From positions 17,794,001 through 17,858,000 of the forward strand of contig NC_043023.1 in the NCBI RefSeq assembly GCF_006345805.1: 64,000 bases of DNA, in the 5' to 3' direction. The stretch comes from Octopus sinensis (taxonomy: Eukaryota). Every line of letters starts with the position of its first letter. Position 1 is the first letter of the stretch. Under the pieces are notes generated by a model. It had not been told where the DNA came from and did not search any database. It saw nothing but the letters and a program-made list of their open reading frames with translations. Below, piece after piece: positions 1 through 64,000 of this stretch. Made by a program: the position numbers and the translations under genes.

Positions 1-761
1 ATTGAGGTGTAGCAATAACCATTTTAGCCATTTTGAATTGTGGCGCGAATTGGCAAAATTACGTAATGTCTTTGCCGAAGAATTATCATTTTCGTTTTTT
101 CCCATTGTTTAATATAACTGCTCATATAATGATTCTAGAAGTTTCGAAAAGAATATCTGTCATGGATTCTTTTTAAGTCAGGTTGAGCAGTTATAAAAAA
201 CCCTGGATTTTGGAAAATATATCAGTGTTCGTTTGGTAGTCACTCAACTCCACGTCACTCACTCTTTTGGAGACATCGGTAATTTTTATGCCATGTCTAA
301 GTTAATCACAAATCTATTTTGATTTGTTGGTTAACGTATTAGATAGAAAGAAGAAATTAGCTAAGGAATTTAAAGTCGTTTTTTCTCCACGACAAAGTTA
401 TCTTTCTTACTGTAAAAAAAGTATAAAATATTACATTTGTATAATAAAAAATAATTAAAAAGAATATGTTTCTCTTCACGTTTGTTTTTCAACTGAGCAT
501 AGATAAATATGCATTTCTGTAATCTTTGTTTTATGTTTCTTATAGCGGTTTAAAGGACACGATTAAAATATTCGACATACATGGTCGTTGATGTAGCGTT
601 CCATGCGTATATGTCTATACGACGTTATAACTGCAGTTAGGGTTTTAGTTATAATGATAACACTTGAGTATAAGTGACGTTGAATCATTATATTCTTACT
701 TACTCAGAAAAAAGCCTAAATAAATAATATAAGCTAAGAGAAGGCTTAAGGTAGAATAACC

Positions 762-1152
762 GAAAACCGCCGTAGAGGCTTTGAAGGCTAAGTATGGTGA
801 TTTAGAAATTTCTCGTTTTCTGAAATTTGCATAAGATTAGGTGTGAGTTAGAGGAAGAAGATGGAAGCGTATTACCTGTGTCAAAACGTACAAAACATTT
901 TAAGGAATCTGATCCTAGCAGCACGCCTGAACGTATTCAGGTGCTTAAGCAAAACGTTGAAGACAAGCCAGGAAAATCAATGAAGTCAATCACAAAAAGT
1001 TTCGAATCAGAAAAAAACCAACAATCAGAAATTTTGTGCTTGAAGACATCAGATACAAATCTTACGTCATAAGGAGAGTTAAATTCATGTCAGAAAAAAA
1101 AAAGAAAACAAAATCATTTAATCAGATCCAAAATACTTTTGAACAAATTTTA
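762..1152 (+). mobile_element. Degenerate Tc1/mariner-superfamily transposase N-terminal fragment
   Basis: Frameshifted translation KTAVEALKAKYGDLEISRFLKF..HKIRCELEEEDGSVLPVSKRTKH..PERIQVLKQNVEDKPGKSMKSI..EDIRYKSYVIRRVKFMSEK..NHLIRSKILLNK resembles the HTH region of mariner-like transposases; no catalytic domain or TIRs seen. Confidence 0.7.
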
Positions 1153-1960
1153 AGTGTCATCAGAAGATATTGTGATTTGGTTTGTCTCAGCGTTTCTTTG
1201 TAATCTATAAAACTCTTTTCAAATACCTTCCGTACCTTCTATATTGTTGTGTCCTACTCGACACTAATTTGTCCCACCTCATCACGACGTACTTCGTCGT
1301 CTGTGAGACCAGCCCGAACAGCGTCCTCGCCGCCTGAAACTGCTGACTGTGTTAGTCCATTATTTCTTAGTAGTGGAGAAACTCACTTCGCACATGGAGG
1401 CGTCCGCCACAACACCTCCCACTTTGAGGTTTGTTTCTATTTCTTCTAACCAGAATTATACACACACACACACACACGCATACACACACACACACACATA
1501 TATATATATATGTGTGTGTATGTGTGTGTGTTCAAAATTTACACGCTATTATTATACATGTATAGTTCATTTCTACATCTTTCCCTTTCGCTACACTTTT
1601 CTCGGCAGAAGGGTATCATTGAGATTAGGAACAAGACACACACGACAGATGTACTAAAATCTATACACGTACACATTTATAAAGGATGAATTGTCTTATT
1701 TATTTTTATTTGGTTCAGTCTATTTAAAATCTCAAGGAAACAACATCTAATCTCTTTATGTCAATTAGCCCGGTTGAGATTTTGCTCATATAATATTCTA
1801 ACTGCAAATTTCATTTATTTTTTATGAATTTGTAACCGGTATTGAGTAAAAGTGAAACGATTGTAGGTATTCTAATTATCTATGAGTTAATAAATTAGAT
1901 TATATCTATATACTCTCTATTTTCGTCTTGTTTATCATATGCTACATTTTTAATACGCAA

Positions 1961-2009
<49 letters not shown>

Positions 2010-2011
2010 AA

Positions 2012-2360
2012 TTCTATTTCCTCCAGCGCCGCCGTGAGCGATACATCATTTGAACGATATAGAGAATAATCCATCACCATTCCCCCAACGACCTCAAATT
2101 TAGTTTCAGAATCCATCCAAGGTTAGGACCTTTGGCCGTACAATTCAGACTCACAAAACATTAAGACACTGCCACACAAATTCCTTTCCTCAACAGCCAC
2201 TGCCTTATTTAACATTGTCTCAAAACAGATCAATGAGAGAAAGGACCCCATAACATTTGAAGGGAATCTGGAGAAATTTTCTTCAAGGGATGTCAGTAAA
2301 CCACATATTCCTGGATACAAATGAATCAACAAGAAGTCCTTACTCGAATGGGCCATGATA
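2012..2360 (+). mobile_element. CR1-group LINE 3' end fragment
   Basis: Translates with stops to LQRRRERYII..FRIHPRLGP..KFLSSTATALFNIVSKQINERKDPITFEGNLEKF..KPHIPGY..NKKSLLEW, the typical CR1-type ORF2 C-terminus. Confidence 0.7.
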
Positions 2361-3478
2361 CCACAAAATATGACATAGGAAGGATTTAGCAAATCCCATC
2401 CGGTTGTACTATTAAGTTAGACATGACCTGGACCCATCTTTGGTCGAAACATCTCTAAATTACATATATCTTCGACCATACCTAAGGAAGACGATTTATT
2501 GCATAGTAGGCTCCGAAACAGCGTGATGTGTATTACTACCACAAACCACCGGGTTTTCTTAAGCACCTGAAAGTCATGGACAGGCTAGACAACTCGCCCT
2601 AAATTCCATTCAGTGGGGATGGGCGTCGATGCTTAACAACTTGTACTTTGACAGGATGATACCCACTTCGTTGAATCGCATTCTACCTTCAAACAAATAA
2701 CACATTAAGTATTTGATCGATGAAGCTTATAACACGAGTGCTGCTTCTATTTCACTTTTGAATATTCTGTTTCATATAAAGATTAATATCCTCTCTTGGC
2801 ATTTCCAAGTATTTGATACCACGGAAAAGGATTCAATTATGGATTAGATTTTAAGCCATTTAACATATAGTTATAGTCTGTGATATAGCTTGCAGCAGAT
2901 CTTGTTCGGTACGTGACATTGAAAGTCACAACAATGACCATGCATCGTTGTCTGTCACTCAGAAAAAGGGACTTGATGTAAGTTGCTTCACTTCCCTCTA
3001 ACTTACGTTCAGGTGTTTTTAAGAATATATTCTCCTAAACCTGAAACGCAGCCGACACATCAACTAACATCGCACACACTCACATAAATATATATATGTG
3101 TATATGTGTGAGTGTGTGTTATGTGTGCGTGTGTGTATGCGTGTGTGTGCATGCGTGTATGTGTGTGTGCATTGTCGACTGACATTTCTCTTGACAGGAC
3201 GCCGATTTTAAATAAAGTGTTTTATAGTAATAATATACAAATTAGTGTCTCCAGGTGTCAGAAGTTACAAGAACTGTTGTTTATATAAACAGCTGTGTTA
3301 CTTGTTTCTCTGGGATTGGTCAAGTGGTGTACGCACCTACAATGGGAACGCAATAAAGTTTGAAAACTGATTACGGCGATTATACCTTTTCATATATGAA
3401 CTATTATACAATTTTCTTATTAAGCACTCACGTCTAATAAATCAGGTTAAATTATATAAGAAAATAAACATCGCTTAC

Positions 3479-3662
3479 CAATGGAATGTTTCTCCTTACC
3501 TAAGTTTCCGGTGTAACAACTAACACAAGAAGCGCCACTGGTCCATTTATTGCATGTAAAGGTATTGTTTCTCAGAGCTGCAAGACATTTTCTGTATGTG
3601 CTGCAGGATTTTTCAAACTCCAGTGTAACACCATTCATCGTTGTCTTATTTTCACATACAGG
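3479..3662 (-). CDS. Exon of the LRR receptor gene: second half of a Ly6/uPAR-like Cys-rich domain
   Basis: caacAG acceptor and GTAAG donor; 184 nt, phase 0 to 1; PVCENKTTMNGVTLEFEKSCSTYRKCLAALRNNTFTCNKWTSGASCVSCYTGNLGKEKHSI; joins in frame to exon 6467-6558. Confidence 0.85.
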
Positions 3663-4644
3663 CTGTTGCAATAAATACAAAAATCATATACTACTACCAC
3701 TTCTGCTGCTGAAGATACTACTACTACTGCTGCTGCAAGCAACAGCAACAGCATAGGGAATATTTAGTATGAGCGAAAGTTAAATGAATCATTATTCAAA
3801 AACTTATCGAAAAGCAACGAATTGGATCGATACAAACTGATGAAATCTTGAAAGACAACTGCATAAGCAATGTTCTGGGGATTTACTTATATTTATCGCT
3901 TGTAAATGATGTGTGATATATGTTGAAGATACCTAACGCTATCATATCAACACCGCTCTGTCACCCATTCCCAAACGCAGAAAAAAGGAAATGATAAATT
4001 CCATTGAAAACCTTATCATTTAACCGATAATTTTTGCGTATTGCACAGTGAAGTCTTCATAGAAAGTGTACGAAATATCTTAGGTGTGAACCTCAGCAAC
4101 TACGGAAACAAGCGCAGCGGTACCTGCCGTAAATAAGGATAATCAAATAAAGGGCTGGACTTAAACACTCAGGTTTTGCAAATAAAACAGAAAATGCATA
4201 AATGGATTCAAAAGGTAGAGTATATATTTCTCATCAGCATGCATATTCTATTGCAATAAAATGAAGATACACTATATTCGCATAAAAGTTGGAGAGAAAA
4301 TATCCCAGATTCAGAAGAATCACTGAAGAACATCACACTTCTTGATAATTCTTTCTTGAAACGATGGATCATGAATTAGGCAAGCTATAAATAATAGAGT
4401 GTTAATATTGGTTTAGAAAACCCCTTGGATAAAAATGGTGTCGGAGGCTGCCTGCGGGATTCGAACCCACATCTCCTCTTAGTGTTGTAACATCAGAACA
4501 AGGCAATCCTTCAAATCTCTCTACCCGTTTTAGAAACTTCATTGTTATCAGCGAAAATTCTATGTTGCTGACGTCTTAATAATTTACAAACTTCAAAAAC
4601 AAACGAAGTAATTATTTCTGTAAAGTTGGATATATATCCCAATA

Positions 4645-6310
4645 ATAATGATTATAATAATCAGTTTTGTATTTTGGTAATGGGCGACTGATGAGTGGCC
4701 AATACAAATAAAGACATAAAGTGTGTGGATGCTCATAGAATGGAATTGTAAATATACGGAAATAAGCATGCACGGTATAAAAGAGAATGGCATACGAGTT
4801 TAAAGATGATGGTGATGTGATCCTCGTAATGGAGGAGGACCTCTGGAACCAATCGAAGAACCCCACCATCCAACCTCACCCTGAATATTAAAGGCAACTG
4901 CCCTCTCCAATTAATTTTCTTCCGTCACACGGGTCTATACGTTTAGAGCAGTGCCATTCGCTCTTGCGACGTCAACCGTCTTCGCCAACCTTTCAATAAA
5001 TTCACTTATGGACAGCCCCTTCCTCTTCTCATACAATTTATTTCTTAATTGAATCTTGAAGAAGTCAATGAGGCCTCGACTAAAAGAGGAATGTCTTAGA
5101 ACTCATAACTTACAACTTACACACAACCTCCTTCGTTATAGTCACCAGACAGAGGAAAACTACTTTCCCTACTCTGATAAAGGTTGTTGGCGGAGCATTC
5201 ATCATGATGCACTCGGTTGATAGCCAGAACCGTCCCCCATCATACAGGAGTTGTTTATCATAATTCCATAAATCACTTTGAACGAGTGACTGCAGAATGA
5301 TTTCGTCTGGCATGTATTACTAAAACCCGAAAGGCGGACCATCAAAACCGGACAATTTACGCCTTGTGCAAGAGTCTATTGCTCTCAATATTTCAAATGA
5401 TGTAATCGGCTTCTCGATACACTGCACATCTGCCGATTGTCCATCGATATAAGTACTGCAGAACACTACTGTCTCCGATCCATTGCCTGTCCCGAACACA
5501 TGAACGAAATGCTGCGGGAAAGCTTCACATCTCTGCGTGAACCCAATCGATAGCACTTCGCTAAACGCTCTCTAACTTAAACGTCATCTTCGTCCCTTTA
5601 AGGACGCACTACCACTGGTTGTGGATGATTATCCCTCTCAACTATTGCATTGCTTCACAGATTTATTAGTGTAACCCCTGTAATCTTTGCAAGCTCGAAG
5701 ACACACGTCCAACATTCACTTTAAACTAAGGGTATCCTACACTATCCTTATCTGCTGGCATAACAGTCTTTCAAGATACGATTAAGATGACCAATCTGGG
5801 ATGCTCCGAGTCTGTACATTTACATCAGGAAAATCCAGTCATAAATATATAGACCCCTGGAACCGTTAAAGCAGGATTTCGATGTTCTTTGTAGCCCCTT
5901 CTTTGCATTACTCTCACACAGCCTTTTGTATAAAGTGCAGTTTCAAATTCACCTAATTGAGATCGAGGGTTCCCTAGGAAACCTTTCTGATGCCCTGAGA
6001 AATCGATCCCCCTTCACACAGTATCACACAACTACTAAACTGGGAATACCACCTTCACTGTACGAATGCATTGCTTTCAGAACATCGTTGTGGAGCATCT
6101 GGTAGCACAGATGTGGAGAATAACTGCCCATACTTTGAAATTCAGTGACGTGCCTGATAACATAGCCATCGTTCAAACGAAAATTCTAAGATACAGGAAT
6201 ATCTCATAAGTCATGCGATTGGAGGTCCCTGAACAACGAACCTTGCTTCCAAATTGACTCCAAGGCACGTATGTTCACACATTCCACTGATCCATGGTGT
6301 TCTGCTGATT
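4645..6310 (-). mobile_element. Degenerate, internally deleted Tx1/L1-clade LINE
   Basis: Endonuclease-like start (NIRALESIWKQGSLFRDLQSH) near 6270, C-terminal PTTFIRVGKVVFLCLVTITKEVV near 5150, 3' UTR and (ATT)n tail near 4645-4800; homologous to other copies in this window. Confidence 0.75.
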
Positions 6311-6466
6311 GAAGGATAGAAAGACTGAGAGGGTGTCTGTATCTACTTATGATTTCATTGGCATCTATAACAATTAGCAAAATCTTGGTACAGGTTACGT
6401 AGCCATATTGGCTTTAAGTGAGGGTTAAGTGTATATTAAAAAGAAGAAAGTAACATTTCAGCTTAC

Positions 6467-6558
6467 CTCATCGCCTGTACAGGTTGTCACTTCTGATTCC
6501 TTGCATGTAAAACCTGAACATGTTTGACACTGCAAATTGCGTTGAAATAACGAGTAAT
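6467..6558 (-). CDS. Exon of the LRR receptor gene: first half of the Ly6/uPAR-like domain
   Basis: gtatAG acceptor and GTAAGC donor; 92 nt, phase 1 to 0; YSLFQRNLQCQTCSGFTCKESEVTTCTGDE; in frame with both neighbouring exons. Confidence 0.85.
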
Positions 6559-7062
6559 CTATACAATACAAAAATATCCGTACTTAGGAACCAAATATGT
6601 AATGTATAAGAATAAGAGGAAATAAACACTTTGTGGTGTAAACCAAATGTAAAAGTGTTAAGGTTGAAATCAATACATGTGAGATATTTAAAGAAAATTA
6701 GTAATGAAGACTATAAGAGCATGTTACGACTTTCATTTACAATTATTTCAGTCGTTAGAATTTCAACTGAGAATACTATGGAAGCTATTTGATGGCCTTT
6801 TCTATTTGTATTTTGCTCTCTCAAAAAAGTGCTAAAATTGTGGAAGAACTCAATTAAAGGGAAATAATTCTGAACTGGTGATTTATGCTTTTGTAGAATG
6901 AACTCCTTTATAAAATCTGTGAATGTCATTAAAATTTTCTGACAACTGATGTTGCTGTGTTTACCTCGCCATAACCTAGCGGTTGGGAAAAAGACACTGA
7001 TAATACTGGAAACTTGCAGGCTTGTGGGGTCATCAGGAGAAACTACACACACACACGCACAG

Positions 7063-7107
<45 letters not shown>

Positions 7108-7130
7108 TATATATATGTGTATATATATAA

Positions 7131-7173
<43 letters not shown>

Positions 7174-7254
7174 ATATATACATATATATATACATATATA
7201 TATATATCACATACATATCTATATATCTATCTATCTATATATACTATATAAGGG

Positions 7255-7800
7255 ATCGCATCTAAGTAGCTACATGACGCGCGAATCTGCGTGCATAAAC
7301 CTTCGAAGAGGGGAAGTCATCGATTTCCCTCTGCTGGTTTCACACTCACTGACCGGTTTCGGGGTAATTACTCTTTATCAATGTAGAGCAGCAGGGTTCA
7401 GTAGGGGTCACTTTTAACCTCTGTTTGAAGATTCTATTCAGTGAAACACATTCCCCGACTTTCAGAAACAGAAACGTTATTATTTCAAAATCTCAGCAGT
7501 AAGAGGTATTAATAGATATTGCCAAACTAACTTGGCAGTCCAGAGAAATAGAACGAATGCTGAACAGAGGTCAACAGCGACCTCTGCTGGCCCCGGCTGC
7601 TCCACATTGATAAGGAGTAACTACCCCGAAACCGGTCTGTTGATGCCAAGCCAGCAAGGGGAAGCTGATAACCTATCCCGTTCGAAGGTTTATGGACGCA
7701 GGCTTGTGCGTTATATAGCTAGCTAGAGGCGATCTGAGCTAATCAACAGCAGAATTGGTCCTATATCTATGGACTACCTCATTAGTTTGGCAATAAATAA
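7255..7800. mobile_element. Two head-to-head copies of a short foldback repeat carrying hammerhead-like cores (copy A, left copy truncated)
   Basis: 7255-7398 is the reverse complement of 7596-7735 at roughly 75-80% identity; contains TTGATAA-stem-GAAACCGGTC. Confidence 0.65.
7604..7640 (+). ncRNA. Minimal type I hammerhead ribozyme-like motif, U3-A8 core variant
   Basis: ACA TTGATAA GGAGTA-ac-TACCCC GAAA CCGGTC TGT: 3-bp helix I, helix II with one mismatch, palindromic ACCGGT helix III, GUC triplet. Confidence 0.55.
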
Positions 7801-7948
7801 GTATCAGTTGAACGCTGCCGTCGATGTAATCGACTAATTCCCTCCTCACAAAATGATGTTATATATATATATATATTTATATGTATATATATGTATGTAT
7901 GTATGTATATATATATATATAAATATATATATATATATTATATATATA

Positions 7949-7983
<35 letters not shown>

Positions 7984-8139
7984 ATGTATGTATGTATATA
8001 TATATATATATTATGTATGTTATTTTTGTTTGTCGTTTTCATAAATAGTCAACATTTTAATGTCCTAAAGTTGATGAACCAACTAATGTGCTTTTCCATT
8101 TTCTTATTTGCAATGTATATATATATATATATATATATA

Positions 8140-9215
8140 GTGATATGGAGGTCAGTTGAGAAACAAGTGCTTGTGGCCTGGTTTCGTGGGTTGGCGCCAG
8201 GCAGACGGATAAAGCCTTTGTCCTGTCGGTTTCTAGAGAGATTAATGGGTTTGGAAGAGACATCTGACCCTTTTCCGGTCAAGGAAAGTTTAAGAAACCA
8301 CCCTGTAATATTCGACGAGCTGGGTTTGTTAGTCAGTTGGCATCGGGATCAGTTTGGGAACAGGTCAGTTCTGGCTGAGACAGTGAGATGGCAACAGGGC
8401 CTTTTGGCAGTTCTGCCTGAGACAGCAAAAGGGCCGGAAGAGACAATCAGTTGGCAAGGGATAGCAGTCGATGCGAGGGTGGTGATGGCGAGAGGCAACG
8501 ACAACGTTGAGAAAGACAAACACAGAGGATTGAGGAGGTGAGGGAGATTGCGGCGTTAAGGCATGGATTGCTGTATAGTAGGAGTTTGTAACTAGAAAAT
8601 GTAACGGTATGTCTTGTTTATGTTTTAATGTGAAATGTAAAAGAAACTAGATTGTGACGTAAGCTGCAATCTGTTGTAAAGAACTAAAAAGAATCGTGAC
8701 AAAAAAGAGCAGGAAAAGAGGAAGAAAAGAAATGAGATTATAAAGAACATTGTGAATTATGTTAAAGGGAAAAAGAAAGAAAGAGAAAGACTTTAATGTT
8801 GAACTTTTTCGAACTATATTGCATCAATTTGAACTGTTTTGATTGTCTGCGGACTTGGTGTATCGTGCATGCCTTTGATTGTTTTCGAACGACGTGTTAT
8901 ATTTAAATGCATTGGTTGTCTTTCATTTTAATTCTGTTGCATGTTATTTTCTTTAATGTATCTGCTATGTATCACATTTTATTTGATGTCGTAATAGTCG
9001 TATAAACTGTTCTTAAATCTAAGCAAATTGCCTTCCGCCGTGTCTCTCTTCCCCCTGTTGTTGTTGTTATCTCCGGTCGCCGGTTCGAGTTCGCTACCAT
9101 CTCCCACCACCGTTTCCTCTCTGTGTGGCGGATTCCCGTTTGACTGAGCTGGTCAATCCTCGTCGCTCGACTTAGTAGGGTCTCGGGTTCGAGTTTGAGA
9201 GACGGCAGGTACGTG

Positions 9216-9218
<3 letters not shown>
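8140..9218 (+). repeat. Unclassified GC-richer repeat inserted in (TA)n, possibly an LTR plus adjacent internal sequence
   Basis: Bounded by TA tracts; 8653-9218 begins TGTGACGTA and ends TACGTGACA; 133-codon open frame at 8143-8541; second copy at 21967-23039. Confidence 0.35.
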
Positions 9219-9270
<52 letters not shown>

Positions 9271-9282
9271 TATATAGATATA

Positions 9283-9316
<34 letters not shown>

Positions 9317-9343
9317 GTGTGTGTTTATATATATATATGTATG

Positions 9344-9379
<36 letters not shown>

Positions 9380-9415
9380 ATTAATATATATGTATGTATA
9401 TATTATATATGTTGT

Positions 9416-9448
<33 letters not shown>

Positions 9449-9469
9449 CATGTGTACCTGTGTGTGTTA

Positions 9470-9855
9470 TTCTCTCTTATTCTTCATTCCTTTACTTGTT
9501 TCAGTCATTTGACTGCGACCATGCTAAAGCACCGCCTTTAGTCGAACAAATGGACCCCATATCTTATTCTTTGTAAGCCTAGTACTTATTCGGTCGTTTA
9601 CGTTGCCGAACCGCCAGGTTACGGGACGTAACACACCAGCATCGGCTATTAAGCGACGGTGAGTGGGACAAGCCTAGATAGACAAACAACACACACACAC
9701 ACACACACCACCATATATATATACACGATGGGTTTCTTTCAGTTTCCCTCTACCAAATCTACCCACAAGGCCTTAGTCGGACGGTGTCATGCAGTGGTAC
9801 TCAAGCCGGAACCATTTGGTTGGAATGCAAGCTTCTTACCACAAAGCCACTCTGT
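9470..9855 (-). mobile_element. Octopus-type SINE cluster with tRNA-derived head
   Basis: Minus strand GGCTTTGTGGTAAGAAGCTTGCATTCCAACCAAATGGTTCCGG is A/B-box-like; body and (CA)n typical of octopod SINEs as I recall them; second copy at about 23235-23630. Confidence 0.65.
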
Positions 9856-9964
9856 GTACGTGTGTATATTGTGTGGGGGTATGTATGTGTACATGTATAT
9901 ATTTACATACAGTCTCTCCTGATATTATGAGCAGGAGAGAATATCCCGAGTTCTCTTTATGGCA

Positions 9965-10170
9965 ATAAGGCACATGACCTGAAATAGTGTGTGGAGAGAT
10001 TTAGTTTAGTACATCGACCACAGTGTTCAATTGATACTTATTTTATCGACCCCGAGTGGGTTAAAAGCAAAATCGTTCTGGACGGAGTTTGAACTATGAC
10101 TGTAATGTTGCACGAAATGTTGCTGGGCGTTTTGTCCGGTGGGCCAACGATTGTGGTAACTCGCCGACCT
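9965..10170 (-). mobile_element. tRNA-derived SINE, second family
   Basis: Minus strand GGCGAGTTACCACAATCGTTGG..GTTCAAACTCCG..GGGGTCGATAAAATAAGTATC; second copy at about 23740-23940. Confidence 0.6.
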
Positions 10171-10218
10171 TGTCAGGGGTAATAACATAACAACAGAAGC
10201 AAGGAAGATTTTACTAAC

Positions 10219-10388
10219 TTTGACATTGCGAGTATTCCATTATAGGTATAATTTTGCTTTGGTTATTGCCTGGATCTGTCTGACACTCGCCTAGGACCCT
10301 CACAGTTCTGCTGAATGTTGATTTAGTATAATTTACCAAGGCTGGCAGGTGACATCCACACATCATATCTTTATTGTTTCTTAGATCA
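10219..10388 (-). CDS. LRR C-terminal cap (LRRCT) exon, copy A
   Basis: tttcAG acceptor and GTTAGT donor; 170 nt, phase 2 to 1; DLRNNKDMMCGCHLPALVNYTKSTFSRTVRVLGECQTDPGNNQSKIIPIMEYSQCQ with CxC..C..C pattern; in frame with 36138-36209 upstream and 6467-6558 downstream. Confidence 0.85.
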
Positions 10389-11204
10389 CTGAAATTATAA
10401 ACAAAACCCTAAGTGAATGTACTTGAGAGGTAAAGAGAAGCCACTGTTGTATTTGACAAGAAAGAAGGATAATATAATTCCAGCAAGAATATAAAAATAA
10501 CGACATTCATGTTTCGTCCCAGAAGATGTTGATAACAGCAATAAATTGATGTGGTTTCTGGTGGAAACCGAAAATATGTTAATTTCCTACTCTCTTATAG
10601 CCTATGTCTTGAATAATAAAAGTTAATTTAAACAAGGATAATATTTAGAACCACGTAAACCGATCCCTTTAAATGATGGATTAGGGGCGGTTTGGTGCCA
10701 GAAATTAGATGGGGGAAATTCGGTGCCTCAGGTATTGAGTAAAACATTTTAGACGCAATTTTCTGTCGCAAAAGCTTTGAGATGTGAACCTATAACAGGA
10801 AGGCATTAAAGTAAACTTAACTCACCATCCTGTGTAATAGAGAGAAGAACTGCGTAAATCACAATTTTTTTTTAAATCGTTGACGCTAAAAAAATTTATT
10901 TCACCAGGAGTGAAACATAAGGTAATCATATATATCTTATTTTTTGGTTTTAGTTTTTCTTCTTATTTAAATACGGCGATAAGTATACAAATGTTACTTT
11001 GATAGAAAATATTAAAACTTGCTCAAAAATAAGAATTCATGTTATTATTTTGAAGGAATACAAATTTCTCAGTTATCAGGGAATTAATTAAATCTACGTA
11101 GAATGAAGAGAGGGTATCTTCTTTGATGATAGAAAATTGAAACTTTTAAGACATGCGTAATATAATAAAACATAATCAGTAGACAGCTGACATAATAGAA
11201 CGTT

Positions 11205-11500
11205 TTGAGGTGTAGAGGATATAGAGGATATACGAAATATAGATGGCATGCGATATAGATAAAATACTGCATATAGCTGATATAGATGATATAGATGGCA
11301 TGTTGGATATCGACGACATACTGGTTATAAATGGCATACTGTATATAGATGACATACATAGTATAGATGACATGTGGATATAAGTGATATAGTAGATATG
11401 GAAAATATACAAGTTGCAGATGACAGACGATATACAGACGTAGATGACATGCTTGATGATATATTTACTATAGATGATATACAAAATGTTGATGGCATAC
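11205..11500. repeat. Degenerate 9/18-bp minisatellite (ATAGATGAC/ATACTGTAT-like)
   Basis: Repeating ATAGATGRCAT units; second copy at about 25000-25270 with fewer units. Confidence 0.7.
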
Positions 11501-13645
11501 TATATTTTTATGCAATCTATAAATACTAGAATGTTTAATAGATATCGTAAAACATTAAGGACTAAGTACACCTCGACGTAAAACCATCCGCACTTACGAC
11601 TACAAAAAGTAAATGCATCATTCAAGATGTTTGTTGTTATCGTAAGATATATGACGAAAAAAGAAAAGAACTATTCAAAGCTCAACATGTTCCTCGAAAC
11701 ACCGTCTACCTCAATCCAAGAACGAAACTGTGAAGAATGAAAATTTCTTGTCAGTTAAACTTTTTTTCACAGAAACAAGTTTTTTGCCATTGTATATATG
11801 CGGAATTTCCTTTGTATTAACTTTTACATTAATTGTAGATTGTATTTTTCTTTAAAGTACAATAGAGTACAAATGCCTTTTTCACTTTATGCACAATAAA
11901 TATGGATGAAATATTTGTGTTTTATAGCTTTATAATCCGTTGCAATGAAAATAGTGTTGACAAATAAATCCGACATACGACCAGATTGACTTAGCGTCTG
12001 TCGTAAGTCGAGGGCAGGGTGTAATTATATACTATTCCCCTGATATTTTCCGGCAAATTTTTAACCTAATTTAAAAGTAACTTTACTTTCTCACCCATTT
12101 CATCGAATTTGGTGAGAGACACTAAATCATTCACTAAAACTCTATGTGTAACACAAAAAATATCAACATGCATTAGTGAAATAAGATAACAGCTGCTCAC
12201 ACAGCTACTGGACACAACCAAAAGGATAAACAGACCTAGATTCAGAATTGGCTTTTATCTTTCAAAGCTATTAACTGCCATATGACATATCTTCTAATTA
12301 AACATTTGATCTGACTTTCACGCGCGTAAATAATTCATGTTTTACAGTGATTTTTACAAATGATTCAAATTTGTTATAAACTCTAAACAGTTTAAGAGTA
12401 ATTTATATTTTTCGGCACTTGGAATATGGTACGAAGGAATGACTCCTTCACTAAAGTTGCACCGAGCCGTCACCACAACTTAGATAAATAAGATTATAGC
12501 TGCCTACTCACACAGAGCTGCTTGACACAAATAGCAGACTAAAACAACCCATCCACTTATTGTTCTGTCACATGACAAATCTACAGGACTAAATCTTTCA
12601 GCTGACTTTTACACGTGACTATCACAAGATTGTAATAGACGGCCGCAACAGATAACAGCTCAAAGATCCCCTTACCATACCACTTGACCATATTCAACCA
12701 ATAATTCTGTACTTGACTGATTGTGATTTGAGACGCATTCTTTCTATAAAAGTAAACGATTTCTAGGAATATTCGCGACACAGCTCCACGTTTCTCATAA
12801 ATTACACTTTTGAAAATCAAAAAATGTGAAACCAGTTAAATGTGTATACACAGAAAACTTCCCATCAGAATACGACTGTGAGGACGTTGGTTATACGTAA
12901 GCAAAATTACGTTTGTGATGGACAGGTTGAACATTCTAACGTTATATGTAACGTTTTACTTTGTTTTACTCTCTAACGTTATATATAACATTTTAATTGT
13001 GGCATCTATTTCTATTTCTTCTGTTTGCTTTGTCTCTCTTTTCTCGCCTTCCCTCTGTCGTTTTCTCCTTCCACTACTAACATTTTCCTCTGTTTGCTTC
13101 TTGTCCTTCTACATTTCACCATTCTTTGTTTCTCCTCCCACTACCACGTAACCGGTGATCCGTCGCATCTCTCTCATCCATTTCCTCTCGCCGTTGACTC
13201 CATCAAAAGTGTACAATATAATCGTTAAAGGCACAGCATTTTTATGATGTCTTAGATGATCACTTATGAGGAATTAGCTGCGAACTTTCCATTTGGCGTA
13301 TTTTTATTGTGTATGTATGAATGTATGTACGTATATATATAAATATATATAAATACTTTTTGATAGTTATATATATTTAATATTAAAAAAATTTAATAAA
13401 AATGAAAAAAATAATAATAATAAAATATATAATAAATAAATACATAAATAAAAAATAAATTAATTAATTAATAATTTTAATTTTAAATTTAAATAAATTT
13501 AAATTTTTAAATTTAATATTTTATATATTATATTAATCATTTTGATTTTTATGTTTTGGTTTATGTTTTTCATTTTTTTATTTGCCTAATAGTGGTTTTA
13601 TCTCTAATTTAATTCATGAATATATACACACACCACATATATAAT

Positions 13646-13704
<59 letters not shown>

Positions 13705-13705
<1 letters not shown>

Positions 13706-15720
13706 CTATAGGTGAATGAATTATCCTATATTATCGTCAGCATTGAAATTCGTTGAACCGATACCAGGGTAGCAAATTCGCGTCAGAAACACGGTTGAAG
13801 CGACCTGTCCAAGGGTAGAAACTCCGGACATCTGTGGAGGTCTATATCGCGACGATTGTGTGCTTTACCTCCAAAATGTCTCAAACCAAAAAATACAGAA
13901 GGTTAAATATAGGTTAGTTAGGTTTTTTTGTAGAATGGGCTTGCACATTGTTTTTGACGATGAGTTAACTAAAGGCAGCTTCTTAGACATTACCCTCAAT
14001 TTACAAAATAACTCATACTTCCCTTACCATAAACCCTCCACATATCTTAAGTATATTAGCCTGTACAGTAATCATGCCAAGCCCGTTACCGATAATTTAG
14101 TCAAAAACATATCTTTGAGACTTTCTAAATTATCTGCCAATGTTGACATCTTTAACCAAAAGGCAGGCTTTTATAACGCCGCCTTGGCAAAAGCCGGCTA
14201 TAAGGAGAAAGTGTCATACATAGATTCAGCTCATTCTAAACCAGATAGAATAGTTACTTGTAATAGGAATAGTAGTTTTAATTCTAATAGTGCCAGCAAC
14301 ACTATGCAAAGTATAAATTCTTTTCGGACCAAGGGAGGTATGCGCCGCTAAACCCCTAATTTTCAACCCAGTAATTTTCCCCTTACTTTCACAAATAACT
14401 CTACGTACAAGTCAAAGGCCACTAAGAACTGTATCTGGTTCGTAATACCTTTCGGTAAACAAATTAAATCGAACCTTCCCTTACAGTTCCGTGAAGCCAT
14501 CGCTAGGAACTTTCCCAGAAATTTTAGATAATATTCTACTATCAATTCCCACATAGTAAGAATCGCCTTCTCTAACACTAGAAATCTTTCACAAATTATA
14601 TCTTCTCACAATACCAAGCTGATAAATAGAGATTCTTCACCCGGGAGTTCCTACATAAATCTTACTAATTCCAAGCCATCATACAGTCATACTAATAGGA
14701 ATAGTATTAATAGTAATAGCAATGGTAGTAGCGACAGTGTTAACAATGATAACATTAATAATAGTATCAATCGTGTTAATAACAATGGTATTGTTGATAA
14801 TGATAACAATAACGGAGAAATTACTGATTGTATTACCATTTATAACACTAACAATAATACGAATAGTGGAGTTGCTAGCGCTAATAATAATAGTAACAAC
14901 AATCATAGCAATAAAAACTTCGTTTCGATCTCGGAGGACAACCCCAACAGAATTAAATTTTTGTCTAGTAATTCTAAGATCGAGAATTCTATTTACCAGT
15001 GTAGAATCTCCTCTGGTACCGATGTCTTCTTCTATATAGGAGCGTCCTCTTCCCAGTTATCCAAGATAATTTCAAACCATTATTCAACATTCAGGGATAG
15101 TAAAAAAACGACATAGTACAGGGCTAAGTAAATTAGTTTGGCGTCTTAAAGACAATAATATAGATTTCAAGTTAGATTGGTTCATACTGTCTGTATCCTT
15201 TCCTTTTGATAAGGGCAGGAGATTTTGTAACATTTGCAACTCGGAGCTCTTCCATATCCTCTTCTCTAAGGTTCCCCTTGTAAACACACTCATAGAGAAA
15301 TCCTATAAATGTATGCACTGGCAGAAACATACTTTTTACTCTTACAAATGATTACGATAGCCATCTTGCTTTGAACAAATAGCTTAACATACACTCCACT
15401 TCAATAGTGAAATTCTTTCCTAAGCCTTTGAACATTCTTAATCAACATACCCTTCCCTTTCCACTGGTTCCCAACCTATCATTCCTTTAACCCTTCTCTT
15501 CCTACTATCTAACTTATACGTCAAATCTTCTAACGGCTTTTTTTAAAAATCACTTCTTGTCGTTTTGTTTACCATGTAGGCAGTCATCGGAATTTCTGTT
15601 TGTCTTGTTGCCGAGAGAGGCTCCCTTTCTTTCCTGATGAGAAGATTGCATCATACACCCTTTATTCTTTTGGAATGAAACCATGTGGTCTTCGAAACAT
15701 ATGTCGAGAGTAAAGAAATT
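13705..15720 (+). mobile_element. Penelope-like element lacking the N-terminal half of RT, with GIY-YIG nuclease and 3' hammerhead (copy A)
   Basis: GGLYRDD..FLDITLNL..FPYHKP..YISLYSNH, then SIYQC..YIG..LSKLVWRLKD..FCNICNSE; in-frame stop at 14349-14351. Confidence 0.85.
15629..15710 (+). ncRNA. Minimal type I hammerhead ribozyme in the PLE 3' repeat
   Basis: CTTTC CTGATGA GAAG-(long loop)-CTTC GAAA CATATG TC GAGAG: canonical core, palindromic ACATATGT helix III, GUC triplet. Confidence 0.7.
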
Positions 15721-16321
15721 TTGTTAACATCTTCGTTCGACTCCATTCTTTCATTTATATATATATCATCTATAGTACATGTATACGAAAGAGAAGCACC
15801 ATTAATTTCGCACCTACAAAGCGATTAGCAGCAATGTCACCTCGTCAGTGTCAAATGGCTGAAGACGCATAACCTCTCTGGAAACTGGAGGAAGAAATAC
15901 GCAACGGTTACTTGGTTTTGTAAAGAAGAAATAAATTATCGATGCTGCGGGCAGGACTGGATTAGCATGATGGTGTTGTCTCCATACATCGGCTTTGCTC
16001 TTGACGATATTCGAAACTGGGTAGACAATTCAACGAATGGAGAATTCCAAGTTTGAAGTAGGAAATGTCTTAGATGAGGGCATTGACTAAATATTTCTTT
16101 CTGGATCTTTTTTCCTACTTCAATTTGGGAACATTGGGTTAAAAACCAATTTTCGATACAATAAAATTCTAACGTTTATCGTGGGACACCAACCCAGTTC
16201 TGTAGACATAAAACACAACCTACCATTTCGCCTTCGTCTATTAAAGTTTCAATATTCCAAACAAAATATATGTTGACGCAAGTAAGGCTGTGTGGGTTAA
16301 GGATTTTGTAACATGTTATTA

Positions 16322-16421
16322 NNNNNNNNNNNNNNNNNNNNNNNNNNNNNNNNNNNNNNNNNNNNNNNNNNNNNNNNNNNNNNNNNNNNNNNNNNNNNNN
16401 NNNNNNNNNNNNNNNNNNNNN
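16322..16421. other. Assembly gap of 100 N
   Basis: Run of N between duplicated copies A and B. Confidence 1.
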
Positions 16422-16774
16422 GTGATTTATGCTTTTGTAGAATGAACTCCTTTATAAAATCTGTGAATGTCATTAAAATTTTCTGACAACTGATGTTGCT
16501 GTGTTTACCTCGCCATAACCTAGCGGTTGGGAAAAGACACTGATAATACTGGAAACTAGCAGGCTTGTGGGGTCATCAGGAGAAACTACACACACACACG
16601 CACAGACACACATATATATATATACACACATACTTATATATATGTGTATATATATATAATATATATATATTATATATATATATATATATATAATATATAT
16701 ATATATATACACATACATATCTATATATCTATCTATCTATATATATTATAATATATATAATATATATATATATA

Positions 16775-19700
16775 ATCCTCCCACGTAAATTCCAGTTCAA
16801 AGCTATTACAGAAGAACCTGAAACACAAAGACACCTCAGGGAGAGAATGGCACTGGAAAAAATGAAAATGGAAATAGAACTTCTGAAATTGAGGGCCCAA
16901 ACGAATGAGGATAAAATAAAATCCACCGATGAAGATATCAACGAAGAAATTCGCAAAATGACCCAAGGCCCAGATCAAGAGAAGTTCTCCAAACTATGGA
17001 AAGAGGACTGTGAAAAAGAAGAACTAAAATCTCTCCAACGCTGGGAGAAAAGCGCCACTTGGTTCTCAGACTATGAAGCCGTCTTTCAAACAGAGCACGC
17101 CTCCAACAACCCTTTCCAGAAAATAAGAAAACCAAAACAACACCCAAACACCGATACACACCTGTCTAAAAATCGGAACCTTCACTACTATCAAAAAAAG
17201 AATACAGGACCTAACCCTAACTCTGTAAGCAGCCAGCGATACAATATCAGGAATACCCCCACTTCAAGCAGAGAAAGGATAAATCAACACCCACAGCATA
17301 GACAGTGCAACCTCATCCCCACCCAAAGGAGTTACCAACGAAATCTTCGTCCCATTAACCGGTTAAACAACCATGCACAACAAACCCACACCACTTGCAA
17401 TGATTACCAACGAAGGCCCCTAGAACACCACACCCGAATATGGGATATCGGGATGCTCTCCTCAATACTGCTCCAAGAACACACACCATAAATCACAACA
17501 GGAGACCCCTAATCAACAAAGAACAACTATATACTAGCTACCGTCCCAACCACCGATTCCTTTTTTAGACCCATACGCAAACACAGAGACACAAGATAGC
17601 ACCAAACAAGCAGGAGGAACCAAAAGTAATAAAAATTATTAATCTAACTCACAAGGAACTAACAGCAAACCAAATAAACATACTTTCCAAAGGACTCAAG
17701 TTTACACCCCCCCACAACACCCCAACTACAATGAAATGAAAGAAGACATCGCAGAATTCTGCAGAAAATTAAGACTTACTGAGGAGCTATACGATAAATA
17801 CAACGAGGACGAATCGTTAGCCAGAAATAGGAGTAACTACACCCCCTCGAAAGGTAAGAATAAAACACTTGATGATTTCTGTGACCACATATCAAATTAC
17901 CCATATCAACATATGCACAAACAAAAACACAAACCAAACTTCAGCAAAAAGAATGGGCTGAGTTGAACAAATTAAAACTAGATAAAACAATAACAATCAA
18001 AGAGGCCGATAAAGGGAGTGCTGTTGTCTTAATGGATACGACATTTTCATAACTTTGGTACTTTCTATGCTGGAAGACACAATATACTATGAAAAGGCAC
18101 AAAACTACAGTCAACAAAAAATAATGAGGGAACTAAAATCCATATTAAACCCATACAAAGCAGGGCTAACCGACAAAGAATATGATTAGATGACCAATTT
18201 CACAAGTAAAACTAGCCAATTCTACGGTATACCTAAGATCCACAAAGTGAAAAAATAAGCAACGCATGCAAGATAGCTACAGACAAAATAATTAAAGTCC
18301 CTAATCCTAATGACCTCAAATTGAGATCCATAATAGCAGGTCCCGCATGCGAAACCCACCGCCTCAGTAACTTTTTAGACACCCTGTTAAAACCACTCCT
18401 CAAACATGTCAAAAGCTATATAAGGGACGACTTAGATATGCTCAATCACCTACCGAATACTATAAACAAAAACACCATACTGGTATCCTTCGATGTAGTC
18501 AACCTCTACTCCAATATCCCCCACAACCTAGGACTAGAGGCAATCCAATTCTGGCTAGAGAATCACGCCAACGAACTACCACACCGCATCAAAAAAGAAT
18601 TTGTGATAGAAGGGGTTAAATTCATCCTGGAAAATAACTTCTTCGCCTTCAATGACAACTTCTACCGACAAAAATCGGGGACTGCGATGGGTACACGAAT
18701 GGCCCCCTCCTTTGCCAACCTAGTCATAGGATACCTAGAGATCAGTCTGTATCGTAATGTTCTAGAAAGATATGGCAGCCCTTTCTCCATCTACATAGAA
18801 AACAACTGGAAGAGATATCTAGATGACTGTTTCATCCTTTGGCATAAAAATATAGAAAAACTCATAGAATTCCAGAAAATTTTAAACGGACTGGACGTAA
18901 ACATCCAATTCACGATGGAATATAGCCAACAACAACTCCCCTTCCTCGATATCCTCATTAAGAAAGCTAATAATATAATAGAAACAGACATATACTATAA
19001 GCCTACAGACTCTAAGCAATATCTTCCATTCAATTCATGCCACCCCAGACACACCAGGATGAATATCCCCTTCAATCTAGCAAAAAGGATATGCACTATA
19101 GTCTCTAACGCAAACACCAGAGACACACGACTACAAGAACTAAAAGATACCCTAATCACCAGGAACTATCCACCTTCACTTATTGACAAATGCATTCAAC
19201 GTGCCCTTCAACTTAACATCAAGGAACTGAGACATCCCAAATCAAAGAAAAACTTACAACCAAAAGCCTTACCATACATCTCCACACACAACCCTCTCAA
19301 TAACGAAGCCTTCGACACCATCCTCCACAACATACCCCTCCTAAAAAAAGACCACAGAATGAACACAATCCTCCAAACACACACGATCATAAAAAGCAAA
19401 AGACAGCCTAGATCCATGAAAAGTCTCCTTACACAAGCCCGAATTCACTCTTCAACACAGAAGCCGACAGTAAAAAAATGTGGAAGACCCAATTGCGGGA
19501 TATGCGACTATCTAATCGAGGGTTCTGAGTTCTCCTTCAAACAGGGACAACGTTTTAGTGAAAAGCAACTTCACATGTGCTTCGGAGAACCTAATATACT
19601 CACTAACCTGCTCCGGGTGTCAAGAGCAGTACATAGGCCAAACAAAAATGGTTTGCGTAAACGAATGGCCCTGCACAGATCCCAGATAAAAATTCCCCAA

Positions 19701-20660
19701 AACAGAAAAATAGCTTTTAGCCAACACATAGATACTTGCGCCAACAAAAAAACACCAAACTTCAGAATTTTCCCCCTCTACCAATTTAGGGACGATACAA
19801 CCTCGAGACAACGAATAAGTAAAGAAAATCTCTTTATTACAAAATACAAGCCACTTCTTAACGGGTCTACGACAAACAATTAATATACCTCAACTTTAGA
19901 ATAAAAGAAAAAATATATATACACACACAAATACTACACTCCATAGAATCCATTACTAATCAGCCCCTTCATAGCTATATTTACACCCATTCATATTCTC
20001 CCTTCTCTGTTTTTTTCTTCTTCTTCTTCTTCCTCTTCTTCTTCATCATCATCGTTATCATCATCATCGGCATCATCATCATCGCCACCATCATCACCAC
20101 CATCTTCTCCTTCTCCTCCTTCTTCTTCTTCTTCTTCATCATCATCGTTATCATCATCATCGTCGTCATAATCATCACCACCATCACCATCATCGTCATC
20201 TTCTCCTTCTCCTTCTCCTTCTTCTTCTTCTTCTCTTCTTCTCCACCCCCTACCCCTTAAGTTTGTCACTAATGTTTTTTAGTATAACACCTACGCTAAT
20301 TCTATAAACAAGCCTGTCAATAAAATATTCTCCTGAATTGAACTGAGACTGCCAGCCGCCACTGACCATTCAAAATACGACCATCAGGGCACTCCCAGAT
20401 TCTCCCACCCCCCTTTCCTCACCAGCCTTCCCTCTACTACCCTACCAAGAACTCACAACTACCTCGAACACACAAGTGCAAACAAGGGAGTCAGAGAAAG
20501 GCAGAATGCCACTTAAATCTGAACACTACTATATAAATATTCTTTTAAAAAAACTTTTCTTCTAATTTTTCTAAATTTAATTATTTAATCGTTACAGTTG
20601 AAAAGGTCTCAAAATGACCGAAACCGGTACTGAAATGTTCACTATAAAATTATTTTAGCA
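16775..20660 (+). mobile_element. Near-full-length Penelope/Poseidon-type retroelement (RT plus GIY-YIG) with frameshifts
   Basis: ORF 18321-19883: LRSIIAGP..FDVVNLYSNIP..GTAMGTRMAPSFANL..WKRYLDDCF..LPFLDI..SCHP..CGRPNCGIC; frameshifted LIY..YIG near 19590-19640; upstream N-terminal ORFs; hammerhead-like motif at the 3' end. Confidence 0.92.
20595..20632 (+). ncRNA. Minimal hammerhead ribozyme-like motif, U3-A8 variant, at the PLE 3' end
   Basis: CAG TTGAAAA GGTC-tcaaaat-GACC GAAA CCGGTA CTG: helices I and II pair perfectly, palindromic ACCGGT, GUA triplet. Confidence 0.6.
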
Positions 20661-20686
20661 TTTTCTATTTTTTACTTGTTTTTTCA

Positions 20687-20722
<36 letters not shown>

Positions 20723-20894
20723 CATATATATACTTGGCGGTTGGCGAAATACCGACAGAATACGTACAAAGAGTTGATTTATTTGACTAAAGGTGATGCT
20801 CCACCTTGGCCGCAATCACATTACTGAAATCCATTTTAATCCCGGTTATCTCTGCTAATATCTCTCCTAATATGTGTGTGTGTGTGTGTATTCA

Positions 20895-21605
20895 ATGAAA
20901 CTTTCACTGATATTCAAAAGCAGAAATGTTATAATTTCTAAATCTCTCTAAAGTAGAGATACAACAGCAGTACTGGGTATTAATATTTATTGACAAACAA
21001 ACGTGGTAGTCTAGAGAAGTAGGACGAATGCTGCTGTTGATGAGCTCCGAGACGGGATCGCATCTAACTAGCTACATGACGCGCGAATCTGCGTGCATAA
21101 ACCTTCGAAGAGGGGAAGTCATCGATTTCCCTCTGCTGGTTTCACACTCACTGACCGGTTTCGGGGTAATTACTCTTTATCAATGTGGAGCAGCAGGGTT
21201 CAGTAGGGGTCACTTTTAACCTCTGTTTGAAGATTCTATTCAGTGAAACACATTCCCCGACTTTCAGAAATAGAAACGTTATTATTTCAAAATCTCAGCA
21301 GTAAGAGGTATTAATAGATATTGCCAAACTAACTTGGCAGTCCAGAGAAATAGAACGAATGCTGAACAGAGGTCAACAGCGACCTCTGCTGGCCTCGGCT
21401 GCTCCACATTGATAAGGAGCAACTACCCCGAAACCGGTCTGTTGATGCCAAGCCAGCAAGGGGAAGCTGATAACCTATCCCGTTCGAAGGTTTATGGACG
21501 CAGGCTTGTGCATTATATAGCTAGCTAGAGGCTATCTGAGCTAATCAACAGCAGAATTGGTCCTATATCTATGGACTACCTCTTAGTTTGGCAATAAATA
21601 AGTAT
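20895..21605. mobile_element. Two head-to-head copies of the hammerhead-bearing foldback repeat (copy B, complete)
   Basis: Hammerhead-like cores at 21150-21186 (minus, degenerate) and 21406-21442 (plus); terminal segment occurs direct at 20900-21030 and 21262-21365 and inverted at 21545-21600. Confidence 0.65.
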
Positions 21606-21659
21606 CAGTTGAACGCTGCCGTCGATGTAATCGACTAATTCCCTCCTCACAAAACGATG

Positions 21660-21723
<64 letters not shown>

Positions 21724-21728
21724 GTATG

Positions 21729-21759
<31 letters not shown>

Positions 21760-21924
21760 GTGTGTGTGTGTTGTGTGTGTGTATGTATGTATGTATGTAT
21801 GTATATATATATATATATATGTATGTATGTTATTTTGGTTGTCGTTTTCATAAATAGTCAACATTTTAATGTCCTAAAGTTGATGAACCAACTAATGTGC
21901 TTTTCCATTTTCTTATTTGCAATG

Positions 21925-21972
<48 letters not shown>

Positions 21973-23035
21973 TGGAGGTCAGTTGAGAAACAAGTGCTTG
22001 TGGCCTGGTTTCGTGGGTTGGCGCCAGGCAGACGGATAAAGCCTTTGTCCTGTCGGTTTCTAGAGAGATTAATGGGTTTGGAAGAGATATCTGACCCTTT
22101 TCCGGTCAAGGAAAGTTTAAGAAACCACCCTGTAATATTCGACGAGCTGGGTTTGTTAGTCAGTTGGCATCGGGATCAGTTTGGGAACAGGTCAGTTCTG
22201 GCTGAGACAGTGAGATGGCAACAGGGCCTTTTGGCAGTTCTGCCTGAGACAGCAAAAGGGCCGGAAGAGACAGTCAGTTGGCAAGGGATAGCAGTCGATG
22301 CGAGGGTGGTGATGGCGAGAGGCAACGACAACGTTGAGAAAGACATACACAGAGGATTGAGGAGGTGAGGGAGATTGCGGCGTGAAGGCATGGATTGCTG
22401 TATAGTAGGAGTTTGTAACTAGAAAATGTAACGGTATGTTTTGTTTATATTTTAATGTGAAATGTAAAAGAAACGAGATTGTGACGTAAGCTGCAATCTG
22501 TTGTAAAGAACTAAAAAGAATTGTGACAAAAAAGAGAAGGAAAAGAGGAAGAAAAGAAATGAGATTATAAAGAACATTGTGAATTATGTTAAAGGGAAAA
22601 AGAAAGAAAGAGAAAGACTTTAATGTTGAAATTTTTCGAACTATATTGCATCAATTTGAACTGTTTTGATTGTCTGCGGACTTGGTGTATCGTGCATGCC
22701 TTTGATTGTTTTCGAACGACGTGTTATATTTAAATGCATTGGTTGTCTTTCATTTTAATTCTGTTGCATGTTATTTTCTTTAATGTATCTGCTATGTATC
22801 ACATTTTATTTGATGTCGTATAAACTGTTCTTAAATGTAAGCAAATTGCCTTCCACCGTGTCTCTCTTCCCCCTGTTGTTGTTGTTGTTATCTCCGGTCG
22901 CCGGTTCCAGTTCGCTGCCATCTCCCACCACCGTTTCCTCTCTGTGTGGCGGATTCCCGTTTGACTGAGCTGGTCAATCGTCGTCGCTCGACTTAGTAGG
23001 GTCTCGGGTTCGAGTTTGAGAGACGGCAGGTACGT

Positions 23036-23072
<37 letters not shown>

Positions 23073-23145
23073 TATATATATGTATATATATATATATATG
23101 TGTGTGTTTATATATATGTATTATATATATATATATATATGTATG

Positions 23146-23176
<31 letters not shown>

Positions 23177-23178
23177 AT

Positions 23179-23215
<37 letters not shown>

Positions 23216-23990
23216 GACATGTGTACCTGTGTGTGTTATACTCTCTTATTCTTCATTCCTTTACTTGTTTCAGTCATTTGACTGCGACCATGCTAAAGTA
23301 CCGCCTTTAGTCGAACAAATGGACCCCATATCTTATTCTTTGTAAGCCTAGTACTTATTCGGTCGTTTACATTGCCGAACCGCCAGGTTACGGGGACGTA
23401 AACACACCAGCATCGGCTATTAAGCGACGGTGAGTGGGACAAGCCCAGATAGACAAACACACACACACACACACACACACTCATATATATATATACACGA
23501 TGGGTTTCTTTCAGTTTCCCTCTACCAAATCTACTCACAAGGCCTTAGTCGGACGGTGTCATGCAGTGGTACTAAAGCCGGAACCATTTGGTTGGAAAGC
23601 AAGCTTCTTACCACAAAGCCACTCTGTGTACGTGTGTATATTGTGTGGGGGTATGTATGTGTACATGTATATATTTACATACAGTCTCTCCTGATATTAT
23701 GAGCAGGAGAGAATATCCCGAGTTCTCTTTATGGCAATAAGGCACATGACCTGAAATAGTGTGTGGAGAGATTTAGTTTATTACATCGACCACAGTGTTC
23801 AATTGATACTTATTTTATCGACCCCGAGTGGGTTAAAAGCAAAATCGTTCTGGACGGAGTTTGAAATAAGACTGTAACGTTGCACGAAATGTTGCTGGGC
23901 GTTTTGTCCGGCGGGCCAAAGATTGTGGTAACTCGTCGACCTTGTCAGAGGTAATAACATAACAACAGAAGCAAGGAAGATTTTACTAAC

Positions 23991-24160
23991 TTTGACATTG
24001 CGAGTATTCCATTATAGGTATAATTTTGCTTTGGGTATTGCCTGGATCTGTCTGACACTTGCCCTGGACCTCCACAATTCTGTTGAATGTTGATTTAGTA
24101 TAATTTACCAAGGCTGGCAGGTGACATCCACACATCATATCTTTATTGTTACTGAGGTAG
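23991..24160 (-). CDS. LRRCT exon, copy B
   Basis: Same splice sites as copy A; YLSNNKDMMCGCHLPALVNYTKSTFNRIVEVQGKCQTDPGNTQSKIIPIMEYSQCQ. Confidence 0.85.
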
Positions 24161-27100
24161 CTGAAATTATAAACAAAGCCCTAAGTGAAAATACTTGAGA
24201 GGTAAAGAGAAGCCGCTGTTGTATTTGACAAGAAAGAAGGATAAAATAATTCCAGCAAGAATATAAAAATAACGACATTCATGTTTCGTTCCAGAAGATG
24301 TTGATAACAGCAATAAATTGATGTGGTTTCTGGTGGAAACCGAAAATATGTTAATTTCCTACTCTCTTATAGCTTATGTCTTGAATAATAAAAGTTAATT
24401 TAAACAAGGAGAATATTTAGAACCACGTAAACCGATCCCTTTAAATGATGGATTAGGGGCGGTTTGGTGCCAGAAATTAGATGGGGGAAATTCGGTGCCT
24501 CAGGTATTGAGTAAAACATTTTGGACGAAATTTTCTGTCGCTAAAGCCTTGAATGAAGATGAATCAGGGGAGATCTGAACCTATAACAGGAAGGCATTAA
24601 AGTAAACTTAACTCACCATCCTGTGTAATAGAGAGAAGAACTGCGTAAATCACAATTTTTTTTTAAATCGTTGACGCGAACAAAATTTATTTCACCAGGA
24701 GTGAATCATATATATCTTATTTTTTGGTTTTAGTTTTTCTTCTTATTTAAATACGGCGATAAGTATACAAATGTTACTTTGATAGAAAGTATTAAAACTT
24801 GCTCAAAAATAAGAATTCATGTTATTATTTTGAAGGAATATCAATTTCTCAGTTATCAGGGAATTAATTAAATCTACGTAGAATGCAGAGAGTGTATCTT
24901 CTTTGATGAGAGACAATTGAAACTTTTAAGACATGCGTAATATAATAAAACATAATCAGTAGACAGCGGACATAATAGAAAGTTTTGAGGTGTAGAGGAT
25001 ATAGAGGATATACGAAATATAGATGGCATGCGATATAGATAAAATACTGCATATAGCTGATATAGATGGCATGTTGGATATCGACGACATACTGGTTATA
25101 AATGGCATACTGTATATAAATGACATACATAGTATAGATGACATGTGGATATAAGTGATATGCTAGATATGGAAAATATACAAGTTGCAGATGGCAGACG
25201 ATATACAGACGTAGATGACATGCTTGATGATTTATTTACTATAGATGATATACAAAATGTTGATGGCATACTATATTTTTATGCAATCTATAAATACTAG
25301 AATGTTTAATAGATATCGTAAAACATTAAGAACTAAGTACACCCTCACCTCGACGTAAAACCATCCGTACTTACGACTACAAAAAGTAAATGCATCATTC
25401 AAGACGTTGTTCGTTGTTATCGTAAGATATATGACGAAAAAAGAAAAGAACTATTCAAAGCTCAACATGTTCCTCGAAACACCGTCGACCTCAATCCAAG
25501 AACAAAACTGTGAAGAATGAAAATTTCTTGTCAGGTGAACTTTTTCAAAGAAACAAGTTTTTTGCCATTGTATATATGCGGAATTTCCTTTGTATTAATT
25601 TTTACATTAATTTTAGATTGTATTTTTCTTTAAAGTACAATAGAGTACAAATGCCTTTTTCACTTTATGCACAATAAATATGGATGAAATATTTGTGTTT
25701 TATAGCTTTATAATCCGTTGCAATGAAAATAGTGTTGACAAATAAATCCGACATACGACCAGATTGACTTAGCGTCTGTCGTAAGTCGAGGACAAGGTGT
25801 AATTATATACTATTCCCCTGATATTTTTCGGCAAATTTTTAACCTAATTTAAAAGTAACTTTACTTTCTCACCCGTTTCATCGCATTTGGTGAGAGACAC
25901 TAAATCATTCACTAAAACTCTATGTGTAACACAAAAAATATCAACATGCATTAGTGAAATAAGATAACAGCTGCTCACACAGACCTAGATTCAGAAGTGG
26001 CTTTTATCTTTCAAAGCTATTAACTGCCATATGACATATCTTCTAAGTAAACATTTGATCTAACTTTCACGCGCGTAAATAATTCATGTTTTACAGTGAT
26101 TTTTACAAATGATTCAAATTTGTTATAAACTCTAAGCAGTTTAAGAGTAATTTATATTTTTCGGCACTTGGAATATGGTACGAAGGAATGACTCCTTCAC
26201 TAAAGTTGCACCGAGCCGTCACCACAACTTAGATAAATAAGATTATAGCTGCCTACTCACACAGAGCTGATTGACACAAATAGCAGACTAAAACAACCCA
26301 TCCACTTATTGTTCTGTCACATGACAAATCTACAGGACTAAATCATTCACGTAACTTTTACGCGTGACTATCACAAGATTGTAATAGACGGCCGCAACAG
26401 ATACCAGCTCAAAGATCCCCTTACCATACCACTTGACCATATTCAACCAATCAATCTGTACTTGACTGATTGTGATTTGAGACGCATTCTTTCTATAAAA
26501 GTAAACGATTTCTAGGAATATTTCGCGACACAGCTCCACGTTTCTCATAAATTACACTTTTGAAAATCAAAAAATGTGAAGCCAGTTAAATGTGTATACA
26601 CAGAAAACGTCCCATCAGAATACGACTGTGAGGCCGTTGGTTATACGTAAGCAAAATTACGTTTGTGATGGACAGGTTGAACATTCTAACGTTATATGTA
26701 ACGTTTTACTTTGTTTTACTCTCTAACCTTATATATAACTTTTTAATTCTGGCATCTATTTCTGTTTCTTCTGTTTGCTTTGTCTCTCTTTTCTCGCCTT
26801 CCCTCTGTCGTTTTCTCCTTCCACTACTAACATTTTCCTCTGTTTGCTTCTTGTCCTTCTACATTCCACCATTCTCTTCTCTCCTCCCACTACCACGTAA
26901 CCGGTGATCATTCGCATCTCTCTCATCCATTTCCTTTTCCCCCTCGCCGTTGGCTCCATCAAAAGTGTACAATATAATAGTTAAAGGCACAGCATTTTTA
27001 TGATGTCTTAGATGATCACTTATGAGAAATTAGCTGCGAATTTTCCGTTTGGCGTATTTTTATTGTGTGTATGTATGAATGTATGTACGTATATATATAA

Positions 27101-27357
27101 ATATATATATTTAATATTTAAAAAAATAAATAAAAATGAAAAAAAAATAATAAAAATATATAAAAAATAAATATATAAATAAAAAATAAATTAATTAATT
27201 AATAATTTTAATTTTAAATTTAAATAATTTAAATTTTTAAATTTTATATTTTATATATTATATTAATCATTTTGATTTTTATGTTTTGGTTTATGTTTTT
27301 CATTTTTTTATTTGCCTAATAGTGGTTTTATCTCTAATTTAATTTATGAATATATAT

Positions 27358-27389
<32 letters not shown>

Positions 27390-27391
27390 TT

Positions 27392-29400
27392 CAATAGGTG
27401 AATGAATTATCCTATGTTTATCGTCAGCATGGAAAATTCGTTGAACCGATACCAGGGTAGCAAATTCGCGTCAGAAACACGGTTGAAGCGACCTGTCCAA
27501 GGGTAGAAACTCCGGACATCTGTGGAGGTCTATATCGCGACGATTGTGTGCTTTACCTCCAAAATGTCTCAAACCAAAAAATACAGAAGGTTAAATATAG
27601 GTTAGTTAGGTTTTTTGGTAGACTGGGCTTGCACATCCTTTTTGACGATGAATTAACTAAAGGCAACTTCTTAGACATTACCCTCAATTTACAAAATAAC
27701 TCATACTTCCCTTACCATAAACCCTCCACATATCTTAAGTATATTAGCCTTTACAGTAATCATGCCAAGCCCGTTACCGATAATTTAGCCAAAAACATAT
27801 CTTTGAGACTTTCTAAATTATCTGCCAATGTTGACATCTTTAACCAAAAGGCAGGCTTTTATAACGCCGCCTTGGCAAATGCCGGCTATAAGGAGAAAGT
27901 GTCATACATATATTCAGCTCATTCTAAACCAGATACAATAATTACTTGTAATAGGAATAGTAGTTTTAACTCTAATAGTGCCAGCAACACTATGCAAAAT
28001 ATAAATTCTTTTCGGACCAAGGGAGGTATGCGCCGTTCAACCCCAAATTTTCAACCCAGTAATTTTCCCCTTACTTTCACAAATAACTCTACGTACAAGT
28101 CAAAGGCCACTAAGAACTCTATCTGGTTCGTAATACCTTTAGGTAAACAAATTAAATCGAACCTTCCCTTACAGTTCCGTGAAGCCGTCGCTAGGAACTT
28201 TCCCAGAAATTCTAGATATTATTCTACTATCAATTCCCACATAGTAAGAATCGCCTTCTCTAACACTAGAAATCTTTCACAAATTATATCTTCTCACAAT
28301 ACCAAGCTGATAAATAGAGATTCTTCACCCGGGAGTTCCTACATAAATCTTACTAATTCCAAGCCATCATACAGTCATACTAATAGGAATAGTATTAATA
28401 GTAATAGCAATGGTAGTAGCGACAGTGTTAACAATGATAATATTAATAATAGTATCAATCGTGTTAATAACAATGGTAATGTTGATAATGATAACAATAA
28501 CGGAGAAATTACTGATTGTATTACCATTAAAAATAATAACAATAATACGAATAGTGGAGTTGCTAGCGCTAATAATAATAGTAACAACAATCATAGCAAT
28601 AAAAACTTCGTTTCGATCTCGGAGGACAACCCCAACAGAATTAAATTTTTGTCTAGTAATTCTAAGATCGAGAATTCTATTTACCAGTGTAGAATCTCCT
28701 CTGGTACCGATGTCTTCTTCTATATAGGAGCGTCCTCTTCCCAGTTATCCAAGATAATTTCAAACCATTATTCAACATTCAGGGATAGTAAAAAACGACA
28801 TAGTACAGGCTAAGTAAATTAGTTTGGCGTCTAAAAGACGATAATATAGATTTCAAGTTAGATTGGTTCATACTGTCTGTATCCTTTCCTTTTGATAAGG
28901 GCAGGAGATTTTGTAACATTTGCAACTCTGAGCTCTTCCATATCCTCTTCTCTAAGGTTCCCCTTGTAAACACACTCATAGAGAAATCCTAAAAATGTAT
29001 GCACTGGCAGAAACATACTTTTTACTCTTACAAATGATTACGATAGCCATCTAGCTTTGAACAAATAGCTTAAAATACACTCCACTTCAATAGTGAAATT
29101 CTTTCCTAAGCCTTTGAACATTCTTAATCAACATACCCTTCCCTTTCCACTGGTTCCCAACCTATCATTCCTTTAACCCTTCTCTTCCTACTATCTAACT
29201 TAGAGGTCAAATCTTCTAACGGTTTTTTTTTTAAAATCACTTATTGTCGTTTTGTTTACCATGTAGGCATTCATCAGAAATTCTGTTTGTCTTGTTGCCG
29301 AGAGAGGGTCCCTTTCTTTCCTGATGAGAAGATTGCATCATACACCCTTTATTCCTTTGGAATGAAACCATGTGGTCTTCGAAACATATGTCGAGAGTAA
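27392..29400 (+). mobile_element. Half-RT Penelope-like element with GIY-YIG (copy B)
   Basis: 421-aa ORF 27548-28813 preceded by GGLYRDD; 1-nt deletion near 28808 relative to copy A; hammerhead at 29316-29397. Confidence 0.85.
29316..29397 (+). ncRNA. Minimal type I hammerhead ribozyme (copy B)
   Basis: Core and helices identical to 15629-15710. Confidence 0.7.
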
Positions 29401-29444
29401 AGAAATTTTGTTAACATCTTCGTTCGACTCCATTCTTTCATTTA

Positions 29445-29491
<47 letters not shown>

Positions 29492-30284
29492 CGTCTGTAG
29501 TACATGTATACGAAAGAGAAGCACCATTAATTTCGCACCTACAAAGCGATTAGCAGCAATGTCACCTCGTCAGTGTCAAATGGCTGAAGACGCATAACCT
29601 CTCTGGAAACTGGAGGAAGAAATACGCAACGGTTACTTGGTTTTGTAAAGAAGAAATAAATTATCGATGCTGCGGGCAGGACTGGATTAGCATGATGGTG
29701 TTGTCTCCATACATCGGCTTTGCTCTTGACGATATTCGAAGGAACTGTGGTAGGACAATTCAACGAATGGAAAATTCCAAGTTTGAAGTAGGAAATGTCT
29801 TAGATGAGGGAATTGACTGAATATTTCTTTCTGGATCATTTCCTACTTCAAATTTGGAACATTGGGTTAAAAACGATTTTCGATACAAAAAATTCTAACG
29901 TTTATCGTGGGACACCAACCCAGTTCTGTAGACATAAAACTCAACCTACCATTCGCTTCGTCTATTTAAGGTTTTAATATTCCAAACAAAATATATGTGG
30001 ACGCAAGTAAGGCTGTGTGGTTAAGGATTTTGTAACTGTTATTTTGAATTTGTTTCCAGAGCGTGAGCTTTAGGTAATTCTCTTTCACTATAGTTACCAA
30101 CCAGCAAGCCAGACAGCCAGACAGCAAGCAAGCGACTAACAAGCTAGTGGACAAACATCCACCCACCTAGCCAGCAACCTATGAATTGTTATTTATATAT
30201 ATATATGTGTGTGTATGTATATATATATATACATATATGTATACATATATATCTATGCATGTATATATATACATATATGTATAC

Positions 30285-30415
<131 letters not shown>

Positions 30416-30489
30416 CAAACAGAATTGCCCGGCGATGCTCGGGGCTGAATTGCTTGAAAGTACTGTTAATGATTCCACTGAATTATGAT

Positions 30490-31720
30490 GATTATTCAGG
30501 CAAATATTGATATAAGTTTACGGTGGGAGATAAGGACTTAACGATCAAACGTGTACCATTGCATTGTTTTGGGGGAACCAAATTTCTGATGACCATTATA
30601 GGGGCACCAACTTTAAGTTTGAGAAAGTGTGGTGGTAGTCCGGGGTGCTCAAAAGAATTGAGTACCTCTATTGGATAGTTGATGACGTCCTCTGGGTCAG
30701 GAGTTGTATCGATAGACTGATATACATAGACTTCCCAGGAATGAGTTTTAGCATTTCATCATTAATATGGTGAACAGTTTTATTCCTCGGGGCCAGAATA
30801 GCCCTTTGGCCAATCCAATCCATATTCTGATAATTAGCTTGTAGATCTGGGAACACTGCATCTCTGAGATCAGAAGGCGTTTTAACAATAGTACAAATGG
30901 AATCGATGGCAATATTACCATTTTCATCTCCTGGTATTTTGCCTTCGCCAAGTGCAAGGAGGGTGTGAGGAAATGCTGCTGATGTGATATTACGTCGCAT
31001 ATGAGCACACATATTGGTGTGAAGTTTGTGAGTCTTCACCAGTGGCCACAATGTGGATGACTTAAGACACGCACTTACTGCATCAGTTGTAGTCCCTTTG
31101 GGAATGACGGGAAGTGTTTGTCGGAAGTCCCCTGAGAGAAGAAGTGTTATGCCTCCCATGGAAGGTGAAGAGTGTTTGATGTCTGTGAGAGATCTATCTA
31201 GTGCCTCAAGAGCATGTATGTGGGCCATCGTGCATTCATCCCAAACGATAAGCTTGCATCGTCTGAAGATTTCTGCCTGATCGGAGCTGTTACCGATGTT
31301 GCAAGTTGGTGTCTCAGTCAAGCGGAAGCTTGAAAGTGGAGCGAGCTGTCCTGCCGCCTGGCAACAAAGTAGCCGCAATTCCAGATGATTCCACAGCTAG
31401 GGCAATGCCTTGTGTTTGCCTAATCTCAGCCAATATTAATTTGTTGACAAAAGTTTTCCCAGTGCCCCAGGAGCGTCCAGGAAAAACATCCTCCCAGTTT
31501 TGGCCCGGACTGAATTAACAACGGAGTTGTAAGCGAACTTGTGTTCTGGAAGGAGCTTTGGCTCATTGTCGGCTATGAACTCGGCAAGCTCATCAACATT
31601 AAAACATGTCTCACACAGCAAATGTGAAGACAGAGTGTTTGTGCCTTCCCGGTTTGTTGAAGGTAGGCCATAGACCGGCAAGGCACTACCGCCCATATCA
31701 AGTACAGTATCTTCGAACGT
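30490..31720 (-). mobile_element. Helitron Rep/Hel fragment, PIF1-type helicase, frameshifted
   Basis: FFLDAPG (Walker A region), [50 protein letters not shown]. Confidence 0.9.
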
Positions 31721-32496
31721 AGTTTGTTACCACACAGCCACACCTGCCCCTATGTATGTGTGTGTGTGTGCGTGTGTGTGTATGGGTGGATATATTATAC
31801 ATGTATATATGTATATATATATATATATATGTGTGTACATATTACATGTACATCTATATATATATATATATATATATACATCTACACATAAAATACAAAA
31901 TACAAAGTTATATCTTGATATCGCTAGTGATAACAATACTCAAAATATATAACAGACTGGAATTGTAGGCCCGTCTCTTGCAATTTCGATCAATTGGATC
32001 TTGTATAGAAGTGTACGGCTGCAGCGAAATTCATTTTTCGACTTTCTTCTATGGAAGGTATTTTAACAAAAATGCTTCCGTAAAGACGGTGAAAATATTG
32101 TCAATTTCCCCAAACAGGGACACAAATCAATTTAGAAACAATAACCAAAGCCCCTTCTCCGAAAGGGGGAGGGGTACGGTTTACAATTATTTAACAAATG
32201 CAACATAACAACGTTTCCTTGGCGAGGAACCAACAAACGTGATTACAATAGTCAAACAGTAATAATAACAACAAACCTTTTTAATTTATCCCCATTTATG
32301 TGAAACCACTTATTCAAGTTCAAGTCATTGATGTAATTGTTTACGAATTGCTAATACACACACACATAATAAGGGTGAAAAATTGAATATTAATTTGATT
32401 AATATGAATTGATAACCAGTGGTGTAGCATATAAGACCATACCGGATCTAGCAAAAAGGATAACCAGTATGAATGGCTCATCCCTGTCACACACAA

Positions 32497-32554
<58 letters not shown>

Positions 32555-32556
<2 letters not shown>

Positions 32557-33257
32557 AAGCTTACAATTTTCTTTCAACAATTGACACTGTCATATATGTA
32601 TATGTTTGCGTGTCTATGTGTGTAAAGAGGAAGTGGGAGTAATAGGCAGAGTAAAGCCTTTGAAGTGAAAGAGGGAAATCGTAAAATATTGATTTTTCTC
32701 GAAATTTTGCTTAATTGGGGGTCAAATTGAAAGAAATGTGTATGCCATGACCGAATGGAAAGTACTTGGAAAAATCATAGGTAAACTCTAATTGAAGAAA
32801 TTGTGTGAGGGGTAAATCGTTATGTATTTATTTGTTTCTGTTTGCTGTGTATTTTTTTTGAGTAATGGTTTAAGGTACACTTGCAAAGAGAAAGTAGGAG
32901 AAATTAGGGTGATAGCATGAGTGAAGCAGTTCATCCCTGTTATATAAATACTTTCACTTTAATTGTTGCACACTTGCAAAGAGAAAGTAGCAGAAAGTGT
33001 GGTGGTAATGGTAGGAGTGAAGCACTTGAAATGAAAAAGGGAAATCGTAAAATATTGAGTTTTCTCGAATTTTTGCTTCATTGGGGGTGAAATTGAAAAA
33101 AAATTTATATGTCACGACCCGATGGAATCTACTTGTAAAAATGATAGATAAATTCCAATTGAAGAAATTCTATATTGTAGAATTGTATAAAAAACGAACG
33201 GTTTGGGAGGCAGAGAAAATCTGCCTTTTATCATAAGAGATATATTTATATACATCA

Positions 33258-33293
<36 letters not shown>

Positions 33294-33996
33294 AAGCTTA
33301 CAATTTTCTTTCAACAATTGACACTGTCATATATGTATATGTTTGCGTGTCTATGTGTGTAAAGAGGAAGTGGGAGTAATAGGCAGAGTAAAGCCTTTGA
33401 AGTGAAAGAGGGAAATCGTAAAATATTGATTTTTCTCGAAATTTTGCTTAATTGGGGGTCAAATTGAAAGAAATGTGTATGCCATGACCGAATGGAAAGT
33501 ACTTGGAAAAATCATAGGTAAACTCTAATTGAAGAAATTGTGTGAGGGGTAAATCGTTATGTATTTATTTGTTTCTGTTTGCTGTGTATTTTTTTTGAGT
33601 AATGGTTTAAGGTACACTTGCAAAGAGAAAGTAGGAGAAATTAGGGTGATAGCATGAGTGAAGCAGTTCATCCCTGTTATATAAATACTTTCACTTTAAT
33701 TGTTGCACACTTGCAAAGAGAAAGTAGCAGAAAGTGTGGTGGTAATGGTAGGAGTGAAGCACTTGAAATGAAAAAGGGAAATCGTAAAATATTGAGTTTT
33801 CTCGAATTTTTGCTTCATTGGGGGTGAAATTGAAAAAAAATTTATATGTCACGACCCGATGGAATCTACTTGTAAAAATGATAGATAAATTCCAATTGAA
33901 GAAATTCTATATTGTAGAATTGTATAAAAAACGAACGGTTTGGGAGGCAGAGAAAATCTGCCTTTTATCATAAGAGATATATTTATATACATCAAT

Positions 33997-34010
<14 letters not shown>
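32555..34010. repeat. Near-identical 737-bp tandem duplication joined in a (CA)n tract
   Basis: CGTAAGCTTACAATTTTC starts at 32554 and 33291; units differ by only a few bases. Confidence 0.9.
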
Positions 34011-34053
<43 letters not shown>

Positions 34054-34097
34054 TACATATATATATATATACATATATACATACATATATACATATA

Positions 34098-34131
<34 letters not shown>

Positions 34132-34162
34132 TATTTACATATATATACATATATATATATAT

Positions 34163-34495
34163 AAAGATCCCCTTCGGTCATGAATGACCATGGGATTGCA
34201 CCTAGAAAGTTACCCTCCTAGACACAAGTCCGGGCAAGGTTGTTTATGGAAGACCAGCAGTCGCCCATGCGTACCAGCCTCCCCTCTCCACGCCACCAGT
34301 GTTATCCTAGGGAAAGACAAAGGTCGATACAGCTTGGCAGTATCGTCGCAACTCATTTCTACAGCTGAGTGAACTGGAGCAACGTGAAAAATAAAGTGCT
34401 TTGCTCAAGAACACAACACGCAGCCCGGACCGGGATTCGAGCTCACAACCTCATGATCGTAAGCTCGACGCTCTAACCACTGAGCCATGTGCCTT

Positions 34496-34498
<3 letters not shown>
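34163..34498 (-). mobile_element. Well-preserved tRNA-derived SINE with Meta-like body
   Basis: Minus strand GTGAAGGCACATGGCTCAGTGGTTAGAGCG (A box)..GCTCGAATCC (B-box-like), then TGTTGTGTTCTTGAGCAAAGCACTT; inserted in (TA)n. Confidence 0.8.
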
Positions 34499-34569
<71 letters not shown>

Positions 34570-34576
34570 AATATAT

Positions 34577-34626
<50 letters not shown>

Positions 34627-34962
34627 TTACATATATATACATATATATAGAATCGAACACACTCAAAACTTTGATGTTTGTTTATGAAAAATGCTTCCAA
34701 ATTCCAAACGTGAAAGGCACCGTTTAGTGTCAGTGATCATTTAGCTCAATAGTACTGACTGCTCATGTAGAATTTGAATTGTGCAGATTTTCAGTCTGCT
34801 TAATTGCTCCTTTACCTCGTCTTAAAAGGGTATTTTCACTCAACCTTCTAACCGTTTCACAGCTATTCTCCAGATTTCGAATCTCCTAAATGTCTAATGT
34901 TTGTGTGTGTGTGTGTGTATTTGTATATGTATACTTCTGAACCAGCTTCAATTTATTTTCTG

Positions 34963-35877
34963 TACGAAATGCATCCAAAATGTATGATTTTTTCGCCAAA
35001 ACTTATGCTGCGTGGGCAAAATACTTTAGATGGGATGTGACGCCATCCTTCCTGCATATGCGTGAAACTTTCCTCGCTAATATGCCGCGCCAGCCTGACG
35101 CCTTGGTATACTACGCCGGTATGACGCAACAGTGTACCACGCCGGTAGGCTGCACCACTCTCCGAGTGTTACGAGTACATCGAGCAGAGATATTGCATTT
35201 AGTTTCGAAGAAGGCTGAGTGTTACTCAACCTGACACCAACGAGAAGATTCGGCAGGCTCTTATTAATGATGCCATGGGCAAAAGGTAGAACAAAGAGTG
35301 GTACAACTGCTTCAAACATGGCCGAACCTCAGTGGCGAGTGAAGCACGCTGAGGCAGGCCATAAAGAAGGCGAAACGAGGAGCTGATTGAGAAGCTTCGG
35401 TAATTAGTCATCGAAGATCGTAATGTAACAATCCAGGGAATTATTCCCGAAGTTGAAATAAGCAGAGGATCAGTGTATTTTATTTTAACGGAGGATTTGT
35501 GCATGCAGAGAATATCAGCGAAAAAATAAATTCAGATACATTTTGAATGCACTTCGTAATCCAAGCTTTCATGATCAATAGCAACACACCCCTTTTTCGA
35601 TAGGCTCCCAAATCTCCCCACATGGCACCATGTGACCTCTGACTCTTTCCAAAAGTAAAAACTACGTTGAAAGAGAAGCGATCCGAATGGAGAGAGGACA
35701 GCAGAGCTGCATAACACTCTCAAGAAGGTGTTCCAGAAATGATAGAAACAATGACAAAACTTATGAGTGAAATCCCAAGAGGAGTATTTTGAAGAAGATT
35801 AAATAAAATTTATGAAATGGACAAAGGTTGGATACTTTTGTACCCAAATATTGGACGCCTTTTGAATACACCTCGTA
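34963..35877 (+). mobile_element. Internally deleted mariner element
   Basis: Degenerate TIRs TACGAAATGCATCCAAAA and TTTTGAATACACCTCGTA; EWYNCFKHGRTSV..LVIEDRNVTI..ILTEDLCMQRISAK and SPHMAPCD.LFPKVKT..YFEED. Confidence 0.85.
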
Positions 35878-36137
35878 TTTCCGAACATGGATGAAACTAT
35901 ATCAAACCAACCTTCATGTTGTTTGAACACTGACGTTGCAATGACAAAACACAATACTCAGAAATATTCATGGTGCCACATTAAAATTAAAACCAAAACA
36001 TTGCTATTTATTGTCAACTGAATTAAACAACTGTGAATTTGATGACATCATTTTTTATGATTTTAGTCTGATGAAATGTTTTTATGTGTTTACAAAGACT
36101 TTTGGTTTTCCAATAAAGAAAGAATTGTTGTACATAC

Positions 36138-36209
36138 ATTTGATTAATACTGGGAAGGAATAAGAACGCGCCATCCTCATAGTTTTGTATTTGGTTGTTG
36201 CTCAAATAT
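36138..36209 (-). CDS. 72-nt LRR exon, last before the cap
   Basis: ttttccAG acceptor and GTATGT donor; phase 2-2; YLSNNQIQNYEDGAFLFLPSINQ. Confidence 0.85.
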
Positions 36210-36543
36210 CTGGAAAAAAGAAATAAGTATTCTGTAAGTTAGAATTTGTACAATTAATAAGTCTGTTTTCTACTGTTAATATACTGTCTAAACTAAGCAA
36301 ATAAAAGCTCATGTTTACTGCAAAGATGTTTATTTCTCTATGAGTGTTCTGCCTATAGTTTGGACAAGAGTAGTTTCCATTGATCTCACTTAGATATCCT
36401 GAGGGAAGAGAGGGTTTCTGTGATAACCGATTAACAAAAGATGGACGAAAATAAGCTATAAGAATAACAAGACATCGAGACATTGTTTTGTGCAGGATGT
36501 TGGTTTTACATCACATTCTCACCGAATGTACAAATATTATATA

Positions 36544-36980
36544 CTAGCAGCATAGCCCGGCGTTGCCCGGGTATGTAAGAGCCCCTAGTAGGCAACGACT
36601 AATCCCAATCTAGTCATTTCCCTCTTGGGAACGAAGGCGCATGTGTAGGTTGCAATGTCTTCTCTTCACTCGAATAATTCTGTGTATACGATGTTCCTAG
36701 CTGTCCCTTTGGGCGATAAAAAGGTCGAGTTGTGTTCCCTAGACAGAACATGTGTTGCATATAAAAAGCTTAGATTCTCGACCCCATGTCGAATTTATCG
36801 ATTTTTTCAGAACTGGGGGAACTTTTCAAAATGTTCACTGCGTTAGTTTTGAATTATGATATTGGGCTATGTGTGTGTCAAGTTTCATCAGAATCGGTTG
36901 AAAGCCGTGGTCAGGGTGAGGGTACAACCTGACAGACACACAGACACAGACAGACAAACTGCCGTTTATATAGAGAGAGA
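36544..36980 (-). mobile_element. Complete non-autonomous Helitron, 437 bp
   Basis: 5' TC start, 3' hairpin CCCGG-gcaacg-CCGGG followed by CTAG, inserted between A and T; GACA repeats near the 5' end. Confidence 0.8.
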
Positions 36981-37140
36981 TTCCAAGAGCAATATAATGA
37001 CGAAATTGCAAAAATTAATCATGAATAATTAAAACACTTATCTTAACACCAATTCACAACTTTAAGAAACATATTCAAAATATATGTTGGAATTAATGTT
37101 TGTCTCTAAGCTGTTTTGAAAAACAAATATATCTTTCATA

Positions 37141-38345
37141 TTAGGTCGTCAAGTATGAAAATTATAAAAAACCAATGTTTTTTTAAATACAAGGAATAGT
37201 TTTATTCTTCAATATATGCACCCATATTTTCAATACACTTTTGCCATTTCAGCGGTAGCCTGTGCAGCCAGGAACTGTAAAAGCCTGGCAGTCTAGAGAC
37301 AATAAATTCCTGGAAGGCTTGTTTTACAGAATCATTGGAATTAACTTTTTTTCCTAACAAAAAGTTAGTGAAATTCTGAAAGATGTGGTAGTCAGTGGGG
37401 GCAATATCGGGTGTGTAGGTAGATGAAGGAGAGCTTCCAACTCGAAACCCTGTAGTTTCGCCAAAGTTATTTTTCCGATGTGTGATCCGGCGATGTCTTG
37501 CAGTAAAATAGGATTGATATGTGGACTAATCTAGGTTGTTTTTGTACGTTTCTGCATCATTTGTTCCAGCTGGCTGCAGTGTACTTCGGCTGAGATTAAT
37601 GAGCCAGGGGTAATGAAACCTTAACGGATCACACCTGGAACAGACCACCAAACACACACCATCAGCTTCTTTTGCGTTTTGGACTGTGTTTTGGTGGCTC
37701 ATCTTGGTCCAGCCATTGTGGTTAACCCCTACAGTTGAGGCATTGGATCGATTTCTCATCACGTTACAATTCGATTCAAAAATAATTCATTTTTGCGACG
37801 AAAAACTAGCATAATATAGGCTTCCAAACGTTGTTATTTCTGATTTTTATTGAATACATGTCGAAGCCACTTATCCAACGTTTTCACTTTACCGATTTGA
37901 ACTAGGTGAGTCAATATTGTTTGCTAACACAAAACAACAATAATTCACAGGCACTTTGAGATGGATCAGACTCGACGGTTGTTTTCTTTCTGGTCGACCG
38001 CATTGCTCATTTGTGAGATCAAAATTACCAGAACTAAATTTTGCAAACCAATTTGATAGTGTCTGCTCTGTAATAACATTAGAATGAAATTCCCCATTAA
38101 TATTCCGAGCTGTCAGTGAGAGAACTCATATTTCAAAACTGTACGAAGTTCTGACTTATCCATCCCTAAACAAAAATAGCAAAAAGCGATTAATAAATAC
38201 TTTATAAAGCGCAAAGAATAAAGAACTAGATGTGTCAGCTTTCTAAAAAAGAATATAGGTTGTCAAAATATAATAACGTCGCAAAACGAACAGCTGTCAA
38301 ATTTTACCGTATACCTTACTACAAATTTCATACTTGACGACCTAC
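37141..38345 (-). mobile_element. Full-length degenerate mariner element
   Basis: TIR TAGGTCGTCAAGTATGAAA at both ends with TA target duplication; remnants of KKLMVCVWWSVPG, LQD.A..H and TPDIAPTDYHIFQ motifs. Confidence 0.9.
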
Positions 38346-38839
38346 TAGTATCAGTCAATCGACACTTGAATTCTACTTCACGGGAAATAATACTTTAAAA
38401 TCTTATTCAAATTCTAGAAAATTAGAAAATATGCAAAATACTATGTAGTATCATGAATTACCTTTAAAGTACACTAGGTAAACATGATACATTTACTGAT
38501 TCCGGATGCCAACATACTAAAAAAGTACTTCCAAATTAAATTCTAGTTATACAATACAGAGTACTGCTATTGGTGAAAAATGGTCAAAAGCTTTGTGGCA
38601 TTCGGTCAATGACAAAAATAAGCATCATATAGAACTAACTAATGTCCTCATTGTTTCATTAACAGGTGTTCTTCCAAAACTCTTAACGTAATAATGAAGC
38701 CTCTACTCTGGCAATCATGATATAATATATATTTGGTCACCAGCACAAGGTTCTGACTGCAAGAAAAATCTGTTAATATTACAAATCTACGCACATTGAA
38801 ACACTTCACAACAAATTAAAAACATTAACATATTAATTG

Positions 38840-39400
38840 CAGACTCGTTAAAGATGGCTGATGTTGGAATATTGATGTCCAGATATCATTCATATTTGAA
38901 AAGTTCACCTGTTGTTTCAGTACCCAGTCACTTTGCAGTAGCTGATGAGTAAGACAACTCCTTCCTGGACAGAAGCCATTCTGTATGTTAGTGAATAGGT
39001 TTTGTTCTCGAAATGTAATCAACTACTTTCCGACAACGAGTCTCATAACTTGCCTAATATGTGAGATCAGAGAATTATACCTGTAATATTTAGACTTTTC
39101 TCTACCTCCTTCTTCATCAATATAACCTATCTTCTAACACTTTGGAATGTTTGCCAAAATGTACGGAAGCTCTGGAAAAGTATCTGCAGTAGTTCTGGAA
39201 GGGCTTTCTTGCAAATCTTTAAAAGCATTCCTAGAAAACCATTAGAGCCATGACTAAGTTCACATCGAAATAACAGATGTTTACTTTCTGTTCTGTAGGA
39301 ACTTATCAAGCTTGCTTATTTGCATATTTTCTAATGAGGAATTGAAAGCATTTGCGAATTGTTAATTGAGTATTTCGCTTATCCTCCTGGCCATAGGCTG
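38840..39400 (-). mobile_element. CR1-group LINE RT fragment
   Basis: GSNGFLGMLLKICKKALPELLQILFQSF..QNGFCPGRSCLTHQLL..DWVLKQ. Confidence 0.8.
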
Positions 39401-40034
39401 TAGCGCACTAAGGTAATTACTTTTGAAATCTGTAGAAGTCACTAGTGTTCGTTTTTATATTTTCATCTGATTTGGTTTCGCTTTTTCGCAGCTTCTTTTC
39501 ACAAGAGAATCTGATGGTGGTGTTGGTGAAGGGGAGGAGGAGGAGGAGTGGTAGTGACAGACGTCGTCGTCGTACATAGTTTTGAGTCTTAAGACAGAAA
39601 GAATGTGGTAGTGTTGAAGAAAATGTTTCTGTTGCTAATTGTGATAATGATTCTAATGAGGATAATTATGAAGATGATGATTTTCATGTTGACGTTTGTG
39701 CTAGTGAAGTTTCTAATGATGATGATGGAGAATAGGTTAAGATTTGATACATTCACACGCACTCGCACATATACTTAGACATAAATATATAACATATGTA
39801 ACAGCAAAACTGCCATGCTCAAACACTTTTGAAAAATGTTAAACTAACACACTTTTTGCTTTTTGTTACTTGTTTTGCACATAAGCTGGCTGGACATACT
39901 GACACGTTTTTATAAGAATCAGTGAAATACCATTTGAGATATTTAGCTAGAAAGGTAACAGGATGAAATAGTATTGTGTCAGCCACGTCCGACTGAGCAA
40001 GGTTGAGAGGGTTAAGATCATTCAGTCCTTCAGT

Positions 40035-40290
40035 AATGGTACCGAAATTCTTTTTCCATCTTCAAAGTCCATTCAATAACTATCAAGACAATTGTGTATA
40101 AGTTTGAGAAAGATGGAATAGTGGAGAGGAAAGCTACATAAAGAGGTCATAACCTCAAGAAACATCATTTCAATCTGGAGCTGAAGAGATCGATCAGAAG
40201 AGATCCAAATCAATCCATAAGATTATTGGCATCTGGTGACAGAAGACGTAAAAATGAAATCGCATATGAAACGTGTGAGGAGTCTTGATT
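40035..40290 (+). mobile_element. Short mariner-like transposase fragment
   Basis: GIVERK..RGHNLKK..LKRSIRRDPNQSIRLLA..TEDVKMKS. Confidence 0.45.
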
Positions 40291-40320
40291 CTCCAGGACA
40301 AAAGTTTAGAAGATTGGAGG

Positions 40321-42362
40321 GAGTGCGAAGTTCATCTGCGACAAAGTGAAACACAAACTTCGTGTGAGAAGATATTCACCCTGGATATGCGCACAAACTG
40401 ACGCGACAGCTGAGTTCTAGCTTCAGCTCACGAGAAAGCCAAAAGTGTAATTTTAGGGGCAAAAACCTAAGTGATAATTTTCAACTGCATGATCTCTGAT
40501 GGTAAGAGGATGTTCCTTGTCACACAAGTGTAGTGAGACAAATGTTTCCCATGGATGAGTTTGCGAAAAGGTTTTAGGATAAGGGCACTTAGCCTCATTC
40601 ATCACCTGGTTTGAGCATCTGGCATGATCTGGTCATAAAATAAGCTCGTTAGTAGCCCCACACTTACCCAGACGTGGGAATAGGACGTTGATGAGAATTT
40701 TCACAAGAAATCTTGTGGTAAGGTAGGAAAAGGGTTGTTATTGTCTTTGTCAAACAAGGAGTAACTCATGATGCTTAAACAACCAGGTTTTGTGGCCAGA
40801 CTTCTTACTCAATCGTTCAAATATATCTTTAAAACCTTCCATTTAAACTTTATTCCAATGTTCCATGAGCTCCCAATCCTGAGCTATGTTAAAACATAGA
40901 ATTTCATCTTCACCAATTCATTCATGATTATTCATGAGAGCTTGGAGAGGAACTCACATTTCGTCTTGCTCAAAATAGGGTCCATTTGTGTTAGAAAAGC
41001 CGCTGATAGTTCTATTACCTTTAGGTGATACTGAGACACATCGTTCCGAAGTTGTATCTAAAATTTGGACACTTTTTTCTGATATGCTCGGTAACTGTAC
41101 ATCCATACACAAAAACATATGAAGATTAAAAGATAAACTTAGAAAACTAGAATAAAGAAGTAAAGAACGAGAAAAATGATGGAATATAGTTGAATAATGA
41201 GAATTTGAATATTAGATAAACGGATGTTTAGAAACAAGAACATGATTACCTATACATAAGAAGTAAGTAAAAAAGAAGCTCATTCATCCACACACCTACA
41301 CTTTCACAAACACGCATTCACACATACACTCAGCAAAAACTATGGAGAGAGTGCACGGGTGTTAGATAGATGCACTCTAGAAAGAGAGATAGAAAAAACA
41401 AAGTTGGAGAAGATATTAACAATGTAGATATATGGGGAAATAGATGGTACGAACAAAAGCGACCCAACTCACAGATATTTTAAATTCGGAAGGTTTTCGA
41501 AGGTACCGCGTTGAATATACGTGATATTATTGTCATTCAAATATCTGTAACATAAAACGGAGTTCATAACAAACATATAGAAAAGATTAGTGACAAAATG
41601 TTCAATATTATGGCGAAACAAATTGATATAATTAAGAAATTTAAATGGAGATGATGATTAGAGAGAGTGCGAAGTCCATCTGCGACAAAGTGAAACACAA
41701 CCTTCGAGTGTGAAGATATTCACCCAGGATATGCGCACAAACTGACGCGACATCTGAGTTCTGGCTTCAGCTCACGAGAAAGCCAAAAGTGTAATTTTAG
41801 GGGCAAAAACCTAAGTGATAATTATCAGCTGCATGATCTCTGATGGTAAGAGGATGTTCCTTGTCACACAAGTGTAGTGAGACAAATGTTTCCCGTGGAT
41901 GAGTTTGCGAAAAGGGTTTATGATAAGGACATTTGGCCTCATTCATCCCCTGGTTTGAGCCCTTTAGACGTCAGCATCTGGCATGAACTGATCGTACAAA
42001 AGTTTGTGAGTAGCCCTACACCTATCTGAAACCCCTCGAAACCTCCATTCTTAGGACGTGGGAATAGGACATTGACGAGACTTTCCGTAAGAAATCTTGC
42101 GATAAGGCAGGAAAAGGGTTGATAAAGTCTTTGGCAAACAAGGAGTAACTCATGATGCCTAAAAACCAGAGGTTTGGCCAGAATTCTTACTCAATGTTTC
42201 AAATATAACTTTAAAACCTTTCATTTGAAATGTATTCCAATGTTTCATGAGCTCCCAATCCTGAGCTATGTTAAAACATATAATTTCATCTTCGCCAATT
42301 CATTCATGATTATTCATGAGAGGTGGGAGAGGAACTCACATTTCGTCTGGCTCAAAATAGGG
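40321..42362. repeat. Pair of ~660-700-bp direct repeats (40321-40980, 41665-42362) flanking an LRR exon
   Basis: Both start GAGTGCGAAG and end CAAAATAGGG; roughly 85-90% identical by eye; unclassified. Confidence 0.85.
41473..41544 (-). CDS. 72-nt LRR exon
   Basis: gttacAG acceptor and GTGAGT donor; phase 2-2; YLNDNNITYIQRGTFENLPNLKYL. Confidence 0.9.
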
Positions 42363-43384
42363 GATTCGAGGGGATTCAGAGAGTCAGATTTTATCTTCCT
42401 TTGTGCAGAATCTGATCTCTACCATCCCATATCCCCTTCCTTTCTGTAACTATTGCTATGGATTTCAGCCCTTTGTATTTGAACTTCTTAGATATTTCTA
42501 CCCATCTTGATTCTAATCCGATTCTACGGTACGTCACTGTGCAACTTAGCGTAACCTGGATAATTTCAAAGGGGTATTTAGCGTTACAGCAAGACTTCTC
42601 TCTCGGTTAGCTGCCTGGCATATTTATGTTCCCTTTCACAGATTTGTACTGTCTGAAGAGATGACTTGGTACCTCCAGCCAAGGAAAGTTTCGAGTTACT
42701 CCAAGTCGTTGCAACAGCTTTTTTTCTCAGTTCCTTCGTTGTTTTTATCGTTGTTTTTGCTGTTGCCACTTCTGCTATTGTTGCTGTTGTTCTCGCTGTT
42801 GTTGTTGTTGTGGTTACTTGTACTCGCATCGTCCATCGCTTCACTCACGAAAGGGCCTACAATGATTACATTTTCGAAATTGCTGCTTTCATTTTGAGTA
42901 ATGTTGTCGAAAATGAAATATTTGTTTTTCCTAAAGTTCCTTTAAGAGATCTTTCTCGAAAAGAATTCGCCCTTCTTGCCTTTTTACCTTTTTTTTAAAA
43001 CCAAAATACAGGTGCAATCTGTTTTTCTTTCCTAACGCGCCATCGTTTGCCACTCTTGCACTCTCTCTCTCTTATTGACGTTTGGTGATGCTCCTCACTC
43101 GCATCCCTTTTCTCACAAATGAGTGTCGCCGTGTTTTGTTTTGCTTTCTCCATCTTGATAGATTAAACGCAAACAAATTTGACTGGAAAACAAAATCAAC
43201 CGGTTCGTCCCCACAAAATGGCAGAGAAAGAAGAAAAATAAACTCACCACTCGACAGCAATTTCCACGACAGTACAAACTTGATGGGTGCAAATACACGT
43301 ATTATGTGTTTTTATTTACAAATTTCATAATCATGTCAAGCGAGGCTTGTCAGTTTGACGTCATTATTATTATTATTATTATCA

Positions 43385-44080
43385 TTGTCATTTACTTTTA
43401 ATCTGCATGTTTGATGCAATCACCTGCCGGGGCACACCCAGCGCCCTAGGGCAAGTGAAGGTTAAGAGTTGTTGAAATATAGCTGAAAGCTTGGGGAGGG
43501 GAAGTAGATATATCTTCATGTAATGCAAACACAAACATTTACATTGATAGGGTTTTTCTAAGGATGTGGGCAGTACTTGTTAGCACAATCTTTTGGATTT
43601 CCTTGAGACATGGTTTTCCAGGGATATTGTCTAGGTGTTTCTGACATCCCTTTTTTATCATACCTAGGGCACCTACAATAACAGGAACAGTTTTTGTTTT
43701 AAGATTCCACATCCTCTGTATTTCGATTTCCAGGTCCTTATATTTACTAAGTTTGTCAAATTCCTTGACAGATACATTTTTATCAGTGGGGACGCTTACT
43801 TCTATTAGTCTGCAGGTATTTTCTTCCCTATCTTTAACAATTATGTCTGGTCGATTAGCTTTGATCGTTCTGTCAGTGTTGACTGGAAAATCCCAGAGGA
43901 TGGTGACATCTTTACCTTCAACAACTGGCTGAGGATGGTGTTCATACCAGTTAGCAGGAGTGTCGGATTTGTAGTGTTTACATATCTTCCAATGTATATA
44001 CTGTCCTACCCTATCGTGGCGATTTTTGTATTCGTTTGGTGTCAGCACAGGACATCCCGAAACGAGATGGTCTATCGTTT
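43385..44080 (-). mobile_element. 5'-truncated R4/Dong-type non-LTR element with intact restriction-like endonuclease domain
   Basis: TIDHLVSGCPVL..RHD..NRPDIIVKD..IEVSVP..KLSKYKDL..GALG; (TAA)n on both sides. Confidence 0.9.
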
Positions 44081-44121
44081 TATTATTATTATTATTATTA
44101 TTATTATCATTATTATTATTA

Positions 44122-44167
<46 letters not shown>

Positions 44168-44197
44168 TATTGTTATTATTATGAATAATAAAAATTA

Positions 44198-44264
<67 letters not shown>

Positions 44265-45012
44265 TTCTTTTATTTGTCACCAGAGTGAAGGATGAAGGGG
44301 ACAATACAAAGACAGACATAAAGTGTGGAGGTTTACAGAAAATGGATTGAGAAAATGAAAAGTATACACGGTATGCATTAGAAGAAAGGAAATATACATA
44401 GTATGTGACACTAGAAAAAGATGTTTAGTAGCGCGGAAGTACGACGACGTCCTCGAGGGGGGGGACTAAGCGTCGATGAAGATGAACTGGCAAGTCTATT
44501 CCGGAGGACTTTCCGGTCGGATACTGTTATGAATAATTTCCAGATGTCTTTGGCTGGTAGTGCTACCGGGGGGGGGGCTCTACCTGATCGAAATAAATTT
44601 TACATGCATGGATGTGTTGTTAGACATACTTTGTCCGAAGTGCTCGCAGAGGGATGAAACCGTTCTGCATGCAGCCCTCGTTTAGTGTCCGGACATTGCT
44701 GACTTGTGGAGTTGTATCGAGCAGCTGCCGTCGCGTGTAGGACAGATCCGTCTGTCGTCCGAGTCCATAATGACGATGGCCCCGCCGCCCTCCTTTAATT
44801 GGGCTGGCAAGGCTGTGCTCCTTTGTTTGGTGGCTGTCACGAAAGAAGTTATATGGTGGACGAGGCTGATGGGATTGAGGACGGAAACTTACCTCTTTGG
44901 TAAAGACCTACAGGCAAGTAGGGTGGTGAGGGAGGTGCTGGTCTCGAGTGAATTTATGAAAAGGTGGGTGAAAGTTGCGAAAATGGCAAGAGTAGATAGT
45001 CCCAGAATGTAG
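44265..45012. mobile_element. Tx1-clade insertion with 5' inversion
   Basis: 44265-44410 is the 3' UTR on the minus strand (matches 4660-4790) ending in (ATT)n; 44420-45012 is the ORF2 C-terminus on the plus strand (CPKCSQRDETVLH..KAVLLCLVAVTKEVIWWTR). Confidence 0.75.
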
Positions 45013-45039
45013 ACCTGTGAGTCGGAAGAAGGAAGGTGA

Positions 45040-45900
45040 AATTGGCTCCTTTCACACCAAACACATAAAATAAACATACCCTTTAACCTAGCGAAAATAA
45101 TCTGCACCCTAGTTTCCGGTACATACACTCGTGAACATAGACTCCTTGAAATTAGATCTACACTAACTAAAAGACACTACCCAATCACATTAGTAAATGA
45201 AGGCATCAAAAGAGCTCAGGAAATAGATATACAAATGTTAAGGAAAACTAGCCGAAATACTAAACAGGACTTAAAAATACTCCTGTACATTTCCCCACAT
45301 AACCCTAGAAACAACTAAGCCTTCAACTTCATCACCCAAAATCTTCCCATCCTCACAGCAGACAAAACAATGAACGAAATTTTAAGCTCATATAAAATTA
45401 TAAAAAGCAAAAAGCAACCGAAGTCACTGAAAAATTATTAACCAGCCCTAGACTGTATCCACTAACAACAGAGCCAAACGTGACAAAATGTGGACGTTCT
45501 AACTGTGGAACATGCCTCACCTTCTGGAGGGTTCAGAATTCCAATTCAAACAAGGAGAAATATTTAAGATCAAATCAAATTTCACCTGCGCCTCAGTAAA
45601 TGTAATCCATGACATGACATGCATAGGATGTGGTAAACTCTATATTGGACAAAGAGGAATTTCGCTCCGTCAAAGAATCACCATTCACAAAGAGCAAATC
45701 CGTCACCCACAATACAGACAGTTAAAGGTGAGTGAACACATAGGAGGTGTGCCAGGAATCTTAATCCCAATTCCCAAATATTCCCCTTTTACCAATGTTC
45801 ACAGAACATCACAATGTAACAAAGGTTGAATACAGAGGCATTTTTCATCAATAAATTTCTCCCCCAACTAAATATCAACACACAACTCAATACAGAACAC
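45040..45900 (+). mobile_element. Degenerate Penelope/Poseidon 3' fragment
   Basis: Homologous to 19040-19860: NIPFNLAKIICT..CGRSNCGTC..LYIGQ. Confidence 0.8.
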
Positions 45901-46320
45901 CACCAATTCTTCAATTGAAACCACTAACCCCTATACACCCCCTACACCACTGACATCTCTAAATCCAGAACTACTTACCTCCCTTACAAATAATACAGAA
46001 CTACTTACCTCTCTTACAAATAATCTTTTTTCTCAGGACCTATTAGACCTGACACCGTGTATTAGTCGGAGTTTTTCAAGCGATGAATAGCTTTGCGTAA
46101 ACCATAGTTCGCTTTGTTCTCTTACTTTATTATCATCTTATAATCATCTCATAATAATGACTTTTATGAATCTTATCACTACCTCAGTCAATCTAAATGT
46201 ATATATTTGTCGTTACCTGTCATAAAAAACCTTTTTTATTTGCAATGTGCATTTTCGTTGATTTTTCATATTTTACCCTTACTCACGTGTATTTTATATT
46301 TTCTTTTTGTAACATATTTC

Positions 46321-46390
<70 letters not shown>

Positions 46391-46582
46391 TGAGTGTATT
46401 TTTACCTTGTTAACAATTAACACGGGATAAATGAATAGTTACCAGGGTAGCAAAAATCTCACAAGTAAAGTGGTTATAACTCCTTGTTTATAAAGGTAGA
46501 AATTTCATGTTTACGTGCAATTGTTTGTATAATATATGAATAAATAAATGGAGTTTAACGCAGGTATAAATCAAATATTTTT

Positions 46583-46668
46583 ACCTTCGACACATGTTTC
46601 GAAAATTCCACTGATAACATTGAAAAGGATAAACGGTATAAATAATGCAATTTTTTCTTCAGGAAAGT
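46583..46668 (-). ncRNA. Hammerhead motif in the sense pseudo-LTR, first helix II pair mismatched
   Basis: ACTTTC CTGAAGA AAAAATT..AATTTTC GAAA CATGTG TC GAAGGT. Confidence 0.5.
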
Positions 46669-48307
46669 GAAAAAACGAAACTCGTCAACACGAAATTTTA
46701 GCAAAAAATGATGCATTCGTATAGCAATGAACTGAATGCTATTAATATTATTTTTAAAAAACGTTATATGATATAACGTCAGAAGTAGCTTACAGAAAGA
46801 GCAGGGATATTAATAGTGAAGGTTAAATATAAAGGAAATTAAAGTTTAAATTATATATAATGATAGAGACTACTTATATGCACTAAAGGTGCCAATGTTT
46901 ACATCTGTATGCTCGCTCTATAACCGTGTTTACCAGGGGATTTTTAGAAAAAATAACGAAAAATAGCTCAGAATTACAGAAAAGACAGAATTCCTTGCCT
47001 TTGTCATAAGGTATCGAGATTGAGAGAATCAACCATTCTAAATGAAATTGTTCATTGTGGTCTTTTAGATCCCAAATTTGTTTGTCGAGACCGGCACTAT
47101 TACGTTTATGTCTATCTCTAAATGTTGAGTAATGGATAGAAATTCTTTTAGATAACTCTAATGATGTAAAATCGTACTTAATTACGAGTACTGATTATAC
47201 ACTGCTATATAGAATTTTTAATCTTAAAGTTACTTGACATAAACATAATTCTATTGGAATTGACTTCGGATACAATAACCTTGTTATTAATATTCCTAGA
47301 GGGTTGGATAATATTAGCTAAATTAATGTTAATATTAGTAAATGTATTAATATTGAACAGTTTGTTATTATGTGAAGAGATAATTTGTAAGAGATTTTTT
47401 GTGTTGGAAAACCGATCCTAACCGTATGCGAATTGATAATAGAGTAATACCTAGAATTTTTTGGAAAATTCCTAACGATAGCTTGATGAAACCGCAGTGG
47501 GAGACTAGATTTAATTTGTCTCCCGTACGGAATTATTAACCAAATATTTTTACTAGTATTTATAGCGTAATTGTTTTTGAAAGTGTTATATTTACTTTTA
47601 GAACGATACTAGGGGATTAAATATCACCCTTCATTCGCTTTGTAGCGGTACATAAGTTATGATTGTTATCAATAATTCTTTTACGACTAGAAATCTTATC
47701 TACATTATTGAATTTACAATTTGACTGAGTAGAATCAATATAGAAAATTTTCTCTGTATAACCTGCTTTAATTAAGGCAGAGTTATAGAATTCAGCATTA
47801 TCATTGAAAATATAAACATTAGCAGATAATTTAGATAATCTAAATGAAATATTCTTAACTAAGTTCTTAGTAATTGCTCTAGGATGATTACTAAATTTGC
47901 TAATGTACTTAAGATTGGTCAACGGTTTACGAGTCACTGTGTAAATTAAGTGTAATATCCAAAAAGTTGGCCTTCGTCATATCGTCATCAAAAACGATTT
48001 TAAGCCCATTCTACTGACAAATTTAACTAAACTATTCTTAACCTTTTGTACCGTTTGGTTGGAAAACATTTTGGAGGTAAAGCAAACACACCTTTAGTGC
48101 ATATAAGTAGTCTCTATCGTTATATATAATTTAAACTTTAATTTCCTTTATATTTAACCTTCACTAATATCCCTGCTCTTTCTGTAAGCAACTTCTGACG
48201 TTATATCATGCAACGTTTTTTTAAATACTATTAATAGCGATTAGTTAATTGCTATACAAATCCATAATTATTTGCTAAAATGTCGTATTGACGAATTTCG
48301 TTTTTTC

Positions 48308-48393
48308 ACTTTCCTGAATAGAAAATTGCATTGTTTGTAATGTGTATCCTTTTGAATGTTATCAGTGGAATTTTCGAAACATGTGTCGAAAGT
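48308..48393 (+). ncRNA. Hammerhead motif in the inverted pseudo-LTR, G8 mutated
   Basis: ACTTTC CTGAATA GAAAATT..AATTTTC GAAA CATGTG TC GAAAGT. Confidence 0.5.
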
Positions 48394-48434
48394 AAAAATA
48401 TTTGATTTACACTGCGTTAAACTCCATTTATTTA

Positions 48435-48492
<58 letters not shown>

Positions 48493-48867
48493 AACTCATC
48501 AACTCATGTATACAGTAAATATTAAAAATTAGCGTATGAATAATTTAGTTCTGAATAAGCAGCTACAACGCTTATACAAGGATGTTATTTAGCGTCCATC
48601 TAGAAATAAAGTTCGTACGTGTCAATATTCTCGCATAGCAAGAGATATACATATGCATGCAGTCAGTGTTTTCCCTGATGTATCATGCTCTCATATATCC
48701 CATTTCACAGAAATGGGCCCACAATCACAATCACGGACATTCATAAACAATGAAATACATCTTTGGAAAGACGGAATTGGGAGCTTAAATGGAAGGATGA
48801 GAAGGTGTTGCATATTTAGGATGATACCGTCAATGAAATACTAGAAAAGAACATTGATTCAACTTAC

Positions 48868-48939
48868 AGTTGTGATAACCTGGAAAGATTACTGAAGGTT
48901 CCTATTTTGATTTCCTGGAGTTTATTTCCCCCCAAAGAC
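48868..48939 (-). CDS. 72-nt LRR exon
   Basis: gttccAG acceptor and GTAAGT donor; phase 2-2; SLGGNKLQEIKIGTFSNLSRLSQL. Confidence 0.9.
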
Positions 48940-49049
48940 CTGGAACATAAAATTGAGGAAAGAAGAAATTTTATGTAACAGATTTGACAAAATTTATAAT
49001 ATTATGGCTTATCAATTAGATAAAGGTAGAGAGGGAAAAGAAATTACGA

Positions 49050-50290
49050 TCATGATGAACTTGATAATGATGATGATGATGGTGATAATGTTGCGGAGAA
49101 GTGATTAATATGATGATTAGGTAGAAGTGAAGAAAATATGGCGTTAGTTTTGATGACGAAGATGTTATGTTGTTGAATGGGGGTGATGTTGTTAATGTTG
49201 ATTACTCTTTTAATGATGGTGATTAGCATGTTTATAGTGATAAGGAGTATGACATTGGTGCTGATGATGTTGGTGGTGATATTTCTCTTGGTGTTGATGA
49301 CGATGATGTTGAAGATTTTGTATCTGATCGCCATGTTTCATGGTAATGAATGATGTTGATAATGAAGAGAACGATGAAGAACTTGATGATGTTGAAGATT
49401 GAGGAAGATAAAAATGAAGACAACAATGATGACAGTGATGACAAGAAGGACGAAGACGTCAATAATGAGAGTGGTGGGATTGGGGGTGATAAAAATTTTA
49501 GAGATATTAAGTGAATGGGGAAACTTGTAAATTATGAAGAAAGCATGTAAAACAGAAAGTGAAAAGCACAGCAAACGGAAAGAAGGTAACGAGAGAAGAG
49601 GAAGGAGAACAAGAACAAGAACAGGAAGAACAAGAGAAAGGAGAGGAAGGGTAGGAAGAATAAGAAAAAGAATAAGAGGAAGAAGAAGGAGAGTGGTGGG
49701 AGAAGAAGAAGAGAAAGAAGGAGAAGAGAAAGAAGGAGAAGAGGAAGAAGAAGAAGAAGGGGAAGAAGAAGAAGAGAAAGAAGGGGAAGGAGAATAAGAA
49801 CAAGAACATGAAGAACAAGAGGAAGAGGGGGAAGGGTAGGAAGAATAAGATAAAGAAGAAGAGGAAGAAGAAGGAGAAGAAGAAGAAGGAGAAGAAGAGA
49901 AAGAAGGAGAGGAGAGGAAGGAAAAGAGGAAGAAAGAGAGGTGGTAGGAGAAGAAGAAGAAGAAGAAGAGGAGGAGGGGAAGAAGAAGAAGAAGAGGAAC
50001 AGCAACAACAAACGAAGAGGAAGGAGAAAAAGAATAGGAAGAAGAAGGGGAAGTGGAAGAAGATGAAGTAGAAAAAGAAGAAGAAGAGGAAGAACAGCAA
50101 CAACAAAAGAAGGGGAAGAAGAAAAAGAAGAGGAAGAAGAAGAGGAAGTGGAAAAAGACGAAGTAGAAGAAGAAGAATGAGAGGAAGTAGAAGGAGAAGA
50201 AGAAGAAGGAGAAGAAGAAGAAGAAGAAGAAGAAGAAGGAGAAGAAGAAGAAGAGAAGAAGAAGAGGGAGAAGAGGAAGAAGAAGATAAC
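49050..50290. repeat. Cryptic (GAT)-rich tract followed by a long (GAA/GGA) purine tract
   Basis: Low-complexity sequence; source of the poly-L/S/F and poly-K/E ORFs in the track. Confidence 0.9.
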
Positions 50291-50386
50291 AAAAGAATGT
50301 GTTTAAAAATTAGAGAATGAATTATGTAGTTCTAAATATACTTGCATTAGGGAAAGTCTGGAATGTCAATCAGTTTTGATCTAGAG

Positions 50387-52994
50387 CAGTGTCCCTTAAC
50401 CTTTATACTACCAGGAATTAGTCCTTCTTTCCACGAACCCCCTGCATCTATGATTAAAAGTCCCACCCAGATTTTAAATAAAATATAAACTATGTTTTTA
50501 GTGATTTTCTTTAATACGATTAGTATTAGTATTCTTGAATGCTTGGTTGAATACCAGGGAGTTCACAACGAAAGTTTCTTTCGACGTTCAGCCTGTTTCT
50601 GTACTTGGCCTTGACTGCAACGAGCCTGCAAAATGCAGCCTCACATAGCCCGTGGATCTACACATAGCTAAAACCCGAAGAATCTGATGTGAGATTAGAG
50701 GCTAAGTAAGAAGGTACTTGATCCATAACGTTTTAAGATCCCCCTTAGCTCAGGGGTTGAACTTCAGCTCAAGAAAGTGCTCTTGCACTTCATGCAAATC
50801 ATCAGTCAATTCACACTGAAATAAGTTCCTGATGAATATCCAGGCTTCACCCTTTTCATCTACATCTGAGAAGCATTTGATGAATTCAATTTTCAAGTTA
50901 GATGAGTGATTATTTGTTTCTTTAACTCAGAATCAAAGTTACCCTAGATGAGAGCAAAATCCAAGTAACTAAACTGGCTGTATTTCCTCGCTGAATTCGA
51001 TATTTTCAGAGATCGAGTTTCATCATGAAGGTTCGAATGATGTCATGGTGCGTGAAAATGTTGAAGTTTTACCGTTGTAGTTTAAAGTCGAGAGCATTCT
51101 CTAGCATACCTGTCCGCCAGGTATGCTAGAGACAGCTGAAAGCCTTCAGACTAGAAATTGTCATGGAGATCTGCCTTCGGTTGCAAATCTAGAAGTATCA
51201 CTACTTCTCGTCGTTCATTAAGCTGTCCAAGCATGTTCCCTTTTTGATCGCCTTCGCACATGCGTGTGAGAAAGCGATGCTTCCTTTCAGAATCCATATT
51301 TTACACAGCAGTTTAAAAAGATGACTGTTTAGGCTCCACCTTTAACAAAGTTGACAACCTTGATAGCCACGTTCAGGAGTTTTCTAATTTCAGTAGGGAA
51401 GGTTTTGGATAGTATGGCTTCACGAGCCCATCAGTACACACTTTTACCTGGTCCAGAATTTAATCTTTGATGTTTTCAGACAAGACGTCGATCCTTCACT
51501 TGACTGTATCATTTGATAGTGAAATCGGGGAAAGCTTGAATGCACTATATTTCCCCTGAACGAGTTGTGCTGCAGGTAGTATACCTGGATTTAGGAGAGA
51601 CTCTCCGATATTATGGCTCTTCTTGCTCTTTGCAATCAACATGGCGATCTCATAGGAAGTCTCGACAATTATTGGAATTTGTTGCCCAAATACCCCACTA
51701 ATGTCAAACAAAGCTTGCTTCAAGAAACTTCTTTTTGTTTCAGAGAATGTCTTGAGCTTGTCTGCAAGAGCAGGATGTGTTGTCCTCATGTGGCATTCCA
51801 AGCCTGAGGGCCGCATTCCATCATTGATCAAAGGTTTGTAACATACCACACATTGGGGGACTTCTCTGTCACCCGTTTGGAAGGACACGAATCCAAATCG
51901 AAATATATTCGTCAAGATACTTCGATTACTCTGCACTCATTGCGAATTATTTCATGTGCAGTGGACAACAGAAATATGTGAACAAAAGGTAAGACACGCG
52001 TAAGGTTATCTCAAGGACCAAGATGGAACATTTTGAGTAAAAAGTTCTGAAATTTTATTTTAATGTTTGGAGTAAAAGAACAGTTATACGAAACATTTGT
52101 ACAATAAAATGTTGTAGTTTTTGTACGAAAATATAAAAAAAATGTTTCTTGAGAAAAGAAAACATTTTGCATAGGTTTTAGTTTTACCTAGTACTTTCTG
52201 TAATATTTAAGTTTGATTTTAGTTTAACATTTGGCTTTATATTATAATTATTTTCTTACCAACGTGTTTACTATATCTTTCACATAAGCATTTAATAATA
52301 AAAATTTTGGTTTTATTGCCAATATTTCTTTCTAATGTGTGTTTTAATTGTTTTGAGACTTTATTAAATTGAGAAATAGTAGAATCTATTATTTTTGTTT
52401 TATTTCCTATTTTCAAATATATAATACTTTTGATCTTCCTAATATTTTAAAATAGTTTTCAATTTTTAAAATTAAGTCAATATTTCTTAGTATGTTACTA
52501 TAATGATTTGATAATGTTTCAGCATGTCTCTTGATTTTTAAGAATCACATTATTTCATATATATGAAAACTGTGGATCAAACTTCTTTATAATCTATTAA
52601 CTGGAAAAGATGTTAATAGTATCTATGCCTTGTAGCAGGGGTTCTTAACCTGAGTCGTGTTATAACAACACAAAAAATAAAAGGCAAATGGTAAAATGTT
52701 AAAATATAGGCAAATGTTAAAGCTACAATTCAGAAATAAGTGAGGGTTCTGAGGGAGATGAAGAGGGGTCACCAATTACAGAAAATGGTGAGTGGCGCTA
52801 AGATAGTAGAATGAGAAAACTAAAGGTATTAGGCGATAATTTTGCATGTTTTTCATAAACTTGTCATTATTTGACCATGTTCTCGTTAAGAAAATAACAT
52901 ATATAATTAGAGAAAATCCTACTTTTTCGCAAGCAGACGCGCTCCCTTCAGAGTTACTGACGCAACCCCTGCACTCCTAGGTTAAGAACCACTG
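50387..52994 (-). mobile_element. hAT element of the Buster/Charlie type, degenerate
   Basis: TIRs CAGTGTCCCTTAACC and GGTTAAGAACCACTG; left flank ATCTAGAG against right flank ATCTCATG (ATCTCGAG in the 56630 copy); ORF PQCVVC..LECHMRTTH..SYEIAMLIAKSKKSHNIGESL..LSNDTV. Confidence 0.85.
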
Positions 52995-53374
52995 ATCTCA
53001 TGGTAAACAACGTACATGATATAGACACTGAATTACACACTAATTTTTATACACTCCCATTCACTCATCCATACACCGAGACAGGTATTTATATATAAAC
53101 ACCGGTATGCATTAACTATGCCTCCTCAAGTGTCACACTGATATATATATATATACCAACTGTCAGAAATGCTACCACACTCACAGTAACAATCATTCGC
53201 ATATATCTCCTATCTTAAAAGTGGATCCAGACTCACATTCACAAACATCCAAAACCAATAAAATGCATGTATAGAGAGACGGATGTAGACCTTAAATTGA
53301 AGTATGGAAAGACATTACGGATTTAGGAAGATATCTTCAGTGAAATAGTATAAAAGAAGATTGATTCAACTTAC

Positions 53375-53446
53375 AGAGTTTTTAAACTGGAGAGATTTTG
53401 GAAAGTTGTTTCGTTGATTGCTTGGATATCGTTATAATGCAAAAAC
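53375..53446 (-). CDS. 72-nt LRR exon, array unit 1
   Basis: ttctccAG acceptor and GTAAGT donor; FLHYNDIQAINETTFQNLSSLKTL. Confidence 0.9.
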
Positions 53447-55158
53447 CTGGAGAATAAAATTGTGTTAAGAACATTTATGGTAAGAAAAAGAAAAAGATGA
53501 TGAAGAAGAAGAAGAAATAGAAAATGAAGAAGGAAAGAAGAAAAGAAGAAGGAGAAAAAATGAAGAAGAAGAAGAAGAAGAAGAAGGGGGAGGAGGAAAA
53601 GGGGGAGGGAGAAGAAGTAGAAGAAGAAAAAGAAGATAATGAAGGAGAAGAGGAGCAGCAAGTAGGAGATACTTCCAGAGAAGGAAACAAACACTAGTTG
53701 AGCGAAGTCCCGAAATGGAAAAAATGCATGAAGGACACCATCCAAGCACCTCCCCACAACACATACACACAACTATCTACTATAACACCAACATTACCAA
53801 CACCACCAGCACCGTTGCCAGCACCACCCGCCATACAAATATCGCCTTCAAAATCTCCTTTGTAAATTTCCCTGCAATCCACATATTGAAGCCCTAATGA
53901 AATACATACAAAAAACTACCAACATCACACCAAAAGATCACAGCACCTAACGCTTCACCTCAAATACAAATACTCAGCATAACTAACAACGCCTTAATTT
54001 CTTGAAAAAAAACCCTACCCCTTTGCGCTGGGAAATTTCCAAAGAACAATAACCAAAATTTTATACAAAACCTGATCGTGGAAACTCCTACAACCACCGA
54101 GAAGGGTGAGAGAAACCATTCACCCTCGCCGTAGCCCAAAAAGTAAGTTGTGCATCATTTTGTTTTCCCATTTCTCTCATCATTGTTTTGCTCAAGCAAG
54201 GCAGTTTAAACGTGCGTGGACAGGGATCATTTTTCAAGTAAGGACGCTTTCTAAACGACCTCAGTTCACTGGATTTGGACGGTGTAGTCATTAGTGAAGC
54301 CAGACTGTCCGGACCACAAGTTTTCCCGCCCCTCTATGGAGGAAATGAGATGTAACGTTTCAGTGGCACTCGAGACAAGGCGATGAAACTGCAATTTGGT
54401 TCCAGAAAGGTCTAGATCTAGAGATCAGTGCAGTCTTTGCGGACCCAGACGGCAATCTCATCGTCTTTGGTGTGAATGGTACTGATGGTGATGCTTTCAG
54501 ACTGGTCGCTGTCTATGCACCAACAAATGTTGAACATTCAGATTATTTCAGGCGTCCGGAAGCTTTTTTGGGAATGTTGCGTAGTTTAGTATTAGTAGGC
54601 GATTTCAAAAGAATCCTAAGATGCACGAATGGATTGTGAGCGGTCAAATGATAGAAGTGGAAACAAATGCCTCACAAACCTGCTCAGACGTTTCCAGCTG
54701 TCTGACAGGTATCGCGCCCTCTTCAGAGTTACTGACGCACCCCCTGCCCCAGGGGACGCGCTCCTAGGTTAAGAACCACTGATCTCATGGTAAACAACCT
54801 ATATGATATAAACACTGAATTACACACTAATTTTTATACACTCCCATTCACTCATCCATACACCGAGACAGGTATTTATATATAAACACAGGTATGCATT
54901 AACTATGCCTCCTCAAGTGTCACACTGATATATATATATACCACCTGTCAGAAATGCTACCACACTCACAGTCACAATCATTCGCATATATCTCCTATCT
55001 TAAAAGTGGATCCAGACTCACATTCACAAACATCCAAAAACAATAAAATGCATGTATAGAGAGACGGATGTAGACCTTAATTGAAGTATGGAAAGACATT
55101 ACGCATTTAGGAAGATATCTTCAGTGAAATAGTATAAAAGAAGATTGATTCAACTTAC

Positions 55159-55230
55159 AGAGTTGTTAAACTGGAGAGATTTTGGAAAGTTGTTTCGTTG
55201 ATTGCTTGGATATCGTTAAAACTCAAATCC
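55159..55230 (-). CDS. 72-nt LRR exon, array unit 2
   Basis: ttttccAG acceptor and GTAAGT donor; DLSFNDIQAINETTFQNLSSLTTL. Confidence 0.9.
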
Positions 55231-57010
55231 CTGGAAAATAAAATTGTGTCAAGAAGAACATTTATGGTAAGAAAAAGAAAAAAATAATGAAGAAGAAGTA
55301 GATAATGATGATGATGATGAAGAAGAAGAAGAAAAAGAAAAAGAAGAAGGAGAAGAAGAAGAAGAAGAGAAGAAGAAGAAGGAGAAGAAAAAGAAGAAGG
55401 AGAAGAAGAAAAAGAAGGAGAAGAAAAAGAAGAAGAAGAAGAAGGAGGAGGAGGAGGAGGCGAGGGAGAAGAAGAAGGAGAAGAAGAAGAAAAAGAAGAC
55501 AAAGAAGGAGAAGAGGAGCAACAAGTAGGAGATACTTCCTGAGAAGGAAACAAACACTAGTTGAGCGAAGTCCCTAAATGGAAAAAATGCATGAAGGACA
55601 CCATCCAAGCACCTCCCCACAACACATATACACAACTATCTTCTATAACACCAACATTACCAACACCACCAATACCGCTGCCAGCACCACCCGCCATACA
55701 AATATCCCCTTCGAAATCACCTTCGTAAATTTCCCTGCAATCCACATATTGAAGCCCTAATGAAATACATACAAAAAACTACCAACATCACACCAAAAGA
55801 TCACAGCACCTAACGCTTCACCTCAAATACAAATACTCAGCATAACTAACAACGCCTTAATTTCTTGAAAAAAAACCCTACCCCTTTGCGCTGGGAAATT
55901 TCCAAAGAACAATAACCAAAAGTCTATACGAAACCTGATCGTGGAAACTCCTACAACCACCGAGAAGGGTGAGAGAAACCATTCACACTCTCCGCAGCCC
56001 AAAAACTAAGTTGTGCATCATTTTGTTTTCCCATTTCTCTCATCATTGTTTTGCTCAAGCAAGGCAGTTTAAACGTTCGTGGACGGGGATCATTTTTCAA
56101 GTAAGGACGCTTTCTAAACGACCTCAGTTCACTGGATTTGGACGGTGTAGTCATTAGTGAAGCCAGACTGACCGGACCACAAGTTTTCATGGAGGATATG
56201 AGATGTAACGTTTCAGTGGCACTCGAGACAAGGCGATGAAACTGCAATTTGGTTGCAGAAAGGTCTAGATCTAGAGATCAGTGTAGTCTTTGCGGACCCA
56301 GACGGCAATCTCATCGTCCTTGGTGTGAATGGTACTGATGGTGATGCTTTCAGACTCGTCGCTGTCTATGCACCAACAAATGTTGGACATTAAGATTATT
56401 TCAGGCGTCCGGAAGCTTTTTTGGGAATGTTGCGTAGTTTAGTATTAGTAGGCGACTTCAAAGAATCCTAAGATGCACGAATGGATTGTGAGCGGTCAAA
56501 TGATAGAAGTGGAAACAAATGCCTCACAAACCTGCTCAGACGTTTCCAGCTGTCTGACAGGTATCGCGCCCTCTCCAGAGTTACTGACGCACCCCCTGCC
56601 CCAGGGGACGCGCTCCTAGGTTAAGAACCACTGATCTCGAGGTAAACAACCTACATGATATAGACACTGAATTACACACTAATTTTTATACACTCCCATT
56701 CACTCATCCATACACCGAGACAGGTATTTATATATAAACACATGTATGCATTAACTATGCCTCCTCAAGTGTCACACTGATATATATATATACCACCTGT
56801 CAGAAATGCTACCACACTCACAGTAACAATCATTAGCATATATCTCCTATCTTAAAAGTGGACCCAGACTCACATTCACAAACATCCAAAAACAATAAAA
56901 TGCATGTATAGAGAGACGGATGTAGACCTTAATTGAAGTATGGAAAGACATTACGCATTTAGGAAGATATCTTCAGTGAAATAGTATAAAAGAAGATTGA
57001 TTCAACTTAC

Positions 57011-57082
57011 AGAGTTGTTAAACTGGAGAGATTTTGGAAAGTTGTTTCGTTGATTGCTTGGATATCGTTTTCAGCAAAATTC
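57011..57082 (-). CDS. 72-nt LRR exon, array unit 3
   Basis: ttctccAG acceptor and GTAAGT donor; NFAENDIQAINETTFQNLSSLTTL. Confidence 0.9.
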
Positions 57083-57379
57083 CTGGAGAATAAAATTGTG
57101 TTAAGAAGAATATTTATGGTAAGAAAAAGAAAAAGATGATGAGGAAGAAGTAGATAATGATGATGATGATGATGATGAAGAAGAACAAGAAGAAAAAGAA
57201 GACGAAGAAGAAGAAGGAAAAGAAGAAGGAGGGGAGGTACAAGAAGATGAAGAAGAATAAGAAGGAGGAGGAGGCGAGGGAGAAGAAGGAGAAGAAGAAG
57301 AACAAGAAGAAAAAGAAGGGAAAGAAGGAGAAGAGGACCAACAAGTAGGAGATACTTCCAGAGAAGGAAACAAACACTA

Positions 57380-59480
57380 GTGGAGCGAAATCCCGATATG
57401 GAAAAAATGCATGAAGGACACCATCCAAGCACCTCCCCACAACACATACACATAACTATCTACTATAACACCAACATTACCAACACCACCAATACCGCTG
57501 CCAGCACCACCCGCCATACAAATATCGCCTTCGAAATCACCTTCGTAAATTTCCCTGCAATCCACATATTGAAGCCCTAATGAAATACATACATAAAACT
57601 ACCAACATCACACCAAAAGATCACAGCACCTAACGCTTCACCTCAAATACAAATACTCAGCATAAGTAACAACGCCTTAATTTCTTGAAAAAAAAACCTA
57701 CCCCTTTGCGCTGGGAAATTTCCAAAGAACAATAACCAAAAGTTTATATAAAACCTGATCGTGGAAACTCCTACAACCATCGAGAAGCGTGGAAGAAACC
57801 ATTCACCCTCGCCGCATCCCAAAAATTAAGTTGTGCATCATTTTGTTTTCCCATTTCTCTCATCATTGTTTTGCTCAAGCAAGGCAGTTTAAACGTGCGT
57901 GGACGGGGATCATTTTTCAAGTAAGGACGCTTTCTAAACGACCTTCGTTCACTGGATTTGGACGGTGTAGTCATTAGTGAAGCCAGACTGACCGGACCAC
58001 AAGTTTTCTTGCCCCTCTATGGAGGATATGAGATGTAACGATTCAGTGGCACCCGAGACAAGGCGATGAAACTGCAATTTGGTTGCAGAAAGGTCTAGAT
58101 CTAGAGATCAGTGTAGTCTTTGCGGACCCAGACGGCAATCTCGTCGTCCTTATGTGAATGGTACTGATGGTGATGCTTTCAGACTGGTCGCTGTCTATGC
58201 ACCAACAAATGTTGGACAGTCAGATTATTTCAGGCGTCCGGAAGCTGTTTTGGGAATGTTGCGTACTTTAGTATTAGTAAGCGATTTCACAGAATCCTAA
58301 GATGCACGAATGGATTGTGTGGGGTCAAATGATAGAAGTGGAAACAAATGCCTCACAAACCTGCTCAGACGTTTCCAGCTGTGTGACGGGTATCGACAGG
58401 ATTTCCCGAATGTGCCAATGTGGTCTTGGGCCAACCGCGTCGGGTCATCCAGGTCATATTTAGGTAAGGTTTTCATTAAGACAACGGAGAAGGGTAATAT
58501 AAGTTGTCTACTTTTCCAAATTGTCAGCTATACCGTCTGCAAATTTGTGATCTCTGAACTTAATTTAGATTTCATAGATTTCCAGTTACTGGAAGCTGAA
58601 CACGTCATACCTAGCATTCTATGCTTACAGTGACCGGATTACAGAATTATTTATGCGGGCCTTGACAGGCGCAATTGTTAACAAGGCCTGGTGGTAGGCC
58701 CTAAAATAGCGGTTAATGCAAAATCAGATTTAGCAAGGCTTCCGTGCAAGAAATGAATGTTATACAGGGTGAGTTAGTTAAATCCTTAAAAGTGACCTTA
58801 AGGGTAAGCAGTGCAACTGATATGCTGACTGCGAGATTGGCCATTGACGAGCACTTCAGGGATAAGCACGAAGGGTGCATTATCAGTGCTTTGAGATAGG
58901 GGGATCTAACGCTGCTCAACAGGCCCGGGTGATAGAGGCACAACGTGACAAGAAAGCTACCATTCAATCCCTAATTGACCAAAGTAGGTGTTTGGGATGA
59001 GTGCTTGGCCAAAACGTAGGTTGAATTTCTCCGATTTCCTACCGCGACTCCTGGGAAGCGAAACTGCGATGGGCTGATAACAGCTACAAAGTTAAGGGAT
59101 TCTTTGACGGGCTGCACGAGGAATAAGTCGCCTAGTTTGGATGGCCTTACCTATGAACGTTATTATAGAATTCCAGATTTGATTTAAGGCATTTTGGCAG
59201 ATATCTACGACAAAAAGCAACGAAATGGGAGAAGTTCTAGCTCTGTGAGCCGGGGGACTCTGATACTCTATCGTCCCTTTCGAACACGCGTGTTTTTTGT
59301 GCTCGTGAGTTTTGGATTTTTCTCGTGTCTCCAAACATGTATAATTTAGTTTGAACATTTAAAGTCTATAAAAGGGAACCTGCTTGAAGGGGGAGGTTTC
59401 CTGGACTATACGTATCGCCCTTTGGTGACGAATTTCTATCCTCTTTTGTATACTGTGAGTTTGATTTATGGCACTCGTTT
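57380..59480 (+). mobile_element. Degenerate, deleted Tx1-clade LINE; its 5' part is captured in the tandem array
   Basis: Remnants of GSLNVRG, FRLVAVYAPT, PNVPMWSWANR and SPSLDGLTYE motifs. Confidence 0.75.
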
Positions 59481-62400
59481 TTTTATTCTTCTAAACATTG
59501 CCTCACGCCCTGGAGAAAGTAACACCCTCTCCCTCAATGCGAACAAGAGGAAAGATGTAAAAGTGTCGGCAAATGAAATCACGGCGGAGGAAATTCGAAC
59601 GTCACTACAGCCAGCAAATCACTTGATACTAGCGAAATAAGGAAACATAAATTCGACAGTCACGGTTTCGCTTCCGTAGCAAAACTCTACCAAGAAACAG
59701 TCAACATAAATATGGATGATATTTTAAAAATCAAAAATCTAATCGAAAGAAAAGGAACAAATGTCACAATGACCCCCACCCCACCCCATGTGATATCACA
59801 CAACCCACTCCATGAAGAGCCGTCACCTTCAAAAAGCTAATTTTAAATGACAAAGTTAGGTTTCCCTCCACAGTGATTCTAAAGACTGTAGTTCTCCTGC
59901 CGACCAACATCGGGCGGTGAGTTACTTACATTAACTTAAAAGTAAGCTTTCCCAACGCGGTAGGCAACTTCCAAACAAACCTAAACAAACAGCTTTATAG
60001 AAATCTGATCGTGGAAGCATTCACAGTCAGCCACTGGAGAGAAGAAAAAACACATTCACCCTCCCCTCAGCTAAAACCATTCGTCCCGTTTTTCCCCCAT
60101 TTTCATCCATCATGGTCTTGCTCAAGTTAAGTAGTTTAAATGTACGTGGCCTGAGATCGCATTGGAAGCAAGGAAACCATTAGCAAAACCAGACTGACAG
60201 GGCTGCAAGCGTTCATGCCTCTCTGCGATGGATACAAGATCTACGCGTCTCTGTGCCAGCCGAGAGTGAGTGGTGGAACTGCGGTTCTATTCCGGAAATC
60301 TCTGGATCTAGAGATCAGGGCAGTCTTTGTGGACCCAGAATACAAGCTGGTTATCCTCGATGTAAATGGCAGTGACGGTTGTGCCTTCACACTAGTCGCT
60401 GCACCAACAGATGTTGGACAATCAGATTATCTTAAGCGCCTGGAGAGTTTTCTAGGAACGTCTGGAAGTTTAGTATTAGTTGGTGACATTAACATCGTCC
60501 TAGATGCACGTGTGGATAGTGTAGGGTCAAGAAATAAGAGAAGAGGAAACGAATGCCTCGTAAATCTGCATAGACATTTTTTTGACAGGCATCGACTGGA
60601 TTACCCGAATGTGCCAATGTGGGCTTGGACCAACCGCATCGAGTCTTCCATATAATATCTCGATAGTTTTCATTAGGTTAGAAGATAAGTATAGCATCAG
60701 TTAGGTTTAGCGAGGCTTTAGCGTTAGAAAAAACAGATAAGAGGATGATTTATTTTGAACCTTATAAGAGGCGTTAAGGGTAGGCATTGCAACTGATGTG
60801 CTGGCAGCGTGATTGTCCCTCGACCAACACGTCAATACTAAGCACGAGGTTGCATTGTCAGAGATCAGGCACGTGCTATGAAACATGAGGGATCGGTGGG
60901 CCCGGGTGGTAGAGGCGCAGCGTAACTGCAAAGCCACCATTCGGTCTTTAGTTGACGAAAATGGGTGCATGATAGATGAACCCAGCCGGATGTGTACGAC
61001 ATTTCAGTAGGACATCGCCCAATTGGGACGAGAGGATGGCCAAAACGCAGCATGGACTTCACGGAATTCCTTGTTGGCCTTCCACGACTCTTGGCGATAA
61101 AAGCCACAGAGGTATGGGATAACTTTGCTGGCTGCACGGTGTGCAAGTCGTCGGTTGTGGATAGTATTTCGTATGAAAGTTATTATAGTATGCATGCCAG
61201 ACCTGTTTGAATTCATTTTGGCAGATAACTACGGCAACTGGTAACAGAATGGGAAAATTCCTAACTCTGTGAGCCTAGGTTTGTGGTACTGCTAAAAAAA
61301 GACCCAAACAAGGAGGTTGTAATTAATAACTTTAGGCCCGTCACTCTGCTAAATGCAGATTTTAAGATTTTGAGTTACGTTTTAGTGAAGTTTGGCGTTT
61401 GTCGTCGAGTAACTGTTTGGGGATGCGCAAACCTACGCCATCCCAAACAGGATTGTCCACGACAAACTCCACCCCGTACGCTACACTATAACAGGACGGT
61501 AAAGGAACCTGGCATGGGAGGTGCACTGATCAATTTAAATTAACAGAAATCCCTAGATAGGGCAGTTATCGGTATTTGGTGGCAATTCTCATTGCTATCG
61601 GCTTGGGTCTAGTATTTTCGGGCTAGATCATGGCAATTTTCTGTGACATTCGGTCAGTGGTTCGGGTGAACGGTCTCCTATAATGCGCTCGGTCCACCAA
61701 GGATGCTCACTCTTCTCTCTACTTTATGTATTGAGTCTGGAACCATTACTGCAGAAACTGGAGGCCTTGAGGAGCATGCCGTATGAACTAGGGTGCAGGA
61801 GATCTGTCTCGTCATATGCGGATGATGTCACAATCATAGTTGTGAACGACAACCACTTGCACATTTTTGTTTATGTCGGAAAAGAATAGGTGGTGATAGG
61901 AACAAAAGTAAACCCAGAATTGTCAGTCGGCCTGCAAACTTGGCACCTGGAGAGGCAGATTGATGACGTCTAGCAACGTCGTCTGACGATTGACGAACGG
62001 TTCAGTGAAATTGCTCGGCGTCTGATTCGGTCCGAACGTCCAGGTAGAGAGAAGAACTGGGACGAGGTAGCGGACAGGGTAGCCAATAACACCCAGAAAT
62101 GGGCTGTGAAAAAAAGCACTCCCTGAAAGGACGGCAGCAGAAGTATCGAATATATACATCGCATCCGTCCTCTTCTACCTCCTGGCCGTCGTTCCTTGCC
62201 TTAATTCGGGCCTGAACAAACTGGAACAGTTATTTTTGCGCTTACTGTGGAAAGAACACTGCCCGCAGGCCAGGCGCTCTATCTACTGCCAACAGTCACT
62301 GAATGGAGGGCTGGGAATGCCGTGGCTAAAGATGCGCAGACATGTGCTGAGGCTGCGACATCTCCAGCTTTACCTTGACGATGAGTAGATGTAGTCACCC

Positions 62401-63140
62401 TTTCTCAGACTCGCTTTCCCACAGGTCGTCTCTTTCGACGAGCAGAACCCATGGATCAGTGGAGGTTCCACCTTGGCTTTCTATGGACATTTAGTAGCTA
62501 ATATGTGCGATGTTATTCTCAGGGAGACTGCGTCGACGATAATGACTCGTTAGTCTGTTCCGGAGGATTTTCGGGCCAGGCTCCATGGATAACAACCATA
62601 AATTCCTGGCCTGACGGTGCTACCGGAGGGCACTACCTGTTGATATAAACTATACAGGCACAAAAGGCGGACCAGCCCATGATGCAAACCAAGTGTTGAG
62701 ACTTTTCTACACGCGCTCGTCCAGTGCCTAAAATTATCTGAATTGTGGTTTATGTTGAATACCTGCCGTCGCATTTTGGACGATCACAGATGTCAACTGA
62801 GTCCATTATAAATATTGCTCCACCGTTTTCCTTTAACCGGGAAAGGCGGGCGGTTTTTCCCTGTCTAGTGGATATCGCACTGGAAGGAGGGGTAAACATT
62901 GCATGAATAAATGGGCCTGACTCGAGCATATATATCTAGGCATTTTGTCCTAATTTTGAGGTTGTTTCGTGACTTGTGGGGTTTCCACGACCAACTCAAG
63001 AAACCTCCCCCTTTTGGGGAATTACTGTTGCTGAATATTTCTACATAATCTTTTAAAATCTTTTACTATTGTTAATTTTTTCGTACACGACTTTCATGTA
63101 TGTCCCCACCCGTATGTCCTCTACTGTTCCTCTATGTTGA
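59480..63140 (+). mobile_element. Degenerate near-full-length Tx1-clade LINE
   Basis: Endonuclease GGTAVLFRKSLDL..LVGDINIVLD; RT NNFRPVTLLNADFKIL, SVHQGC.L..LLYVL.LEPLL, SYADDVT; C-terminal Cys-rich remnants. Confidence 0.85.
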
Positions 63141-63169
63141 GTTCTCAATGGCTGAAAAAAAAACGTATT

Positions 63170-64000
63170 TCTTGCTGAACGGACTTGCTTATTTGCGCTC
63201 GGGAGGTTTTAATTTTCACTTTCACCAACTTTGTGAATATTTTGGACCTTTTAAGTCTTTAAAACTGAACCTACTTGACAGGGGAAGTTTCTTTGACCGT
63301 ACAAATTCGCCGTTTTGGGGGTGAATCTCAATCTGGAATTCAATCGTGTATTGGTTTAACTTTAAAACACAAACGACCTCCACCCACCAAATTTGGCAGT
63401 ACGAAAGAATGTTTCCCACTCTTCCGTGTCACAAACAAGAAGAAATTAAAATTTTGCAAATGAAAACACGAGCAACACCACATAGACAAGTTTTCAATGC
63501 CACCGCTACCACAACCAGTAACAGAATTGAACCCAGCGAAGAAACTAAGCAAAATAAATGCAACAGTCGCAGTTTCGCCGCTGTCGTGAAAGTCAATCAA
63601 GAGACAACATAAACGTTGGCAATTTACAGAAATATAAATGATCAACACAAAGAAACGGTAGAAATGTCTTATTAACACCACCATCCTTTTGATATTATAG
63701 AAGAACAGTTCGCAAACCTTACTCCTACAAGACTCTAACGATGAAAATAAATGAACAGGCTACAAAGGAAAAGTTGGAAAATGTTTGCAACCAGTCTAGA
63801 ACAAGATCGCATACATGGCAAGGGGAAGAACATATGGCCCTGTCGAAGTGAGGTCCACCACGGAAGACGAAGCAAGGTAACTCCCCACAGTACCTCTAAA
63901 GACAGAGGAACACGTGCTCTTACCGACTTACCTTGGTCGGTGATTTTCCAAAATAAAAATTGGTTAATTACCCCCATAATTCGACATTTTTGGTTAGTGG
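63170..64000 (+). mobile_element. 5' end and ORF1 of a further Tx1-clade LINE, truncated by the window edge
   Basis: Remnants SRSFAAVVK..GPVEV..TTEDEA..TVPLKTEEHVLLPTYLGR. Confidence 0.6.

What the first reader, a model, noticed from the sequence alone, without database searches (positions are those of the whole stretch)
53375..57082. Young tandem LRR-exon cassettes that are hypervariable only at the concave-face codons
Seen: three 72-nt exons lie in ~1.8-kb tandem units. Between units 3 and 2 the last 59 exon nt and about 138 nt of downstream intron are identical, yet 7 of the 12 nt encoding xLxx before Asn differ (AAT TTT GCT GAA vs GAT TTG AGT TTT); unit 1 (TTT TTG CAT TAT) differs from them at 7 and 5 of 12. 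The peptides are NFAEN, DLSFN and FLHYN on an invariant DIQAINETTFQNLSSL scaffold. Established: the x positions of LxxLxLxxN form the exposed ligand-binding beta-sheet and are the positively selected sites in plant NLR/RLK LRRs and lamprey VLRs. Inference: this receptor is gaining repeats by duplication and diversifying its binding surface, through strong selection or short-patch gene conversion from paralogs, as an immune or self/non-self recognition receptor might.
Basis: partly seen in the sequence, partly recalled or inferred. Interest (0 to 1): 0.9.

Follow-up and report, generated by a model that had tools for sequence, protein, structure and literature searches.

The report
Patch-variable LRR exons of an octopus adhesion GPCR
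Three nearly identical tandem copies of a 72-base exon in an octopus adhesion-type G-protein-coupled receptor differ almost only in the four codons predicted to line the repeat's binding face, which shows at single-exon scale where this octopus-specific receptor family diversifies.

Summary
Three 72-nt, phase-2 LRR exons lie on the minus strand (57082-57011, 55230-55159, 53446-53375) in head-to-tail units of 1829, 1852 and 1777 bp. The units differ by 3.1-3.8% over 1240 non-patch, non-microsatellite columns, but by 5-7 of the 12 nt that encode x5-L6-x7-x8.

The gene is not an NLR, TLR or VLR. It is an LRR-ectodomain adhesion GPCR (LRRs, LRRCT, Cys-rich domain, HRM, GAIN/GPS, 7tm_2). It belongs to the octopus-specific adhesion GPCR expansion already described by Ritschard et al. 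2019.

The array is less young than it looks. The A/B/C split predates a paralogous two-unit locus 470 kb away.

Across the 13 fetched complete subfamily copies (18 exon 5' ends genome-wide), patch diversity is about 10 times that of the flanking introns. Patch type also disagrees with flank phylogeny. No exact donor exists for any of the three window patches; B and C each sit 1 nt, and A 2 nt, from a patch found elsewhere.

Best reading: unequal crossing-over made the cassettes. Short-tract exchange between paralogous exons plus new substitutions diversified the patch, and selection kept that diversity.

Splicing, expression, ligand and the gene's 5' end remain unshown.

The parts
57011..57082 (-). 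LRR cassette exon of unit C (upstream-most): (L)NFAENDIQAINETTFQNLSSLTT(L). The patch is 57081-57070, AAT TTT GCT GAA.
   Evidence: It is 1 nt from the NLAE patch (AATTTGGCTGAA) found at five other places.
55159..55230 (-). LRR cassette exon of unit B: (L)DLSFNDIQAINETTFQNLSSLTT(L). The patch is 55229-55218, GAT TTG AGT TTT.
   Evidence: The patch is unique in the genome and lies 1 nt from the DLSY, DLSF(AGC) and NLSF patches. Its flanks are closest to C and Pc.
53375..53446 (-). LRR cassette exon of unit A: (L)FLHYNDIQAINETTFQNLSSLKT(L). The patch is 53445-53434, TTT TTG CAT TAT.
   Evidence: The patch is unique in the genome. It is 2 nt (AG>CA) from FLSY at C6355:28067 and 3 nt from its positional counterpart YLSY at C27:18317985.
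52938..54714 (.). Tandem unit A (1777 bp). On the + strand it holds downstream intron, exon, about 35 nt of intron, a (GAA)n tract at about 53478-53662, unique intron, and a 5' fragment of a LINE endonuclease region ending ...GGTATCG.
54715..56566 (.). Tandem unit B (1852 bp), with the same layout and a (GAA)n tract at about 55262-55525.
56567..58395 (.). Tandem unit C (1829 bp), with a (GAA)n tract at about 57114-57345. Its LINE fragment continues past 58395 into single-copy sequence, which marks the original right-hand breakpoint.
   Evidence: The junctions join ...GGTATCG|CGCC...; compare the left flank GCAGACG|CGCTCC at 52931-52943.
48868..48939 (-). Next LRR exon of the same gene (SLGGNKLQEIKIGTFSNLSRLSQ). 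It is an older relative of the cassette, 72-74% identical including its intron flanks.
   Evidence: A 98% copy lies at C27:18313519.
41473..41544 (-). LRR exon YLNDNNITYIQRGTFENLPNLKY.
36138..36209 (-). Last LRR exon, YLSNNQIQNYEDGAFLFLPSINQ.
23991..24160 (-). LRRCT exon, copy 1 (IYLSNNKDMMCGCHLPALVNY...QCQ), 170 nt, phase 2 to 1.
10219..10388 (-). LRRCT exon, copy 2 (IDLRNNKDMMCGCHL...). It is the copy closer to the family consensus and lies in a 13.8-kb internal duplication.
6467..6558 (-). First exon of the Cys-rich domain (NYSLFQRNLQCQTCSGFTCKESEVTTCTGDE).
3479..3662 (-). Second exon of the Cys-rich domain (PVCENKTT...SCVSCYTGNLGKEKHSI). The HRM, GAIN/GPS and 7TM exons follow outside the window, 1.4-26.5 kb beyond base 1 (G000:C27:17767544-17792551).
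   Evidence: Pfam GPS scores 52.8 bits and 7tm_2 95.6 bits on the conceptual product.

Best explanation
What it is. The three exons are in-frame cassette exons, one 24-residue LRR each. They sit in the ectodomain of an octopus lineage-specific adhesion GPCR with the order LRRs, LRRCT, Cys-rich domain, HRM, GAIN/GPS, 7TM.

How the array arose (shown). A 1.8-kb segment, consisting of the exon, a (CTT)n-rich intron and part of an antisense LINE, was multiplied head to tail at a single breakpoint. This happened before the locus was copied to C27:18.318 Mb, so the units are about 3-4% apart and not brand new.

What varies (shown). The 12 nt after the first exon base encode x5-L6-x7-x8 of LxxLxLxxN, which the model places in the beta-strand. 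These 12 nt carry about 10 times the diversity of the adjoining introns in all complete copies of this exon subfamily.

How the diversity arose (inferred). There are two sources. One is short-tract ectopic exchange (gene conversion) between paralogous cassette exons that share about 95% identity on both sides. This explains why a unit's patch belongs to a 'type' (NLAE, DLSx, [FY]LS[YH]) that does not follow its flanks. The other is new point or dinucleotide substitutions: each window patch is unique, B and C sitting 1 nt and A 2 nt from a relative's.

Why it persists (inferred). Diversifying selection on the ligand-binding face keeps these differences. Recency and continuing exchange keep everything else alike. 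The receptor therefore presents three consecutive repeats with the same scaffold and different contact residues.
For: Anatomy and statistics:
- Background distances are 0.031-0.038 against 5-7/12 in the patch.
- For 13 copies, diversity is 0.312 (patch), 0.068 (rest of exon) and 0.0305 (intron), with permutation p = 1e-4.
- In 45 family exons, x8, x5 and x7 are the three highest-entropy positions. Patch identity is 0.51 against 0.70 for the rest of the exon and 0.72-0.74 for the proximal introns.
- All patch variants are nonsynonymous.
- The patch residues fall in strands E60-68 and E132-136 of the P0039 model.

Gene identity:
- tblastn with family proteins maps the HRM, GAIN, GPS and 7TM exons with no internal stops.
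- Pfam finds LRR_8, GPS and 7tm_2 on the conceptual product.
- Relatives carry LRR_8, HRM, GPS and 7tm_2, and one also a Death domain.
- The closest solved GAIN-7TM structures are ADGRG2 and ADGRG6.

History:
- The ML tree is ((A,Pa)99,(B,(C,Pc)90)67,outgroups).
- The paralog locus holds two units.

Exchange:
- B's flanks are nearest C and Pc (2.6-3.2%). Its patch is 1-2 nt from DLSx patches and 6-7 nt from C and Pc.
- All four combinations occur for the -28 indel against codon 3 (GC or AG), and for codon 3 against nt 65.
- 96 of 171 site pairs are incompatible, with PHI p = 0.035.

New substitutions:
- No exact donor exists anywhere in the 2.72-Gb assembly.

Against a mutational hotspot:
- Truncated, splice-dead relics of the same exons keep identical patches within each type while differing elsewhere.

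Splicing of sister cassettes:
- The RefSeq model P0039 joins LRRNT, NLAEN-DIQAINEKTF ... and YLSHN-DIQAINEKTF.
Against: - There is no transcript evidence for these three exons. No protein in the 5.8-billion-sequence collection contains them, within the length ranges searched.
- This gene copy may be decaying. No signal-peptide/LRRNT exon lies within 340 kb upstream on its strand, although an N gap sits where one is expected.
- The roughly 100-aa domain between the Cys-rich and HRM domains is missing. Two conserved Cys are also lost.
- Support for B's position in the tree is weak (67%, and 49-56% on fewer columns), so part of the discordance argument rests on distances.
- PHI is not significant over whole units (p = 0.64).
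- A codon-model dN/dS could not be fitted meaningfully to four codons.
- Introns may not be neutral. The proximal flanks are clearly constrained, which inflates the patch-to-intron ratio.
Confidence: 0.55

Rival explanations
1. Concerted evolution with old patches. On this reading the patch types are ancient. Frequent gene conversion or unequal crossing-over homogenises the exon scaffold and introns among cassettes and paralogs, and purifying selection merely stops the patch from being overwritten. The contrast then reflects homogenised flanks, not fast patch evolution. This is partly compatible with the best explanation, since it is the same exchange read in the other direction.
For: - The same three patch types recur in several paralogs on different flank haplotypes.
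- 41-56% of informative site pairs are incompatible, which shows reticulate history.
- The GPS exon is 100% identical to an inverted copy 151 kb away, while the LRR part of that copy is 94% identical, so long-range homogenisation does occur here.
Against: - Units A, B and C share one duplication breakpoint and the LINE fragment, so they descend from one unit. Single-unit paralogs carry xLA[EG] patches. A's and B's patches therefore changed after the duplication.
- There is no shoulder of raised divergence next to the patch, as expected around a site protected from conversion. Zero differences occur in the adjoining 25 nt of 5' splice-site flank, and upstream identity is 94.5%.
- Positional counterparts A and Pa already differ at 3 of 12 patch nt against 1.5% background (p = 7e-4).
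Confidence: 0.2
2. Decaying gene copy. The window's gene is a pseudogene or is losing function. The patch differences are then a neutral by-product of ectopic conversion from functional paralogs, with no selection acting on this locus.
For: - No LRRNT/signal exon was found.
- A domain exon is missing and a disulfide pair is lost.
- The LRRCT exon is duplicated and the two copies cannot both be included in frame.
- No annotated protein carries these exons.
Against: - All roughly 20 mapped exons are open, and the junctions checked through the HRM exons stay in frame; the missing domain is skipped in frame (G|TG).
- All three cassettes keep perfect splice sites and an intact LRR scaffold.
- The three patches are unique in the genome, so they were not simply copied in.
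- An N gap (window coordinate 69352-69451) lies exactly where paralogs have the LRRNT exon.
Confidence: 0.12
3. Assembly artefact. On this reading the three-unit array, or one of its units, is a mis-assembly of haplotypes or of the paralogous 18.318-Mb locus.
For: - The region is full of near-identical segmental duplicates.
- There are N gaps at 16322-16421 and at window coordinate 69352-69451.
- A 100%-identical inverted copy of the 3' exons exists.
- The paralog has two units, not three.
Against: - There is no gap inside 52.9-58.4 kb.
- The units differ from each other by 3.1-3.8% and from the paralog's units by 1.5-2.7%.
- Each unit has its own microsatellite length and private indels.
- B has no counterpart elsewhere in the assembly from which it could have been mis-placed.
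Confidence: 0.05
4. Regulated alternative use. The three same-length, same-phase cassettes would be chosen alternatively (mutually exclusive or combinatorial splicing), giving receptor isoforms with different binding patches, as in Dscam-type exon clusters.
For: - The cassettes have identical length and phase and near-identical splice signals.
- Each has a 150-260-nt CU-rich tract about 40 nt upstream of its 3' splice site, a possible regulatory platform.
- The family keeps the proximal intron flanks as conserved as the exon scaffold.
Against: - Including one, two or all three cassettes keeps the frame, so nothing enforces exclusivity.
- In the only transcript-based model available (P0039), two sister cassettes are included together.
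- No docking or selector pairing could be assessed, because the introns are too alike.
Confidence: 0.08

Closest known systems
Octopus-specific adhesion GPCR expansion ('group 3' of Ritschard et al. 2019, PMC6408891)
   Same: Class B GPCRs with GPS and an adhesion 7TM; some have N-terminal LRRs and one has a Death domain. The genes are co-localised and carry branch-level signatures of positive selection. The window gene and its relatives (P0274, P0331, P0357, P0392) have exactly these domains.
   Different: That study found no individual sites under selection and did not describe exon-level LRR cassette duplication. Here the variable sites are pinned to four codons per repeat. The N-terminal exon family looks larger as well: at least 78 LRRNT-type exons against 21-22 genes, although not all of these need belong to aGPCRs. 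Direct identity with their gene list was not tested.
Vertebrate adhesion GPCRs ADGRG2/ADGRG6 (GAIN-7TM) and ADGRA2/3 (LRR-HRM-GAIN-7TM architecture)
   Same: The GAIN plus 7TM region of the family aligns best to ADGRG2 and ADGRG6 (E = 2e-68 and 2e-65). The order LRR, LRRCT, HRM, GAIN, 7TM recalls ADGRA2/3; that comparison rests on my own knowledge.
   Different: No vertebrate ADGRG has an LRR ectodomain. ADGRA has four fixed LRRs and an Ig domain. Here a Cys-rich CC..CN-type domain and an extra roughly 100-aa domain replace the Ig, and the number of repeats is evolving.
Diversifying LRR recognition surfaces: plant NLR/RLP LRRs, lamprey VLRs, TLRs
   Same: Variation is concentrated at the solvent-exposed x positions of the LxxLxLxx beta-strand, with sequence exchange between paralogous repeats.
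   Different: The domain context is different, with no NB-ARC, TIR or kinase. There is no sign of VLR-type somatic assembly: the exons are complete and carry splice sites. An immune role is not indicated.
One-LRR-per-72-nt-exon genes (LGR4-6 and glycoprotein-hormone receptors, Slit)
   Same: A modular exon structure with symmetric phase lets repeats be added or removed by unequal crossing-over. That these genes share the structure rests on my own knowledge.
   Different: In those genes the repeat number is ancient and fixed. Here copies 3-4% apart coexist and truncated relics litter the paralogs.
Hypervariable segments between conserved flanks in mollusc conopeptide genes
   Same: A short, fast-evolving coding segment is flanked by strikingly conserved sequence, introns included, in a lineage-specific multigene family.
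   Different: The comparison rests on my own knowledge. The protein class is different, and here the unit is a four-codon patch repeated in every LRR.

Membership tests
Leucine-rich repeat (typical 24-residue extracellular type) | LxxLxLxxNxL...F..L consensus with a 24-residue period | tested here: met
   All three exons read L-x-x-L-x-[L/F]-x-x-N-D-I-x-x-I-x-x-x-x-F-x-x-L-x-x. Pfam LRR_8 scores 122 bits on the conceptual product.
Leucine-rich repeat (typical 24-residue extracellular type) | The xLxx segment lies in the parallel beta-sheet of the concave face | tested here: met
   In the AlphaFold2 model of paralog P0039 (pLDDT 73.3), strands E60-68 and E132-136 contain NLAE and YLS(H). The confidence is moderate, and the model is of a paralog, not this gene's own product.
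Adhesion GPCR (class B2) | GAIN domain with a GPS motif immediately before the 7TM | tested here: met
   Pfam GPS scores 52.8 bits against a cut-off of 22.5. The motif CSCNHLTSFAL lies at window coordinates -17166..-17324.
Adhesion GPCR (class B2) | Secretin-type seven-transmembrane domain | tested here: met
   Pfam 7tm_2 scores 95.6 bits over profile positions 3-250 of 250. The exons lie at -18024..-26409 with no internal stops.
Adhesion GPCR (class B2) | Signal peptide and a complete N-terminus | tested here: not met
   No SP/LRRNT exon lies on the minus strand between C27:17.858 and 18.34 Mb, nor in the 264 kb read. An N gap lies 12 kb upstream of unit C, so absence is not proven.
Octopus 'group 3' adhesion GPCR expansion (PMC6408891) | Membership of that clade in a class B phylogeny | not tested
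   Only the domain content matches (LRR in some members, a Death domain in one), together with 64-83% identity to O. bimaculoides P0392 in the shared post-LRR exons. Their gene list was not compared.
Sites under diversifying selection (as at plant NLR or VLR xLxx positions) | Nonsynonymous rate above the neutral rate at the patch codons | tested here: inconclusive
   Patch diversity is 10 times intron diversity. All 10 patch haplotypes differ nonsynonymously and none synonymously. Four codons, reticulate history and constrained introns prevent a proper codon-model test.
Lamprey VLR-type somatic cassette assembly | An incomplete germline gene completed by copying from flanking partial cassettes | tested here: not met
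   The cassettes are complete exons with canonical splice sites inside an ordinary multi-exon gene. Partial cassettes do exist on paralog scaffolds, but they look like deletion relics fused to the microsatellite. Somatic change is not testable from one assembly.
Mutually exclusive exon cluster (Dscam-type) | Tandem exons of the same length and phase, of which exactly one is included | not testable with these tools
   Same length and phase are met. Exclusivity needs RNA data. Frame does not enforce it, and P0039 includes two sister cassettes together.

The most novel reading that the evidence does not exclude
The LRR ectodomains of this octopus-specific adhesion GPCR family could form a rapidly diversifying recognition repertoire. 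It would be built from interchangeable one-repeat exon cassettes whose four contact codons are shuffled between paralogs by very short gene-conversion tracts. Possibly the cassettes are also used combinatorially through alternative splicing. Such a repertoire could serve surface or chemotactile recognition in suckers, skin and arm nerve cord, including the unexplained self-recognition of octopus skin by the suckers.
Probability: 0.07. Interest if true: 0.85.

Novelty: new variant of a known kind. Interest (0 to 1): 0.55.

Why it matters
The expansion of adhesion GPCRs in octopus is known, and so are branch-level signs of positive selection on it. No selected sites, ligands or functions are known.

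This locus shows at nucleotide resolution where and how the ectodomain changes. Whole LRRs are added by unequal crossing-over of exon cassettes. Four codons per repeat, predicted to lie on the binding face, then diverge about ten times faster than the surrounding introns, partly through exchange between paralogs.

This yields concrete, testable targets: the residues to mutate or swap in binding assays, and the exons to follow in RNA-seq. It also offers a natural series of receptors with the same scaffold and different contact residues.

The pattern is a variant of something familiar from immune LRR receptors, found here in a GPCR family linked to the octopus arm and skin.

Tried and rejected
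- LGR/GRL101-type (7tm_1) or Slit identity was suspected from the 72-nt exon structure. It was rejected because the downstream exons encode HRM, GPS and 7tm_2.
- Two protein searches with the spliced 12-LRR peptide, one unpadded and one padded with X to reach longer proteins, were swamped by generic LRR proteins. They gave only two useful O. sinensis fragments, P0032 and P0039.
- A third search with the three-cassette peptide found no protein carrying it.
- The look-up of encoding contigs holds no records for this genome.
I worked from the 3.1-kb loci and from pattern searches that print the matched letters.
- I first read unit B as a simple C-left/A-right product of unequal crossing-over. I dropped this because the two site patterns interleave along the unit and fit a tree instead.
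- A mutational hotspot next to the (GAA)n tract is unlikely. The 40 nt between the tract and the patch are conserved, and relic copies do not vary in the patch.
- A DGR-like or LINE-driven mechanism has no support. The LINE piece is a dead antisense endonuclease fragment, and the changes are not base-specific.
- I searched for the missing roughly 100-aa domain exon and the LRRNT exon at very permissive thresholds and found nothing.


Full report
**1. What is in the sequence**

The window is G000:C27:17794001-17858000 of a 2.72-Gb assembly with 13,516 contigs. Its closest named protein matches are Octopus sinensis predictions.

The feature lies on the minus strand. Three 72-nt open segments sit at 57082-57011, 55230-55159 and 53446-53375. 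Each is preceded by ...ttcttaacacaattttatt(c/t)tccag and followed by gtaagttgaatcaatcttc.

Each begins with the third base of a Leu codon and ends with two bases (CT) of the next. Any number of them can therefore be spliced in frame.

They encode (L)NFAENDIQAINETTFQNLSSLTT, (L)DLSFNDIQAINETTFQNLSSLTT and (L)FLHYNDIQAINETTFQNLSSLKT. Each is one 24-residue LRR of the form LxxLxLxxNxIxxIxxxxFxxLxx.

**2. The tandem units**

Self-comparison and a three-way alignment define head-to-tail units at 52938-54714, 54715-56566 and 56567-58395.

Each unit holds the exon and about 440 nt of downstream intron. About 40 nt upstream of the 3' splice site lies a 150-260-nt (GAA)n tract, which reads (CTT)n on the sense strand. 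Unique intron follows, and then the 5' part of a dead LINE endonuclease region on the opposite strand.

A related LINE copy at 60155-60655 matches Pfam Exo_endo_phos.

Both internal junctions join ...GGTATCG to CGCC.... The same two ends occur once each at the outer borders of the array. The array therefore comes from repeated duplication of one segment, as unequal crossing-over would give.

**3.

All the stated counts hold.

- Units C and B are identical over the last 59 exon nt and the next 147 intron nt.
- They differ at 7 of the 12 nt after the first exon base.
- A differs from C at 7 of those 12 nt and from B at 5.
- The only other exon difference among the three is nt 66 (AAA versus ACA, K versus T, LRR position x2).

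Over 1240 aligned columns, excluding patch and microsatellite, the units differ by 3.1% (A-B), 3.2% (B-C) and 3.8% (A-C). Seven or more differences in 12 nt then has probability 2.5e-8. After correcting for every 12-nt window in a unit it is 3e-5.

**4. What the gene is**

The concatenated LRRs retrieved only generic LRR proteins plus two O. sinensis fragments.

- P0039 is a signal peptide, LRRNT and LRRs that include two sister cassettes, NLAEN-DIQAINEKTF and YLSHN-DIQAINEKTF.
- P0032 is LRRs, LRRCT, a Cys-rich CC..CN-type domain and a further domain.

An exhaustive search with P0032 found full-length relatives of 760-1280 aa. Pfam shows that they carry LRR_8, HRM, GPS and 7tm_2, and one also a Death domain.

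With these as tblastn queries, the rest of the window's gene was mapped.

| Element | Window coordinates |
|---|---|
| LRR exon | 48939-48868 |
| LRR exon | 41544-41473 |
| Last LRR exon | 36209-36138 |
| LRRCT exon, copy 1 | 24160-23991 |
| LRRCT exon, copy 2 | 10388-10219 |
| Cys-rich domain exon 1 | 6558-6467 |
| Cys-rich domain exon 2 | 3662-3479 |
| HRM, GAIN, GPS and seven-helix exons | -1.4 to -26.5 kb, beyond base 1 |

All of these are open.

The conceptual product scores above the Pfam cut-offs for LRR_8 (122 bits), GPS (52.8) and 7tm_2 (95.6, full length). The GAIN-7TM part of the family is closest to solved ADGRG2 and ADGRG6 structures.

The domain content matches the 'octopus-specific group 3' adhesion GPCR expansion of Ritschard et al. 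2019 (PMC6408891). That content is adhesion GPCRs, some with LRRs and one with a Death domain. That paper reports expression mainly in axial nerve cord, suckers and skin in O. bimaculoides and in gills in C. minor. It found branch-level positive selection but no individual selected sites.

The receptor class is therefore known. It is not an NLR, TLR or VLR type.

**5. How intact this copy is**

Three things are missing or odd.

- No signal-peptide/LRRNT exon was found. Genome-wide there are at least 78 such exons. None lies on the minus strand between the array and the paralog's own LRRNT exon at C27:18342993. None lies in the 264 kb I read. In paralogs this exon sits 8-23 kb upstream of the first cassette. 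Here an N gap lies 12 kb upstream (window coordinate 69352-69451), so the exon may simply be unassembled.
- The roughly 100-aa domain that every relative has between the Cys-rich and HRM domains is absent. The flanking exons nevertheless join in frame.
- Two Cys of the CC..CN motif are replaced.

No protein in the large collection carries the three cassettes. Function of this particular copy is therefore unproven.

**6. The cassette is part of a family, and the array is older than it looks**

The exon with its intron flanks has more than 40 relatives in the genome. A pattern search lists all 18 '...N[DH]IQAI...' exon 5' ends.

- Three are in the window.
- One lies 106 kb upstream.
- Two lie at C27:18.318-18.320 Mb (locus P).
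- Twelve lie on scaffolds C6355 and C12325. Six of these are truncated 5' half-exons fused to the microsatellite.

Locus P is collinear with the window at 95-96% identity but has two units. The next LRR exon downstream of it is 98% identical to the window's.

An ML tree on the 1240 columns gives ((A,Pa)99,(B,(C,Pc)90)67,(single-unit paralogs)94). Distances are A-Pa 1.5% and C-Pc 2.7%.

The three units thus separated before the locus was copied. P has since lost a unit, or never received B. 'Young' means a few per cent of divergence, not a fresh duplication.

**7. Is variation concentrated at the patch across many copies?**

Yes.

- Thirteen copies were aligned from -47 to +247. Mean pairwise diversity is 0.312 in the patch, 0.068 in the other 60 exon nt and 0.0305 in 218 intron columns.
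- The patch is the most variable 12-nt window, with permutation p = 1e-4.
- The ten patch haplotypes differ only by amino-acid-changing substitutions.
- Within the subfamily, the variable residues are x5 (D/F/N/Y), x7 (A/H/S), x8 (D/E/F/H/Y) and x2 (E/K/T). Minor variation occurs at L6, x3, x10, x17 and x23.
- In 45 family exons, x8, x5 and x7 have the highest entropy of all 23 positions.
- In the 33 older family exons, patch identity is 0.51. This compares with 0.70 for the rest of the exon and 0.72-0.74 for the 25 intron bases on either side.
- An AlphaFold2 model of P0039 (pLDDT 73) puts the patch residues in the LRR beta-strands.

**8. How the patch differences arose**

Single-unit paralogs carry NLAE (C12325:18620) and YLAG (C9503) patches, as do C and Pc. 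The ancestral unit probably read xLA[EG]. Yet A and B carry AGT/CAT-type patches.

The flank and patch relationships disagree.

- B's flanks are closest to C and Pc (2.6-3.2%). Its patch is 1 nt from the DLSY relics and 2 nt from the upstream DLSD exon, but 6-7 nt from C and Pc.
- A 3-nt indel at -28 and patch codon 3 (GC versus AG) occur in all four combinations. So do codon 3 and nt 65.
- 96 of 171 informative site pairs are incompatible, with PHI p = 0.035.

Multi-base states recombining within about 35 nt point to short-tract exchange between paralogous cassettes. These cassettes are about 95% identical on both sides of the patch.

Exchange is not the whole story. Exact searches of the whole assembly find no second copy of any of the three window patches.

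- C is 1 nt from NLAE.
- B is 1 nt from several DLSx/NLSF patches.
- A has no LRR neighbour within 1 nt and is 2 nt (AG>CA) from FLSY.
- The positional counterparts A and Pa differ at 3 of 12 patch nt against 1.5% background (p = 7e-4).

New substitutions therefore also accumulate there.

A simple mutational hotspot is unlikely. The truncated relics have identical patches within each type although they differ elsewhere. The 40 nt between the microsatellite and the patch are conserved.

**9. Mechanism I commit to**

Unequal crossing-over adds or removes one-LRR cassettes; this step is shown. Ectopic short-tract conversion plus point substitutions change the four contact codons; the mosaic pattern is shown and the mechanism is inferred. 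Diversifying selection on the concave face retains the differences, while recency and continuing exchange keep scaffold and introns alike; this step is inferred.

The main rival is the mirror reading, in which old patches sit in homogenised flanks. The two readings cannot be fully separated with one genome.

The single duplication breakpoint argues that A's and B's patches changed after the duplication. So does the absence of a divergence shoulder next to the patch.

A decaying-pseudogene reading, an assembly artefact and regulated alternative use of the cassettes remain possible at lower probability.

**10. Comparison, novelty and score**

The behaviour resembles that of LRR recognition receptors (plant NLR/RLP, VLR, TLR). 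There too, exposed beta-strand positions diversify and paralogs exchange sequence.

The gene is a member of the adhesion GPCR class. It is probably part of the published octopus-specific expansion.

The new elements are three:
- the exon-cassette mode of repeat gain in this family;
- the localisation of diversification to four codons per repeat, which the published site tests did not find;
- the evidence for very short exchange tracts.

I rate this a new variant of a known kind, with interest 0.55. It is real, statistically strong and useful for experiments. It is not a new principle, and expression and function are untested.

Noticed in passing
window 8000-11500 and 22000-25300, with the N gap at 16322-16421: A direct duplication spaced about 13.8 kb apart straddles an assembly gap. 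It duplicates the LRRCT exon (10388-10219 and 24160-23991, 6 aa differences). The exon is 170 nt with phase 2 to 1, so both copies cannot be included in frame. They are either a mutually exclusive pair or an assembly artefact.
   Followed up: partly
window 3479 down to G000:C27:17792543 (window coordinate -1458): The roughly 100-aa domain that all relatives have between the Cys-rich and HRM domains has no exon here. The neighbouring exons still join in frame (G|TG). In exon 3662-3479 the conserved CC..CN motif reads CY..GK, and the TGT>GGT change creates an AG|GTAAGG site inside the exon.
   Followed up: partly
L042, window coordinate 69352-69451 (G000:C27:17863352-17863451): A 100-N gap lies 12 kb upstream of unit C. 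Paralogs have their signal-peptide/LRRNT exon 8-23 kb upstream of the first cassette. No such exon was found for this gene.
   Followed up: partly
window 53478-53662, 55262-55525, 57114-57345 and 49340-50330: Every LRR exon examined here has a long (GAA)n tract, (CTT)n on the sense strand, starting about 40 nt upstream of its 3' splice site; upstream of the 48939 exon a tract of up to about 0.8 kb lies several hundred nt away. The tract is in effect a giant polypyrimidine tract. A possible role in exon choice, or as a recombination substrate, was not examined.
   Followed up: no
G000:C27:17625693-17625943 (+) and C9305:30247-30497: The GPS exon with its intron flanks (251 nt) is 100% identical to an inverted copy 151 kb away and 99% identical to an unplaced scaffold. 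The LRR exon of that inverted paralog (17563835, +) is only 94% identical. This could be a mosaic paralog, recent conversion or mis-assembly.
   Followed up: no
L003/L019/L022 (C12325:1468, 2075, 2563) and L004/L023/L009 (C6355:29641, 30551, 13057): These are truncated 5' halves of cassette exons. Each has a 3' splice site, patch and 30-45 nt of scaffold, fused directly to the CTT microsatellite and lacking a 5' splice site. They are relics of deletions between the exon and the repeat tract. Within each relic type the patches are identical.
   Followed up: partly
L012 and L050, window coordinates about 161.8-162.1 kb (G000:C27:17955780-17956170): At the upstream paralogous segment, a second unit has lost its exon through a roughly 1.1-kb internal deletion (...AAAATGCA|ATTTGGTTCC...). 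The array there has also been gaining and losing cassettes.
   Followed up: partly
45 family LRR exons genome-wide (loci L001-L030, and window coordinates 41-163 kb): The 25 intron bases on each side of every family LRR exon are as conserved as the exon scaffold, across chromosomes: 72-74% against 70% (consensus ttcttaac.caattttatgttccag | gtaagttgaatca.tcttcttttat). This is unusual conservation of splice-proximal intron sequence.
   Followed up: partly
window 18237-19883 (+), 60155-60655 (+) and 30668-31396 (-): Most of the rest of the window is transposon remains. These include a 548-aa ORF with a reverse-transcriptase match (RVT_1), a LINE endonuclease ORF (Exo_endo_phos) and another long ORF that was not identified.
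   Followed up: partly
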